Part shown: in pieces, positions 1 through 51,587 of the stretch
Numbering within the stretch: the first letter of the stretch is position 1
Layout of the letters: every line of letters starts with the position of its first letter
Sequence record: SRR31156797_4606
DNA length: 51,587 bases
Strand: one strand, 5' to 3'
The notes under the pieces: generated by a model
Database searches by the model: none
What the model was told of the DNA's origin: nothing
What the model saw: only the letters and a program-made list of their open reading frames with translations
Position numbers and translations under genes: made by a program

Positions 1-1009
1 CAATTTTTGAAAAATCAAGGATATCGTTGAGAATGCCTAACAGGTTATCTGCAGATTGCTTGACGGTTAAAAGAAAACGCTGTTTACGTTGTTCCTCTTT
101 TGACTCCATCGCCAAGTCGGTCATGCTGATAATCGCGCTCATCGGCGTCCGTATCTCGTGGCTCATGTTGGCAAGAAACTGGCTTTTAGAACGATTAGCA
201 GCTTCAGCCTTCTCTTTTGCTTCCTGTAAATCCCGGGTTTTCTGTTCAAGGTCATTGGTTCGCTTTTCTACCTGTTCTTCAAGGTAGGCATCACGTTTTT
301 CCACCTGTTCAATCATATCGTTGAAGGCTGTGGCAAGTAGACCGAGTTCATCATGACCAGTCACTTCAGCACGGAGATGGTACTTGTGCTCACCGGTTAT
401 TTGCTGAGTCAGGGTTGAAAGTCCAGTGATCGGTTCACTGATAATGCGCAGCAACCGTGAAGAAAGCATCATGGCCAGCAACAGGCCAAATAAAAGGACG
501 CCACCCATTATCAACCCAATCGATACAATATTTTTTCTGGTATCAGTAAGATCAACCTCAATAAACAGGTACCCTATCTTCTCGTTATCCAAGATGATAG
601 GCTGCCCCCACTCGGCATGGTTTGCATGAAACTGAAGTCCCTTGAACCTTACCTCCTCAAACGTATGATCTTTGTAATGCCTATCATCGGTATTGCGCAA
701 AAATTCGGCATAAAGCGTGCCTGTTATTCCATAAATTTGAGCAATAGTGATGCTTGGCTTTGCTTCAAGAGACTGCAAAATAGTCTTGAGGGTTTTTCGA
801 TCCTCAAACACCACGCCGGCCCGGCTATTTTCACTCATTATGGATGCAAGGGTTTGGATCTCATTGTGGAGCTGCTTACGGATCTGTTGCTGCTGGAGAA
901 AAAAAGAGGCCGATGTGGCCAACACAAGGGCAAAAGTACAGGACAGAAGAACTATCGCATACAGCTTAAACCGAATAGGAAGTCTGAGGAACCAACGTTT
1001 GATAATCAT
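1..1009 (-). CDS. Membrane sensor histidine kinase, probably hybrid (periplasmic domain-HAMP-HisKA); runs off the left edge of the window
   Basis: Not in the ORF track because it is open at the edge. ATG at 1009 ([31 protein letters not shown]...), a second TM segment, HAMP-like [17 protein letters not shown], and H-box [23 protein letters not shown] near 120-190. Starts 3 bp after the yfiR-like stop. Confidence 0.9.
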
Positions 1010-1012
1010 TTT

Positions 1013-1555
1013 CTAGTACACTGAAACGGCTAATTCAAGTAGTGAGGCCCTTACCTGTATATTGCGTTTTTTAAGGGCTGAGTAATTAATAATAAATGAG
1101 AGACGATTCTTTTTGCTAATAAATTCAATTCCCCCTTCGGATTTTGCAAAACCACTAATGTCACTCACCAAAACAAGGGGCTGATCAGCAAATCGTGTAT
1201 GCAAAGCGTCGAGCCTCTTTTCCATGGATTGACTGATAAAGAGCAGGTGACACAAGGAAACAGACTCTAGCGATTCTGCATAGACAACCCGAATCTTCCG
1301 TTCGCCAATCTTTTTTTGATTCACCCCGTTTAAAGCTCCTCCAAAAGGATTTTGCCCGACAACACAAAAGACAAGATCAGCGTCAGGGGTGGCAAAAGCC
1401 TTATCAGGCCAGGTCATAAAGCGAATAAAATTGACTAGGAACCCTGCTTTCAGTTGATATTCCTGGGAAGAGTCTGCTGCAAAAGTCGGGTAGACACCTA
1501 TCGAACAAAAAAGTATTATCCCCAGGAGCAAAAGAGTGAGTAATCGATTAATCAC
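1013..1555 (-). CDS. YfiR/HmsC-family (DUF4154-like) periplasmic protein
   Basis: Signal peptide; EYQLKAGFLVNFIRFMTWP; CVVGQNPFG; C-terminal SFIIN...IQVRASLLELA. Lies between a TBDR and a kinase. Confidence 0.85.
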   Translation of the reverse strand: MINRLLTLLLLGIILFCSIGVYPTFAADSSQEYQLKAGFLVNFIRFMTWPDKAFATPDADLVFCVVGQNPFGGALNGVNQKKIGERKIRVVYAESLESVSLCHLLFISQSMEKRLDALHTRFADQPLVLVSDISGFAKSEGGIEFISKKNRLSFIINYSALKKRNIQVRASLLELAVSVY

Positions 1556-1564
1556 AGACTCTAC

Positions 1565-3631
1565 CTAAAAACTCCAGGTGATTTTTCCATAGACGCCTCT
1601 TGCAATCTCGGTAGGGGGCGTGATGAGCTCTGAAATATATTGTAACTGACTACTGTTAAAAAGATTTTGCCCTGCTACCATAACTTCCAAATTGTCCACA
1701 GGCTTCCAAATCAGGTTGGCATCGAAAAGAAAATATGAGGGCACATCAACCAGTTCACGCAGCTCAACATTATTCCTCGCCTTTATGTCATCAACATAGC
1801 GAAACCACAGGTTCAACTGCCAGTGCTCAGCAAAGTCAATAGCTGTTCGCACCGATCCCTGATGCCTCGGGCTGTTTACCTCATAAATATCTATTGTTTC
1901 AAATTCCATAGAATTTGAATTTTGAAGCTCCAGGTCCAAATCAAGATAACTGTAGGTGAAAACAAGGGAGAACCAAGAAGCAGCCTGCCAGTTTGCAACA
2001 AACTCCCCGCCAGCTCCATAGCCTTCATACACATTTCGAAAAAGTAAATCTAACGAATAAGGATCATCTGGCGGTAGTGTCCCATAGAGATCTTGATAAT
2101 CATTATAAAAAACTGCCAGGTCAAAATACAGCTGCGGATTGACCTGCCAACGATACCCTGCCTCATAGGCATAAAGGACCTCTGAATCAAATCCCTCATT
2201 TCCTTTTAAGCGAACATTCTGCACGCCAACAGGTGTTGGCACCACCCCAATAGTGATGCTTCCTCCATTCTCCACCATTGACGGCGTTCGCACGGCACGC
2301 GCTACCGAACTCCAGAAAGAATGCCCTTCCAGCGGTTTCCATAACAAACGAGCACTCGGCTGCCACTCACTGGCAGTAAAATCATTATGCTCATATTTAA
2401 CGCCCATGGTTAACCACAGCCGGTCGGTAATACAGGTTATTTCGTCCTGGAAAAAAGCACTGTAGAGATTGTTGGTCTGGTCTGGAATGCTTACATTAAA
2501 AGACTGTGTAAAATCTGCATCGACCAGACGGTACCCTGTTCCCATACTCAAGCTATTGCGCTCCCCAAGGGTTGTTTCATACTGGAGTTCTACATCAAAT
2601 ATTCTGAATGTCTGGCCGTAATAGGACTCTTCACGATTATTGTAGTCGTAGTAGGCTTTGAAGGTGACTTGATCACCGCTGGCAAACTGCTGCTGCCAAT
2701 TAGCGATGACATTTCCGCCATCAGATGAGATGTCGCTGTAATCGGTGGTCATATAGGGCGGAGAATCAAGCCACAGAGGAAAAACAACCTGATCGCCACT
2801 GTTTCTATACAAATCACCCTGCAAAGTCCATTCAGAGGAAGGCCCCACGGTCCCATCCATACGGAAACCGCCCTGGATATTGCGCCACCCATCAAAGGCA
2901 TCTTCCCCTGAATAAGCCAGAATATTGCTGTCGTTATCATTGCTGGTTACATAGAAACGACCATGAGCAGCAGGCCCGATTTTTCCACCATAACGTGCTC
3001 CACCCATAAAGTTTTTCTGGTCACCACCACCTGCTCTCACGAGACCACCCTGGGTGTCCTCTGCCTTTTTGGTTATGATGTTAATCACACCGTTCACGGC
3101 ATTTGCTCCCCAAAGGGTACCGCCAGGCCCACGAATAACCTCAATCCTTTCAATATCTTCCATCAAGGTCTGATGCATGTCCCAGAAAGTACCACTGTAG
3201 GCTGGGGTGTATATTGAACGGCCGTCCATTAATACCAAAAGTTTATTGGACGTGTACCCCCCAAATCCACGTGAAGAAACAGACCACTTACTCGCACTGA
3301 TCTGAGATACCTGAAGTCCTGGAGCCATTGCCAATGCCTCAGGGATGGTTGTAACACCTGAGCGTCGGATATCCTCTTGGGAAATCACATAAATAGCTGC
3401 CGCTGCATCTGCAAGAGCCTGAGGTTTTTTTGCAACTGAGGTAATCGTCACTTGCATCAACTGGGTAAGATCCATATCAAGATACTGATTTTCAGTGTTC
3501 CCTGATACGCCCCTTGCATCTGTTGCCAGATTGGTGCAAAAGCAACATGCAACCAAACCAATTGACACTGCCCTAGAACGACTCGTTGAATTCATCTTTA
3601 ACCATTTATAATCGATAAATAATGTACGCAC
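1565..3631 (-). CDS. TonB-dependent receptor (plug + beta-barrel); start may be the ATG at 3595
   Basis: Plug motifs LLVLMDGRSIY and IERIEVIRGPGGTLWGANAVNGVINIITKK; C-terminal aromatic residue (ITWSF). Confidence 0.92.
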   Translation of the reverse strand: MRTLFIDYKWLKMNSTSRSRAVSIGLVACCFCTNLATDARGVSGNTENQYLDMDLTQLMQVTITSVAKKPQALADAAAAIYVISQEDIRRSGVTTIPEALAMAPGLQVSQISASKWSVSSRGFGGYTSNKLLVLMDGRSIYTPAYSGTFWDMHQTLMEDIERIEVIRGPGGTLWGANAVNGVINIITKKAEDTQGGLVRAGGGDQKNFMGGARYGGKIGPAAHGRFYVTSNDNDSNILAYSGEDAFDGWRNIQGGFRMDGTVGPSSEWTLQGDLYRNSGDQVVFPLWLDSPPYMTTDYSDISSDGGNVIANWQQQFASGDQVTFKAYYDYNNREESYYGQTFRIFDVELQYETTLGERNSLSMGTGYRLVDADFTQSFNVSIPDQTNNLYSAFFQDEITCITDRLWLTMGVKYEHNDFTASEWQPSARLLWKPLEGHSFWSSVARAVRTPSMVENGGSITIGVVPTPVGVQNVRLKGNEGFDSEVLYAYEAGYRWQVNPQLYFDLAVFYNDYQDLYGTLPPDDPYSLDLLFRNVYEGYGAGGEFVANWQAASWFSLVFTYSYLDLDLELQNSNSMEFETIDIYEVNSPRHQGSVRTAIDFAEHWQLNLWFRYVDDIKARNNVELRELVDVPSYFLFDANLIWKPVDNLEVMVAGQNLFNSSQLQYISELITPPTEIARGVYGKITWSF

Positions 3632-3880
3632 GCTCCAACAGAGCTAATCCCGCAACTAATAACAAAAAGAACCATAACTAACTAAAAAAAACCATTATAC
3701 GTCATTTCCTAAAAGGCTCATAATATTTATTTCCCCTCACCCTTAAAAGACACAAAAACCATATAGAAACAAATATTTAACCAGCAAAATACTCGTTTCA
3801 CTGTTTTTTTTACCAATATTGGAAAGATATTTGTGGGAACGCAGTCTTTTGCGCCAACCTTTTCACTAGGCTCATATACT

Positions 3881-3913
3881 TCTAACAGATCTGTAACTGT
3901 TCATTAAAAGACA
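3881..3913 (+). promoter_or_regulatory. Candidate Pho-box-like direct repeats upstream of DUF1045-phoH
   Basis: TCTAACAgatc / TGTAACTgttc / ATTAAAAgaca at 11-bp period, followed by a TATAAG -10-like hexamer near 3928. Confidence 0.4.
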
Positions 3914-4000
3914 AGTGGCATACTTTGGTATAAGAGTTTGGAACGAAAGGGTACATGGCTTTCCCTGATCCAGACATTGTCTTTTATCAAGGAACCTTCT

Positions 4001-4774
4001 ATGCGGTATGCTCTCACTTTTTCGCCGTCTGTATCTACTCAACTGTGGCAGACAGGATGTCGCTGGCTTGGAATAGATACTTTTTCCAGAGGAATTATTT
4101 CGCAACCCCAGCTACAGGGTATTCCCCCTGATAGATTATGGGAGTTGACCAGTTATGCCCGTTATTTTGGATTGCAGGCCGTTGTAAAATTTCCGTTCCG
4201 TCTTGCTCCCGAGGTAACAATTGAAAAACTTTGTAAAGTACTGCAGAATTTTGCAGTGCAGCAGACACCAATCGTTATCTCCAACCTCAAACTCAGCAAA
4301 AACCTTGACATATTTCACCTTGAAGCAAAAGGTTTGCCGACCAATTTACTCCATCTGGCTGGTGATGCTGTCAAAACCCTTAATCAACTAAGCGCTCCGC
4401 TCAACCCAAGTGAGTACGCCCGTTTAAAAGCCGGAATCCTCAACGACCAGGAAAAACAAAATATCGAAATCTGGGGATACCCCTACGTCTTTGACCAGTA
4501 TCGTTTTCAGATCTGGTTAACTTCCCGTATAACTCATAGCTTTGAAAAGGAGGTGATTTATTCTGCGCTCAACAGGTCTTTTTCTGCTGTGTGTGCGGAT
4601 CCTCTCATGATCGATGCGATTTGCCTCTTTGTTGAAAATGGTCCGGGAACGCCGCTGCGTCTTTCTCACCGATTTTCATTCACTCCGCATCCTTCAGAAG
4701 AAATGGGTCGTCACCGATATGCAAACAACACAACCAAAGACATTTATTCTCGATACCAACGTAGTGCTCCATGA
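4001..4774 (+). CDS. DUF1045-family protein (2H-phosphoesterase-like, usually found in phosphonate/phosphate loci)
   Basis: MRYALTFSP start; RYFGLQAVVKFPFRLA and WGYPYVFDQYRFQIWLT match DUF1045 motifs. ATG 4001 has AAGGA upstream. Confidence 0.75.
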   Translation: MRYALTFSPSVSTQLWQTGCRWLGIDTFSRGIISQPQLQGIPPDRLWELTSYARYFGLQAVVKFPFRLAPEVTIEKLCKVLQNFAVQQTPIVISNLKLSKNLDIFHLEAKGLPTNLLHLAGDAVKTLNQLSAPLNPSEYARLKAGILNDQEKQNIEIWGYPYVFDQYRFQIWLTSRITHSFEKEVIYSALNRSFSAVCADPLMIDAICLFVENGPGTPLRLSHRFSFTPHPSEEMGRHRYANNTTKDIYSRYQRSAP

Positions 4775-6053
4775 CTCGTCCTGTATCCACCATTTTGACG
4801 AGCATGATGTTGTTATCCCAATAACCGTTATTGAGGAGCTTGATAAGTTTAAAAAAGGCAGCCAGTCTCTTAATTACCATGCCCGCCAGTTTGTTCGTAT
4901 TCTTGATAGTTTAAGTGCCAACAAGCTGTTTAATGGAGGCGTTAAGATCGGTCCAGATAAAGGACGCGTCAGCATCAAGCTTGAGCACCCTCTCCACAAC
5001 AACCTGCGTGATCACTTCCCTGCGGTAGGAAAAGCGGATCACCAAATTCTCAATATCAGCTATCACCTTGCCCATCAGGACAGCGGTCGCAAATTTATTC
5101 TTGTAACCAAAGATATCAACCTGCGAATGAAAGCAAAAGCTGTAGGGTTGATGGCAGAAGATTATACCAGCGACCATGTTAAGGATTTCAAGACCAAGTA
5201 TACCGGCAACCGCCAGGTAGAGGTAGAAGAACCCCAGCTCATAGAAGATGTATACCAAGCGGTTGGCGGGATCCCTGCAGAGAGGGTGGCATTGGACCCG
5301 GCCCTGCTCGCAAATGAATATCTTATTTTAAAAAACGGTATGCAGTCAGCTCTTGCCTTTTTTCATGCCAAGGTCGGAACAATTACCAATGTTCAGAAAA
5401 AAAATGTTTACGGGATTATACCCCGCAATGCAGAGCAAAGCTTTGCTGCCCATGCCTTAACTCACCCGGAGATCCCGCTGGTAACAGTTTCCGGTAAGGC
5501 GGGAACAGGAAAAACCCTCCTTGCTCTCGCTGCTTCCCTGGAACAACGTTCACAGTATCGCCAAATAATGCTGGCACGCCCCATCGTACCACTTTCAAAT
5601 AAGGACATCGGCTACTTACCGGGTGACATCCAGTCTAAGATTAGTCCTTATATGCAGCCACTGTATGACAATTTATCCGTTATCCGGGCACAATTTCCAG
5701 AGCAGGCAGAAGCTAATCAACGGCTTGATCGAATGCTCGAAGAAAAAAAATTGGTTATCGAGCCGCTGGCCTACATCCGTGGTCGCAGTCTGGTAAAAAT
5801 ATATATGATCATCGATGAAGCACAAAACCTTACTCCCCACGAGGTAAAAACCATCATTACCCGTGCTGGAGAACAGACTAAAGTTGTATTTACAGGAGAT
5901 ATTCACCAGATTGACCACCCCTACCTTAATAGTCAGTCAAATGGATTAAGCTACCTGATTGAAAAGATGCAGGGACAGCCACTCTATGCCCATGTTACTC
6001 TTTCCAAAGGAGAACGATCAGAGTTGTCCATGCTTGCCAGCGAGATATTATGA
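4719..6053 (+). CDS. PhoH-family ATPase with N-terminal PIN domain (PhoH2/YlaK-type)
   Basis: FILDTNVVLHD PIN motif; Walker A GKAGTGKT; IGYLPGD; AYIRGRSL; IIDEAQN; TGDIHQIDHPY. Start moved to ATG 4719. Confidence 0.92.
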   Translation: MQTTQPKTFILDTNVVLHDSSCIHHFDEHDVVIPITVIEELDKFKKGSQSLNYHARQFVRILDSLSANKLFNGGVKIGPDKGRVSIKLEHPLHNNLRDHFPAVGKADHQILNISYHLAHQDSGRKFILVTKDINLRMKAKAVGLMAEDYTSDHVKDFKTKYTGNRQVEVEEPQLIEDVYQAVGGIPAERVALDPALLANEYLILKNGMQSALAFFHAKVGTITNVQKKNVYGIIPRNAEQSFAAHALTHPEIPLVTVSGKAGTGKTLLALAASLEQRSQYRQIMLARPIVPLSNKDIGYLPGDIQSKISPYMQPLYDNLSVIRAQFPEQAEANQRLDRMLEEKKLVIEPLAYIRGRSLVKIYMIIDEAQNLTPHEVKTIITRAGEQTKVVFTGDIHQIDHPYLNSQSNGLSYLIEKMQGQPLYAHVTLSKGERSELSMLASEIL

Positions 6054-6733
6054 CATTCATAAATACATGGCGACCGTATTTGACCCTGTGTACCATTCTC
6101 CTTACCGCTGTCCCAACCATAACGGCAGGGGCTGTTGCACAAAATACATATATTTATAGGGAACAGACCGGTGAGCAGCAGATAGACTACACGTGGAACC
6201 TTGAGCAACGTGATGGGCTGTTTGTCATTTCATCTATCCAACCGGAGAAACAATTTAAAACAGTCTGTACAGCTGACGGGGCAACCCTCTCCTGGACGTT
6301 GCAGAAAAACAACGGTGAAAAGATGACCGTGCGCAGGGAGGGGAATACGTTACATCTTTTCGGCAAAATGGATGGCAAAGCTAAAGATCAAAAGCTGGCT
6401 ATTGATGACCGTCCTTGGTTTCAACCGCTTTCATTCAGCCTTCGATCCATGGCAACAGGAACAAAAACCGAACTATATTTCTGGACCATAAGGCCTGATA
6501 ATTTTGAAGTAGTTGCCCTTAAGGCCGAAAAAAAAGAATGCAGTGTTTTTGAAAAAGATGAAACAATAAAGCTTGCCTGCGAGGTTGAGGTTAAAAAAAG
6601 AGGATGGCTTGCTCCTTTTTGGCATGCTTCTTACTGGTTTCGCAAAAATGACGGCCTCTTTGTCAAGTATCGCGGTGTTCACGGGCTTCCGGGTACAAGT
6701 GAAACCGTTATACAGATTATACAGGGGCAATAA
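6050..6733 (+). CDS. Hypothetical exported protein
   Basis: 227 aa ORF with a signal-like N-terminus; ATGA overlap with the phoH stop. Confidence 0.7.
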   Translation: MTFINTWRPYLTLCTILLTAVPTITAGAVAQNTYIYREQTGEQQIDYTWNLEQRDGLFVISSIQPEKQFKTVCTADGATLSWTLQKNNGEKMTVRREGNTLHLFGKMDGKAKDQKLAIDDRPWFQPLSFSLRSMATGTKTELYFWTIRPDNFEVVALKAEKKECSVFEKDETIKLACEVEVKKRGWLAPFWHASYWFRKNDGLFVKYRGVHGLPGTSETVIQIIQGQ

Positions 6734-6747
6734 AAGGGTGTAGCTGA

Positions 6748-7740
6748 TTAGTTCACAGCCAGATTTGCAAAAAATTGTTCTGTACATGCCTCCCAGGAAT
6801 AGGCATCTGCTGCCTGGCGACAGCTTTTGGGAGCAACTTTTAGCGCCTCCATGGCCGCATACTGCAGGTCATCACTGACAACCCCGCTTACACCGTTTTT
6901 GACCAAAAAGTTTGGCCCGGTAACCGGAAACGCTGCTACGGGAACGCCGCAAGCAATCGCCTCAAGCAGGACCACACCAAAGGTATCAGTGAGGCTGGGG
7001 AACACAAATACATCTGCCGCCGCCACATGGGTGGCCAGATCTTTTCCTTTTTTAGTACCTGTAAAAATAACATCCTTATACTTCTTTTTATATTCTTTCA
7101 AAGCTGGGCCGTCACCAATGATATATTTTGACCCTGGTAGATCCAGATCGAGAAAGGCGGTTAGGTTTTTTTCTACCGCAACTCTTCCCACATAGGCAAA
7201 GACAGGACGTTTGCTCTGCAGAATATCCTTAGGCCCAGGCTTAAAAAGAGTTGTATCGACGCCTCTTGACCAGGGAACAAGGTTGGAAAAAGATCGATTC
7301 TGCAATTCATCAATCAGTGTTGGAGCAACCATTGTCCGTTTTGCCGCTCCATGAAATCGCTTAACTACCCAGTAGCTAGTTGCAAGAGGAACAGGGAGTC
7401 TCATTTTAATATATTCTGGGAAACGGGTATGATAAGAGGTCGTAAATGCAAACCCTGCCTCTTTACATGCATTTCGTGTTGCCCACCCTATAGATCCCTC
7501 TGTTGCGATATGCACGGCATCTGGTTGTGCTGTTTGCAGGATTTCCTGAACTTTCTTTTTAGTAACAAGGGAAAGCCGGATTTCCGGATAAGAGGGGCAT
7601 GGAAAAGTTGCGAATTGAGCCGGTGTAATAACCGATACTTCATGCCCCCATCTCTCCAGAGTTTGGATGGTTTTGCTCAGAGTGGTTACAACCCCGTTAA
7701 TTTGTGGATGCCAGGCATCTGTCGCGATACATATCTTCAT
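6748..7740 (-). CDS. GT4 glycosyltransferase, Agt-like (diacylglycerol glucosyl/glucuronosyl-transferase candidate)
   Basis: MKICIATDAWHPQINGVVTTL; HIATEG; YVGRVAVEKN; DVFVFPSLTDTFGVVLLEA. Overlaps the upstream metallophosphoesterase. Confidence 0.85.
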   Translation of the reverse strand: MKICIATDAWHPQINGVVTTLSKTIQTLERWGHEVSVITPAQFATFPCPSYPEIRLSLVTKKKVQEILQTAQPDAVHIATEGSIGWATRNACKEAGFAFTTSYHTRFPEYIKMRLPVPLATSYWVVKRFHGAAKRTMVAPTLIDELQNRSFSNLVPWSRGVDTTLFKPGPKDILQSKRPVFAYVGRVAVEKNLTAFLDLDLPGSKYIIGDGPALKEYKKKYKDVIFTGTKKGKDLATHVAAADVFVFPSLTDTFGVVLLEAIACGVPVAAFPVTGPNFLVKNGVSGVVSDDLQYAAMEALKVAPKSCRQAADAYSWEACTEQFFANLAVN

Positions 7741-8512
7741 AGTCTTCTTTAGCTGTCATATGTTCATAGTGGGTATTTTGGGCCCATTCAATAACGCCGA
7801 GCCTACCGTCCTTATTTTCAGCCAACGCGGTACAGCTTTCCACCCAGTCGCCGGAATTAGTATAAAGAATTTTGCCGATTTCCCGGATCCCGGCTTTATG
7901 AATATGCCCGCAAATAAGCCCATCCACTTCATTTGTTACGACTTCCTGAGTAACTACATCTTCAAATTTACCCATGTAGTTGACAGCAATTTTCACCTTA
8001 TGCTTCATCCAGGCCGAAATGGAACGGTAGTCTTTTCCCATCGCTTTTCTGCCGACGTTCATCCACCGGTTAATAACGAGCAACGTCTCATAGGCTGAAC
8101 TGCCGACTCCGGCAAGCCATGGACTGTTTTGAATCACAGGGTCGAATTTATCACCGTGAATAACCAAATATTTTCCGCCATTGACGGTGGTATGAATCAT
8201 GTTATTTTCGATTCGAATGTTATTAATGGTATTACCGCTGAACTGGCGAAGGACATGGTCGTGATTGCCTGGAATATAATAGACTTTGGTACCATTGTTA
8301 GCCTTATCAAACACGGCCTGGACAATCTGGGTGTTAATTGCTGGCCAATGCCATTTCTTTTGGGCTTGGAGCAGATCAAGGATATCTCCGACCAAGTAGA
8401 GATATTCTGATTCAGTTTTTTGCAGAAAATCCAGCAACTTTTTGCTCTGCAGATTCTTTGTCCCTAGATGCACATCCGATATCCAGATGGATCGGAAGTT
8501 GTATTGCGACAT
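7697..8512 (-). CDS. Calcineurin-like metallophosphoesterase of the LpxH/YbbF clade; PlcP-like phospholipase C candidate
   Basis: SDVHLG, LVGDI, PGNHD, HGD, CGHIH, NSGDWVES motifs; AGGAGG RBS before ATG 8512; paired with the GT4 gene. Confidence 0.85.
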   Translation of the reverse strand: MSQYNFRSIWISDVHLGTKNLQSKKLLDFLQKTESEYLYLVGDILDLLQAQKKWHWPAINTQIVQAVFDKANNGTKVYYIPGNHDHVLRQFSGNTINNIRIENNMIHTTVNGGKYLVIHGDKFDPVIQNSPWLAGVGSSAYETLLVINRWMNVGRKAMGKDYRSISAWMKHKVKIAVNYMGKFEDVVTQEVVTNEVDGLICGHIHKAGIREIGKILYTNSGDWVESCTALAENKDGRLGVIEWAQNTHYEHMTAKEDYEDMYRDRCLASTN

Positions 8513-8787
8513 GTAATCCTCCTTTTTGGGATACAATCATGCACAGTCTGGTTAACAATCTCGTCACCACATTCCCCCTTCTGCCAACATCAGCAAAAAA
8601 CAATTACCAAAAGGCTAAAATTCGTAAAACGGAGACGATTTACATCTTCAACACCTGCCATGGTACAAAGAGGATATTTATATATGATAATAGATTCATT
8701 TTTTTTGTATTGGCGACGTATTATGTTTGTAATCAATTATGAAAAAATCGTAGAAAAACATCCGTGAGTACTCTCTATTATTGGCAT

Positions 8788-9942
8788 CTAAGATACAGAT
8801 TGGTACCATTCTACATACTGTTTGACCGTATGTTGATGGTCGTGTTTACAAGCACGATGTCGACTTTCATCTCTCCATTTTGGCCATTCTGATCGTTGAT
8901 CAAAAAAGAGTTTAAAACTCCTGGCAAGAGCTTCACTCTCATGGGGCTCAAAGAGAAAACCATTTACATTATCCTCCACTAACTCAGGCAATGCGCGGGC
9001 GTTTGCAGCAATAACGGGGAGACCACTGGCCATGGCTTCCAGGGTGGCAATGGACTGCAGCTCAGCGTGCCCTGCCATGATAAAACAGTCAGCACTATGC
9101 AATAAGCTGGGTAATTCTTCTTCAGGAATGAAGCCAGGTAAAATGACCCTGTCCTGTAATCCTAGCTGGTCCCTTCTTTTTTTGAGCGCACTGCAATAAC
9201 TTCCCTTTCCAGCGAGATACAGAATACTTTGGTCATTATCAAAAGCTGAAAAGGCTTCCAGCACAGTATCAAGGCCTTTTTCATGATCTATCCTGCCGAC
9301 ATAGAGAAAGACGATTGCCTTGCTTTCAATTTTATAATGCTGTCGACCATCATTTCTCTCTGCTTCAGTTGGAGGATGGAACCAGGAGGTATCTATACCG
9401 CACGATATTGCCTCAACCGGTCGCGTCATCTTCTGTTGGTAAAGAATGTTTACTCCGGTTTTCGTGGGTGTAGTCACCTTTTGCAGTTTATTGTAGCGCT
9501 TGAGCATGTGTGCCCAGAGCAACTTTGCAGCTGCGTGTTTGGTGAATGAGGGTAAACAGATATTCTCTATGATGTTATCTGGAAGAAAATGGTTGGTACC
9601 AACCATGGGTATGGAAGACTTTTTAGCACACGTATAAACCGTACTGGAAATAAAGTAATGATCCTGTAAATGAATAATATCAGGCTGAAATGATTTAAGA
9701 ATATTTGAAACAATATTGCGTGAGCGAAAGGTGATATTGGTATTATACGGCATTCGGATGGTGGGTACCTGTTGAAGAAGTACCTTGCCTACCATCTTTA
9801 AATCAGATTCACCGTTTGCAGCTGGTGCAATTACCATCACCTTGTGCTTTGCATCTGCCAGGCCTTTTGCAAGACGGCATGTAAAGACTGCTTGACCATT
9901 GTCTTCACGAAAATACGTTTGACCTGCTAAAAGTATACGCAT
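8788..9942 (-). CDS. GT4 glycosyltransferase (diacylglycerol glycosyltransferase-like)
   Basis: YVGRIDHEKG; AELQSIATLEAMASGLPVIAA. Confidence 0.85.
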   Translation of the reverse strand: MRILLAGQTYFREDNGQAVFTCRLAKGLADAKHKVMVIAPAANGESDLKMVGKVLLQQVPTIRMPYNTNITFRSRNIVSNILKSFQPDIIHLQDHYFISSTVYTCAKKSSIPMVGTNHFLPDNIIENICLPSFTKHAAAKLLWAHMLKRYNKLQKVTTPTKTGVNILYQQKMTRPVEAISCGIDTSWFHPPTEAERNDGRQHYKIESKAIVFLYVGRIDHEKGLDTVLEAFSAFDNDQSILYLAGKGSYCSALKKRRDQLGLQDRVILPGFIPEEELPSLLHSADCFIMAGHAELQSIATLEAMASGLPVIAANARALPELVEDNVNGFLFEPHESEALARSFKLFFDQRSEWPKWRDESRHRACKHDHQHTVKQYVEWYQSVS

Positions 9943-9947
9943 AAGAC

Positions 9948-10508
9948 CTATTGGGAAGAATGGTGAGATGCAGCCGTAAAATATTCATAAAAGATGAACG
10001 CCGCAATGGCAACCATGGCAACAGTTCCTAAAAGCAACGCATTTTCAAACAGTACAATGACAAAACGGTGATAATTGTTGCCCGCAAAAACACCTGCAAG
10101 CAGCAAAGCACCCGTCCAAACGATCTCCGTGAATACTGCAGCAATAAGCCATTGCTTCCTGTTAATATGAACCATGCCTGCTGCAATGAGTAAGGGAATC
10201 GTGCCAATACCGAAACCAAGCTTGGTCAGGATAAAAGCGTTGATACCTCGGCACTGAATTTCCTGGGTGGCACGATTGACCAACGCTTCCTGGTAACGAA
10301 TCCAAGGAATGTGTTCCAACACTTTACGGTGCTTGCCGATCCTGCCGAGCAAATACCAACAAAGATCAGCTGTCAGATTGGCGAAGCCGGCTACTGCAAA
10401 TACATAGACGGTCTTGAGGTGAGGATCTTGTGCAGCCAGTGCCGCTGCAGCCACAGTGGCGATCGGCCCTTCAATCAGTACAGCGCCAAAAATAAGTAGA
10501 TACCTCAT
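9948..10508 (-). CDS. DedA/VTT-family membrane protein
   Basis: EGP...ADLCWYLLGR motif; several hydrophobic segments. Confidence 0.75.
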   Translation of the reverse strand: MRYLLIFGAVLIEGPIATVAAAALAAQDPHLKTVYVFAVAGFANLTADLCWYLLGRIGKHRKVLEHIPWIRYQEALVNRATQEIQCRGINAFILTKLGFGIGTIPLLIAAGMVHINRKQWLIAAVFTEIVWTGALLLAGVFAGNNYHRFVIVLFENALLLGTVAMVAIAAFIFYEYFTAASHHSSQ

Positions 10509-10528
10509 GATTTTTCAGATTGTACCCT

Positions 10529-11668
10529 TTATATTATTTGACAAATGTCTGAGGCAATATGTAGTGCGGCATGGGGCTTTGCCAAGGCTATGCCATTGTC
10601 AGCCAGTTCCTGGAGTTTGGCCTCACCATTATCAAGCCATTGTTTTAGTGTTGAGACAAGCTGCTTCGTCTGCGGTGCATAGGTACCGACACCGTGCTGC
10701 TTAACGAAATTAATATTGCCGGTTTCCTGACCTGGGATGTAGTCGGAAATCAGAACCGGTAGTCCGGCGATAAAGCCCTCGCAAAGAGTGCTGGGGCCTG
10801 CCTTGGTTATAAGAATATCAGAAGCTCCCATCAGAGTTGGCATATTTTCCACAAAGCCAAAGACCTTGGTCGGAATGTTCCACTCGATCTTCGCAAGTTG
10901 CTTTTCCAATTTTTTATTCCGCCCTGCAACAATCAGTAACTGGCCGTGGTCAATTGCTCCAGCAATGTGACGTGCTGTTTTGTACAGTTGCGGTTGGCCT
11001 TCTCCCCCTGCCGTCACAAGAATGGTTGGCTTGTTGGGATCAAGGCCAAGCTGCTTTTTATTTTTGGCCTTGTCCTGTTGCAAATTCGAAAATTTCAACC
11101 CTACAGGATGTCCATGCAGGGTCAATTTATCGTGCGGCATGCCATAGTATTCTGCCCTTTTCCACGCTTCCTCTGTTGAAACAAAGCAGCGATCGACATC
11201 AGGACATATCCAGGATGGGTGAAAGGAAACCATGTCTGTTACCACCGTGACAAAAGGAACATCTAACCCTGCTTTTTTAAGCCAGTGGATACCAAGGTGG
11301 TTCATCAGCGGATGCACTGAAATGATTATATCCGGTTGAACAGAAGTGATATATTTGACCACGCTTTGTTCAATTAAAGGAGAGAAACTCGCAAAGAGCA
11401 TGGATTGCAGACGATGATATGACGAGAGTTTCCAAATGGCCAGCCAAAGTGATTTTCCCGGCCCCGCCAACCATCCGTAGGTATCTGGAATGCAGCAAAT
11501 CGGCCATGGCATATGGTTTTTCCAAAGATCTTCTATCACAAGCTCATATTTGCCAGGGTGCAAATGTTCGACCGCCTCACCAATTGCTTCGGCTGATGCT
11601 CGGTGACCGCCGCCCGTGTCTGAGAGTAGGAAAAGTATTTTGGGGGGTCCTTCGTTCATAGTTGCCAC
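10529..11668 (-). CDS. GT28 monogalactosyl/diglucosyl-diacylglycerol synthase (MGD/UgtP family)
   Basis: SDTGGGHRASAEAI; IISVHPLMNH; VTVVTD; TKAGPST; IPGQETGN. Confidence 0.88.
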   Translation of the reverse strand: MATMNEGPPKILFLLSDTGGGHRASAEAIGEAVEHLHPGKYELVIEDLWKNHMPWPICCIPDTYGWLAGPGKSLWLAIWKLSSYHRLQSMLFASFSPLIEQSVVKYITSVQPDIIISVHPLMNHLGIHWLKKAGLDVPFVTVVTDMVSFHPSWICPDVDRCFVSTEEAWKRAEYYGMPHDKLTLHGHPVGLKFSNLQQDKAKNKKQLGLDPNKPTILVTAGGEGQPQLYKTARHIAGAIDHGQLLIVAGRNKKLEKQLAKIEWNIPTKVFGFVENMPTLMGASDILITKAGPSTLCEGFIAGLPVLISDYIPGQETGNINFVKQHGVGTYAPQTKQLVSTLKQWLDNGEAKLQELADNGIALAKPHAALHIASDICQII

Positions 11669-11741
11669 TCATCCTGTATTTGCACATTAATGGTATGCAG
11701 CAAATAAACATTCTCTAATTAACCTGAGAGTAGATTACACC

Positions 11742-11774
11742 TTGAATGTTAAAGCTCTATGAAGCAATTGTTAT
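11742..11774 (-). promoter_or_regulatory. Candidate Pho box upstream of the MGD-dedA-GT4 operon
   Basis: Minus strand reads ATAACAATTGC / TTCATAGAGCT / TTAACATTCAA: three TAAC/TCAT cores at 11-bp period, about 75 bp upstream of the start. Confidence 0.45.
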
Positions 11775-11973
11775 TATTTGGTTTATAGGACTACAGAGAG
11801 AGATAAGATCTGGACGGATAAAGAGGAAATGTGGGAACGACCTGGCAACAACACCTGCTGATTACCAGGTTATTCCAGAAAATGCGGAGCACATGTCTTG
11901 CCCCTCCAACAAGGGACACAACAGTGCTTGAAAAAGAGATCGAAAAAAGCTGAACCAAAACGATCTAACTATA

Positions 11974-12654
11974 TTACCTGTCTTTTTTTGTGGGTGGGCC
12001 TGCAAGGTGAAACCCGACAAGGCGGGCAATAAATACCGCCACAAACATCTGCCCAACCACTGCTTCCATCACAGCCAGCGTCCTCGCCATATCTCCTACT
12101 GGGGTGATCTCCCCATAGCCCAAGGTGGCAAGAGTCACAAAACTAAAATAGCTAAGCTCTGCCTTAGCAGAGAGTAGAGAGAGTCCATCACTAGTTAGAG
12201 AAAAGGAGCCGGGAGTGAACAATTCGGTAAGTACGTACAGTTCACTCCACAGGAAGCCGAGAAAAAAATAGATACAGACACCGCCATAAATAGTGTCCGG
12301 TCTTGGTTTTTTCTGGTGCAGGATATACACAAAAATAGCATAGGCATTAAAGAGCATAAAAAGTGCAGTTCCCATTGAAGTCGCATAAAGGAAGACATCT
12401 TGAGGCCAGTACGTGTAGCACCAACGGGAAATAAGGGTAGGGAAAAAAATAAAAAGACCTACCCAAAGTACTTTACGGTTATGAAAAAGGCTCCATATAC
12501 CGGCAAAAAGCACCACCGAGGTCACCATATCGACGACAAGCGTGTCTTCACGGGCATCTGCAAACGGAGCCGCCAGCATCAGTCCAGTTAAGCAGAGCAG
12601 CAACGTCAGAAAACTCCCGGTCTGTTCTTGTTCTTTTGTATTGCGTTTCTTCAT
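11974..12654 (-). CDS. Potassium channel family protein (Ion_trans_2)
   Basis: YFSFVTLATLGYGEITP selectivity filter; multiple TM segments. Confidence 0.85.
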   Translation of the reverse strand: MKKRNTKEQEQTGSFLTLLLCLTGLMLAAPFADAREDTLVVDMVTSVVLFAGIWSLFHNRKVLWVGLFIFFPTLISRWCYTYWPQDVFLYATSMGTALFMLFNAYAIFVYILHQKKPRPDTIYGGVCIYFFLGFLWSELYVLTELFTPGSFSLTSDGLSLLSAKAELSYFSFVTLATLGYGEITPVGDMARTLAVMEAVVGQMFVAVFIARLVGFHLAGPPTKKDR

Positions 12655-14237
12655 TACTCCCTCCCTAAAGCTACACTATGCACCGCACAGACATGGTCGG
12701 CAAAACCTGCTCCGGCATCACCAAAAATATTAAAAACATGGTCCACCCCTGCATCTTTGAGCTGCTCAACCTCATCTTCATAACGTGCGGTTGCAGCTAT
12801 AACAATCTCGAAAGGTAGAGCCTGCAGCATTTGGACAGCTTTCACGTTGGCCACGTGTGACATGGTTAGCAACACCAACTGCATCTGTTCAGGTCTTGTA
12901 ACCCCTCGCTGCCAAAAATCAGAGTCTCCGGCATCACCAAAAACCACATGACGTCCTGCTTCGAGGTGTTTTGCTACCCGTTCTTCATCAAATTCCAAGC
13001 CGACAACCTGCTTCCCGTATTGCTGCTCCAGGTGTTGGTAGGCTCCTAGGCCTATCCTCCCCATTCCCAAGACGGCTATGGTTGCGCTACCAATATCGAT
13101 AACCTCCTCTCCTGCCAATCTTCTTGTTGTTTCAAATTTCTTGAAAAGTCCATTCCAGCGGGCATACATAGTTGCAGCCATGGTGTCAACCGGGGATGCG
13201 ACGACCATGGAGATGGAAACAGCCACCGCAATAATAACCAACCACTCACTGTCCAGCCACCCCTGACTGACCCCAACAGCGCCAACGATCAACCCGAATT
13301 CACTGTAATTGGCAAGAGTTAACGATGTAAACAGGGAGGTTCGAGCCCGGAGACGATACCTGGTCAATAACAGGTAAAAGAGGATAACTTTTAGTGGAAC
13401 AAACAGGACAAGCAGGCAGGCGACCTTCAACATCTGCATGTTGGGCAGATCAGCCATGCCGATCGTAAGAAAGAAGCCGACCAGAAACAAATCCTTAAAG
13501 CCAAACATAGCCTTGGCAAGTTCATCGGTTTTGGGGTGACCGGCAAATAGCATCCCTAAGATGAGCGCACCAAGGTCCGGCTTCAGACCCACATATTCAA
13601 AAACAGACGCTCCGGCAATGGGAAGAATGCAGGCCAGCAGAACCAAAAGCTCTCCATGACCGCTTTTATTGAGAATGATGCCCAATGGTTTTTTAAGAAA
13701 AAACAGTCCAACCAAACCCAAAGCAAGCGGTGAGGGGACTTTACCGCTGGAGATAGTAATAAAAAGGACGGCAAACAGGTCCTGCATAATCAAAATACCG
13801 ATCGCCAATCGGCCATAATTTGCGGTCATTTCCGCTTTTTCTTCAAGCATTTTCACAGCAAAAACTGTGCTTGAAAAACTGAGCGCAAAACCAAAAAGCA
13901 GCGATGTACTCAGCGTAAGCTGGCTGAAATAGGAATATCCGAGAAGACTTAAGCCATAAACCACTGCCCCAAGTACTAACACGGTAACAGCCATGTGTAA
14001 GGACGCTGTGCCCCACACCTGTGGTTGGAACAACTTTTTTAGCTGCACCTTTAAGCCGATACTGAACAAGAGTAGAATAATACCGACGTCGGACAGTTGA
14101 TAAAGCAACTCGCTGGCTTCATAGCCCAGTGCATTGAGGACAAAGCCACCTGCTAAAAATCCGACAAGTGGCGGTAGGCCGATCTGTTTAGCAATAAAAC
14201 CAAGAACAAAGGCTGTAACAATAAATGTTGTATCCAT
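12654..14237 (-). CDS. CPA2 cation:proton antiporter with C-terminal TrkA-N/RCK domain (Kef-like)
   Basis: LSFSSTVFAVK; LIMQDL; Rossmann motif GMGRIG; FGDAGD. Confidence 0.88.
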   Translation of the reverse strand: MDTTFIVTAFVLGFIAKQIGLPPLVGFLAGGFVLNALGYEASELLYQLSDVGIILLLFSIGLKVQLKKLFQPQVWGTASLHMAVTVLVLGAVVYGLSLLGYSYFSQLTLSTSLLFGFALSFSSTVFAVKMLEEKAEMTANYGRLAIGILIMQDLFAVLFITISSGKVPSPLALGLVGLFFLKKPLGIILNKSGHGELLVLLACILPIAGASVFEYVGLKPDLGALILGMLFAGHPKTDELAKAMFGFKDLFLVGFFLTIGMADLPNMQMLKVACLLVLFVPLKVILFYLLLTRYRLRARTSLFTSLTLANYSEFGLIVGAVGVSQGWLDSEWLVIIAVAVSISMVVASPVDTMAATMYARWNGLFKKFETTRRLAGEEVIDIGSATIAVLGMGRIGLGAYQHLEQQYGKQVVGLEFDEERVAKHLEAGRHVVFGDAGDSDFWQRGVTRPEQMQLVLLTMSHVANVKAVQMLQALPFEIVIAATARYEDEVEQLKDAGVDHVFNIFGDAGAGFADHVCAVHSVALGRE

Positions 14238-14339
14238 ATACCCTCTTAAGTGATGCTGTAGAAATTGCCAGGTCGCAATTATTTTTTCACATGAGACGTT
14301 TACACTCTTTTTTCTTCATCGTGCTCATCAGCTGGCAGA

Positions 14340-16247
14340 CTAAAAAATATAGATAAACCAAGCAAGTAGAATAGCGACAACGGCGGTAAGAACAAAAAGT
14401 GGGGTTCCAACCCGGACAAAATCTTTGATACTGTAGCCTCCGGGTTCACAAACCACCATATTGACTGGTGACCCAAGCGGCGACATAAAGGCAGAGGAAC
14501 AGGCAATGGCAACAGTCATGGCACACGCCTGAGGCGAAACACCAAGCTGCAGCCCCATTTCCACCGCAACTGGAGCTATCAATACTGCGGTGGGGGTATT
14601 AGATAAAAATAATCCTGTACAAGCCGTGACAATAAAGAGAATCGAAAGCAGCAGCAAGGGGCCGACATTGCCAAAAACCAATAGCAGAAGCTCAGTTACC
14701 GCACCTGACACCCCGGTTTTCTGCAACGCCAGAGCAAGGGGCAGTATGCCAGCAATGAGGATAACTGTCTGCCAGTCAATTATCTTATATAAGGATTCGA
14801 GACGGATACACCGTGTTAGGACAAGAACCACGCCGGTCAGCATGACTGCGGTCACCGTCGGCACTATATTCGACACCAGCAGAGAAATCATCACCCCTAA
14901 AATAGCAAGTACTAACGGCGCCTTATTTCTTGCAGGAATAACTTCCTGATGGTCAACCGGGAGAGTCAAAAGCAGATACTCGTCGCGCTTGTCACGCAGA
15001 CGTAAAATATCTGTCCAGGCACCGCACACAAGCAGCACATCACCATATTGCAGGGGCAGGTCGGCAATATCGGTTGTTATGGCTTCCATCTTTCTTCGTA
15101 TCCCAAGAACCTGGGACTTAAACCGTGATTGGAAGCCTATTTCTCTTAATGTTTTCCCGATTAAACTGGAATCCGGAGTCAGCATCACCTCAGCAGCACC
15201 CATCACCTGAAAAAATTCTTTGCGCCTAAAAGGGTCAAAAGGTCGAAGTATTTTCTCCACCCGCAGCTCCGTGATCAACTTATCAAGCTGTTCTTCCTCT
15301 CCCAATACAACCAAAATGTCATTGCGGTAAAAGACGGTCTCTGGTCTTGCCGCAACAAACTCCGGCCTGCCATGCACGGTTTTTTCAATGGCAATCAGGT
15401 TGATAAAATACTTTTCCCTGAGCTGGATCCTTGCCACGGCTCTATCGATAAGCGGCGAACCAGCTTGCACCTCTAACAAAAAGACCTGTTGCTCTAAATG
15501 GTAATGTTCAGCAAGATCATCCATGGAGCGCCCCTGTTTTCCAGCAGGCATGGTTGCCTTTTTGGAAAGCATATTTCGCCCACATATTCCCATAAAACAT
15601 ATGGCAAGAATCAATACTAATACCCCAAAAGGGGTAAAACTGAAAAAGGGTAAAACTGCAAGTCCATGCTCCTTGAGCACATTATTGACAACAATATTCG
15701 GGGAAGTGGCGACAAGGGTCATCATGCCGCTGATAAGGGAAGCAGCTGCAAGAGGCATCAGCAAACGTTTTCGGTTAAGGCCACCTTTTTCGGCTACAGC
15801 AATGGTCACAGGAATAAAGATAGCCACCGTGGCAGTAGAGCTCATAAAAGCTCCCACCAAGCCAGCAAAGATCATGAGCAAAGTCATCAGCCGCAGTTCG
15901 CTTTTGCCGCCATATCGGATTACCCATTCACCAAGCCGCTGAGCTATGCCGGTGTGGACAACCGCTTCACTTACGATAAACATGGAGGCCACAATAAGGA
16001 CTACCGGACTGGAAAAACCAGAAAGAGCCTCTGGAGCAGTAAGAACACCGGTGATCATCAGCCCGACCACAACAAGCAGCCCTACCAGATCTGCCCTGAA
16101 TAGCTGTGTTACCAACAGAAACACCGTACCTGCCAAAAGTGCCAAAGAAAGAAACATCTCCTGTCCAATCATAGCTGCCCTTTTGTTACAAATCGAAGTT
16201 AAAGCGAGGGTATCTGCTTTCGCTGAATAGCTACATACGCTTTTCAC
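14340..16247 (-). CDS. SLC13/CitMHS-type permease with two TrkA-C domains; true start probably near 16170 or later
   Basis: GAFMSSTATVAIFIP; two TrkA-C repeats; LSNTPTAVLIAP; SPLGSPVN. Confidence 0.85.
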   Translation of the reverse strand: MKSVCSYSAKADTLALTSICNKRAAMIGQEMFLSLALLAGTVFLLVTQLFRADLVGLLVVVGLMITGVLTAPEALSGFSSPVVLIVASMFIVSEAVVHTGIAQRLGEWVIRYGGKSELRLMTLLMIFAGLVGAFMSSTATVAIFIPVTIAVAEKGGLNRKRLLMPLAAASLISGMMTLVATSPNIVVNNVLKEHGLAVLPFFSFTPFGVLVLILAICFMGICGRNMLSKKATMPAGKQGRSMDDLAEHYHLEQQVFLLEVQAGSPLIDRAVARIQLREKYFINLIAIEKTVHGRPEFVAARPETVFYRNDILVVLGEEEQLDKLITELRVEKILRPFDPFRRKEFFQVMGAAEVMLTPDSSLIGKTLREIGFQSRFKSQVLGIRRKMEAITTDIADLPLQYGDVLLVCGAWTDILRLRDKRDEYLLLTLPVDHQEVIPARNKAPLVLAILGVMISLLVSNIVPTVTAVMLTGVVLVLTRCIRLESLYKIIDWQTVILIAGILPLALALQKTGVSGAVTELLLLVFGNVGPLLLLSILFIVTACTGLFLSNTPTAVLIAPVAVEMGLQLGVSPQACAMTVAIACSSAFMSPLGSPVNMVVCEPGGYSIKDFVRVGTPLFVLTAVVAILLAWFIYIF

Positions 16248-16541
16248 CTGCCCTACAGGTACGTTGCCAGGTACAACGGGTGAAGCAGATACTGCTATAA
16301 TCTCCTACTTTACTAATTTTTCACGAAATTTCCATAGAGTTTATTCAGCAGGGCCAAAGCAGGATCTTAAGTCCTCTATTCCGAATCAAAAGGGGCGTAT
16401 CAACTCTCTCGTTTAGCGAAATGTGGGCAGCGAAGACTTTATCCTCCGATTTGTTGCAAAAATTACCATCACTTACTAAAAGATGACGAGTTTCTCCATT
16501 GTATACCAAAAATCACAAGCTCACATATCCATTTAATTATT

Positions 16542-17660
16542 ATGCCATATCACCTTGCACTTTCCTTAGCTCAAAAGCTGGTAACCATTAATACGGTCAA
16601 CCCACCCGGAAACGAAACAGATGCGGTACGCGTCCTTTCGCCTTTACTCAAGGAGGCCGGTTTTTCCATAAAGGAATACCAATATGGCCCAAACCGCAGT
16701 TCTCTGGTAGCCCACAAAGGAAAAAGTGATCAACCTGCTGTTGTTTTATCCGGTCACCTGGACACTGTCCCCTTTGGAGCGCAACCCTGGATGCCCCCCC
16801 CCCTGTCGGGATTAATAGTTGATGACAAGCTCTATGGTAGAGGCTCTGCAGATATGAAAGGGGGGATAGCTGTTCTTGTGGCAGCAGCTATCCACTTTGC
16901 AGCAAAGGTTACCGAGGTGCCCATAACCCTTATTCTCTCTGCAGATGAAGAAATCGGATGCGCTGGGGTTTCCAGGCTCATCCAGGATCAGATTCTGCCC
17001 AAGGCTCGCCTAATCCTGGTTGCTGAACCCACAGGAAACATACCGTGTTTTGGTCACAAAGGTGTTCTTTGGGTGAAGACAACCTTCCATGGTACTACTT
17101 CCCACGCAGCTTTTCCCCACCTTGGAGATAATGCGCTGTTAAAAGCGGCCCAGGCAGTGGTTGCCCTTAACAGTAATATTATGAGCGGCCAAACACACCC
17201 AGTGATGGGCGAACCGACCCTGGTTACCAGTCGCCTTTTAAGCGGTGATAATTATAACTCGGTTCCAGATCTTGCTGAACTCGGGATAGACTGCCGCTCC
17301 ACTGTCAACCTGACCAACGATGCCATTCTCGAACGTATTGGAACGTTACTATCTCCCTTTGATGCTGACCTTGAGACTCTCTTTAATCTGCCTCCCTTAT
17401 GGACAAATCCTGAAATTGATATCGCCAAATCTGTGATTGACTGCTGCGACCTTATCAGTGGCTGTCGACATGAACCCCAAATTGCACCCTTTTACACTGA
17501 TGGCGGCATACTTGGCCCAGGACTTGGCGACGTGCCGGTTATTATTCTTGGCCCAGGAGAATCAGGAATGGCCCATCAGGTAAACGAGTATGTAGCAGTT
17601 GCAGATTTAAATACAGGGGTGGATATATACCTTGAGATTTTATCTCGATTGTGTTGTTAG
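16542..17660 (+). CDS. M20-family metallopeptidase/deacylase (ArgE/DapE-like)
   Basis: SGHLDTVP; GRGSADMKGG; ADEE; AEPT; GTTSHAA; AHQVNE. Confidence 0.88.
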   Translation: MPYHLALSLAQKLVTINTVNPPGNETDAVRVLSPLLKEAGFSIKEYQYGPNRSSLVAHKGKSDQPAVVLSGHLDTVPFGAQPWMPPPLSGLIVDDKLYGRGSADMKGGIAVLVAAAIHFAAKVTEVPITLILSADEEIGCAGVSRLIQDQILPKARLILVAEPTGNIPCFGHKGVLWVKTTFHGTTSHAAFPHLGDNALLKAAQAVVALNSNIMSGQTHPVMGEPTLVTSRLLSGDNYNSVPDLAELGIDCRSTVNLTNDAILERIGTLLSPFDADLETLFNLPPLWTNPEIDIAKSVIDCCDLISGCRHEPQIAPFYTDGGILGPGLGDVPVIILGPGESGMAHQVNEYVAVADLNTGVDIYLEILSRLCC

Positions 17661-17756
17661 AAGAGATCCTTTAATTATTACCCAAAAGGCCTCTTTCCCC
17701 AAAAAAAGCCAACAATAGTTGTACACACCCTAAATATTTTCAATGTGGAGGAATGT

Positions 17757-18842
17757 ATGAAAAAAACTGCCTGCGCCCTGTTTTGTTTTTTCCTGGCAAC
17801 AGCCGCCTATGCGGAAACCATAAAAATCGGTGCTGTTCAGCCGCTTTCCGGTAAAATTTCTGTGTACGGAGAAGGGTTCCAACGAGCCATCAATTTAGCT
17901 GTGGATGAAGTTAATGCAGCAGGTGGGATTAAAGGGAAAGACCTGGAAGTCATCTATGAAGACAACCTTTCAACAGCTCAAGGTACCGTATCTGCGCTGC
18001 AAAAACTGATTTCCATTGAAAAACTTCCCGTTATCATAGGACCGGCAGCCAGTTCAAATTTTCTTGCGGCATGCCCCATTGCCCAACGTGATAAAACTAT
18101 TTTTATCGGTGCAGAATCCGCCGCTTCTGACATCAGCAAGTGCGGCTCGTATGTATTCAGGGTCTTTCCCTCTGATATGCTCCAGGGGATCGGGGTAGCT
18201 GAACTTGCAGAAGAGCTTGGCTACAAAGAAGTAGCGCTCACCTATATCAATAATGACTGGGGCGTTGGTCTGGCAGATGTATTTAAAGCAAAATTCAATG
18301 GTAAAATTATAGAGGAATTCGCCCACGACGAAGGCAAAGCAGATTATCGTTCGGAAATCATGCGTCTCAAGCGTAAAAATCCGGTTGCAGTTGTCAACCT
18401 TACCTATATCAAAGAAGGTGGTACTTTACTCAAGCAGGCGTATGAAATGAAGTTCACTCCCAAGTGGCTCATGGGCTCCGCAGCAAAATCACCCAAACTG
18501 GTAGAACTAGCCGGTAAAACAGCAGAAGGAATCATTGGTACCTACCCCACTTTTGCTAAAGAAGGCGATAAATATGCCCATTACAAGAGTGCCTTTGCCG
18601 CCAAATATCCCGAGAAAAAATTCCCCATCTTTGGCGAATACAACTATGACATGGTCCACTTACTGGCAAAAGCACTCAACAATGCAGAGGCAATCAATGC
18701 CGACGCTGTTCGCAGCGCTCTTATGCAATCCTCTAAGGGTTTTGTAGGTGTAACCGGCGACAAAACCTTTGATGAAAACGGTGATGTAGGTGCCACTTAT
18801 GGACGATGGACCGTTAAAGACGGTACAATCGTCGAATATTGA
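17757..18842 (+). CDS. LIV-type ABC transporter substrate-binding protein
   Basis: Signal peptide; IKIGAVQPLSG; VNAAGGIKG; GVTGDKTFDENGD; GGAGG RBS before ATG 17757. Confidence 0.9.
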   Translation: MKKTACALFCFFLATAAYAETIKIGAVQPLSGKISVYGEGFQRAINLAVDEVNAAGGIKGKDLEVIYEDNLSTAQGTVSALQKLISIEKLPVIIGPAASSNFLAACPIAQRDKTIFIGAESAASDISKCGSYVFRVFPSDMLQGIGVAELAEELGYKEVALTYINNDWGVGLADVFKAKFNGKIIEEFAHDEGKADYRSEIMRLKRKNPVAVVNLTYIKEGGTLLKQAYEMKFTPKWLMGSAAKSPKLVELAGKTAEGIIGTYPTFAKEGDKYAHYKSAFAAKYPEKKFPIFGEYNYDMVHLLAKALNNAEAINADAVRSALMQSSKGFVGVTGDKTFDENGDVGATYGRWTVKDGTIVEY

Positions 18843-18882
18843 TGGCGTCGTAAAAAAGTAGGCCGACGGTCTCGTATTCTTT

Positions 18883-18915
18883 GACAGGCGAACATGATTC
18901 ACATGTTCGCCTGTC
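18883..18915 (+). terminator. Intergenic 14-bp perfect stem-loop after the binding-protein gene (partial terminator or mRNA stabiliser)
   Basis: GACAGGCGAACATG-attca-CATGTTCGCCTGTC followed by TCTATTTTT. Confidence 0.65.
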
Positions 18916-18964
18916 TCTATTTTTAGAAACACCCAGCTCCCTCAAGAGGTAAAAACAATACACT

Positions 18965-19837
18965 GTGTACTATTTACAGTTACTTATAAACGGTATTGTC
19001 GCGGGGGGGGTCTACGCCCTTTTTGCGGTAGGGCTGACGATGATTTATTCCATCTTCAGGTTCATCAACTTTGCCCATGGAGAGTTGATTGCCTGGGGCG
19101 CATACGGAGTCCTGCTTTTTGCTTCCGCACCCTTTCATCTGCCGTTATGGGGGGCTGTTGTGCCTGCAGTTCTACTGGTTATCGTCCTTGCTCAGCTGCA
19201 AAACAAGTTGGTCTTTGGCCCGCTGAAAAATGCTCAACCGGTTACTCTGCTTATTGCCTCCATAGGTTTGTCATTTTTATTGCGGGGTGCTCTGCAGCTC
19301 TATTTTGGTTCAGATTTGCGCTCCTATACAACTGTGTTTTACGAAAGCATTGAGATTGCCGGTATATTTATAACCTATGTCCAGATGGGGATGGTGGCAC
19401 TATCGCTCCTGTTTTTCGTGCTTCTCTATCTGCTGCTCACCAAAACCCTGATTGGCAAATCCATGCGTGCCGTTTCTGACTCTATTGAGCTTGCCGGCAT
19501 TTACGGTATATCAACCAAAAAGGTGAGTATCTTTGTCTGGAGTGTCTCTGCTGTCTTTGCCGCTTCCGGGGGGTTTCTTTTAGCCCTTGATACCAACCTG
19601 GATCCAATGATGGGACTTGCCTTCATGATCAAAGCTTTTGCAGCTGTCCTGCTCGGCGGGGTCGGCAATGTGTGGGGCGCCCTTTTAGGTGGCCTCTGCA
19701 TTGGTATTATAGAAAATATGGGAACCGCATTTATTTCTCCTGGCTATAAAGACTTAAGTGCCTTTGTGCTCATCATTTTGGTCCTGCTCTTGCGGCCCCA
19801 AGGTATACTAGGGGCTGCAACAAAGGGAGTACGCTAA
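18965..19837 (+). CDS. livH: LivH-like ABC permease
   Basis: YALFAVGLTMIY...INFAHGE; KAFAAVLLGGVG. Confidence 0.85.
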   Translation: MYYLQLLINGIVAGGVYALFAVGLTMIYSIFRFINFAHGELIAWGAYGVLLFASAPFHLPLWGAVVPAVLLVIVLAQLQNKLVFGPLKNAQPVTLLIASIGLSFLLRGALQLYFGSDLRSYTTVFYESIEIAGIFITYVQMGMVALSLLFFVLLYLLLTKTLIGKSMRAVSDSIELAGIYGISTKKVSIFVWSVSAVFAASGGFLLALDTNLDPMMGLAFMIKAFAAVLLGGVGNVWGALLGGLCIGIIENMGTAFISPGYKDLSAFVLIILVLLLRPQGILGAATKGVR

Positions 19838-20715
19838 TGGAATACGGGCTGCACATATTGATACTCTGTCTTATTTATATTCTTTTTTCCTCTTCCCTTA
19901 ACCTAGAACTCGGCTACGCAGGGCTCTACAACTTCGGCCATGTTGGCTTTTTTGCGATTGGAGCCTACAGCTCTGCCCTGGTTACGGTTGCAGGTTTCCC
20001 CATATGGGGGGGACTGCTGCTGAGTATGGTGGTTGCCGCGATGGTGGGCCTGATGTTTGCGTGGCCTGTACTGCGGCTCACTGGCGATTATTTTGGGATA
20101 GCCTCGCTGGCTTTTGCGGAGATGATTCGCCTGCTCCTGCTCAATGAACGATGGTTGACTCGCGGCCCCATGGGCATTCCCGGTATCCCAAGAATAGAGA
20201 TAATGGGATTATCCGGCAACCTGGCTACTCTTGTCGTTACTTTGGTTCTCACCGCTCTTTCCCTGCTCTGTTTCAAAATCATTCTTTCTTCTCCGTTTGG
20301 CAGAACACTCAAACTTATCAGGGAAGATGAATATGTTGCCCGTGCCTTTGGAAAAAATGTGGTCTCTTTTAAAACCAGAACCATTGCTCTTGGTTCTGCT
20401 TTTGGCGGCCTTGCCGGTGGACTTTGGGCGCATTACATCGGTTACATCAGTCCCAATGACTTTACCCTGCAACTCACCGTACTTGTCCTTTTATGCGTGG
20501 TCTTAGGGGGCAGAGGTACACTGGTCGGTCCGATCCTGGGTTCTCTTTTAGTCGTCTGTGTGGGAGAAGGCTTACGTTTCCTTCCCTTACCTGCATCCAT
20601 GACAGCCGGTGTTGCCCATATCCAAAGTATGCTCTTTGGCCTGGTACTGGTACTGCTCATGCTCCGCAGACCCCAGGGAATAGTAGCTGAATCAAACTTA
20701 CTTCAGGAAACCTGA
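19837..20715 (+). CDS. livM: LivM-like ABC permease
   Basis: GLYNFGHVGFFAIGAY; LRLTGDYFGIASLAFAE; TRGPMGI. Confidence 0.85.
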   Translation: MEYGLHILILCLIYILFSSSLNLELGYAGLYNFGHVGFFAIGAYSSALVTVAGFPIWGGLLLSMVVAAMVGLMFAWPVLRLTGDYFGIASLAFAEMIRLLLLNERWLTRGPMGIPGIPRIEIMGLSGNLATLVVTLVLTALSLLCFKIILSSPFGRTLKLIREDEYVARAFGKNVVSFKTRTIALGSAFGGLAGGLWAHYIGYISPNDFTLQLTVLVLLCVVLGGRGTLVGPILGSLLVVCVGEGLRFLPLPASMTAGVAHIQSMLFGLVLVLLMLRRPQGIVAESNLLQET

Positions 20716-21485
20716 TGCTTGCATTGCATTCTATATCTAAACAGTTCGGCGGCAACCAGGTGTTACAGAATGTAACGATTGACCTGGACGATAACGCACC
20801 GATTACCGGACTTATCGGGCCCAATGGCTCTGGGAAATCAACCCTTTTCAACGTTGTGATGGGCTTTTATTTTCAAGATAAGGGGACTGTCCACTTTAAC
20901 GGCAAACAACTTGATATGCTCCCCCCTGAAAAACGCTGTCACCAGGGCCTTTCCTGTACCTTTCAGGACAGCCGCATGCTTACCTTTATGACTGTAATCG
21001 ATAACCTGACAGCAATCCCAACGCCCCAAGCCGGTGAATCCCTGGTAAAGACTTTTTTTTCTCCTCAACAGGTCCGCCGCGAAGAAAAAGCCATCAAAGA
21101 AAAAGCTTACGAGATTCTAGACCTGCTTCACCTTAGCCGATTGGCCAAGGAACCAGCAGGCAGTCTCAGCTACGGACAGAGAAAATTACTGGAGATCGGC
21201 AGGGTAATGATGACTGATCCCAAACTGGTTCTGCTTGATGAACCCACAGCAGGTATCAACCCGACCCTTATCCAGTCACTGGTGGAAGTGCTACAAACAT
21301 TGGTACAAAGAGGGATGCGCTTTTTTTTGGTTGAACACAACATCCCGCTGGTAAGTCAGCTCTGTGACAGAGTGCTGGTGCTGGATGCAGGTGAACTCAT
21401 CTTTAATGGAACTGCTGAAGCAGCACGAAGGGACAAACAGGTCATACAGGCATATCTTGGGAGCGATGGCTATGTTGACGCTTGA
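20715..21485 (+). CDS. livG: LivG-like ABC ATPase
   Basis: GPNGSGKST; LSYGQRK; LLDEPTAG; VEH; VIQAYLG. Confidence 0.88.
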   Translation: MLALHSISKQFGGNQVLQNVTIDLDDNAPITGLIGPNGSGKSTLFNVVMGFYFQDKGTVHFNGKQLDMLPPEKRCHQGLSCTFQDSRMLTFMTVIDNLTAIPTPQAGESLVKTFFSPQQVRREEKAIKEKAYEILDLLHLSRLAKEPAGSLSYGQRKLLEIGRVMMTDPKLVLLDEPTAGINPTLIQSLVEVLQTLVQRGMRFFLVEHNIPLVSQLCDRVLVLDAGELIFNGTAEAARRDKQVIQAYLGSDGYVDA

Positions 21486-22173
21486 TTCTATTACAGCAGG
21501 ATACGGTGAACTCACTGTCCTGACGGAACTAAACGTCACCTTGAAGAAAGGGGAAACCGTTTGCCTTATTGGCCCAAACGGTGCCGGCAAATCAACGGTC
21601 TTACGGGTTGTGGCCGGTCAGCTGCGCCCGAGTCAGGGCAAGGTTCTGTTTAACGGCCAAAATATCTCAGGGAAAGACTGTTTTGAGAAAATAAAAATGG
21701 GCATTCTCTTTGTGCCCCAAGGACGCAACGTATTTCCCAGCCTCTCCCTCAAGGAAAATCTCAATCTAAGCCAGATTTTCATCTCGGAAGACCTCTTTAG
21801 ACAGCGTATGGAAACAGTCCTGGAAACGTTTCCGTGGATGAAGGACAAACTCGGTGACCCGGCAGGATCACTTTCAGGCGGGTTACGGCAGATGCTTGCA
21901 CTTTCAAGAATTCTGCTCTTATCTCCTCAGTTGGTTTTACTCGACGAACCTTCCCTTGGCCTCTCGCCTTTGATTGTGGATGAAGTTTTTGCTCTTATCT
22001 CGAGCCTCAACCAACAAGGCATTTCTTTTTTGCTAGTGGAACAAAATGCCCGCAAAGGCCTTTCTGTTGCTCACCGGGGTTATGTGCTGGAATCTGGAAA
22101 AAATAGACTGAGCGGCACTGGGCAGCAGCTCCTTAGAGACCCTGAGGTACAAAAACTTTACCTTGGTGGGTAA
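21472..22173 (+). CDS. livF: LivF-like ABC ATPase
   Basis: GPNGAGKST; LSGG; LLDEPSLGLSP; VEQN; LYLGG. Start moved to ATG 21472 (GGGAG RBS). Confidence 0.88.
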   Translation: MLTLDSITAGYGELTVLTELNVTLKKGETVCLIGPNGAGKSTVLRVVAGQLRPSQGKVLFNGQNISGKDCFEKIKMGILFVPQGRNVFPSLSLKENLNLSQIFISEDLFRQRMETVLETFPWMKDKLGDPAGSLSGGLRQMLALSRILLLSPQLVLLDEPSLGLSPLIVDEVFALISSLNQQGISFLLVEQNARKGLSVAHRGYVLESGKNRLSGTGQQLLRDPEVQKLYLGG

Positions 22174-22515
22174 GCCACTCTCCCCTCCCCCTCTTGCAAA
22201 ATCTGCTACCTCACTTCGAAGAGTTACCACCATGTCATCGCCAAGGGAACTCATCCGGCTCCCACCTTGTCGATGAGTTTAAAACTTAGCCAAAGTGCCT
22301 CAACAAAAGACGCAGGCTAAGAAGATTCAAGTTACTGACAAAAGTAACACGAGGAATTCAATTCAAGGACAGGGCAGTGAGCGGATTAAACCTGCAAAGG
22401 AGGACAAACTCGACAGCGCTGTCATTTGAGGATGTTTTTTACAAACGCCATTATGGATCACCACTCCAAATATTACCAAGGTATGGCCGTCTTGTAACTT
22501 GAAGTATGATCAGCC

Positions 22516-22899
22516 TTAGATAAAATTTGAGATTTCATCTATAGCGTCCCTTACTGTGATAGGTTTTGGAAGAAAAGCGTTCATCCCGGCCTTCGCACAT
22601 TGTTCTTGCAGACCACTCCTAGACGCGCCTGAAATACCTATAATGGGCGTGACCGTACGGTGCTGATCTTTCTCACGCTGCCTGATAACTCTAGTGGCTT
22701 CCAACCCATCGGTAAGCGGCATCTCGATATCCATCAAAATTACCCTAAAACTTCCCTGCTCCCACTTAGACACAGCTTCTTGCCCATTTATGGCAAACTC
22801 TGTACGGAACTCATACGTTTCAAGTAAATTTTTCAAGAAAGTACGGATCAACCGGTTATCATCGACAATCAATATAGGATCAGGAGAATTCGTTGCCAT
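22516..22899 (-). CDS. Single-domain response regulator (REC)
   Basis: ILIVDDN; ILMDIEMPLTDG; FLPKP. Confidence 0.88.
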   Translation of the reverse strand: MATNSPDPILIVDDNRLIRTFLKNLLETYEFRTEFAINGQEAVSKWEQGSFRVILMDIEMPLTDGLEATRVIRQREKDQHRTVTPIIGISGASRSGLQEQCAKAGMNAFLPKPITVRDAIDEISNFI

Positions 22900-22958
22900 A
22901 ATAAAACCTCTCTAAAAATGCAGATAACGCTACAAGCGTGCGAGTGTATTTCTTATTA

Positions 22959-22974
22959 TGAAAGAACCATGCCA
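22959..22974 (-). promoter_or_regulatory. Candidate sigma-54 (-24/-12) promoter for the single-domain REC gene
   Basis: Minus strand TGGCATGGTTCTTTCA versus consensus TGGCACG-N4-TTGCW: good -24, imperfect -12; 60 bp upstream of the start. Confidence 0.35.
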
Positions 22975-23203
22975 TCTGTAGTTATAATCCAATATTATAG
23001 AGGTACTGCGAATGAAAGTAAGGCTACGTTTAATTCACACTCAAGAAAGGCCACCTTTTGTTATAAGAGAGGAGAAAGAATTTGAATTCCTCGAATGATA
23101 AAACGTTTGCTTCTCTGTGACGTGCATGATGCAGTTAGGTGCGATTGCAAAGAATGTTGCGCAACTTTTATTTACAGCTGTCAATATTTATTTGCGCCTG
23201 CAC

Positions 23204-24628
23204 TTACTGCTTAGAGATACTATTCCTCTGAATATACTGACCTAAGGCTTGACGGGTTACCCCAAGAAGCTTGGCAGCTAAGGCAATACTGCCATTAGCA
23301 CGCTTTAATGCCTCTATAGACAGCATCTCTCTTGCCTCTTTTATAGTAGGTAAAATTGGCCCAAACGAAATGCTTGGGATTGTATCATCCGTTTCATTTC
23401 CGACCACCACTTTGGGACGAAATTGCCCTTGCATGACCAGACGAATGACATCAACACCAAGGTGTGAACCTTGCTGACGACTGACTGCATTTAAGATAAT
23501 TGCTTGCAATTCTCTAATGTTTCCCGGAAAAGAATGCTTTCTTAGATAAGGATAAATCTGAGGTGTCACGTTAAGCCCCTTCTTTCCAAGTTCACTTGCT
23601 GCTAACTGAAGAAAATGCTCAACCAATAACGGAAGATCATCAAAACGTTCCCGTAAAGGAGGGACTGTTACGTGATGCGTGTTAAGTCGATAATATAAAT
23701 CTTTTCTAAAAGTACCCTGTTCAACAAGATCGTCAAAATTTCTGTTTGTTGCCACAACGATTCTGGCATCGCATGTTCGCACCGCGTCTGACCCTAGGGC
23801 TAGGTACGTTTTTTCTTGCAACAAACGGAGTAATTTCAATTGAGAGGAATAACTTAAATCGCCAATTTCATCTAAGAAAAGGGTCCCACCTTCAGCTTCT
23901 TTTATCTGACCACCCCTGCTTGTATTAGCACCAGTATATGCACCTTTTACGTGTCCAAATAACGTATCAGAAAAAACTTCATCATCTACACCAGCGATAT
24001 TAACGGCAACAAATTTCCCTTTTCTTCCGCTCGCCATATGAATTGACTTGGCAACCAACTCTTTTCCTACACCTGTTTCTCCAGTAACTGCAACCACCTG
24101 ACTACTCAATGCTATGGTTTCTATATATCTAAAGAGAGCTAACATTGTCGTGTTTCTGGTAATCACATCATTGAAATACTCAAAATTAATAGGCTTTTCA
24201 TTTTTATTCTTATATCTCAGTGCTTTATTTTCGCGTCGCAAGTCTCTTAACTCAAGAGCTCCGCTTACCGAAGCAAGTAGCCTATCACTACACAGCGGCT
24301 TCTTTATGTAATCATAGGCCCCCTTCTTCATACACTTGACTACTACCTCCACTGAATCTCTTGCAGTAGCCATAACAATTGGAATTTCTGGAAAAGAAGA
24401 AGTAATCTCTTCAAGTAATTCCTCCCCATTTAAATGGGGCATTGTGATATCGAGTAAAATTAAAGATGCTCCTCCTTGCTTGAGCGTGTTTACGACCTGT
24501 CGACTATCTGAGAGAGAAAGAATATTATTATAGCCATTAATAACGAGAGTTCTCTCAATAGCCTCAGCCACATCCTGCTCGTCATCAACAACAAATATGG
24601 GTAAATCTGGTTGTAGAAATACACTCAA
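23204..24628 (-). CDS. Sigma-54-dependent response regulator (REC-AAA+-HTH, NtrC family)
   Basis: VVDDE; GETGVGKE; LFGHVKGAYTGA; LFLDEIG; FRKDLYYRL; FPGNIREL; C-terminal HTH. Confidence 0.93.
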   Translation of the reverse strand: MSVFLQPDLPIFVVDDEQDVAEAIERTLVINGYNNILSLSDSRQVVNTLKQGGASLILLDITMPHLNGEELLEEITSSFPEIPIVMATARDSVEVVVKCMKKGAYDYIKKPLCSDRLLASVSGALELRDLRRENKALRYKNKNEKPINFEYFNDVITRNTTMLALFRYIETIALSSQVVAVTGETGVGKELVAKSIHMASGRKGKFVAVNIAGVDDEVFSDTLFGHVKGAYTGANTSRGGQIKEAEGGTLFLDEIGDLSYSSQLKLLRLLQEKTYLALGSDAVRTCDARIVVATNRNFDDLVEQGTFRKDLYYRLNTHHVTVPPLRERFDDLPLLVEHFLQLAASELGKKGLNVTPQIYPYLRKHSFPGNIRELQAIILNAVSRQQGSHLGVDVIRLVMQGQFRPKVVVGNETDDTIPSISFGPILPTIKEAREMLSIEALKRANGSIALAAKLLGVTRQALGQYIQRNSISKQ

Positions 24629-26391
24629 ACCATATCCTCCACTGACACTGGAATTAATATTCTAAAAACACTACCAAGTCCCACGCTACTTTCAATCTCA
24701 AGATGATATTTCATTCTTTTTAATATACCATTACTAACCGAGAGCCCAAGCCCTGTCCCTTCACCAACCCTTTTTGTTGTATAAAAAGGTTCTAGACAAC
24801 GGTCTTTGGTAGTTTGATCCATACCAACACCGTTATCTTCAATCTCTAAAACGATAAGCTGACTACAGAGTTTCCTATGGTATTGAGACTGAAACCGAAT
24901 AGCATGTTCATCAGACTGCGACAGAGTTAATGTGACTGAAATTCTTTTACTGAATGTATTATTATTTTCAAAGCGGGCTTCAACAGCATGTCTTGCATTA
25001 GATAAAAGGTTTACAATCACTTGTTCAAATTGAGATTCATCACAGGCAACAACAGGTAATGTATCCCCAACAAGCACCTTAAACTCAATACCATTTTGCC
25101 TAAACTGCTCCTGAAAAAATACAATTGCATTCTCAAGGGGTTCTCTAAGGCATATTTTTTTTAATTTACCGGTAGGACCATGTGAAAAAGATCGTAGCCT
25201 CTCAACCAAAAGAGTTATTTTACCTACTTGTTTTTTTATGTTTCCCAAAATGCCTGATATAAAATGATCAGGAGAATTCGCCTCCAGATACTTTAACGCA
25301 TTTTCTGTATCTAAATTAATCACCGATAGTGGCTGATGAATCTCGTGCCCCATTCCAGAGGCCATCTCACCCAAAGCAGTGAGTCTACTCGAATGAGCTG
25401 CTTGTTCCTGCTGTAGAGTAAGCTCCTTTTCTAATTCTTCTTTCGCAATAGCTGTACCGATTAAAGTAGCAGAGGTTGTTAAGGCGTCAAGTTCGGGTTT
25501 GGACCACTCACGCTCGTTCCTGCAGTCCATAAACCCAAGAAATCCCCAAGTATCATTATCTACAGAAATAGGCATAAAGGCCAGTGACTTAATGCCAAAG
25601 CTGCTGAGCCAACGAGCTATATCACTATTAAAATCAATTGCATTGCCGCTTATATGTTCCAGCTGCAAAAAATATTGTAACCAGGCACTAACTGGCACTT
25701 CTTGATATATAAAATCTGGCAACACTTGATCTGGCAAACATTCGTGACTCCACCCAAAGAGCTGTCGCGCTTCTCGTTTTCCAGCAGAGTCGAAATGATG
25801 TTTAAAAACTTGCACCCTGCAGAGAGCTAAAGCAACACCGAGACGACCTACTAATTCTTCAGTGTGTGTTTCCCAGTCGTTCTTCAGCAGTAATTTTACT
25901 GCCATATCCGAAACTTCAGCCAGGACCAGATCCCTCCTCACCAATTTGGCTTCAAGTTGTTTCCGCTGGTATATATCTGTTTCAAGTTTTTTGATTAATT
26001 GATGATTTTGGACTCTTAGTAAATATTTTTCTTCAGCTCTTTTGAAAAGCTGTACTAAATCACGTTCTTCCCAGGGTTTGAGAACATACTGATAAATATT
26101 TCCTTTATTTATGGAGTCGATAATATCATCAGTATCCGTATAGGCCGTTAAGATAATCCTTACAACATCTTCATTTTGCTCCTTAATAGCTTCTAACAAT
26201 TCGACCCCAGACAACCCAGGCATACGCTGATCAGCAATGACTATTGCTATATTGGGGTTATCGTGAAAGAGTACAAGTCCTTCTTCACCTGATTTCGCCG
26301 TAATAACTTCATATTGCCTTTTAAAAGCAATTTGAAAATTGGTAAGGTTTGCTTGCTCATCATCGACGTACAAGATTTTAAATTTTGACAA
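24625..26391 (-). CDS. Cytoplasmic hybrid kinase (REC-GAF-HisKA-HATPase)
   Basis: ILYVDDE...ADQRMP; GAF-like WGFLGFMDC; GMGHEIHQPL; NLLSNA; PFYTTK...GTGLGL. TTG start with AAGGAG RBS. Confidence 0.9.
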   Translation of the reverse strand: MSKFKILYVDDEQANLTNFQIAFKRQYEVITAKSGEEGLVLFHDNPNIAIVIADQRMPGLSGVELLEAIKEQNEDVVRIILTAYTDTDDIIDSINKGNIYQYVLKPWEERDLVQLFKRAEEKYLLRVQNHQLIKKLETDIYQRKQLEAKLVRRDLVLAEVSDMAVKLLLKNDWETHTEELVGRLGVALALCRVQVFKHHFDSAGKREARQLFGWSHECLPDQVLPDFIYQEVPVSAWLQYFLQLEHISGNAIDFNSDIARWLSSFGIKSLAFMPISVDNDTWGFLGFMDCRNEREWSKPELDALTTSATLIGTAIAKEELEKELTLQQEQAAHSSRLTALGEMASGMGHEIHQPLSVINLDTENALKYLEANSPDHFISGILGNIKKQVGKITLLVERLRSFSHGPTGKLKKICLREPLENAIVFFQEQFRQNGIEFKVLVGDTLPVVACDESQFEQVIVNLLSNARHAVEARFENNNTFSKRISVTLTLSQSDEHAIRFQSQYHRKLCSQLIVLEIEDNGVGMDQTTKDRCLEPFYTTKRVGEGTGLGLSVSNGILKRMKYHLEIESSVGLGSVFRILIPVSVEDMV

Positions 26392-26476
26392 TTGTCACTC
26401 CTTTGATATGCCCAAGGATCTCTATCATTTGATTGCACCGCACCGAATTCTTCACCAACTGGCTATTAATGGTATG

Positions 26477-28216
26477 TTAAGGAGATTGAACAGGAAGAAT
26501 TATTTCAAAAGTTGCCCCTTTTCCTTGTTCACTGTGAACCTTTATATCACCACCTTGCTGCTTCACTATTGAGTAAGAAATACCCAGCCCAAGACCGGTC
26601 CCTTGCCCGACTTCTTTTGTTGTAAAAAAAAGATCGAATACCTTTTGTTTATCTTTTTCAGAAATACCAGAACCCGTGTCTGAAAAGAAAAGGTGAACAC
26701 TCTCATCGCGGCACTCAGTCGCAATGGTTATACTTCCTTTACCCTTTATTGCCTGGACAGCATTTTGTAGAATATTAAAAACTACCTGACTCATCCGTTC
26801 AGGCAGGCACTGCACAAGCGGTAACCCACCATATTCACGATGTACGATGACCTGTTGGAGTGATTCTTTATCCATAAAACCAATGGTAGTATTTATAAGA
26901 TTATGCAAATCCACAAAAACGTATTTTTCAGAACTTACTCTTGAGAATGTCCTCAAATCACTGACAATACGAGTAGTCCTCCTAATGCCTTCATCAACAT
27001 TTGCAAGTAACTGATCGATGGTTGGAAAAAGTTCATCAAAATAGATCTCCCCTTTAACAGCTTTGACCTCATTAACCCTCTTGTGCACTTCTTCGATAGT
27101 ATTCACCAGATCGAATTTATCGTAATAGCTGCATAACTCTTTGATCTCATCAAAAGAACGATGAAGCGATGGTAAAGCACTAGAGACAAAATTTATTGTA
27201 TTATTCATTTCATGGGCCACACCAGCAACTAACCGCCCCATGGCAGCAAGCTTTTCCTGTTGGATTAGCTGCTCCTGAGTATTCTGTAGATCAGTTAATG
27301 TCGTTGCCAACTCTGTATTAGTTTGTTTCAGTTTTACTTGTTCACTAAACAACTCCTGATTGACCTCGTTAAGCTGATGTGTGCGCTCTAAAACTTTCTT
27401 TTCTAAACTTTCATTCAATGATTCTATTCTCTCAAAAGAATAGGCCAAGGCATGAAATAGTTCATCATAGGTATCTTTCAAAAGTTCTATATCGCTAGGT
27501 CCTTCTGAGTTTGGTCTTTTCCTTTTTATCCTGGACAGCAAATCCTGCAACTGCCGAGTAAAAATGTGAATAACCACAACAATCAATAAGACATACACTG
27601 CTAAATATATGCTCGCAAAAAAACCGGTTTGAATAAGGATAGTGCTTATACTATCTCTATAACTATCTTTTGAAAAATGAACCGTGACGTACCCAACAAT
27701 TTCTTTATCTAATTTGTTTTGCGATGTTTCGACATACCACGTATCTTCGATATCCTTCTCTGCCTGAAAAAAAACTTGCCCACCGTACAAAAAAAAGTCT
27801 TCTGTTTCTTGAATAAAAATCTCACTTCCTCTTGTGTCATTAAGAATTCTCTGCAACGAAGGTTCACTCAAAGTAAACGACGTTTTGTGAGGGCCATTTT
27901 GGGTTTCCTGAAAGAGAAGCTTTTTATTTTTATTCCATATTGTTACTGCAACAATGTTCTGCTGAAGCATCAGCCCTTGTACGGGTATTACCATCTCATC
28001 AATATTCTCTATAAATATCGGAACCCGGATGGTATGAGCCAGCATTCTCACTAGACTTTTCCCCTGGAGATCTAAAGAAGACACATATGCTTTTTTCTGT
28101 ATATTTATCAGATAGAAATCCAAACACAGCACGATGACAGCCATGGGTACCACCAGGGTTACAATCATCCTGGCGCGGAAACTCTTAGGCAATGCAAGCC
28201 ATTTGCTAATCACCAC
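26477..28216 (-). CDS. Membrane sensor histidine kinase (NtrB-like) with periplasmic domain
   Basis: Two TM segments flanking a periplasmic region; coiled coil; GVAHEMNN; NILQNA; FFTTKEVGQGTGLGL. Confidence 0.9.
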   Translation of the reverse strand: MVISKWLALPKSFRARMIVTLVVPMAVIVLCLDFYLINIQKKAYVSSLDLQGKSLVRMLAHTIRVPIFIENIDEMVIPVQGLMLQQNIVAVTIWNKNKKLLFQETQNGPHKTSFTLSEPSLQRILNDTRGSEIFIQETEDFFLYGGQVFFQAEKDIEDTWYVETSQNKLDKEIVGYVTVHFSKDSYRDSISTILIQTGFFASIYLAVYVLLIVVVIHIFTRQLQDLLSRIKRKRPNSEGPSDIELLKDTYDELFHALAYSFERIESLNESLEKKVLERTHQLNEVNQELFSEQVKLKQTNTELATTLTDLQNTQEQLIQQEKLAAMGRLVAGVAHEMNNTINFVSSALPSLHRSFDEIKELCSYYDKFDLVNTIEEVHKRVNEVKAVKGEIYFDELFPTIDQLLANVDEGIRRTTRIVSDLRTFSRVSSEKYVFVDLHNLINTTIGFMDKESLQQVIVHREYGGLPLVQCLPERMSQVVFNILQNAVQAIKGKGSITIATECRDESVHLFFSDTGSGISEKDKQKVFDLFFTTKEVGQGTGLGLGISYSIVKQQGGDIKVHSEQGKGATFEIILPVQSP

Positions 28217-29126
28217 GTTCTCCGTCAGATGTTATTGAGACATCAAGCTTTTCAATCATCTTATAGTTAAGAATTGTTTTCACCTGTGGGGTAACAACCT
28301 TTCCTTGCGTTACTTTATTAAGCTGATATTGAGAGAGTATTTCTATCGCTAACAATGCTGCCCCCTGAGCTACCTGATCAATATCAAATGTTATGGCGAG
28401 AGTTGCCCCATGATTGACCAACTTTTCTGAAAAGGTGAGCAACGGGACTTTATTACTGATGGAAAACTGAAGATACGATTGAAGAGTCTTTTGGTTGGTA
28501 ACTGTAATGTCGGGCAACATCCAAAGCAGATCAATCTTGCCACGTAAAGATCGTATTACCCCTTGAACATCACGACTCTTATGCGCAGCAAGAAACGTAA
28601 ACTCCACCTCTGAATCAATACGCGACAAACTCTCAATAAAGCCAGCGCTATGAAGTGGATCATAGACAAGACCAATCCTGCTTACCTCCGGCAATCGACG
28701 TCGAATTTCCTTTAATTGCTCCAAAGGCGATGGAATCAAACCAATCCCGCTAACCAAAGGACGAGCACCAACTATTTTTTCAGGTGAAATAACTAAGAGG
28801 TGAACAATGGGTAAGTCTGGCACAGTCAAAGCTGCTTTGAGTGCTCGTGTGCCTAGAGCCAAGATAAGGTCAGGCCGCGTGAATTGTATCTGCTGGGGAA
28901 TTTTTTTTATATTTTCCCCTGAAACAATGATTTCTTGTATCTGATGGGGCTGGATCCTTTTAAATCCAGAGCTAGGAGAAAAACGACTAAAAGCTTGAAT
29001 AAACTCCTTCTGAATGTGGTCGTTCAGAGTATTTTGGCTGCCTTTGAGTATAACAATCTCATTACCCGACACAATATCTGCCAGGACAAAAAAAATAATG
29101 AGGAAAAAAGCAACCAACCTTTTCAT
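28206..29126 (-). CDS. Periplasmic ABC_sub_bind-type substrate-binding protein with no neighbouring permease
   Basis: Signal peptide; PDLILALG; RIGLVYDP; DLLWMLPD; VNHGATLAI. Overlaps the kinase start by 11 bp. Confidence 0.8.
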   Translation of the reverse strand: MKRLVAFFLIIFFVLADIVSGNEIVILKGSQNTLNDHIQKEFIQAFSRFSPSSGFKRIQPHQIQEIIVSGENIKKIPQQIQFTRPDLILALGTRALKAALTVPDLPIVHLLVISPEKIVGARPLVSGIGLIPSPLEQLKEIRRRLPEVSRIGLVYDPLHSAGFIESLSRIDSEVEFTFLAAHKSRDVQGVIRSLRGKIDLLWMLPDITVTNQKTLQSYLQFSISNKVPLLTFSEKLVNHGATLAITFDIDQVAQGAALLAIEILSQYQLNKVTQGKVVTPQVKTILNYKMIEKLDVSITSDGERGD

Positions 29127-29323
29127 AAAAAGTGACTATTTATTGCATACATTGAACAGAACAATACAAAATACGCGTCAACAAAAGTTGACACTTCTAT
29201 TATCCATCTATACAAACCTGATTAATCTTGCAAAAAGCTTAAATATTAGACAGTAAGATGGTGACCTTGTACACTCGGTTACTCTTTGTAACCGGATTCA
29301 GTCAATTATAATATACAGATAAT

Positions 29324-31240
29324 ATGAAAGAAGCATGCCAAACCACATGTAAAATTTTATTATGGGTAGTTATCATTACAGATGGGGTTGCCTGGGCAGC
29401 ATCAGAAAAAGCTCGAGAGGAAGAACTACTTTCATTATATTTTGATGAGAAACAACTCGTTGAAGCATCAACCCATTCCCTTAAGCCGATTAATTATGTT
29501 GCCGAAAACGTAACTATTGTCACACAAAAAGAAATCGAAGCCATGCATGCTCATACCCTGGCAGACGTTCTCAAACGTCAATCGGGTGTATTTACACATT
29601 ATTTTGGCCAAGATTATTTTGGCGATGCAAGCATATTATTACAAGGCTCCCAAAGGCATCATGTTTTATTTTTGCTTGACGGGGTACGTTTAAATCAAAA
29701 TTCCAGTGGCTTTGCTGTTACCAACTTCATTCCACTGGGTATAATCAAACGAATTGAAATTATAAAAGGGGCAGCCTCCTCCACCTGGGGCTCTGCTCTT
29801 GGTGGCGTTGTTAATATTATTACCAAAGAGACTGGCGATACCCCCAAACCAACCGGACAAGTCAATGCGAGTTATGCTGAATCAAACAGCTACGATTTGA
29901 GTGCTGACAGTGCCGGCAAGATTGAGCGACTTAGCTACTATCTCTATGGCGGCAAGTTAAATTCAGATGGCTTGGCAGTCGATAGGTATGCCACGCGTGA
30001 CGCCCTATACGGTAAACTCCAATTCCAACTTACCCCAAAATCTCAACTGTCTTTTAGCGGTGGATACAGTGATCCTTTTTACAAGGGATTAAACTGGCAA
30101 AATGCCTGGGACATTGACCAACTTAATATCTATGAAGACATAGATCAGAAAAATATATGGGGCACCCTCTCCCTTGATACCGAAATATACAAAAACACGT
30201 CTCTTCATCTTGCTTTCCAACATTTTGACACCACCCATAACATCAATAGATATTCCCTTGGCAGTGGAGTTGGCGGGGGACAGGGAACTCTGATCTATGG
30301 ACAAGAATGGCAAGATGAATCGACTAATTTTACCAGCAGAGTCTCCTGGGCAGGAGAATCAATCACCACCAATATTGGCTTTGAAATAAATCAAAGCGAA
30401 ATGGTTTATGTAAATCGCTTAGGAGCGTTTTTTGATGGCCCAACAGCCACCACAGATCCACCAGTTTCAGAAGATAGATATGGTATCTATGGCAACTTCA
30501 CGTATGTGAATGGTGACCTCTCACTTACCCCAGGAATACGATACGATGACCATTCTAACTCTGAAGAATCAGTAAGCCCATCACTTGGTGCAACGTATCA
30601 AGTCACCCCTGATACTCTTTTCCGGGCCATGGTCGCCAAAGGTTTTTCAGCACCTTATTTGAAAGCTTCTTCCCATTCTCCAGGCCTCAAACCAGAAAAG
30701 TTATGGACGTTTCAGGCTGGAGTTGAAACAGCAATCATTCCTGCCATACATTTTAAAGGAACACTCTTTCAGCATAACATTGATGATGCTTGGGAACTCG
30801 TTGATCCATGGACAAATACCGGATCATCACAACTCAATGGTTTTGAAATAGAAGCAATAACGCGTGAATTTTATGGGCTCAGCTTAACAGGCAACTTTAC
30901 CTTTACCTCCTATGATAGAGACGAAACTGAAAATAGCGCCTCTAGTGATGATGAAACCTACACAGGCAATGCCATCTTCTCCTATCAAATCCCCACCTTG
31001 GGCTTAAGAGCAGAACTTGCCGGTCATTACTACTGGATAAGTGATGAGTTACAAAACGAATTACCTGTACATGGAACTTTTTTGTGGGACCTCTTGATCG
31101 CTAAAAATTTTGAATATGCTGAATTGAGTGGTAAATTGTATATCAAAGGATATAATATTTTTAATGAGTCACAATATTTTGATTATGAATATCCTAATCC
31201 TGACCGATGGGTGGAAATAGGTATTACCCTAAAGTATTGA
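29324..31240 (+). CDS. TonB-dependent receptor
   Basis: Signal peptide; VLFLLDGVRLN; IKRIEIIKGAASSTWGSALGGVVNIITK; C-terminal YNIFN...GITLKY. Confidence 0.9.
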   Translation: MKEACQTTCKILLWVVIITDGVAWAASEKAREEELLSLYFDEKQLVEASTHSLKPINYVAENVTIVTQKEIEAMHAHTLADVLKRQSGVFTHYFGQDYFGDASILLQGSQRHHVLFLLDGVRLNQNSSGFAVTNFIPLGIIKRIEIIKGAASSTWGSALGGVVNIITKETGDTPKPTGQVNASYAESNSYDLSADSAGKIERLSYYLYGGKLNSDGLAVDRYATRDALYGKLQFQLTPKSQLSFSGGYSDPFYKGLNWQNAWDIDQLNIYEDIDQKNIWGTLSLDTEIYKNTSLHLAFQHFDTTHNINRYSLGSGVGGGQGTLIYGQEWQDESTNFTSRVSWAGESITTNIGFEINQSEMVYVNRLGAFFDGPTATTDPPVSEDRYGIYGNFTYVNGDLSLTPGIRYDDHSNSEESVSPSLGATYQVTPDTLFRAMVAKGFSAPYLKASSHSPGLKPEKLWTFQAGVETAIIPAIHFKGTLFQHNIDDAWELVDPWTNTGSSQLNGFEIEAITREFYGLSLTGNFTFTSYDRDETENSASSDDETYTGNAIFSYQIPTLGLRAELAGHYYWISDELQNELPVHGTFLWDLLIAKNFEYAELSGKLYIKGYNIFNESQYFDYEYPNPDRWVEIGITLKY

Positions 31241-31303
31241 TCGTTCTTGATTTTTCTTCTCAGAACATTGGGCTCAGTTAAAAAAACTTTCATGGAGACA
31301 AGG

Positions 31304-31402
31304 ATGAAAAAAAAACTGGTTGTTCTCACCAAGGGAAAAAACGTTAAAAAAGTAGCAACCACTGGCGGTTGTTGTTCTGGTGTTCCATCAGGCTCAAAGT
31401 AA
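31304..31402 (+). CDS. 32-aa RiPP precursor peptide (geopeptide-like): MKKKLVVLTKGKNVKKVATTGGCCSGVPSGSK
   Basis: Below the ORF-track cutoff; translated by hand. GGAG RBS at 31294-31297, ATG 31304, TAA 31400-31402. Basic leader and a Cys-Cys core; directly upstream of a radical SAM/SPASM gene. An in-frame ATG also exists at 31292. Confidence 0.85.
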   Translation: MKKKLVVLTKGKNVKKVATTGGCCSGVPSGSK

Positions 31403-31420
31403 TCGAGCCAATAAATAATT

Positions 31421-31448
31421 GGAAGGAGAGCCTCTGCTCTCCTTTCTT
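31421..31448 (+). terminator. Stem-loop between precursor peptide and maturase
   Basis: AAGGAGAGC-ctct-GCTCTCCTT followed by TCTTATATATTT. Confidence 0.65.
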
Positions 31449-31465
31449 ATATATTTCTCTTCTAT

Positions 31466-32767
31466 ATGTATTTCTCCAACTATCTCATTTCATTTAAGTA
31501 TTCGTCAATTCACGACCACACAGTCCTTTTTTCGACTAAAACAGGTGCACTTATTCTACTGCCTGATGATGATTTTGGAGCACTTCAAAACGGTGCATTC
31601 AATAACGAATATACAGAAGATCTCACTGAGCTAGGATTTCTGGTGAAGAGTCAAGCAAAAGAGAAAGAAGAAGTACAAAGCTACATGGAGGACATCAATC
31701 ACCATAACCCAAATCTTACAGTTGCCCTTGTTTTGGGAATGGAATGTAACTTCCGCTGCTCCTACTGCTTCGAAGGTCAGCAAAAAGGCAAGAGGGGCAT
31801 GACCGATGAAACAGCCGACCAAGTCATTGACTTTATCAAAAATACGTTCAATGAAAACAAGAAAAAACTGGTCCTACAAATATATGGCGGTGAACCGCTG
31901 CTCTACACGAATCGTATAATTTATTTGGCAAAACAGTTAAAGCCATATGTAGAACAACGTAGAGCAGAGTTGGTTATTGACCTTATTACTAATGGCTCCC
32001 TCTTAACCCCTCAGGTTGTCGATGAATTAAATAAATGGGGTTTAGATGGGGTAAAAATCACCATTGATGGCCCTCCTGATAATCATAATGCATTTAGACC
32101 GTTTAAGTCCGGCGCCCCGACCTTTGACGTTATAATTAACAATATTAAAAACATCTGCACCAAAACCAAGGTCCGTTTAGGTGGAAATTACACAAACGAA
32201 ACATATCAGGACTTTGTAACAGTCCTTGATCATCTCAATGAAAAGGGCATCACTGCTGACAAAATTGAGCAAGTCCATTTTAATATCGTCATGCGGGTGA
32301 ATGATGCGATCACAAGCAATGAATATGCAGGGGGGTGCGCGACTATTAACGAGCCCTGGCTAAAAGAGGCATCCCTTCATGTCAGAAAAGAAGTCCTGAA
32401 ACGAGGGTATCCAATCGCAGACATATCTCCCGAGCCTTGTGCCGTTGAAATCAATGATGCCTATACCGTCCACTACGATGGAAGCCTTTATAAATGTGTC
32501 ACCTGGGTTGGACATGAACAGTATAAGATTGGGGATGTATGGAGCGGGGTAACAACAGCATTTGAAAAATCGCATCACATTTACCACTGGCAGCACACAG
32601 AAAAATGCAAGGAGTGTATTTATCTTCCCCTCTGCTTTGGTGGTTGCCGGTACATGGCGTATCAAAGAGATGGACATATGGGGAATGTCGACTGCAGAAA
32701 GCCCTATCTTGACGCGACCCTTAAAAGTTTATTAAAACAAGACCTCTGTTACAAATATGACCTGTAG
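31466..32767 (+). CDS. Radical SAM/SPASM peptide maturase (geopeptide maturase-like)
   Basis: CNFRCSYC (CxxxCxxC); YGGEPLL; ITNG; ITIDG; SPASM cysteines CAVE...GSLYKC...CKECIYLPLCFGGC...DC; about 80-aa N-terminal extension that could be an RRE. Confidence 0.92.
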   Translation: MYFSNYLISFKYSSIHDHTVLFSTKTGALILLPDDDFGALQNGAFNNEYTEDLTELGFLVKSQAKEKEEVQSYMEDINHHNPNLTVALVLGMECNFRCSYCFEGQQKGKRGMTDETADQVIDFIKNTFNENKKKLVLQIYGGEPLLYTNRIIYLAKQLKPYVEQRRAELVIDLITNGSLLTPQVVDELNKWGLDGVKITIDGPPDNHNAFRPFKSGAPTFDVIINNIKNICTKTKVRLGGNYTNETYQDFVTVLDHLNEKGITADKIEQVHFNIVMRVNDAITSNEYAGGCATINEPWLKEASLHVRKEVLKRGYPIADISPEPCAVEINDAYTVHYDGSLYKCVTWVGHEQYKIGDVWSGVTTAFEKSHHIYHWQHTEKCKECIYLPLCFGGCRYMAYQRDGHMGNVDCRKPYLDATLKSLLKQDLCYKYDL

Positions 32768-32819
32768 TAATTATGGTACGACCAAGTTGCTTGGTGTTAA
32801 CAAATATGACCTGCAGTAA
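32751..32819 (+). repeat. 20-bp direct repeat duplicating the 3' end of the radical SAM gene
   Basis: ACAAATATGACCTGTAGTAA (32751-32770) and ACAAATATGACCTGCAGTAA (32800-32819), with the palindrome ACCAAG-ttg-CTTGGT between them. Confidence 0.8.
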
Positions 32820-32820
32820 C

Positions 32821-33040
32821 TTAGACTTGACCTGAGAGTTCTCCAATTTATTAAAAAAGATGGTCGCGCTCTGATTCCATATCTTGGATAGTTACACCTT
32901 TCTTGCTGCCGAAAGCCTCTGGAAGCGCATCCAGAGCTTCTTTCTTCCAGCGGCTTACCTGCTGATGTGTACGCCACACTCCGAGGCGATCTCGTTATTC
33001 GTTTTTTGGTTCTTTATGGTCGCCAAGGCTACCTTGTTGC
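32821..33040 (-). pseudogene. Degraded IS3-family transposase OrfA fragment
   Basis: KVALATIKNQKTNNEIASECGVH, a frameshift, then QVSRWKKEALDALPEAF...ERDHLF**IGEL: an HTH_Tnp_1-like pattern with stops. Confidence 0.7.
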
Positions 33041-33253
33041 CCCCTTGATGAATTGCAATGCCTTCCAATCTGCGTATTCCTTCCAGTCCTACCTCTCCCC
33101 GGTTGGCCTTTATTTTAAGTTGATTTCCAGCCAGCAACTAACAAACAGGCTCTCGCTTAATCATACCAGCGAACCTCTTTATGTATAATCTCTGTCATTA
33201 TCTCCTCGTCAATTTTGAATAACATTCCAACAGGATACATTATATTATTTTAT

Positions 33254-33373
33254 GCAATATAGTATTGCACGATACAATATGCTGCAATACTGCATTGCAC
33301 AATACTGTATTGTAGGATATGGTCTCCCGCAATATAGTATGTGACAATACTATGTGGTGGAATACTATATCCT
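33254..33373. repeat. Tandem array of eight degenerate 15-bp palindrome-like units upstream of proV (candidate operator array)
   Basis: gcaatatagtattgc / acgatacaatatgct / gcaatactgcattgc / acaatactgtattgt / aggatatggtctccc / gcaatatagtatgtg / acaatactatgtggt / ggaatactatatcct. Exact 15-bp register; ATA invariant at positions 4-6. Confidence 0.75.
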
Positions 33374-33446
33374 CTAAACATATCTTAGTCCCATTCATAG
33401 ATTATTTATTTAATTTCAACTCTTACAATGTGAGCAACACTTCGCT

Positions 33447-34667
33447 ATGCCTGAAATAACGGTCAAAAATTTATATAAAATATTTGGTAACTCACCCAAC
33501 AAAGCTCTTACGTTGCTCAAGCAAGGGCAGAGCAAAGAAGAAATATACGAATCAACCGGATTAACCGTCGGAGTTCAAAACGCTAGCTTCGAAGTCGAAA
33601 AAGGTGAAATCTTTGTTGTGATGGGTTTGTCCGGATCAGGAAAATCAACCCTGGTTCGAACATTGAACAGATTAATCGAACCCAGCGCCGGAGAAGTTAT
33701 CATAGATGGAAAAGACATTCTAAAAATGGATAAACAGGAACTTGTCAAGTTCAGAAGAAGTAAGACAAGCATGGTTTTCCAATCCTTTGCACTTATGCCT
33801 CACTTGACAGTTCTCCAGAATGTAGCATTTGGACTTGAGCTAGATGGTATAGAAAAATCTGTACGCAATGAACGTGCCCTTGATGCGCTTAAACAGGTTG
33901 GACTTGAAGGCTGGGAAGGTGCCTACCCTTCTGAACTAAGTGGTGGAATGCAGCAACGAGTTGGCTTGGCTCGAGGCCTTGCCGTTGACCCCGACATCCT
34001 TCTCATGGACGAAGCCTTTTCGGCATTAGATCCACTCATCCGTACTGAAATGCAGGATGAGTTGCTCAAGCTCCAGGACCGGCAGGAACGGACAATCGTC
34101 TTTATATCACATGATCTTGACGAGGCTCTTCGCATCGGTGATCGAATTGCAATCATGGAAGGAGGAAGAGTTGTTCAGGTTGGCACCCCAGAAGAAATTT
34201 TACAGCATCCAGCAGATGATTATGTCCGTGCATTTTTCCGGGGTGTTGATCCTACAGGTGTTATTCTAGCTGGGGATATCGTTCGTCATAACCAGCCAAC
34301 GGTTATATGGCACACCCCTCAAGGCAGCCCTCGCGCAACGCTGGAGATGTTAAATAATCAGGACAGAGAATATGCTTATGTACTGGATTCTGAACACCGT
34401 TTTTACGGGGTTGTCTCAACCGACTCTCTGCGCTCACTTCTAGAAGCTCCCCCCACTGATGAAAAAAAGAGAATCGAAGATGCCTTTATTAAGGAAGCGC
34501 TGGTTGTAAAAGATAGTGAATGTCTTCAAGATATTCTCCCCCAGGTAGCCTCTCATACATGGCCAATTCCCGTGGTTGATGAAAATTCAGTCTACAAAGG
34601 GGTTGTATCTAAGAACAGGTTCCTTAAAACGCTTTATAGATCAGAACAAAATGACACCCTTATTTAA
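33447..34667 (+). CDS. proV: Glycine betaine/proline ABC transporter ATPase with CBS domains
   Basis: GLSGSGKST; LSGGMQQRVGLAR; DEAFSALDPLIRTEMQDEL; C-terminal CBS pair. Confidence 0.93.
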   Translation: MPEITVKNLYKIFGNSPNKALTLLKQGQSKEEIYESTGLTVGVQNASFEVEKGEIFVVMGLSGSGKSTLVRTLNRLIEPSAGEVIIDGKDILKMDKQELVKFRRSKTSMVFQSFALMPHLTVLQNVAFGLELDGIEKSVRNERALDALKQVGLEGWEGAYPSELSGGMQQRVGLARGLAVDPDILLMDEAFSALDPLIRTEMQDELLKLQDRQERTIVFISHDLDEALRIGDRIAIMEGGRVVQVGTPEEILQHPADDYVRAFFRGVDPTGVILAGDIVRHNQPTVIWHTPQGSPRATLEMLNNQDREYAYVLDSEHRFYGVVSTDSLRSLLEAPPTDEKKRIEDAFIKEALVVKDSECLQDILPQVASHTWPIPVVDENSVYKGVVSKNRFLKTLYRSEQNDTLI

Positions 34668-34696
34668 CACTTTTTTTTTCCACTCTCCTGGAGATC

Positions 34697-35539
34697 ATGA
34701 TGTTTACATTTGAAGAAAAGCTCATTCCACTGGACAATTGGATATCCTTATTCATTGATTGGCTGGTTGAAGGGTATCGATGGTTTTTCCAGGGCGTTAA
34801 ATGGCCTGTGGAAATTACGCTATCCGGTTTGGAAAATGGACTTCTAGCCATACCGCCACTTGTTGTTATAGGCGTAATGGCTCTTATTGCCTGGAAAACG
34901 TCTGGAATCAGGTTGTCTATTTTTACGGTAGCAGCCCTGGTATTTATTGGATTGCTAGGCTTTTGGGAGGACACCATGATAACACTTGCCATGGTTTTTT
35001 CCTCAGTAGTCTTTTGTATTATCGTCGGAATCCCTTTAGGAATATGCGCCGGAAGAAACGACAAGTTTGAATCCTTTATGCGACCAATGCTAGATGGAAT
35101 GCAGACTACACCCGCGTTCGTTTACCTTGTTCCCATTGTCATGCTTTTCTCCATAGGAAATGTAGCAGGGGTTCTGGCCACCATTGTTTTTTCCCTTCCC
35201 CCTATTGTTCGTTTGACCGCGCTAGGTATTAGACAGGTTCACCCGGAACTTGTTGAAGCGGCATTGGCTTTCGGTGCAACCGGTAATCAGGTCCTCTTAA
35301 AAGTGCAGATTCCATTGGCAATGCCTACAATTATGGCTGGGCTAAACCAAACCATAATGATGGCACTTTCCATGGTGGTAATTGCAGCCTTAATTGGGGC
35401 AGGTGGGCTTGGGGCGCCTGTTGTCCGTGGGTTAAACACCCTTGACATCGGACTGGCTACCATTGGTGGCCTTTCAATTGTATTGATAGCCATAATTTTA
35501 GATAGAATAACCCAGTCTCTGGGATCAAAAACAAATTAA
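34697..35539 (+). CDS. proW: Glycine betaine/proline ABC permease
   Basis: MQTTPAFVYLVP; RLTALGIRQV; AGLNQTIMMALSMVVIA. Confidence 0.93.
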   Translation: MMFTFEEKLIPLDNWISLFIDWLVEGYRWFFQGVKWPVEITLSGLENGLLAIPPLVVIGVMALIAWKTSGIRLSIFTVAALVFIGLLGFWEDTMITLAMVFSSVVFCIIVGIPLGICAGRNDKFESFMRPMLDGMQTTPAFVYLVPIVMLFSIGNVAGVLATIVFSLPPIVRLTALGIRQVHPELVEAALAFGATGNQVLLKVQIPLAMPTIMAGLNQTIMMALSMVVIAALIGAGGLGAPVVRGLNTLDIGLATIGGLSIVLIAIILDRITQSLGSKTN

Positions 35540-35555
35540 AAAAGGAGAACAAGAC

Positions 35556-36584
35556 ATGCTAAAAAAAGTATTATTGAGTGCGGTAATTGCGTCAATGACG
35601 TTTGTAGGTTCGTCATATGCAGAGAGCACACAACCCGGCAAAGGTATAACGTTGAGACCTGCCAGAGCAACATGGAACACAGGCTTTTTTCAAGAGGCAC
35701 TAGTGCGTCGGGGCATGGAAGAACTTGGTTACAAGGTTAAAAACGCCAAAGATCTTGCCAATCCAATATTTTACAAGTCTGTTGCCCTTGGTGATCTTGA
35801 TTACTGGACCAATGGTTGGTTTCCCATGCACGATGCCCAATTGCCAAAACAGTTCTATGATAAGGCTGAAAAAGTCGGCTATGTCGCAAAAGCTGGGGGT
35901 CTGCAAGGTTATCTCGTCTCCAAAAAACATGTTGACGAGTTTGGCATTAAATCTCTTGATGATTTTAAACGTGATGAGGTTAAAAAGGCATTCGATAAAA
36001 ACAATGATGGAAAAGCTGATCTTACAGCCTGCCCTCCTGGTTGGGGATGCGAGCAGGTTATTGCTCATCACATGAAGGTCTATGACCTTGATAAACACAT
36101 CAATCCCGTTAAAGCGTCTTATGAAGCTGGAATGGCAGCAACCCTTGCCGAATACAAGGACGGAGAACCTGCTTTTTTCTATACTTGGGCACCAAACTGG
36201 ACAATATTTAAACTGCAGCCTGGCAAAGATGTAATGTGGATTAATGTGCCCGAAACCATGCCTACTGAAGCGCAGATGGCTGGCAAAGACAGGATGGAAA
36301 TAAGTGGTATTGAAGGCGCTGTTTCTGATCCCGTAAAGCTCGGCTTTGTTGTTTCAGATATACAGATTGTTGCCAATACAAAATTTTTGGAAAAAAATCC
36401 AGCAGCTAAGAAATTTTTGGAAGTTTTCACCCTGCCCCTTAACGATATTAATGAACAAAATACGCGGATGAATGAAGGTGAAAAGAGCCAAAAAGATATT
36501 AACCGCCATGCGGATGAATGGATTGCTAAAAATCAAGAAAAATGGAATGGTTGGCTTGATGCAGCGAGAAATGCTGCAAAATAA
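35556..36584 (+). CDS. proX: Glycine betaine/proline ABC substrate-binding protein
   Basis: Signal peptide; KADLTACPPGWGCE; YTWAPNW. Confidence 0.92.
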   Translation: MLKKVLLSAVIASMTFVGSSYAESTQPGKGITLRPARATWNTGFFQEALVRRGMEELGYKVKNAKDLANPIFYKSVALGDLDYWTNGWFPMHDAQLPKQFYDKAEKVGYVAKAGGLQGYLVSKKHVDEFGIKSLDDFKRDEVKKAFDKNNDGKADLTACPPGWGCEQVIAHHMKVYDLDKHINPVKASYEAGMAATLAEYKDGEPAFFYTWAPNWTIFKLQPGKDVMWINVPETMPTEAQMAGKDRMEISGIEGAVSDPVKLGFVVSDIQIVANTKFLEKNPAAKKFLEVFTLPLNDINEQNTRMNEGEKSQKDINRHADEWIAKNQEKWNGWLDAARNAAK

Positions 36585-36603
36585 GTAGACCACAAGAAAA
36601 GAG

Positions 36604-36641
36604 AGAACCCTGAGGGCATTTTTTCTTTGCTCCAGGGTTCT
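36604..36641 (+). terminator. Probable terminator after proX
   Basis: AGAACCCTG...CAGGGTTCT inverted repeat followed by TATT. Confidence 0.55.
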
Positions 36642-36724
36642 TATTACATAGAGAATTCCTCACTAAATGTATAATATTACATTCGCTGTAGGGCAACATA
36701 GTTTATTTAATCTGAAAGGGGTCA

Positions 36725-37198
36725 ATGGATAAGCGCATAGAACAGGAAACTGCTATTACACAGCAACTCCGCAGAATATTCAAAGCCATTCAGGCGCACT
36801 CAAAAAGTATAGAAAAATCCTGTGGGCTGAGCAGTGTCAGACTTTGGATGCTTTTTGAAATCAGCTCTGCTGAAGGTATAAAAGTTTCAGAACTTGCAGC
36901 AATATTATCTATCCACAGATCTACATGTTCTAATATGCTGGATAAACTTGAAGACAAAAACCTCATTTATCGGAAGCGCAGCAAGTCCGATCAACGAGCA
37001 GTCCACCTCCACATCACAAAAGAAGGGGAGTCAGTCCTTGCAAAGGCTCCGTCACACCCTGAAGGAAAGTTGAGTGCCAGTTTAAATAAATTATCTCAGG
37101 ATCAATTGACGCACCTTGAGCAGAACCTTGGTGTCTTACTGGAAGCTATGCACTTTGATGATGAACAAGCCGGCCTCATGCCAATCCAAACAACCTGA
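36725..37198 (+). CDS. MarR-family transcriptional regulator (likely osmolyte-uptake regulator)
   Basis: wHTH VSELAAILSIHRSTCSNMLDKLEDKNLIYRKRSKSDQRAVHLHIT; directly downstream of proVWX. Confidence 0.88.
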   Translation: MDKRIEQETAITQQLRRIFKAIQAHSKSIEKSCGLSSVRLWMLFEISSAEGIKVSELAAILSIHRSTCSNMLDKLEDKNLIYRKRSKSDQRAVHLHITKEGESVLAKAPSHPEGKLSASLNKLSQDQLTHLEQNLGVLLEAMHFDDEQAGLMPIQTT

Positions 37199-37236
37199 CC
37201 TCTTTACCCACCAAAGATCAGTTCTGTGATGGATGC

Positions 37237-37509
37237 ATGATTATCGATCGAGATAACGTTGCTGTCAACACCATCCTTTCATATAAAAAATCTACCCATC
37301 TGATTATACTTGAAATCGGTTGCGGTGACGGCAGAACACCTGTGAATTGCACACAAGAAGTACATGCCTGGTTACGTGATTTTTATAGCCAGAAATATGC
37401 CCCTTACAGGGGTAAACAGTTTGATACACTTCTCGGTGTAAAAGATCTTGCAGCACCACTCCTCATTTCAGATACTCTTCTTCTCTCTCAACTTACTCTT
37501 TGGATGTAG
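37237..37509 (+). pseudogene. Probable internally deleted class I SAM methyltransferase remnant
   Basis: ILEIGCGDGRT motif I in an ORF of only 90 aa; the rest of the fold is missing. Confidence 0.45.
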
Positions 37510-37800
37510 AATCACCTAAAGAACAAGAAAAAATAATACATCCCCAAAAGCCCCCTTTCCCCTCTGTATCAATATGCGTGACACACTTACCCCACGACCA
37601 AGGAGTGCAGGGTAAAAAAAGTGCCCCATGCCTCGAAGATGGCTCTATCTACAGAAACGAAAAATATATTTTTCAAGATACCCTTACTATATCCTATCAA
37701 ATGGTTGTATTGTGGCTGCAAGATACCTGGAAAGAGTTTTTTGCTATTTCATGTAATTTCAACTATATAAAAATCTTGTGATTTCTGTTCCTCATTCCGC

Positions 37801-37925
37801 GTAACTGTTTAGCAGTGCTCCAGGTGCGTACCAGCAGGCAGGGTAACTATAGTAATGCTGTTTTGTCCTGCCGTATCAAACGCAGGGGGCAACACATACT
37901 CCGTGGGATACTGCTGAACCATTAA
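37801..37925. repeat. 125-bp element with imperfect terminal inverted repeats and an internal hairpin (MITE-like or structured RNA)
   Basis: Left end GTAACTGTTTAGCAGTGCTCCA versus reverse complement of the right end TTAATGGTTCAGCAGTATCCCA (15/22); internal GGCAGGGTAA...TTGTCCTGCC stem. Confidence 0.4.
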
Positions 37926-38002
37926 TAATGAGTATGGCTGCACTTTTACGAAAAATACCAAATTGAAACTCTTTTCTAAATTAACAAAATAGTGTCGAGA
38001 AC

Positions 38003-38767
38003 ATGGCGATTATAATCAAATCAAAAAAACAGATCGATGGGATAAAAATTAGCTCTAAGCTGGCTGCCTCTACCCTGGATTTCATTTCAAAATATGTTGA
38101 GGCAGGTGTCTCCACTGATTTTCTTGACAACTTAATCCATGAGTATATTTCTGACAATGGCGGTGTACCAGCACCGCTGGGCTATCACGGCTTTCCTAAA
38201 GCATCTTGTATTTCACTCAACAATGTGATTTGCCATGGAATCCCCTCTAAGAAAACCATTTTAAAAAATGGTGACATTCTCAATATTGATGTGACAACGA
38301 TAGTGGATGGATACTTTGGAGATACCAGCCGCATGTTCACCATCGGTGAGGTGTCAGGTGAAGCCCAAAAACTCATTCAAGTAACGAAAGAGTGCCTGGA
38401 TTTAGGCATAGAACAAGTACAACCAAAAAAACGATTTGGCAGCATAGGATTTGTCATTGGCAAACATGCCAAAGCAAATGGGTTTAGTGTGGTGTATCAG
38501 TTTTGTGGACATGGCGTGGGCTTACAATTTCATGAACCCCCCCAGGTTAGCCATATTGCACCTAAAAAGAGTGGTGCGAGAATGAAATCTGGTATGATCT
38601 TCACAATCGAGCCTATGATTAATATCGGTAAGGCAGAAGCGTCTATTGATGAGAAAGACGGGTGGACAGCCAGGACAGTGGACAATCAGCTTTCTGCTCA
38701 ATTTGAGCACACAGTACTAGTTACCGATTCAGGAGTTGAAATCTTAACCGAAAGCGATGCAGCGTAA
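38003..38767 (+). CDS. map: Type I methionine aminopeptidase
   Basis: CISLNNVICHGIP; NIDVT; GDTSRMF; CGHGVG..FHEPP; TIEPMIN; SAQFEHT. Confidence 0.96.
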   Translation: MAIIIKSKKQIDGIKISSKLAASTLDFISKYVEAGVSTDFLDNLIHEYISDNGGVPAPLGYHGFPKASCISLNNVICHGIPSKKTILKNGDILNIDVTTIVDGYFGDTSRMFTIGEVSGEAQKLIQVTKECLDLGIEQVQPKKRFGSIGFVIGKHAKANGFSVVYQFCGHGVGLQFHEPPQVSHIAPKKSGARMKSGMIFTIEPMINIGKAEASIDEKDGWTARTVDNQLSAQFEHTVLVTDSGVEILTESDAA

Positions 38768-39324
38768 GCTCGCCTTGAGAAAGGTGGTTTTTCTTTAATC
38801 TTCCGAAACCTACAGCTTACCTTGTTATGACCTTTTTTATCCTCGGAGATAAGTACTGAGTCCAATATTACTCCATCCCTACGGTAAAACTTTTCATACT
38901 CGAAGGCTGACGCTTACCTGGTTGGCATACCTGTCCATTAATGTAACCCAGGTTTCTCATGATAAATCCGGGTCCACCACCTTTCAAAAATTGATGAGCT
39001 TTTTACGAGTCCATCAATTTTGGCCCAAAATCTAACAATTCAAGATGTCGGTAGTACATGCGAGATACAGGAAGGGTACAACTGCCCCTGCATGCAAAAT
39101 GCTACCCAATATGATATCCTGACATTTCTTACATTTGGTGCGGAAAAACAAGGGGTACGCAGATACTCAATACAGCTACTTCCAGACTTTCTATCCTGCG
39201 AATACTGCATTATGTTGTGAGCAGCACCACCTTTTTTACCCTGTCGCTTGTTGCATCGTCCCGTGAAATAACCGATATCTCGGGACAACGCACATAAGAT
39301 ATAATACTGACTCAAGGGTGCCTT

Positions 39325-42243
39325 ATGAAATCACTACTGTTCGTCGTATTTCTCGTCTTTCTTCCTGGACCTCTCTGTTTGGCCAGCAATCAGCCAACTC
39401 CAACTACCAACAAGGAATATTCCACCTGGGTGCAGGACATGAAAGCACAGCCCAGGGGACCTTTTAAAAAGGTGATGTGGTTTTGCAATGACGGCAGTGT
39501 GCTGCCGCCTAAGCCTTATGCCTGCAGAGAGCACGGCGGTGGACGGCAGCACGGCGAGTATACAAAACGCACTACTATTATGAGAGAAAATGGCTATTAC
39601 ATAGCCAACATATTAGCTGCCCTTGATATTGAAAAAACGCTGCAGGAACCTGATTTCATTGATCAGTACAACCAAATTCTGATAGAAAATTTTTTGGTTC
39701 AGATTGACGACGGCTGGATCATGAGGAAAGCTCAATTTTATCGTGGCGCTATCCAGGAAGAAAATGAAAGAGACGTCGCCAGAAAGCTTTTAACCAAGCT
39801 CAGTAATCAAGAGGAATGGATCACCTTTCGCTTTTTAGGTCTTTACAGTGGAGTACGATTACTGGCTCACGGAAAAGACACCGCTTCTGCACAACATATT
39901 CGACAACTCTCAGCTTCACTGGCTGAAAAAGATAAAGGGTTTCTGCCTCTCCGAGTAAAGATTCATGGATCTCCTGATGCAGGTGACGCTGCACTGGTTA
40001 AGCAGTATGCAAAAACGATCGAAGATAATGCCCAATACCTGCTGCTGGCAGATGAAATCGATCAGGTCTATACAGCTCCTGATCTGTCCGAGGCATTAGC
40101 TGCCCAGGCAAAAATATATTCCAAAGCACCCTGGCTGCAAAAATGGCTGCGTGACACAGCGCAAACATTGGCAAAAGACCCCAACCCTGAAAATCAATAC
40201 CGTACAACGGCAAAAGCTTTGGCCGATATACGCGATTTCTTACCAAAAATAAAAAGCCCAAATGCCAGGTTACAGTTGCTGGACTTGAGCCTGCAAGTTG
40301 AAGCCACCCATTTTACCAGCAGTACACAACTACGCAAAAACCTGCGTCAAATGCCTCGCAAGCAACTCATCAGTCTGCTGCAGACATCTGCCCTGGCTGC
40401 TTATGGCACAGGCGTGATCAATAAGAGAAGCCATCAACAGGCTGCGGCCTCCATCACCAAACTGAACAAAACTGAGGTAACTCTCACTGATTACAGTGAA
40501 GAATTACGCTATCTTGGAAGGGTGCCGGGATGGGGCACCCAAGCGATGCGTTTTCAATTTTACACTTCAATGCAAAAACTTGGGCAAATAGAACCGCTTG
40601 TCCATCTCTTTATCCAGGATCAGTTACGGGGTAGTCCTTTACTCTTTTTCTCTCAAATCCTTAATAGGCTGACCATTGATGTCAATCAACTATCAGGAGT
40701 CAAGCACAGCCTTTTCGGAAAAAAAATCGGGGTTGGATTTCATGCACTTAACCCTGGGCTGGTAAGAGGTACGCTCTATACCGATGTGCCTGCTGAAAGC
40801 ATTGCATCCATCAAGCCCGACGGCATTTACGTACTCCCGGAAACTGTTTCCGATCTTCCACCGTTATCAGGCATTATTACTGCTGGCGAGGGCAATCCAC
40901 TTTCCCATGTCCAGCTGCTTGCTCGTAATCTGGGAATCCCAAACGTAACGGTGAATGAAGATATTATCCCTGAATTACGCAAACATAATGGCCAAATTAT
41001 TATCATGGCGGTATCGCCTTCAGGTTTGGTTGAAATCAGTGCGGATAACGAACAATGGCAGGCCTTCTTTGGTGGGCCCGAAAAAAACAAAAAAGATGTT
41101 GTTATCCGGCCTGATCTGGAAAAACTGGACACATCATTTCACGAATGCATCGATTTAACCCAACTGCGCGCCACAGATTCAGGACGTATCGTCGGGCCTA
41201 AGGCCGCTAAACTTGGTGAACTCAAGCATATTTACCCGGATAAGGTAGCCAATGGAGTGGCAATTCCTTTTGGTGTTTTCCATCAATCGGTGCTGACCAA
41301 ACCATACAAAGGAAGCTCCAAAACGCTTTTTGACTGGATGACCGAACAGTATGCATTTCTCCATTCGGTGGAATCCGACCCTGTTAGTCACCGTCAAAAG
41401 ACGGAAGCCTTTCGCGCTGAATTATATGACATAATTCTTCAATCTCAACTCGACCCCGCATTTATTGATGCTCTGCGCAAATCCCTGGAACAGACATTTG
41501 GCAGCACAGATATTGGTGTCTTTGTACGCTCCGATACCAATGTGGAAGATTTACCCAACTTCACAGGAGCCGGCCTTAACCTGACCCTGCCAAATGTTAT
41601 CGGGTTTGACAATTTACTTGCTGCAGTCAAACAAGTGTGGGCATCTCCCTTCACCAAGAGAGCCTTTGCATGGCGCCAATCACATATGGAACAACCCCAA
41701 TATGTCTACCCTAGTATTCTACTGCTGCGTTCAGTGGCCAGTGACCAGTCCGGCGTCATGGTTACTGTAGACATCGACACCGGCAATCAGGATATTTTAT
41801 CAGTAGCGGTGAACGAAGGTATCGGCGGTGCCGTTGACGGACAATCAGCGGAGTCCTTACGCATAAACAGAAAAGATGCGTCGGTTCGAGTATTTGCGAC
41901 TGCTACAGCTCCTACAAGGCGACAACCATCTCCAGCAGGCGGGTTGATAGAACTCCCTGTGAGTGGATCTGAAACGCTTCTCCAGCCTGAAGAGATTCAA
42001 CAGCTCATAGAGTTTGCCAATGAGTTACCCGAGAAGTTTCCGTCCATCATTGATGATGCCGGTAATATGGCACCTGCTGATGTTGAATTTGGTTTTGTGC
42101 AGGGGCAATTGAATTTATTCCAGATTCGTCCCTTTTTAGATAATGATGCGGTACAGGGGGCCACCTACCTGATGGATATGGACAAAACCCTGCAGAGCGC
42201 CTCTTCCATAAATGTAAACATGAATGGAGTTCCGCAAAAATGA
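39325..42243 (+). CDS. Exported PEP-synthase/glucan-water-dikinase-like protein (unknown N-domain, phospho-His swivel, C-terminal PPDK_N ATP-grasp)
   Basis: Signal peptide MKSLLFVVFLVFLPGPLCLA; GNPLSHVQLLARNLGIPN; VGPKAAKLGEL; FVRSDTNVEDLPNFTGAGL; VKQVWAS; SGVMVT; DVEFG...FQIRP. Confidence 0.85.
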   Translation: MKSLLFVVFLVFLPGPLCLASNQPTPTTNKEYSTWVQDMKAQPRGPFKKVMWFCNDGSVLPPKPYACREHGGGRQHGEYTKRTTIMRENGYYIANILAALDIEKTLQEPDFIDQYNQILIENFLVQIDDGWIMRKAQFYRGAIQEENERDVARKLLTKLSNQEEWITFRFLGLYSGVRLLAHGKDTASAQHIRQLSASLAEKDKGFLPLRVKIHGSPDAGDAALVKQYAKTIEDNAQYLLLADEIDQVYTAPDLSEALAAQAKIYSKAPWLQKWLRDTAQTLAKDPNPENQYRTTAKALADIRDFLPKIKSPNARLQLLDLSLQVEATHFTSSTQLRKNLRQMPRKQLISLLQTSALAAYGTGVINKRSHQQAAASITKLNKTEVTLTDYSEELRYLGRVPGWGTQAMRFQFYTSMQKLGQIEPLVHLFIQDQLRGSPLLFFSQILNRLTIDVNQLSGVKHSLFGKKIGVGFHALNPGLVRGTLYTDVPAESIASIKPDGIYVLPETVSDLPPLSGIITAGEGNPLSHVQLLARNLGIPNVTVNEDIIPELRKHNGQIIIMAVSPSGLVEISADNEQWQAFFGGPEKNKKDVVIRPDLEKLDTSFHECIDLTQLRATDSGRIVGPKAAKLGELKHIYPDKVANGVAIPFGVFHQSVLTKPYKGSSKTLFDWMTEQYAFLHSVESDPVSHRQKTEAFRAELYDIILQSQLDPAFIDALRKSLEQTFGSTDIGVFVRSDTNVEDLPNFTGAGLNLTLPNVIGFDNLLAAVKQVWASPFTKRAFAWRQSHMEQPQYVYPSILLLRSVASDQSGVMVTVDIDTGNQDILSVAVNEGIGGAVDGQSAESLRINRKDASVRVFATATAPTRRQPSPAGGLIELPVSGSETLLQPEEIQQLIEFANELPEKFPSIIDDAGNMAPADVEFGFVQGQLNLFQIRPFLDNDAVQGATYLMDMDKTLQSASSINVNMNGVPQK

Positions 42244-43526
42244 AACAAAACAGGAACATGCACATTCTTGCCAGCCTGCTCTTCCTGCTTACCCTGTCCT
42301 CGACAATGGTTCAGGCCTACCCACTGGATGGATACGCTGACACCGGCATACGACGAACAGAAGGTGCACGTCTGGCAAACCTGGGGATCATTGCAGATGT
42401 CAAGCAACCTCCAGGTGCTCTGTTGACAACCAAACAGGTCGATCTACGTTTGCTGGAGCATAAAAGTTTTCAAATTCCTACTCCAGACCCAGAACTCTCA
42501 GCACAAATTAAAACACTGCTGGGGACACATATCAACGAGTACAGTATTGCTCTACTTGATTTAACAGACATAGCGAGCCCCCGCTATGCTGTACACCGCG
42601 GTGATCACAAACAAAATGTAGGCAGTGTCGGTAAGATACTGGTCGCGTTGGGATTTTTTCAGGCGTTGGCAGATACTTGGCCCGACGACACAACTCAACG
42701 CATTGGGGTCCTAAAAAATACACTGGTGACAGCAGATAAATTCAGCCAGTCTGATCATCATACAATCCGAATTTTTGACATAGAAAACAAAAAATTAACC
42801 AGAAAAACCATGCAAAGAGGTGATCAGGGGTCACAATGGGAATATCTGGACTGGATGCTGTCGGTCAGTTCCAATGCGGCTGCGGCAATGAACCAACGCC
42901 AAGGGATGCTGCTCACCCATTATGGTAAGGATTTCCAACCAAATGAAGAAGAAATACAGCGTTTTTTTAAAGATACGCCTACCAAAGAAAAGACAGCTCT
43001 TTACCAAAAAACATTTTGGGATCCGGTTAGCCGCAATGGTTTAGATCTTGAGCAGATGCGCCAAGGCAGCTTTTTTACTCGAGAAGGTAAACAGCAGGTA
43101 AACGGCGGCGGTAACAGCTATGCAACCGCAAACCAATTACTTAAGCTGCTGATCAAAATGGAGCAAGGGCAACTGGTTGATGAGTTTTCTTCGCGACAAT
43201 TGAAACGGCTACTGTATATGACGGAACGGCGCATTCGCTATGCCTCGGCACCGGCTCTGGCCAACTCAGCAGTCTATTATAAATCCGGATCGTTATATAA
43301 ATGCAAGAAAGAGGAAGGGTTTAAGTGCAGCGCCTACAGGGGAAATGTCCGCAATTATATGAACTCCGTCGCCATCGTCGAAAGCCCGCCTGAAGAAGGC
43401 AGTCTTTATTATATGGTGATCGTCATTTCTAATGTATTGCGGCAAAACTCGGCGATGGAGCATCAGACCTTGGGAACCCGTATTCATCGCCTAATACAGA
43501 AAGAACATTCGCCAGCTACACAATGA
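42240..43526 (+). CDS. Exported serine hydrolase, class A beta-lactamase/PBP fold
   Basis: Signal peptide; SVGK (SxxK), SSN (SxN), KSG. Its listed start at 42240 overlaps the dikinase stop codon. Confidence 0.8.
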   Translation: MKQNRNMHILASLLFLLTLSSTMVQAYPLDGYADTGIRRTEGARLANLGIIADVKQPPGALLTTKQVDLRLLEHKSFQIPTPDPELSAQIKTLLGTHINEYSIALLDLTDIASPRYAVHRGDHKQNVGSVGKILVALGFFQALADTWPDDTTQRIGVLKNTLVTADKFSQSDHHTIRIFDIENKKLTRKTMQRGDQGSQWEYLDWMLSVSSNAAAAMNQRQGMLLTHYGKDFQPNEEEIQRFFKDTPTKEKTALYQKTFWDPVSRNGLDLEQMRQGSFFTREGKQQVNGGGNSYATANQLLKLLIKMEQGQLVDEFSSRQLKRLLYMTERRIRYASAPALANSAVYYKSGSLYKCKKEEGFKCSAYRGNVRNYMNSVAIVESPPEEGSLYYMVIVISNVLRQNSAMEHQTLGTRIHRLIQKEHSPATQ

Positions 43527-43556
43527 AGCAAATGACTGAAATTCTTTTTTCATCAA

Positions 43557-45020
43557 ATGAATAAAAAACCGACAACACAACGCAGTCGCATAGAAAATTT
43601 TTTACAACTTTTTACTGATATACAGCCCGGAGAGGGAACAACGGCAATCATGATGTTTGCCAACGTCTTTCTTATTCTCTGCGCGTATTATTTCATTAAG
43701 CCACTGCGGGAAGGTTGGATTGCGGTATCTGACATTTCCGGACTGACCAAGATGGAGGTCAAAGCCTATTCCAGTTTTTTCCAGGCAATGCTGCTGCTCG
43801 TTATCGTTGGCTGGTATGGCAGGTTGTCTGAAAAATGGGACCGTTCAGCGCTGGTAGCCCGAACCACCCTTTTCTGCATTGCCAATATGGTGATGTTTTG
43901 GGTTGTCCAGCCAGGTTTGTTTTTTAAGGCACTCCCCTTTTCAGGCATTCTTTTTTACCTCTGGGTAGGCATGTTTGGTGCATTTGTTGTGGCACAGTTC
44001 TGGACCTTTTGTGCTGACATCTATACCGATGAAGCAGGCAAGCGCCTGTTACCTGTGATTGCCATAGGGGCAACATCCGGCGCGGCTTTTGGTTCTAAAA
44101 TTGTTAATATACTTGTAGGCAGCGGGTTTGTTCCTTCCGAGGCTTTACTCCTGGCCGGAACGGTACCGCTCTTTGCTTCGATTGCTCTGACGCGTCTAGT
44201 TGATGCCAGACAGCGCAACCACACTGAAGCACGGCTGAAAGCCTCCAAAGACAAGCAAAAAAAGAGGCATGGTAATAAAAAAGGCTCTCCAAAAATAGCC
44301 TCTTCCCCTTATGACACCTCACAAAAGAAACAGCAGGGGCTCAGCTTTCTTTTAAATGGTGCAAAACTCGTTTTTAACAGCCGTTTTCTGCTGGCGATTG
44401 CGCTGCTGACCTTATTAAACAACTGGGTTAATACCAATGGCGAGAACCTGTTATTTCAGGTCGTTCAGAACACGTTGACAGAGCAAGCTGTACACCAAAA
44501 AATCACTGACCCTCAATCTATACTGGAGTTTACCCGCAACGGCACCACAGCTTTTTACGGAAATTTTTTCTTTTGGGTCAATCTAGCTGCACTTCTCTTA
44601 CAAGCTCTTGTCGCTTCTCGTCTCCTTAAATTTGGCGGATTTGCGGCAATTATACTGATTCTGCCAGTGATTGCGATGATGTCATATACGGTTATGGCAC
44701 TTGTCCCCATACTCATCATCGTGAAAATTATGAAAATTGCCGAAAACTCAACAGACTATTCCTTAAACAATACTGCTCGCCACGTACTTTGGCTGCCAAT
44801 GGATTCTGCCACTACATTTCATGCTAAGCCAGCAATTGACACCTTGTATGCCCGCATCGGAGATGGCCTCGCCGCCTTAACGGTGCTGCTTGGGGTACAG
44901 ATCTTTGCCTTGTCTACAGTGCAGTTTTTTGTCTTTAATATTTTTCTTGTTTTTCTGTGGCTATTTTTTGCGGTGATACTCATCAGGGAGCGACGTAAGC
45001 TTGTGGAAAATATGGAATAA
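43557..45020 (+). CDS. NTT/TLC-family nucleotide (ATP/ADP) translocase-like MFS protein
   Basis: LCAYYFIKPLRE; YLWVGMF...VAQFW; KRLLPVIAIGATSGA; DYSLNNTARHVLWLP; KPAIDT...RIGD; about 12 TM segments. Confidence 0.82.
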   Translation: MNKKPTTQRSRIENFLQLFTDIQPGEGTTAIMMFANVFLILCAYYFIKPLREGWIAVSDISGLTKMEVKAYSSFFQAMLLLVIVGWYGRLSEKWDRSALVARTTLFCIANMVMFWVVQPGLFFKALPFSGILFYLWVGMFGAFVVAQFWTFCADIYTDEAGKRLLPVIAIGATSGAAFGSKIVNILVGSGFVPSEALLLAGTVPLFASIALTRLVDARQRNHTEARLKASKDKQKKRHGNKKGSPKIASSPYDTSQKKQQGLSFLLNGAKLVFNSRFLLAIALLTLLNNWVNTNGENLLFQVVQNTLTEQAVHQKITDPQSILEFTRNGTTAFYGNFFFWVNLAALLLQALVASRLLKFGGFAAIILILPVIAMMSYTVMALVPILIIVKIMKIAENSTDYSLNNTARHVLWLPMDSATTFHAKPAIDTLYARIGDGLAALTVLLGVQIFALSTVQFFVFNIFLVFLWLFFAVILIRERRKLVENME

Positions 45021-45031
45021 CGACAACACCT

Positions 45032-45928
45032 TTACTGCTCACCGGTAATCATTGCATGCAAAGGCAACCCTAACTTTTCCAGCCATTTCCCACCTTGCTT
45101 GGAATCTGACAGCCCGACAATAATATACTTGGAATCTTTACACTGAACCAGTGCACTGTCGGCATGACAATTTTTCCAGGAGCCTGACTTACGATAAATT
45201 TCTATTTCAGGCACATTTTCCAACCCTTTCACAAACTTGTGACGGATTCCAGGCTTACTGAGTATTTCCTTCATTTTTTCGGTATATTCTGGTGTTAACA
45301 GCTGTTCTGTTTCCAACAGGTAATAAAATCGAGCCGCCTGAATAGCGGTGGCTCCATGGGAAAAGTTATAAAGGGGATCTCGGTGATAGGCTCCACTTTT
45401 ACCATACGGTTTGCCGACCCATAAGCCGCCATTATGCTTCGGATCGTAGAGAGCAAAGTCAGGGCCCTGAATAATTTCCAATAACCGTTCTCCACCAACA
45501 AGTGACAATACATAACTCGCTGCGGTGTTGCTGGAATAGCGGATCATTTCGGTCATCTGCTTATAGAGATCATCGCTTTCCTGCAGTTTACCCGCCTCAA
45601 TCTCGACAAAGGCACCCAGCAAAATAGCAATTTTAGGTAAGCTGGCGGCATAATACATTTGGTTACCGTTAAGCTGTGCCAGGCGGGGGGTTTGCAATGC
45701 ACTTATCTCCACAACGACTAATGCAAGATGTTTATTTGTAACCTGGCTCCATAATCCCTGCTGCTTAACAACTTTTTCCAGTTTTTGCTGGAGTACAGCA
45801 TCACTTGCTTCCCAAAGCGTTGGAAAAACAGGTTGCTGGACGTTGCTGAACTCTGCAGCAAAACCTGCCAGGCAAGATACGATATACACAAGAAAAACTG
45901 ACAAAAAGAAATACATACGCATTTTCAA
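45032..45928 (-). CDS. Exported serine hydrolase, class A beta-lactamase fold
   Basis: Signal peptide; YAASLPK, SSN, KSGS, HADSALV. Converges on the NTT gene. Confidence 0.82.
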   Translation of the reverse strand: MKMRMYFFLSVFLVYIVSCLAGFAAEFSNVQQPVFPTLWEASDAVLQQKLEKVVKQQGLWSQVTNKHLALVVVEISALQTPRLAQLNGNQMYYAASLPKIAILLGAFVEIEAGKLQESDDLYKQMTEMIRYSSNTAASYVLSLVGGERLLEIIQGPDFALYDPKHNGGLWVGKPYGKSGAYHRDPLYNFSHGATAIQAARFYYLLETEQLLTPEYTEKMKEILSKPGIRHKFVKGLENVPEIEIYRKSGSWKNCHADSALVQCKDSKYIIVGLSDSKQGGKWLEKLGLPLHAMITGEQ

Positions 45929-46120
45929 TAAAAAGAGAAACGAATCATGAATAATTGTTAGCCAAAGTTAGCATAGTTACATTTAGTGAAGGTTAAGTAT
46001 ATTGTCCTGCTTTGACATAAAACAAGGCTATCGCTTCCACTCAACTCTTGCAACTCTACAAGTTGTATTCACAGCCTCAAAATCAAAGGCCAAAATAATA
46101 TCTGCATAACTGATAAAAAA

Positions 46121-46134
46121 TTGATCTGCATCAA
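46121..46134. promoter_or_regulatory. Perfect CRP/FNR-family box
   Basis: TTGAT-ctgc-ATCAA, about 90 bp upstream of the HPP gene. Confidence 0.7.
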
Positions 46135-46225
46135 AGAATTACCATCACGGACCTGCTAGTATGCCATTGGCGTTACTAAGAAAAGATGGAGAGAAGTCTT
46201 GAACAAAAAATAATGGGCAATAATA

Positions 46226-46786
46226 ATGGGAATTTATCAAATATCGGTCCCGCAACCTGTTACCTCAAAGGTACAGATACTCTGGTCATGGGTTGGTGCA
46301 TTTATTGGGATCGCCTCCGTATCAATGATCACCCAGTTTGCTCTTGAGGGTACAAGTTTAATACTGATAATAGGTTCATTCGGGGCCTCTGCCGTATTGA
46401 TATACGGAGCGGAGGATAGCCCCCTTGCCCAACCAAGAAATTTAATAGGCGGTCATATACTGTCGGCTATGGTGGGAGTTACCGCATTCCAACTCTTACC
46501 GAGTCAACTGTGGTTGGCTGCTCCTCTGGCTGTTGCAACAGCGATTGCGTTAATGCAGTTTACAACTACATTGCATCCCCCTGGCGGTGCGACGGCACTT
46601 ATTGCAGTTATTGGCGATGAGAATATTCATCAACTCGGCTACACATATGCTCTTTTCCCGGTTGCCACCGGTGCCTTTCTCATGCTGATCATTGCCCTGA
46701 TGATTAATAAATTAGCACCAGGAAGAACTTATCCGAAGAAGAAGCAGCCGCATTCAACACTGGTTGCTGGCGTCGTAAAAACTTGA
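46226..46786 (+). CDS. HPP-family membrane protein (candidate nitrite transporter)
   Basis: SFGASAVLIYG..SPLAQPRN; TLHPPGGATAL. Confidence 0.9.
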   Translation: MGIYQISVPQPVTSKVQILWSWVGAFIGIASVSMITQFALEGTSLILIIGSFGASAVLIYGAEDSPLAQPRNLIGGHILSAMVGVTAFQLLPSQLWLAAPLAVATAIALMQFTTTLHPPGGATALIAVIGDENIHQLGYTYALFPVATGAFLMLIIALMINKLAPGRTYPKKKQPHSTLVAGVVKT

Positions 46787-47229
46787 GCCGGATAGCCTGG
46801 AATGCGCACGGTAACAGTATCTTCACTTAATACCCTTTTCCAGGGTGTTATCTGATTCGGATGCACTGCTAATTGTTGAACCAGATCTGCTTGTGTTTGA
46901 GTTCCTTTTGGGGAATTATTGGTAACAGCGTTTCCACTTATTCAATTTTTTGGACCACCTCTATTGGGGATTGCAGCGAAAGTGTTGATATGAAGAGAAC
47001 GGGGAAAACCATACACCCGCTTTGAAAAGGGGGTGCCTGCTTTACGTTTAGGCAACTGTATATATCAGGTACAAAAGGAGAGCCCTCATCCACTTCTTAA
47101 TTCCGTGTTATTGAGCAAAATGCCTAGTAATTTTTTTTCTACAATATAGGTACCTGACGGAGCAGTTACTTTACCTATTGTTACTCCTGGTATTGTTTGG
47201 TAATGTCTACTTGATCCTTCTCGCTTGCT

Positions 47230-47267
47230 TTTACTGATAATTTCACAAGCACCAATTTATCAGTAAA
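47230..47267. promoter_or_regulatory. 11-bp perfect inverted repeat upstream of nrfHA
   Basis: TTTACTGATAA-N16-TTATCAGTAAA. Confidence 0.5.
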
Positions 47268-47500
47268 CGAAAGGTTTACTATATTTGCATGTGATCATTT
47301 CAACCAGTTGGAGATTTCCCCTGTGACATTTTCCAACAATCCCGAAACTTGAGTTAAGATCAAGCAGCCGGCCTTATGCCATGGGCTTTTTGCTATTTAT
47401 TTATTTTATAGAAAGTACGCTTTAACCAGAAGAACTAAAAAGCTTTAGCTCTCTGGTAATAACTTCATTTAATTTATAAATTCTTAAAGGAGGTGAATTA

Positions 47501-47608
47501 ATGGCATATGCGCCAGTATTCAGAGTTAGCAAAACAGATTACGTATTTTTTTGTGTTTTTCTTGCGGTGCTGGTTACATTATTGAACTTATCGGGATTTA
47601 ATTTATGA
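47501..47608 (+). CDS. Unannotated 35-aa membrane peptide MAYAPVFRVSKTDYVFFCVFLAVLVTLLNLSGFNL
   Basis: Strong AAGGAGGTG RBS at 47487-47495; one hydrophobic segment; its TGA overlaps the nrfH ATG (ATGA at 47605-47608). Confidence 0.6.
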   Translation: MAYAPVFRVSKTDYVFFCVFLAVLVTLLNLSGFNL

Positions 47609-48132
47609 AAACAGGTAAATTACTAGTTTCCAGTTCTATCTTTGCCTTTGTCCTAGCCATTATAATGTTAGGATATCTGGTAAATGCATCAAAAGCCCTC
47701 TCTTACCTGTCAAAAGACCCACTAGCCTGTATCAACTGTCATGTAATGAATACTCAATATGCAACTTGGCAGCACAGTTCTCATCGTAGAGTTGCCAGTT
47801 GTGTCGAATGCCACCTACCTACAGAATCTATTGTCGACAAGTATATGGCTAAGGCCAGAGATGGATGGAACCACTCTGTAGCCTTTACCATGAACACCTT
47901 TGGGCAAAACATTCAGATTAGTGAAGATGGGGCAAAGCGTGTACAGGCTAACTGTTTATCCTGTCATGCCAAACTTGCAGAGACTCTCGTCTCTAATAGA
48001 GACAGGTATCACGATTTTAACGGCACCCCGGCGACAGACAGAAAATGCTGGGATTGTCACCGTGAGGTACCGCATGGTAAGGTAAGAAGTTTAGCAGCAA
48101 CTCCCAACAACCTTGGTGTTAGAGAACTCTAA
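47605..48132 (+). CDS. nrfH: Cytochrome c nitrite reductase small subunit (tetraheme quinol dehydrogenase)
   Basis: N-terminal TM; CINCHVM, CVECH, CLSCH, CWDCH; VPHG. Confidence 0.95.
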   Translation: MKTGKLLVSSSIFAFVLAIIMLGYLVNASKALSYLSKDPLACINCHVMNTQYATWQHSSHRRVASCVECHLPTESIVDKYMAKARDGWNHSVAFTMNTFGQNIQISEDGAKRVQANCLSCHAKLAETLVSNRDRYHDFNGTPATDRKCWDCHREVPHGKVRSLAATPNNLGVREL

Positions 48133-48147
48133 TTCGTGGAGGAAATA

Positions 48148-49656
48148 GTGAACAAGTTTAAAGTATTACTAGGCGGCTCAGTTACAGCGATTATTGCTAT
48201 GGGATTTCTGGCTAATTCCATCAGCGGTAAACAAGCTGAACAGGCAGCTATCAATACCAGCCCTGTTGTTAAAGCTGAAGGCATCGAAAGTAAAAGTGAG
48301 GAATGGGCAAGGTATTACCCACGCCAATATGACTCCTGGAAAAAGACCAAAGAAAGTGACAAGATCGAGGATATGCTGGAAAAGAAACCGCAGCTGGCTG
48401 TACTCTGGGCCGGATATGGTTTTGCAAAGGATTACAATGCACCTCGCGGTCACTTTTACGCTATCCAGGATAATGTTAACACCTTGCGAACCGGGGCTCC
48501 GGTAGGACCGATAACAGGCCCCATGCCAACCGCATGCTGGACATGTAAAAGCCCGGACGTACCCAGGGTGATGGATGAAGAAGGGGAGAATGAATACTTT
48601 ACCGGCAAATGGGCAAGACTCGGCGACCAAATTGTTAACCCCATCGGGTGTGGAGACTGCCATGACAGTAAAACTGCTAATCTTGTTATTACCCGTCCTT
48701 ACCTGAAACGTGCGCTTGAGGCAAGTGGAACAAATCTCGACGATATTACCCACCAGGAAATGCGCTCTCTGGTTTGTGCACAATGTCACTCAGAGTACTA
48801 TTTCAAGCCGACTGAATATACCGACAAAGATGGCAAAGACCAGGTGGCAAAAGTTGTTACCTTTCCTTGGGCAGAAGGTTTAAGTGCCGAATCCATGGAG
48901 ATCTACTACAACAATTATGGATTTAAAGATTGGACCCATAAAATCAGCAAAGCGCCTATGTTGAAAGCGCAGCATCCTGGATACGAAATATACACAACAG
49001 GCATTCATGCGCAACGTGGAGTCGCTTGTGCTGATTGCCACATGCCGTATAAACAAGAGGGATCCGTGAAGTTCTCTGATCATCACATTGGCAGCCCCCT
49101 TGATAATATTGCTAACACCTGCCTTAACTGTCACAAGGAATCAGAAGAGGAATTTAAGGCTGTTGTTAAGCGTAAGCTGGAGAGAAAAGATCAGCTTATG
49201 GAAATTGCAATGGATAACCTTGGTAAAGCACATATAGAAGCTGGCAAAGCATGGGAATCCGGAGCAACTGAAGACGAGATGAACGACGTCCTCGAACTGA
49301 TCCGCTCCGGACAATGGCTGTGGGATTATTCCATAGCTAGCCACGGCTCTTTTTATCATGCACCGGAAGAAACCCTGCGGCTCTTAAGTGTTGCAAATGA
49401 AAAGGCTCAGCAGGCTAGGTTAAAGCTTGTAGCAGTGCTTGCTAAACACGATGTGTTTGACTATGTCGCACCCGATTTTTCCACCAAAGAAAAAGCCCAA
49501 GAAATAGCTGGGGTACCACTGCAAAAGCTGGTTGACGAAAAACTGGCATTCAAAGCAGCTCTTGTTCAAGAGTGGAATAAAAAGGCTGCTGCAGAAGGTC
49601 GGTTGAACATGGACACACGAAAAAACATGAGTGATAACGCATCATATACCCAATAA
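48148..49656 (+). CDS. nrfA: Ammonia-forming pentaheme cytochrome c nitrite reductase
   Basis: CWTCK active-site heme, four CxxCH motifs, KAQHP. GTG start at 48148 after GGAGG. Confidence 0.96.
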   Translation: MNKFKVLLGGSVTAIIAMGFLANSISGKQAEQAAINTSPVVKAEGIESKSEEWARYYPRQYDSWKKTKESDKIEDMLEKKPQLAVLWAGYGFAKDYNAPRGHFYAIQDNVNTLRTGAPVGPITGPMPTACWTCKSPDVPRVMDEEGENEYFTGKWARLGDQIVNPIGCGDCHDSKTANLVITRPYLKRALEASGTNLDDITHQEMRSLVCAQCHSEYYFKPTEYTDKDGKDQVAKVVTFPWAEGLSAESMEIYYNNYGFKDWTHKISKAPMLKAQHPGYEIYTTGIHAQRGVACADCHMPYKQEGSVKFSDHHIGSPLDNIANTCLNCHKESEEEFKAVVKRKLERKDQLMEIAMDNLGKAHIEAGKAWESGATEDEMNDVLELIRSGQWLWDYSIASHGSFYHAPEETLRLLSVANEKAQQARLKLVAVLAKHDVFDYVAPDFSTKEKAQEIAGVPLQKLVDEKLAFKAALVQEWNKKAAAEGRLNMDTRKNMSDNASYTQ

Positions 49657-49683
49657 TCACCTTTAATTCGTCAATTTTGAACA

Positions 49684-49718
49684 AAAGGATTGCCGGTGTT
49701 ACAAACCGGCAATCCTTT
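49684..49718 (+). terminator. Intrinsic terminator after nrfA
   Basis: AAAGGATTGCCGGT-N7-ACCGGCAATCCTTT, a 14-bp stem. Confidence 0.8.
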
Positions 49719-49838
49719 GAGATAACACCAGATACCCATTGCCTGGTAATGAGTATTTCACAAGTCCGGCAGCCTCTACGCAATGCCTCGACCACATAAG
49801 GTTGCTTAAGCGCAGCCTCCTCCCATCTTGATTTAGAT

Positions 49839-49953
49839 CAGCTCGGATATACATACGCTTTTTTCGCAGGCTCAGCTACGATGCACTTCTCATGCTGATC
49901 ATTGCCCTGGTGGTTTACTAATTAGCGCCGGGAAGAACCTCTCCAAACAAATA
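49839..49953 (+). pseudogene. Degenerate copy of the 3' end of the HPP gene
   Basis: Aligns to 46631-46740 (shared TTCTCATGCTGATCATTGCCCTG; AATTAGC.CC.GGAAGAAC) but carries an indel and a stop. Confidence 0.75.
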
Positions 49954-49963
49954 AAGGATCATT

Positions 49964-50305
49964 ATGCATTTTGTTCGCTTGCTCCCGGTTTTCTTCAGCT
50001 CGGTTCTCATTGCTGCCCATTTTCAACGAGCCGGTGCTACGCTCGTTGCCGTGTTCTGTCTTCTTGCTCCTTGCTTGCTTTTTATCAGGCGTCCTTGGAG
50101 TACCCGGATTATCCAAGGACTACTCATTGTGTATGCACTGGAATGGGGTAGAACCTTGGTTAACTTGGTTCAACTACGCCTGGGATATGGTATGCCTTGG
50201 GTACGACTGGCTATTATACTTTGTGGTGTCGCTCTTTTTACTGCATTGTCGACCCTGGTCTTTCGCTCCCCTGGCATGCAAAAAAAAATCGCCCCAAAAA
50301 CCTAA
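49964..50305 (+). CDS. Small hypothetical membrane protein (3-4 TM)
   Basis: 113-aa hydrophobic ORF; AAGGA RBS; LIAAHFQRAG and PWVRLAIIL. Confidence 0.75.
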   Translation: MHFVRLLPVFFSSVLIAAHFQRAGATLVAVFCLLAPCLLFIRRPWSTRIIQGLLIVYALEWGRTLVNLVQLRLGYGMPWVRLAIILCGVALFTALSTLVFRSPGMQKKIAPKT

Positions 50306-50514
50306 CCACCGTGAACAGCTCTCAATACATTTACCATTTTCACGCCATTATGGTGTCCATATAGGCATATATACCCTGGTATCAAAAGCTCCTGTTTTGT
50401 TCTCCCCAACCAAAGGGCAGAACCATAACTGCATTATTTTTGATCTTTTTTATCATTGAAGTGAGGTAATTGTTGCTTTAAGAAACGTAACTCGATGATC
50501 ACCATTTCTGTATT

Positions 50515-51375
50515 TCATTTCGACGTAATAATTTTTGCAGCCTCTTCTCTCAATACGCTTATGTTCATCGGCTTTGCAAGATATTGAATCTTCTTTTCAT
50601 CAAAAAAAGTTTGCCTCTTTACAGAGAGGTCACCTGTCATAAATAGAAATCTGTTTTTTGATGACGGAAATTTTTCTACGGCCTCATTATAGAAACGTAT
50701 CCCATCCATTTTGGGCATGTCGATATCAGAGACTATTAGTTTATAATATTTCCCCTCCATCATTCCGAGAGCTTCTTGACCATTATGCGCAATATCAATG
50801 TTCCCAGACCGATTAAGGAGTGACTTAATTAGCCTTGTAATTATTTCTTCATCGTCAACTATCAGGATATTTTCTATCCATACAAGTGGTAGTGCTTTTA
50901 TCTTCTGCAGTGCTTCCGTTCGCCCTTCCACTGTCTCTATATAGTGTTCAATCTCCTTAATATGAGCTTGTATTCTTGCGGCTGGATATTTAAACTTACA
51001 GGTTTTATCTTTCAAAAAATTGACAACGTAAAGGAATATGTCATTCCATTCTGAAAGCTCAACCTCAACTACTTTTTCAATGAGTTCATCTCTGGAAAGA
51101 GTTCCTTCTTTGGTGCCATTGTCGATTTCCGAAAAATACCTTTTGATTTTATCACTTGTTTTGTCGTCAATGGAAATGACGGGCAAGAAATCAGGCTCGT
51201 TCGAGAGATAATCTGCCGCACTCCCCATAATATGATAGTGCCAAGCTTCCTCTTCTGCTGTGTGTTCTAAAAATTTTTTAAGATTTGCATCATTTGCATA
51301 AAATAGAGCAGCCTGCGAATATACTTTATTTGCTAACTGTTCGATTGTACGAACCCATTTGATGATTTCTTTCAT
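50515..51375 (-). CDS. Response regulator with N-terminal ferritin/rubrerythrin-like domain and C-terminal REC
   Basis: EQLANKVY...EEEAWH; ILIVDDE; IVSDIDMPKMDG; LAKP; GAGGA RBS. Confidence 0.82.
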   Translation of the reverse strand: MKEIIKWVRTIEQLANKVYSQAALFYANDANLKKFLEHTAEEEAWHYHIMGSAADYLSNEPDFLPVISIDDKTSDKIKRYFSEIDNGTKEGTLSRDELIEKVVEVELSEWNDIFLYVVNFLKDKTCKFKYPAARIQAHIKEIEHYIETVEGRTEALQKIKALPLVWIENILIVDDEEIITRLIKSLLNRSGNIDIAHNGQEALGMMEGKYYKLIVSDIDMPKMDGIRFYNEAVEKFPSSKNRFLFMTGDLSVKRQTFFDEKKIQYLAKPMNISVLREEAAKIITSK

Positions 51376-51587
51376 TATATCCTCAACAGAGCAAAGGCGA
51401 TTTTACAGCCTATGGTTTATGCTTTACTTTTTTGGTAAAATATCTCTTCGGCAGCCTATAAAGGCAACATGTCCACAACTCAACCTATCCCGAATTTCTC
51501 ATGAACTTTTTTGTTTTCGACTCAACCGCTTAATATTTAAAGAAAATACGGTGGCGCTAAAAATACAGACTGTTTTTTCGTCGATAA

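Follow-up and report, generated by a model that had tools for sequence, protein, structure and literature searches.

Judged from gene neighbourhoods, a TonB-dependent receptor (TBDR), an orphan periplasmic binding protein and a membrane histidine kinase are conserved partners of a geopeptide-type RiPP precursor/maturase pair across the phylum of Candidatus Electrothrix. These genes occupy positions 22516-32767 of the window (the whole stretch of 51,587 nucleotides analysed), and their content suggests that the cell may make, take up and sense its own modified peptide. We give an even chance to the reading of the locus as a RiPP cassette of the geopeptide type coupled to an uptake-and-sensing module of its own, forming a loop in which the peptide is made, released, re-imported and sensed. 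The following features were identified:

22516-22899, minus strand: lone REC protein (Pfam Response_reg, 87.6 bits)
22959-22974, minus strand: sigma-54-like promoter TGGCATGGTTCTTTCA, ~60 nt upstream of the REC start
23204-24628, minus strand: NtrC-type activator (REC, Sigma54_activat, AAA lid and HTH_8)
24625-26391, minus strand: hybrid kinase (REC-GAF-HisKA-HATPase)
26477-28216, minus strand: membrane histidine kinase (HisKA-HATPase)
28206-29126, minus strand: orphan periplasmic binding protein, ABC_sub_bind (PF04392; 61 bits, cut-off 25.9)
29325-29340, minus strand: second copy of a sigma-54-like motif, TGGCATGCTTCTTTCA, candidate only
29324-31240, plus strand: TBDR with Plug and barrel, 638 aa
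31304-31402, plus strand: precursor peptide ORF, 32 aa, MKKKLVVLTKGKNVKKVATTGGCCSGVPSGSK
31421-31446, plus strand: terminator or attenuator hairpin between peptide and maturase
31466-32767, plus strand: radical SAM/SPASM maturase of the geopeptide family

All genes described in the initial annotation were recovered exactly where it had placed them, and the divergent intergenic region, which it gave as 197 bp, spans 29127-29323 and has that length. TBDR, precursor and maturase are carried on one strand; no terminator-like site was found between the TBDR and peptide genes, and the two belong to the same apparent transcription unit in the window. The claim that ABC permease and ATPase genes are missing holds within 22516-32767 and fails for the flanks, where a Liv-type ABC system (17745-22173) and ProVWX (33447-36584), each with its own binding protein, are located; neither system is conserved in related loci. 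The reported lack of an exporter and a leader peptidase in the window was borne out for every ORF scanned. Genes for an M20 (16542-17660) and an M24 peptidase (38003-38767) are present in the window and are not conserved with the module. Located at 2-3631 of the same window is a second trio, composed of a TBDR, a YfiR-like DUF4154 protein and a CHASE8 kinase. The nearest relatives of the DNA are Candidatus Electrothrix contigs (70% identity), which fits the earlier guess of Desulfobacterota.

The maturase matches the NCBIfam model TIGR04280 ("geopeptide radical SAM maturase") with 462.5 bits (cut-off 400, E 1.4e-138), the alignment spanning residues 1-429 of 433 and model positions 1-427 of 428. 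Its radical SAM CxxxCxxC motif reads CNFRCSYC (residues 94-101), and the C-terminal part, with cysteines at positions 325, 344, 381, 384, 390, 394 and 410, contains a SPASM domain (TIGR04085, 55.9 bits, cut-off 27). The nearest solved relative is 5WGG (E 1.2e-17). On the basis of this family membership and of the recurrent Cys-Cys precursor, the pairing of peptide and maturase proposed in the initial annotation is a genuine RiPP pair, and the 32-aa ORF is, from its sequence and position, the predicted precursor of the TIGR04280-family maturase. The pair already has an entry as a named family in the databases (TIGR04280/TIGR04229). Literature searches on "geopeptide" and on "TIGR04280" retrieved no paper, in agreement with the earlier remark that no characterised example was known.

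The precursor consists of a leader with a VVLxKG motif and a core of the form CC-x7-K, and its stop lies 63 nt ahead of the maturase start. In an alignment of 33 peptides, M1, C23 and C24 are invariant and G11 is at least 90% conserved; the adjacent cysteines are the sole invariant residues of the core. At 27 of 30 related places, a peptide with the leader motif and the invariant Cys-Cys is encoded ahead of the maturase gene. The window peptide does not match the 22-position model TIGR04229 even at E 10 (cut-off 30 bits), and three of ten related peptides match it weakly (9.8-16.7 bits against 30); homology to geopeptides is therefore based on position, the shared leader motif and the invariant CC rather than on the TIGR04229 score. 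The hairpin downstream of the peptide gene has an 11-bp stem and a T-rich tail and folds with -21 kcal/mol (z -3.9), a value equalled by none of 200 shuffled sequences.

Conservation of the module was assessed in 401 genomes sampled from the phylum of the Electrothrix genome by counting maturases above the TIGR04280 cut-off, which were detected at 30 places in 26 genomes. A TBDR homologue adjoins the maturase at 28 of these, a binding-protein homologue lies within the locus at 25, and a histidine kinase is found beside the binding protein at 22. Most missing components are attributable to contig ends, true absences being seen at locus L047 (kinase) and locus L067 (binding protein and kinase). 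The synteny search suggested in the initial annotation is thus positive, and the finding named there as damaging to the proposal, namely pairs usually devoid of the TBDR and kinase arm, was not encountered. Clustering of 563 neighbourhood ORFs yielded only the TBDR, Cys-Cys peptide, binding-protein and kinase families as conserved proteins; the related loci have no exporter, peptidase or ABC permease in common, and no metal enzyme or metal transporter is conserved nearby. Arrangements are divergent, colinear or downstream, with differing order and orientation, which indicates that function rather than inherited order holds the genes together; the co-recurrence of the five gene families in differing orders is far beyond chance. 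The maturase, TBDR, binding protein and kinase tend to diverge together, their pairwise identities being correlated (Spearman 0.50-0.69, uncorrected for shared ancestry). In the four genomes that possess two cassettes, the copies are accompanied by separate, diverged receptor sets (33-53% identity between the TBDRs and 23-49% between the binding proteins). In a sister clade (280-312 bits), SBP_bac_5 replaces ABC_sub_bind in the same role, again beside a kinase, here of the dCache type; a TBDR is often present, and the surroundings show no conserved permease family. Pairs of TBDR and ABC_sub_bind also occur in genomes without an over-cut-off maturase (loci L079, L093, L098, L101 and L104), so the receptor arm is a device of wider use, and its ligand may be something other than this peptide.

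The TBDR has a barrel of the 22-strand type, among solved structures it is closest to receptors for metal chelates and cobalamin (Cir, BtuB, PfeA, CntO and FoxA), and the domain search gave no match to an N-terminal signalling domain. The binding protein starts with a signal-like segment, the end of its gene shares 11 nt with the beginning of the kinase gene, and its nearest solved structures are 3LKV and 6HNI. Its orphan status, proposed earlier, extends to every locus examined, where it stands without a cognate permease; since neither a permease nor an ATPase family recurs around the module, it does not qualify as a component of an ABC importer. For the membrane kinase, hydropathy predicts a transmembrane segment at ~17-40, a periplasmic domain at ~41-195 (~155 aa) and a second transmembrane segment at ~196-220, followed by HisKA/HATPase. 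In the part of the source cited, solved ABC_sub_bind proteins have single aromatic amino acids, not peptides, as ligands (PMC10443332).

The activator (Pfam Sigma54_activat 188.3 bits, REC 89.8, HTH_8 23.1) combines REC, AAA+ and HTH domains with the GAFTGA-type loop of the NtrC class, its Walker A motif being GETGVGK and its sigma-54 contact loop GAYTGA; all named NCBIfam equivalogs scored below cut-off (best AtoC, 324.9 against 714 bits). The hybrid kinase is soluble, with no transmembrane segment, and has orthologues in genomes G164 (55%) and G224 (48%), in which the lone REC is likewise found at the same position (57% and 45% identity, respectively). The full kinase/sigma-54 arm, i.e. hybrid kinase, NtrC-type activator and lone REC, is conserved only in these two relatives and therefore lies outside the core module.

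The promoter upstream of the lone REC gene has a non-canonical -12 element (TTTC replacing TTGC). Its motif GGCAYGRTTYTTTCA recurs upstream of the orthologous REC genes (L105, 9954-9968; L062, 19359-19373) and in no other of 107 loci examined, the expectation being 0.03 matches per window at one mismatch or fewer. This is the only conserved sigma-54-like promoter, and it precedes the REC gene rather than the peptide operon; the lone REC is likely a sigma-54-driven output or a phosphate sink of the relay. The candidate TGGCATGCTTCTTTCA overlaps the TBDR start codon on the opposite strand and is directed to the binding-protein/kinase operon, ~200 nt upstream of the operon start; it was not found at the equivalent position in G164 and G224. 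In the window, neither the plus strand of the 197-bp region nor the sequence upstream of the peptide contains a sigma-54-type site, so feedback onto peptide production is not visible here, nor is the sigma-54 link to the peptide operon drawn in the initial annotation. Among related loci, 6 of 32 have sigma-54-like sites (at least 9/12) in the 250 nt preceding the peptide gene, mostly 57-86 nt from the peptide start, compared with 4.2% of control windows; in one of these six (L043), an NtrC-type gene also lies beside the kinase.

In the proposed loop, the N-terminal domain of the maturase would bind the precursor leader, and the enzyme would act on the core near its two cysteines, with thioether cross-links as the most likely modification, as predicted by analogy to the nearest characterised relatives of the enzyme. 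A product of ~10 residues could then be freed by factors encoded outside the cassette; since no exporter, leader peptidase or signal peptide for the peptide was found in any locus, this release is only putative. The modified peptide would be too large for porins and would consequently return to the periplasm through the cognate TBDR, where the binding protein may capture it and dock on the kinase's periplasmic domain. From there, the relay in this lineage might run through the REC-GAF hybrid kinase and on to the NtrC-type activator, and the activator would fire the sigma-54-like promoter before the lone REC and possibly another before its own operon. We infer that the peptide itself is the imported and sensed ligand.

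A metallophore (chalkophore-like) function, in which the Cys-Cys peptide chelates a scarce soft metal, the TBDR retrieves the complex, and binding protein and kinase serve only to signal that it has arrived so that the system is induced, appears rather unlikely, though it accounts for several observations. Invariance in the core is confined to two adjacent cysteines, the TBDR is closest to solved metal-chelate and cobalamin receptors, and the carriers live anaerobically in sulfidic habitats, a setting in which soft metals are inferred to be scarce. The sister clade employs a binding protein of SBP_bac_5, the family of peptide and nickel binders and of MbnE, and enterobactin with PfeA/PfeS/PfeR provides a comparable arrangement of receptor and sensing. 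Methanobactin operons, in the part of the source cited, likewise pair a RiPP precursor with a TonB-dependent transporter and a signalling pair (PMC3621798). However, neither an inner-membrane importer for cytoplasmic metal delivery nor a metal enzyme or transporter nearby is conserved, and thiols would be consumed if the maturase forms thioethers like its nearest relatives. A signalling (autoinducer-like) role is slightly favoured over metal scavenging, since sensing, and not cytoplasmic import, is the conserved downstream function.

Less probable still, and unlikely overall, is that the receptor arm senses an unrelated exogenous compound and merely switches on a RiPP acting elsewhere, as an antimicrobial or an intracellular cofactor-like molecule. 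TBDR and ABC_sub_bind pairs without maturase in other genomes, amino acids as the known ABC_sub_bind ligands, the lack of an encoded exporter, and sigma-54-like sites directly upstream of the peptide in some relatives, expected if the arm controls production, agree with this reading. The near-obligate linkage of the TBDR to peptide and maturase (28/30), their shared apparent transcription unit in the window, the private diverged receptor sets of duplicate cassettes and the swapping of the binding-protein family within an unchanged architecture are, however, more easily explained by a receptor specificity that tracks the peptide. That the TBDR is a surface sensor instead of a transporter, its ligand-altered periplasmic face capturing or releasing the binding protein and thereby gating the kinase in analogy to YfiB/YfiR/YfiN, is very unlikely: the second trio at 2-3631 suggests a general design of TBDR, periplasmic protein and sensor, and no permease accompanies the binding protein, but the TBDR lacks a match to an N-terminal signalling domain and proteins of the binding-protein fold normally work by binding small ligands.

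If the make-release-re-import-sense loop is correct, a peptide-based sensing circuit would operate in Gram-negative anaerobes, among them relatives of cable bacteria and Geobacter-like organisms, and the widespread trios of TBDR, orphan binding protein and sensor could be assigned a defined class of ligand. With its five core genes the cassette is small, and it recurs in many genomes; its radical SAM enzyme may perform undescribed chemistry on the adjacent Cys-Cys pair. Only tentatively, geopeptides might represent the first ribosomal-peptide autoinducers of diderm anaerobes: a radical-SAM-cross-linked decapeptide would leave the cell, be actively transported back over the outer membrane through a private TonB-dependent gate and be read out in the periplasm by the orphan binding protein and its kinase. 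Communication would in that case run on a separate private channel for every cassette, with two such channels in a genome that has a pair of them.

The locus shares with the geopeptide system, a computationally defined "hypothetical equivalog" family (TIGR04280 plus TIGR04229), a full-length above-cut-off maturase with a short Cys-Cys peptide directly upstream, and differs in that the window peptide does not match TIGR04229. Thioether-forming maturases (SCIFF 5WGG, PapB NF047865, CefB NF038107) likewise possess a radical SAM core with SPASM, an N-terminal region before the core and a substrate with cysteines encoded by a neighbouring gene; here, however, all their family cut-offs are missed (CefB 201/600, PapB 148.8/340, SCIFF 110.6/425), and the substrate has just two cysteines, which are adjacent. 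Lasso-peptide clusters of the astexin type carry their own TBDR and FecIR-like regulators and are read as a release-and-recapture design; a RiPP cluster with its own TBDR and regulator pair is common to both, whereas RiPP class, enzymes and signalling proteins differ and an isopeptidase is absent here. The binding-protein-dependent sensor kinase systems LuxP/LuxQ/LuxO and TorT/TorS resemble the present arm in placing the gene of a transporterless periplasmic binding protein beside that of a membrane kinase with a periplasmic domain, and the relay into an NtrC/LuxO-like sigma-54 activator is reminiscent of the former, although LuxQ and LuxO models matched far below cut-off (LuxO 292.7 against 800). 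Unlike in these systems, the binding protein belongs to ABC_sub_bind, a TBDR is part of the module and the proposed ligand is a ribosomal peptide. Methanobactin operons comprise the MbnA precursor, MbnB/C, the MATE exporter MbnM, the TonB-dependent transporter MbnT and MbnI/MbnR. The Pfam scan gave no MbnB/MbnC-type match in any gene of 22516-32767; radical SAM/SPASM chemistry would take their place, and a MATE exporter is absent. Common to both is a RiPP precursor clustered with a dedicated TonB-dependent transporter (here the TBDR directly upstream of the precursor) and a device signalling re-uptake (PMC3621798, in the part of the source cited). This device is an N-terminal TBDR extension with an anti-sigma/ECF sigma pair in methanobactin operons and here would be an orphan binding protein with a two-component kinase.

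The candidate RiPP-based signalling circuit proposed in the initial annotation for 22516-32767 was re-examined by ORF and domain searches, which recovered all of its genes with unchanged positions and domains.

Genes and features of the module, with the basis of assignment
22516-22899 (-): lone REC protein (domain search)
23204-24628 (-): NtrC-type activator with REC, sigma-54 AAA+ and HTH_8 domains (domain search)
24625-26391 (-): soluble hybrid kinase, REC-GAF-HisKA-HATPase (domain search)
26477-28216 (-): membrane kinase, two hydrophobic segments around a periplasmic stretch of ~155 residues
28206-29126 (-): ABC_sub_bind protein (binding protein), N-terminus signal-like, 11-nt overlap with the kinase start
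29324-31240 (+): TonB-dependent receptor (TBDR), 638 aa, beginning after a 197-bp gap
31304-31402 (+): 32-aa ORF (peptide), MKKKLVVLTKGKNVKKVATTGGCCSGVPSGSK
31421-31446: strong terminator-like hairpin between peptide and maturase, 11-bp stem and T-rich tail
31466-32767 (+): radical SAM/SPASM enzyme (maturase), CNFRCSYC motif (residues 94-101) plus cysteine cluster near the C-terminus

Binding protein and sensor region of the membrane kinase are periplasmic according to predicted topology. The hairpin (z -3.9) was matched in folding by none of 200 shuffled sequences, and no terminator-like site was found in the interval between TBDR and peptide, which together suggests a single transcript with read-through into the maturase gene held down. 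Nowhere in the window was the gathering score of an Rfam family reached, which leaves no riboswitch ahead of the TBDR. The neighbouring Liv-type ABC system was considered as partner of the binding protein and rejected, since a Peripla_BP_6 protein already serves it and it does not accompany the module in relatives.

Elsewhere in the window, a second trio of TBDR, periplasmic protein and sensor is encoded at 2-3631 (-) and looks like a YfiBNR-type circuit with the TBDR in the outer-membrane slot and the kinase as output:

1565-3631 (-): TBDR
1013-1555 (-): YfiR/HmsC-like DUF4154 protein
2-1009 (-): CHASE8-HAMP-HisKA kinase, cut by the window edge

The genes at 47605-49656, for a NapC/NirT-type cytochrome followed by cytochrome c552 (Pfam Cytochrom_C552, 568 bits), represent an ordinary NrfH/NrfA-like nitrite reductase pair.

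Peptide and maturase belong to the database-defined geopeptide family. With 462.5 bits (cut-off 400), the maturase aligns end-to-end with the NCBIfam model TIGR04280 ("geopeptide radical SAM maturase", of the type "hypothetical equivalog"). The next-best families (CefB, TIGR04463, PapB and SCIFF) all remain far under their cut-offs; among solved structures, 5WGG (E 1.2e-17), a SCIFF thioether maturase, is nearest. No match was obtained between the peptide and the companion model TIGR04229, a narrow model of 22 positions that matches 3 of 10 related peptides, at 9.8-16.7 bits versus a cut-off of 30. Homology of the peptide is instead indicated by its position and by an alignment of 33 peptides encoded directly upstream of related maturases, in which the start methionine and two adjacent cysteines are the invariant columns. 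The leader carries a motif hydrophobic-V-L-x-x-G with at least 90% conservation of the glycine, and 24 of the 33 peptides have Lys or Arg exactly eight residues past Cys-Cys, frequently as the last residue or close to it, so that the core looks like a unit of about ten residues, CC-x7-(K/R). Peptide, maturase and binding protein are without exact match in a collection of 15 billion proteins. Literature searches retrieved no paper on geopeptide or TIGR04280, and broader RiPP/TBDR/kinase and Geobacter searches nothing relevant by title and abstract among the papers listed.

In the species-representative collection, contigs from three assemblies of Candidatus Electrothrix (Desulfobulbaceae, Thermodesulfobacteriota) come closest, with a maturase 70% identical. 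A maturase scoring at least 400 bits against TIGR04280 (over-cut-off) was detected in 26 of 401 genomes sampled from Thermodesulfobacteriota, at 30 places. A library of 1.84 billion cluster representatives yielded 621 matches at E <=1e-30, and 31 among the 150 of them listed reach E <=1e-70, indicating a family proper of modest size. Family maturases of 693-735 aa with a C-terminal extension of ~290 residues lacking any Pfam match are encoded at three loci of related genomes (L054 5019-7100, L055 9358-11538, L029 579-2786); representatives of 723 and 737 aa are also among the matches listed from the library.

Synteny was surveyed at the 30 places over as much as 20 kb of surrounding sequence, with homologues of the window proteins assigned by BLAST and ambiguous neighbours by Pfam; the ABC_sub_bind assignment by Pfam applies to the binding protein of the window, and its homologues at other places were assigned by similarity to that protein. 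Peptide, maturase, TBDR, binding protein and kinase constitute a conserved five-part module. The TBDR adjoins the maturase at 28 of the 30 places, the two misses being contigs L029 (2.8 kb) and L031 (4.1 kb), and the Cys-Cys peptide is present at 27, missing from the same two and from the truncated contig L058. A binding-protein homologue was found at 25 places; four of the misses are contig ends, and L067, with a prismane-family gene after the TBDR, represents a real absence. A histidine kinase lies beside the binding protein at 22 places, with L067 and L047 (aconitase in place of the kinase) lacking one and the other misses at contig ends. Peptide/maturase pairs devoid of TBDR and kinase arm, the case that the initial annotation had named as speaking against a circuit, are thus not the rule. 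In an all-against-all clustering of 563 neighbourhood ORFs, conservation was limited to the families of maturase, TBDR, kinase and binding protein and extended to no exporter, peptidase, permease or ATPase; the binding protein lacks a cognate permease. Gene order is not fixed across the 30 places, and four arrangements were distinguished. In the layout of the window, TBDR, peptide and maturase point away from binding protein and kinase; in a second one, peptide and maturase diverge from a unit of TBDR, binding protein and kinase; in a third, all module genes are colinear; in the fourth, binding protein and kinase lie 3' of the maturase.

Individual loci display further peculiarities. Two complete cassettes with differing peptides lie in tandem, ~6.6 kb apart, in L045 (6219-18682, genome G170), one with a hybrid kinase, the other with a plain kinase and an NtrC-type activator. 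The membrane kinase orthologue on a Ca. Electrothrix aarhusensis contig (L003 4939-6674) is split into ORFs 4939-6213 and 6270-6674, so that the gene is broken or, alternatively, misassembled. In L060 (11070-11890, genome G025), genes of 125 and 134 aa without Pfam match are inserted between peptide and maturase, a layout unlike that of all other loci, and the usual neighbours are ~1.6 kb apart.

The full regulatory arm (membrane kinase, REC-GAF hybrid kinase, NtrC-type activator and lone REC, in this sequence) is retained in order and orientation in two relatives, G164 (52%, 55%, 62% and 57% identity, respectively) and G224 (33%, 48%, 57% and 45%). Partners of the kinase vary elsewhere: in Electrothrix G001 (L001, L106) the membrane kinase is followed by a shorter REC-HisKA_3-HATPase protein and a dehydratase gene, no NtrC-type match was obtained in L001 or L003, hybrid kinases ending in a REC domain occur at some places, an NtrC-type gene lies beside the kinase in L043 and L045, and L064 encodes a short REC-containing protein. 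The activator arm is therefore regarded as a lineage-specific output outside the core.

The three regions that precede the lone REC orthologues cannot be aligned in other respects but share a sigma-54-like motif, (T/C)GGCA(T/C)G(A/G)TT(C/T)TTTCA, located at 22959-22974 in the window. Its degenerate 15-mer occurs only in the loci of the two relatives among 107 loci, and 0.03 occurrences per window are expected at up to one mismatch. TTTC replaces the usual TTGC as its -12 element; the loop by which the activator contacts sigma-54, GAYTGA, was considered as the cause and rejected, because the orthologues of G164 and G224, which share the motif, read GAFSGA and GAFTGA. A second copy with one mismatch is located at 29325-29340 (-), facing the binding-protein operon, whose start lies ~200 nt further on; the equivalent place in G164 and G224 lacks this copy, which is accordingly considered a candidate only. 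Scanning the window for canonical TGGCAC-N5-TTGC at up to two mismatches gave 58 matches versus 54 expected, which is uninformative alone, and nothing on the + strand of 29127-29323. The divergent promoter region and its counterparts in three relatives are too diverged for a readable footprint alignment. The circuit interpretation is borne out in part: the module is real and conserved, and the sigma-54 link to the peptide operon stays a proposal, no sigma-54-type site being present ahead of TBDR or peptide in the window. Across related loci, sites agreeing with at least 9 of 12 consensus positions occur within 250 nt upstream of the peptide in 6 of 32 (L043, L044, L047, L051, L052, L057), compared to 4.2% of 2000 control windows; they lie 57-121 nt before the peptide start, five of them at 57-86, and one of the six, L043, is the locus that also has an NtrC-type gene beside its kinase.

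The role of the binding-protein slot is illuminated by a sister clade of maturases scoring below the cut-off (280-312 bits; eight loci, L004 and L068-L074). A ~500-aa protein of one cluster, SBP_bac_5 by the one member scanned (260 bits), lies beside the maturase in seven of these loci and adjoins a kinase in five; the three kinases scanned contain dCache_1, HAMP and HisKA. TBDR homologues were found in four of the eight loci and Cys-Cys peptides of the same pattern in three. The presence of an unrelated binding-protein family in the same slot argues that its job is periplasmic ligand capture for the sensor. Four genomes harbour two cassettes, between which TBDRs are 33-53% and binding proteins 23-49% identical, and pairwise identities of the four proteins co-vary across all cassettes (Spearman 0.50-0.69, uncorrected for shared ancestry), which fits private receptor sets diverging with their own cassette. 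Complex prediction for the binding protein (residues 22-306) and the periplasmic stretch of the kinase (41-195), made without the supplied alignments, scored 0.16 (mark 0.34), a value that speaks neither for nor against an interaction. ABC_sub_bind homologues also lie directly beside distant TBDRs in L093, L098, L101 and L104 (genomes G037, G097, G060 and G227), which have no over-cut-off maturase; pairing of TBDR and orphan binding protein is thus wider than the geopeptide RiPP family.

From these features we infer a cycle in which the peptide is made, released, re-imported and sensed, a scheme whose overall chances we consider about even. The N-terminal region of the maturase would bind the leader, and the two cysteines would be modified, most likely to thioether cross-links if the nearest characterised relatives are a guide. 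Unlinked factors would release the product, which, too large to pass porins, would re-enter by way of the TBDR; the binding protein would then capture it and activate the kinase. A metallophore, a less probable alternative, could be envisaged given the invariant Cys-Cys, the resemblance of the TBDR to metal-chelate receptors and the SBP_bac_5 variant; since a sensor and not an inner-membrane importer is the conserved partner downstream of the TBDR, signalling is slightly preferred to metal scavenging. In a third and still less probable reading, the receptor arm would respond to a different ligand and do no more than control production; it draws on TBDR and ABC_sub_bind pairs in genomes without over-cut-off maturase (5 of the 30 best binding-protein loci) and on the single aromatic amino acids held by solved ABC_sub_bind members (PMC10443332, Table 1). 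With the modified peptide as putative ligand of its receptor arm, the module is a compact, recurrent and wholly uncharacterised system whose proposed mechanism is testable and unusual; the maturase family is already catalogued.

Analogies are provided by the binding-protein-dependent kinases LuxPQ and TorTS, by the enterobactin sensor PfeSR with PfeA, and by lasso-peptide clusters that include a TBDR. Among described designs, the methanobactin operon comes closest, combining a RiPP precursor with a TonB-dependent transporter and an exporter, and in some groups with a FecIRA-like signalling pair (PMC3621798). Compared to this operon, the geopeptide module differs in its chemistry, is devoid of an exporter, and employs an orphan binding protein together with a two-component relay.

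Follow-up and report, generated by a model that had tools for sequence, protein, structure and literature searches.

The described system closest to the locus reported here, in both sequence and fold of its maturase, is the SCIFF ranthipeptide pair CteA/CteB (PDB 5WHY, 5WGG), whose enzyme likewise combines a RiPP-recognition element (RRE) with a SPASM domain. According to the available text of PMC8326336, the leader is bound by CteB as a beta-strand on the RRE, the substrate Cys thiol sits on an open iron, and quorum sensing is listed for SCIFF products. The identity is only 20%, however, and CteA is a six-cysteine, 45-residue substrate of Clostridia, whereas the peptide studied here has two adjacent cysteines and is accompanied by an outer-membrane receptor module. 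The CrpC/CrpA system of Methanococcus voltae (TIGR04463) gives the third-best family match, at 182.6 bits; CrpC is a seven-cysteine enzyme that installs thioethers, and the seven SPASM cysteines of our maturase match the spacing reported for it, but our maturase scores far below the TIGR04463 cut-off of 525 and CrpA is a large protein in which Cys motifs recur (available text of PMC13692751). The type 2 sactipeptides (streptosactin/GggB, QmpB) resemble our peptide in their two cysteines, their short Gly/Ser/Pro-rich core and the small rings expected of it; as far as the available text of PMC9389541 goes, their cysteines alternate with acceptors, unlike the adjacent cysteines found here, and they occur in a streptococcal context without a TonB receptor module.

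In the databases the family itself is already defined: NCBIfam/TIGRFAM list a geopeptide system, made up of a precursor model (TIGR04229) and a maturase model (TIGR04280) and classed as a 'hypothetical equivalog', and the peptide described here is a new member of it. The descriptions returned for the two models named no product, chemistry or neighboring genes. Literature searches found no paper on the system, and the accessible portions of PMC3531188 and PMC3543383 contain nothing on it; the family is apparently unstudied in the literature, and radical-SAM genome-mining tables in subscription journals may list it.

The locus lies within a stretch of 51,587 nucleotides (record SRR31156797_4606), hereafter the window. 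Its precursor gene, at 31304..31402 on the + strand, encodes MKKKLVVLTKGKNVKKVATTGGCCSGVPSGSK, 32 residues followed by a stop codon, and is assigned to the geopeptide family by homology, coding selection and profile rank. A GGAG ribosome-binding site lies at 31294..31297 (+), 6 nt 5' of the ATG, as similar purine-rich sites do before other peptides of the family, and 63 bp separate the precursor stop at 31402 from the maturase start at 31466. The original prediction had named this reading frame, this ribosome-binding site and this distance to the maturase, and all of them were borne out, the translation being exact. The mechanical ORF finder called the same frame as a 51-residue ORF starting with a TTG at 31247, so short that usual length limits would drop it. 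An alternative in-frame ATG at 31292 is a less likely start, since it overlaps the ribosome-binding site.

Compared with its 12 close relatives, the precursor displays a pS of 0.76 and a pN of 0.26 (synonymous versus non-synonymous differences), indicating that it is under coding selection. Adjacent cysteines occur in two of the 18 window ORFs of 25-50 residues that have a ribosome-binding site and an ATG, the precursor being one of the two. Leave-out profiles, built from the peptides of maturases less than 50, 45 or 40% identical to the window maturase (83, 72 and 30 peptides, respectively), ranked the precursor frame first of 1981 window frames, with E values of 1.3e-11 to 5.6e-11 and the next match at 0.23 or worse; the strictest of them (30 peptides, maturases <40% identical, best TIGR04229 match included) gave 5.6e-11. 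Judged from these sequence comparisons, the 31304-31402 ORF is almost certainly a translated gene.

The gene recurs upstream of related maturases. The nearest named relatives are three Ca. Electrothrix records, whose maturases are 70% identical to ours and each of which has a 32-residue homologue of the peptide upstream. Using a rule blind to cysteines, by which loci were picked by maturase match alone and searched for a small ORF led by a ribosome-binding site within 500 nt upstream, such an ORF was found at 55 of the 61 loci whose upstream DNA was long enough; CC is present in 53 of these ORFs and CxC in one, and one is unrelated, in line with the expectation of the original prediction that a CC-containing ORF would be conserved upstream of maturase orthologues. 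All the maturases in the 41 large regions described below have their own peptide, including both copies of tandem duplications. A profile search of 1.84 billion representatives retrieved 127 proteins, all of 28-77 residues and 125 of them with CC, and the names in the eight clusters looked up were 'hypothetical protein', none at all or, once, 'putative radical SAM-modified peptide'. In the ESM Atlas the precursor query found only unnamed clusters with scores under 0.9, to be taken as leads only.

To define the features of the family, we aligned 113 peptides, the window copy included, on their second cysteine; many of them are close kin, and the profile that retrieved them had been seeded with CC peptides. 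The second cysteine of the pair at 31370..31375 (+), Cys24, is present in 113/113 peptides and Cys23 in 108/113. In the leader, residues 5-11 (LVVLTKG, 31316..31336, +) form a conserved hydrophobic strand ending in Gly, the predicted binding site for the RRE of the maturase: counted from the second cysteine, V or I stands at -17 in 99 of the 113 peptides, L at -16 in 79 and G at -13 in 85. Further preferences are A at -6 (89/113), P at +4 (65/113) and K or R at +8 (64/113). The Gly-Gly preceding the cysteines (31364..31369, +) is not conserved, being found in 3/113 peptides and in 1/127 database matches, and the net charge of the leader is positive in 58 of the 113 peptides, negative in 52 and zero in the remaining 3. 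Both the Lys-rich leader and the Gly-Gly noted in the original prediction are thus real in the window copy, without being features of the family.

In five peptides the first cysteine is replaced by N, F or G. These peptides (L157, L158, L163, L172 and L183) form one clade in both the maturase tree and the receptor tree, so the loss was one event. In four of the five maturases of this clade, an additional Cys stands two positions ahead of the C344 equivalent. CxC was observed in two further loci, L028 and L195, outside the 113 peptides. Beyond the cysteines, D or E falls within +1 to +5 of Cys24 in only 6/113 peptides and in none of these positions in the window peptide, while G lies within +1 to +3 in 85/113 and P within +1 to +6 in 92/113. 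In ranthipeptides of the PapB/QhpD type, an Asp or Glu acceptor follows shortly after the donor Cys. The rarity of D/E and the frequency of G/P after Cys24 therefore exclude an acidic acceptor of the PapB type and make small acceptors more likely.

With respect to the catalogued family, the maturase and the peptide behave differently. The window maturase matches TIGR04280 over residues 1-429 with 462.5 bits, above the cut-off of 400, and a short precursor with a hydrophobic strand, a Gly and Cys-Cys lies directly upstream of it, as in the geopeptide system. The window peptide, by comparison, does not match TIGR04229 at E up to 10, nor any model in the NCBIfam and Pfam scans, and its leader is basic where those of the best TIGR04229 matches are acidic; the geopeptide resemblance noted in the original prediction thus holds for the enzyme and fails for the precursor model. 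TIGR04229 is a narrow, 22-position model, which 0/48 homologues pass and 14/48 match weakly, the best reaching 29.6 bits against a cut-off of 30, and a search with it of three orthologous genomes did not recover their peptides. Since this model misses nearly all members (0/49 tested pass), the peptide genes go unnamed. By its maturase and by transitive homology, the window peptide is, on the sequence evidence, a member of the geopeptide system while failing TIGR04229 itself, and thus a divergent member of the catalogued family. Across the family, the peptides diverge in step with their maturases (rank r 0.65 between the distances).

The maturase, a 433-residue ORF at 31466..32767 (+), is identified by profile match, model and conserved cysteines as a radical SAM/SPASM enzyme with an N-terminal RRE-like domain, an architecture shared with the thioether-forming radical SAM RiPPs (sactipeptides and ranthipeptides). 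An alignment-based model of it (pLDDT 95) found CteB as its best match in both Foldseek and VIA-align, residues 4-428 aligning with CteB 1-448, RRE included, with a Z score of 29.3 and an rmsd of 4.4 over 381 aligned residues. The three cysteines of the SAM cluster (C94, C98 and C101) and the seven SPASM cysteines are kept in at least 107 of 108 maturases, the latter (C325, C344, C381, C384, C390, C394 and C410) being invariant where readable. An eighth cysteine, C291, is kept in 102/108 and is off its column in six, about three of which have no nearby substitute; to judge from its conservation, it could serve as an eighth ligand that closes the open iron site of auxiliary cluster I. After TIGR04280, the next-best family matches are the TIGR04463, CefB and PapB models.

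Taken together, the CteB-like fold with its RRE, the conserved SPASM cysteines and their CrpC-matching spacing make thioether formation the best inference. The peptide is very probably the substrate of the adjacent maturase, with residues 5-11 as the predicted grip for the RRE, and by analogy with the described enzymes a thioether is likely at Cys24, and probably at Cys23 as well. In the mechanism that we propose, the N-terminal RRE would grip the LVVLTKG strand as CteB grips CteA, the substrate thiol would bind the open iron of auxiliary cluster I, and the SAM radical would abstract a hydrogen, yielding a Cys-to-carbon thioether. Cys24 would be the obligatory donor and Cys23 a second, dispensable one, and, as acceptors, small residues at the four positions that follow (S25-G26-V27-P28 in the window peptide) would be more probable than Asp or Glu. 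If true, cross-links on adjacent cysteines would constitute a ring topology not found in the reviews examined.

Between the precursor and the maturase genes, folding of the sequence and family comparison revealed a terminator-like hairpin of 11 bp with a T-rich tail (31421..31456, +). Such a hairpin follows 69/108 family peptides, compared with about one in shuffled sequences and 16 when the reverse strand is examined, and by its position 3' of the peptide gene it may keep the peptide message in excess over that of the enzyme. At 31447-31465 there is no obvious ribosome-binding site before the ATG of the maturase, some relatives having one, and so translation of the window maturase may be weak. 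Sigma-54 promoters are not enriched (5/113 upstream of peptides and 5/109 upstream of receptors), so no autoinduction loop is seen, sigma-70 promoter matches are at chance level (17 versus 13.9), and an Rfam scan of the window gave no match and no riboswitch.

The most informative feature of the locus lies outside 31304-31402 and is a conserved receptor and sensor module. A TonB-dependent outer-membrane receptor of 638 residues (29324..31240, +) lies on the same strand as the peptide gene and ends 63 bp upstream of it. Farther upstream and on the - strand, the domain scan found a periplasmic binding protein (PF04392, 28206..29126) with no ABC permease beside it, a membrane histidine kinase (26477..28216) with two predicted transmembrane segments (12-40 and 193-223) around a periplasmic domain, a soluble receiver-GAF-histidine kinase (24625..26391), which is a less conserved part of the module, a sigma-54-dependent response regulator (23204..24628), present in a minority of relatives, and a single-domain response regulator (22516..22899). 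The module pairs a two-helix membrane kinase with a periplasmic protein that has no permease next to it, and in this it resembles relays of the YfiR/HmsC type, from which it differs in that its binding protein belongs to PF04392 and that it is tied to a peptide and a maturase. LuxPQ and agr may offer a further parallel to the logic of such relays. At its very start (2-3631, -), the window carries a second triad, composed of a TonB-dependent receptor (1568-3631), a YfiR/HmsC-like protein (1016-1555) and a CHASE8 histidine kinase (2-1009), with no peptide of the family beside it.

We then compared 40 large regions around maturase matches, picked from 60 loci by the length of their contigs and including one flank without a maturase, together with L002 and L003. 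A TonB-dependent receptor lies beside the maturase in 41/41 maturase regions, and the binding protein and kinase in 36/41, two of the five exceptions being cut by contig ends; the 41 regions show several gene orders, and the linkage survives them. In a larger set, partly selected for both genes, receptor, binding protein and kinase are all present in 82 of the 90 units with enough flank. Among 401 genomes of the order, the maturase occurs in 98 (about a quarter) and the receptor in 108, with 94 genomes having the two together, and of 401 genomes of the phylum 26 have the maturase; as the sampled genomes are related, the co-occurrence counts overstate independence. Twelve of the 14 receptor-only genomes comprise five cut by contig ends, one with a frameshift, two with divergent maturases and their own CC peptides, and four that look receptor-only. 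The first of these four, L114, has lost the peptide core and most of the maturase to a deletion (8721-9155), so that the beginning of the peptide gene runs into the final third of the maturase gene, with receptor, binding protein and kinase left open; L116 has a maturase fragment, L120 a peptide with no maturase nearby, and L117 no peptide.

Phylogenetically, 131 receptors group in a single supported clade; of the 49 supported splits among the maturases, 33 also appear in the receptor tree and 13 conflict with it. The three loci of a sister branch (L196-L198) each have the receptor, a CC peptide and a maturase that scores under the TIGR04280 cut-off; their binding protein is of family 5 in 3/3 cases, and a dCache kinase was seen in 2/3. 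Receptors beyond the clade sit among cobalamin genes (L202-L211). L115 and L123, whose maturases likewise miss the TIGR04280 cut-off, are divergent branches that carry CC peptides of their own. In a number of loci (L076, L106, L111, L112, L137; L102, L107, L110, L132, L165) we observed cassettes repeated in tandem, whose peptides differ from one another, or an extra receptor that has no peptide of its own. Of the 136 longer neighbors, 89 were scanned, and these held no conserved exporter or peptidase (an MFS protein near five regions, ABC-2 near one) and no C39-peptidase/PCAT gene, the latter being absent from the window too; the window scan found no exporter gene beside the window copy, and the window peptide has no hydrophobic signal sequence. 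In L101 (8136-9413) and L106 (11263-12528), an MFS 'secretion effector' gene lies on the opposite strand between peptide and maturase or between two maturases, and is a candidate exporter in these lineages only.

That the peptide gene nearly always comes with an outer-membrane receptor and a sensor kinase suggests that the peptide is made, and then detected, by the cell. The compact modified product would leave the cell by an unassigned general route, the co-inherited TonB-dependent receptor would take it into the periplasm, and the periplasmic binding protein would report it to the membrane histidine kinase, making it a self-made peptide signal. As a whole, this chain of cross-linking, export, re-uptake and sensing across the envelope is read from gene context, and we hold it tentatively, at somewhat below an even chance. 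In its favor, besides the linkage in the 41 regions and the tree splits shared by maturase and receptor, 94 of the 98 maturase genomes carry the receptor and 94 of the 108 receptor genomes the maturase, the sister branch keeps receptor, peptide and maturase despite its swapped binding protein and kinase, and the sensing genes persist in L114, L116 and L120, where the maturase has been deleted, is a fragment or is missing from the vicinity. Against it stand the lack of a conserved exporter or peptidase among the scanned neighbors, the 13 conflicting splits and the missing enrichment of sigma-54 promoters, and the peptide follows the maturase more closely than the receptor (partial r 0.47 versus 0.12; for the tail alone, 0.24 versus 0.06), although the two values are closer, 0.22 versus 0.17, in the 86 in-register peptides. 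Triads of receptor, binding protein and kinase also occur without a peptide at L117, L124 and window 2-3631, and the closest solved relatives of the binding protein, which we take to be of the small-ligand class, count against the sensing of a peptide.

The same observations allow the modified peptide to stay within the cell or serve a separate role, with peptide and maturase as the co-transcribed output of a module that senses another molecule. The co-variation of peptide with maturase, the triads without peptides and the missing exporter and peptidase among the scanned neighbors all fit this reading, as does the position of the peptide gene, which follows the receptor gene immediately and in the same orientation, a terminator separating the two in only 8/101 cases. 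Against it stand a linkage that is near-universal and survives both inversion of gene order and, in the sister branch, replacement of binding protein and kinase, and the insert in L091, L098 and L101 that parts the peptide from the maturase while the peptide still adjoins the receptor; we consider it rather unlikely. A metal- or cofactor-scavenging peptide, released, loaded and recognized by the receptor, with the kinase reporting the loaded state, appears quite unlikely to us: its cysteine core, the cobalamin operons around receptors outside the clade and the FmdE or iron-repressor genes near a few loci would suit it, as would the family-5 binding proteins, which include metal-chelate binders, but the module has no ABC permease or ATPase, thioether formation would use up the thiols, one clade keeps a single Cys, and the window holds no Rfam riboswitch. 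Export by a double-glycine route, in which a peptidase-containing ABC transporter would cut the leader and release a ten-residue bacteriocin-like core, is very improbable. It was prompted by the Gly-Gly directly before the cysteines of the window copy, which the original prediction proposed as a possible mark of leader cleavage; this proposal found no support, given that Gly-Gly is kept in only 3/113 peptides, and the three nearest named orthologues, with their 70%-identical maturases, read SN, GD and GS at that position, the route being further opposed by the lack of a C39 peptidase among the scanned neighbors and in the window.

Two further alternatives concern the enzyme and the reading frame rather than the fate of the product. 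The same substrate and enzyme could be joined by another chemistry, with the Cys oxidized to an aldehyde as by the anaerobic sulfatase maturases, or changed in some other way that makes no thioether, which would be compatible with signaling. Such a chemistry is unlikely in our estimate: anSME is the next structural match and close to CteB (Z 28.1 versus 29.3; rmsd 3.2, 326 aligned residues), the 113 peptides share no single conserved acceptor residue, and C291 may turn the SPASM domain into an eight-cysteine one, but the anSME alignment begins only at residue 82, the N-terminal domain being absent from that enzyme, models of Cys-rich-peptide maturases score 149-201 bits with the window maturase against 81 bits for the sulfatase maturase model, and C291 strays from its column in some maturases, as described above. 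It is extremely improbable that the precursor ORF is instead an attenuator leader, in which stalling on the tandem Cys codons sets read-through of the hairpin into the maturase gene. Its shortness, its tandem Cys codons and the conserved terminator-like hairpin would fit such a role, and in the window copy an upstream stretch can pair with the 5' arm of the hairpin (-11.4 kcal/mol, z -3.0); this pairing, though, is weaker than the terminator itself (-16.7 kcal/mol), the enzyme carries a peptide-binding domain, and no conserved antiterminator is apparent, only six of 69 loci falling below a z of -2. Attenuation was rejected on these grounds, together with the mean pairing z of -0.07 over the 69 loci and the protein-level conservation of residues other than the cysteines.

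Returning to a peptide sensed by the cell that makes it, we can extend the proposal to the family as a whole, in a form that we regard as possible but doubtful. Geopeptides might be a widespread means of cell-to-cell signaling among anaerobic Gram-negative bacteria, including cable bacteria (Ca. Electrothrix), in which a radical-SAM enzyme would close one or two tight thioether rings at neighboring cysteines and a relay of TonB receptor, periplasmic binding protein and histidine kinase would read the product; variable tails would act as strain-specific dialects, tandem cassettes and spare receptors would serve for listening to others, and some lineages would have the sensor but no synthesis. 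If true, the reading of a radical-SAM peptide via a TonB receptor and a sensor kinase would add a rare example of peptide signaling in Gram-negative anaerobes, and the five-gene module is small enough for direct testing.

Several other features were observed in the window and in related loci. A direct repeat of 20 nt (32751-32770 and 32800-32819) runs across the stop codon of the window maturase. This enzyme is 94% identical to its homologue P0002 and seven residues shorter, retaining all cysteines, and the frames that follow the repeat, up to 33140, look like the broken start of what we take to be an IS transposase. The maturases of L086 (6300-7097, +) and L087 (10928-11797, +) carry a fused C-terminal domain of ~270-290 residues with a DDxxD-like motif, which may add a second modification; the domain has no Pfam match in either locus, and that of L086 has none in NCBIfam or Atlas and no convincing PDB match. 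At 33250-33370, upstream of a glycine-betaine ABC transporter operon, lie degenerate 15-nt repeats with inverted symmetry, possibly regulator sites. Farther downstream, the window contains a PEP-utilising (PPDK_N) gene, two genes without a Pfam match and a gene of the serine beta-lactamase fold (39325-45928), followed by a NapC/NirT and cytochrome c552 pair at 47605-49653.
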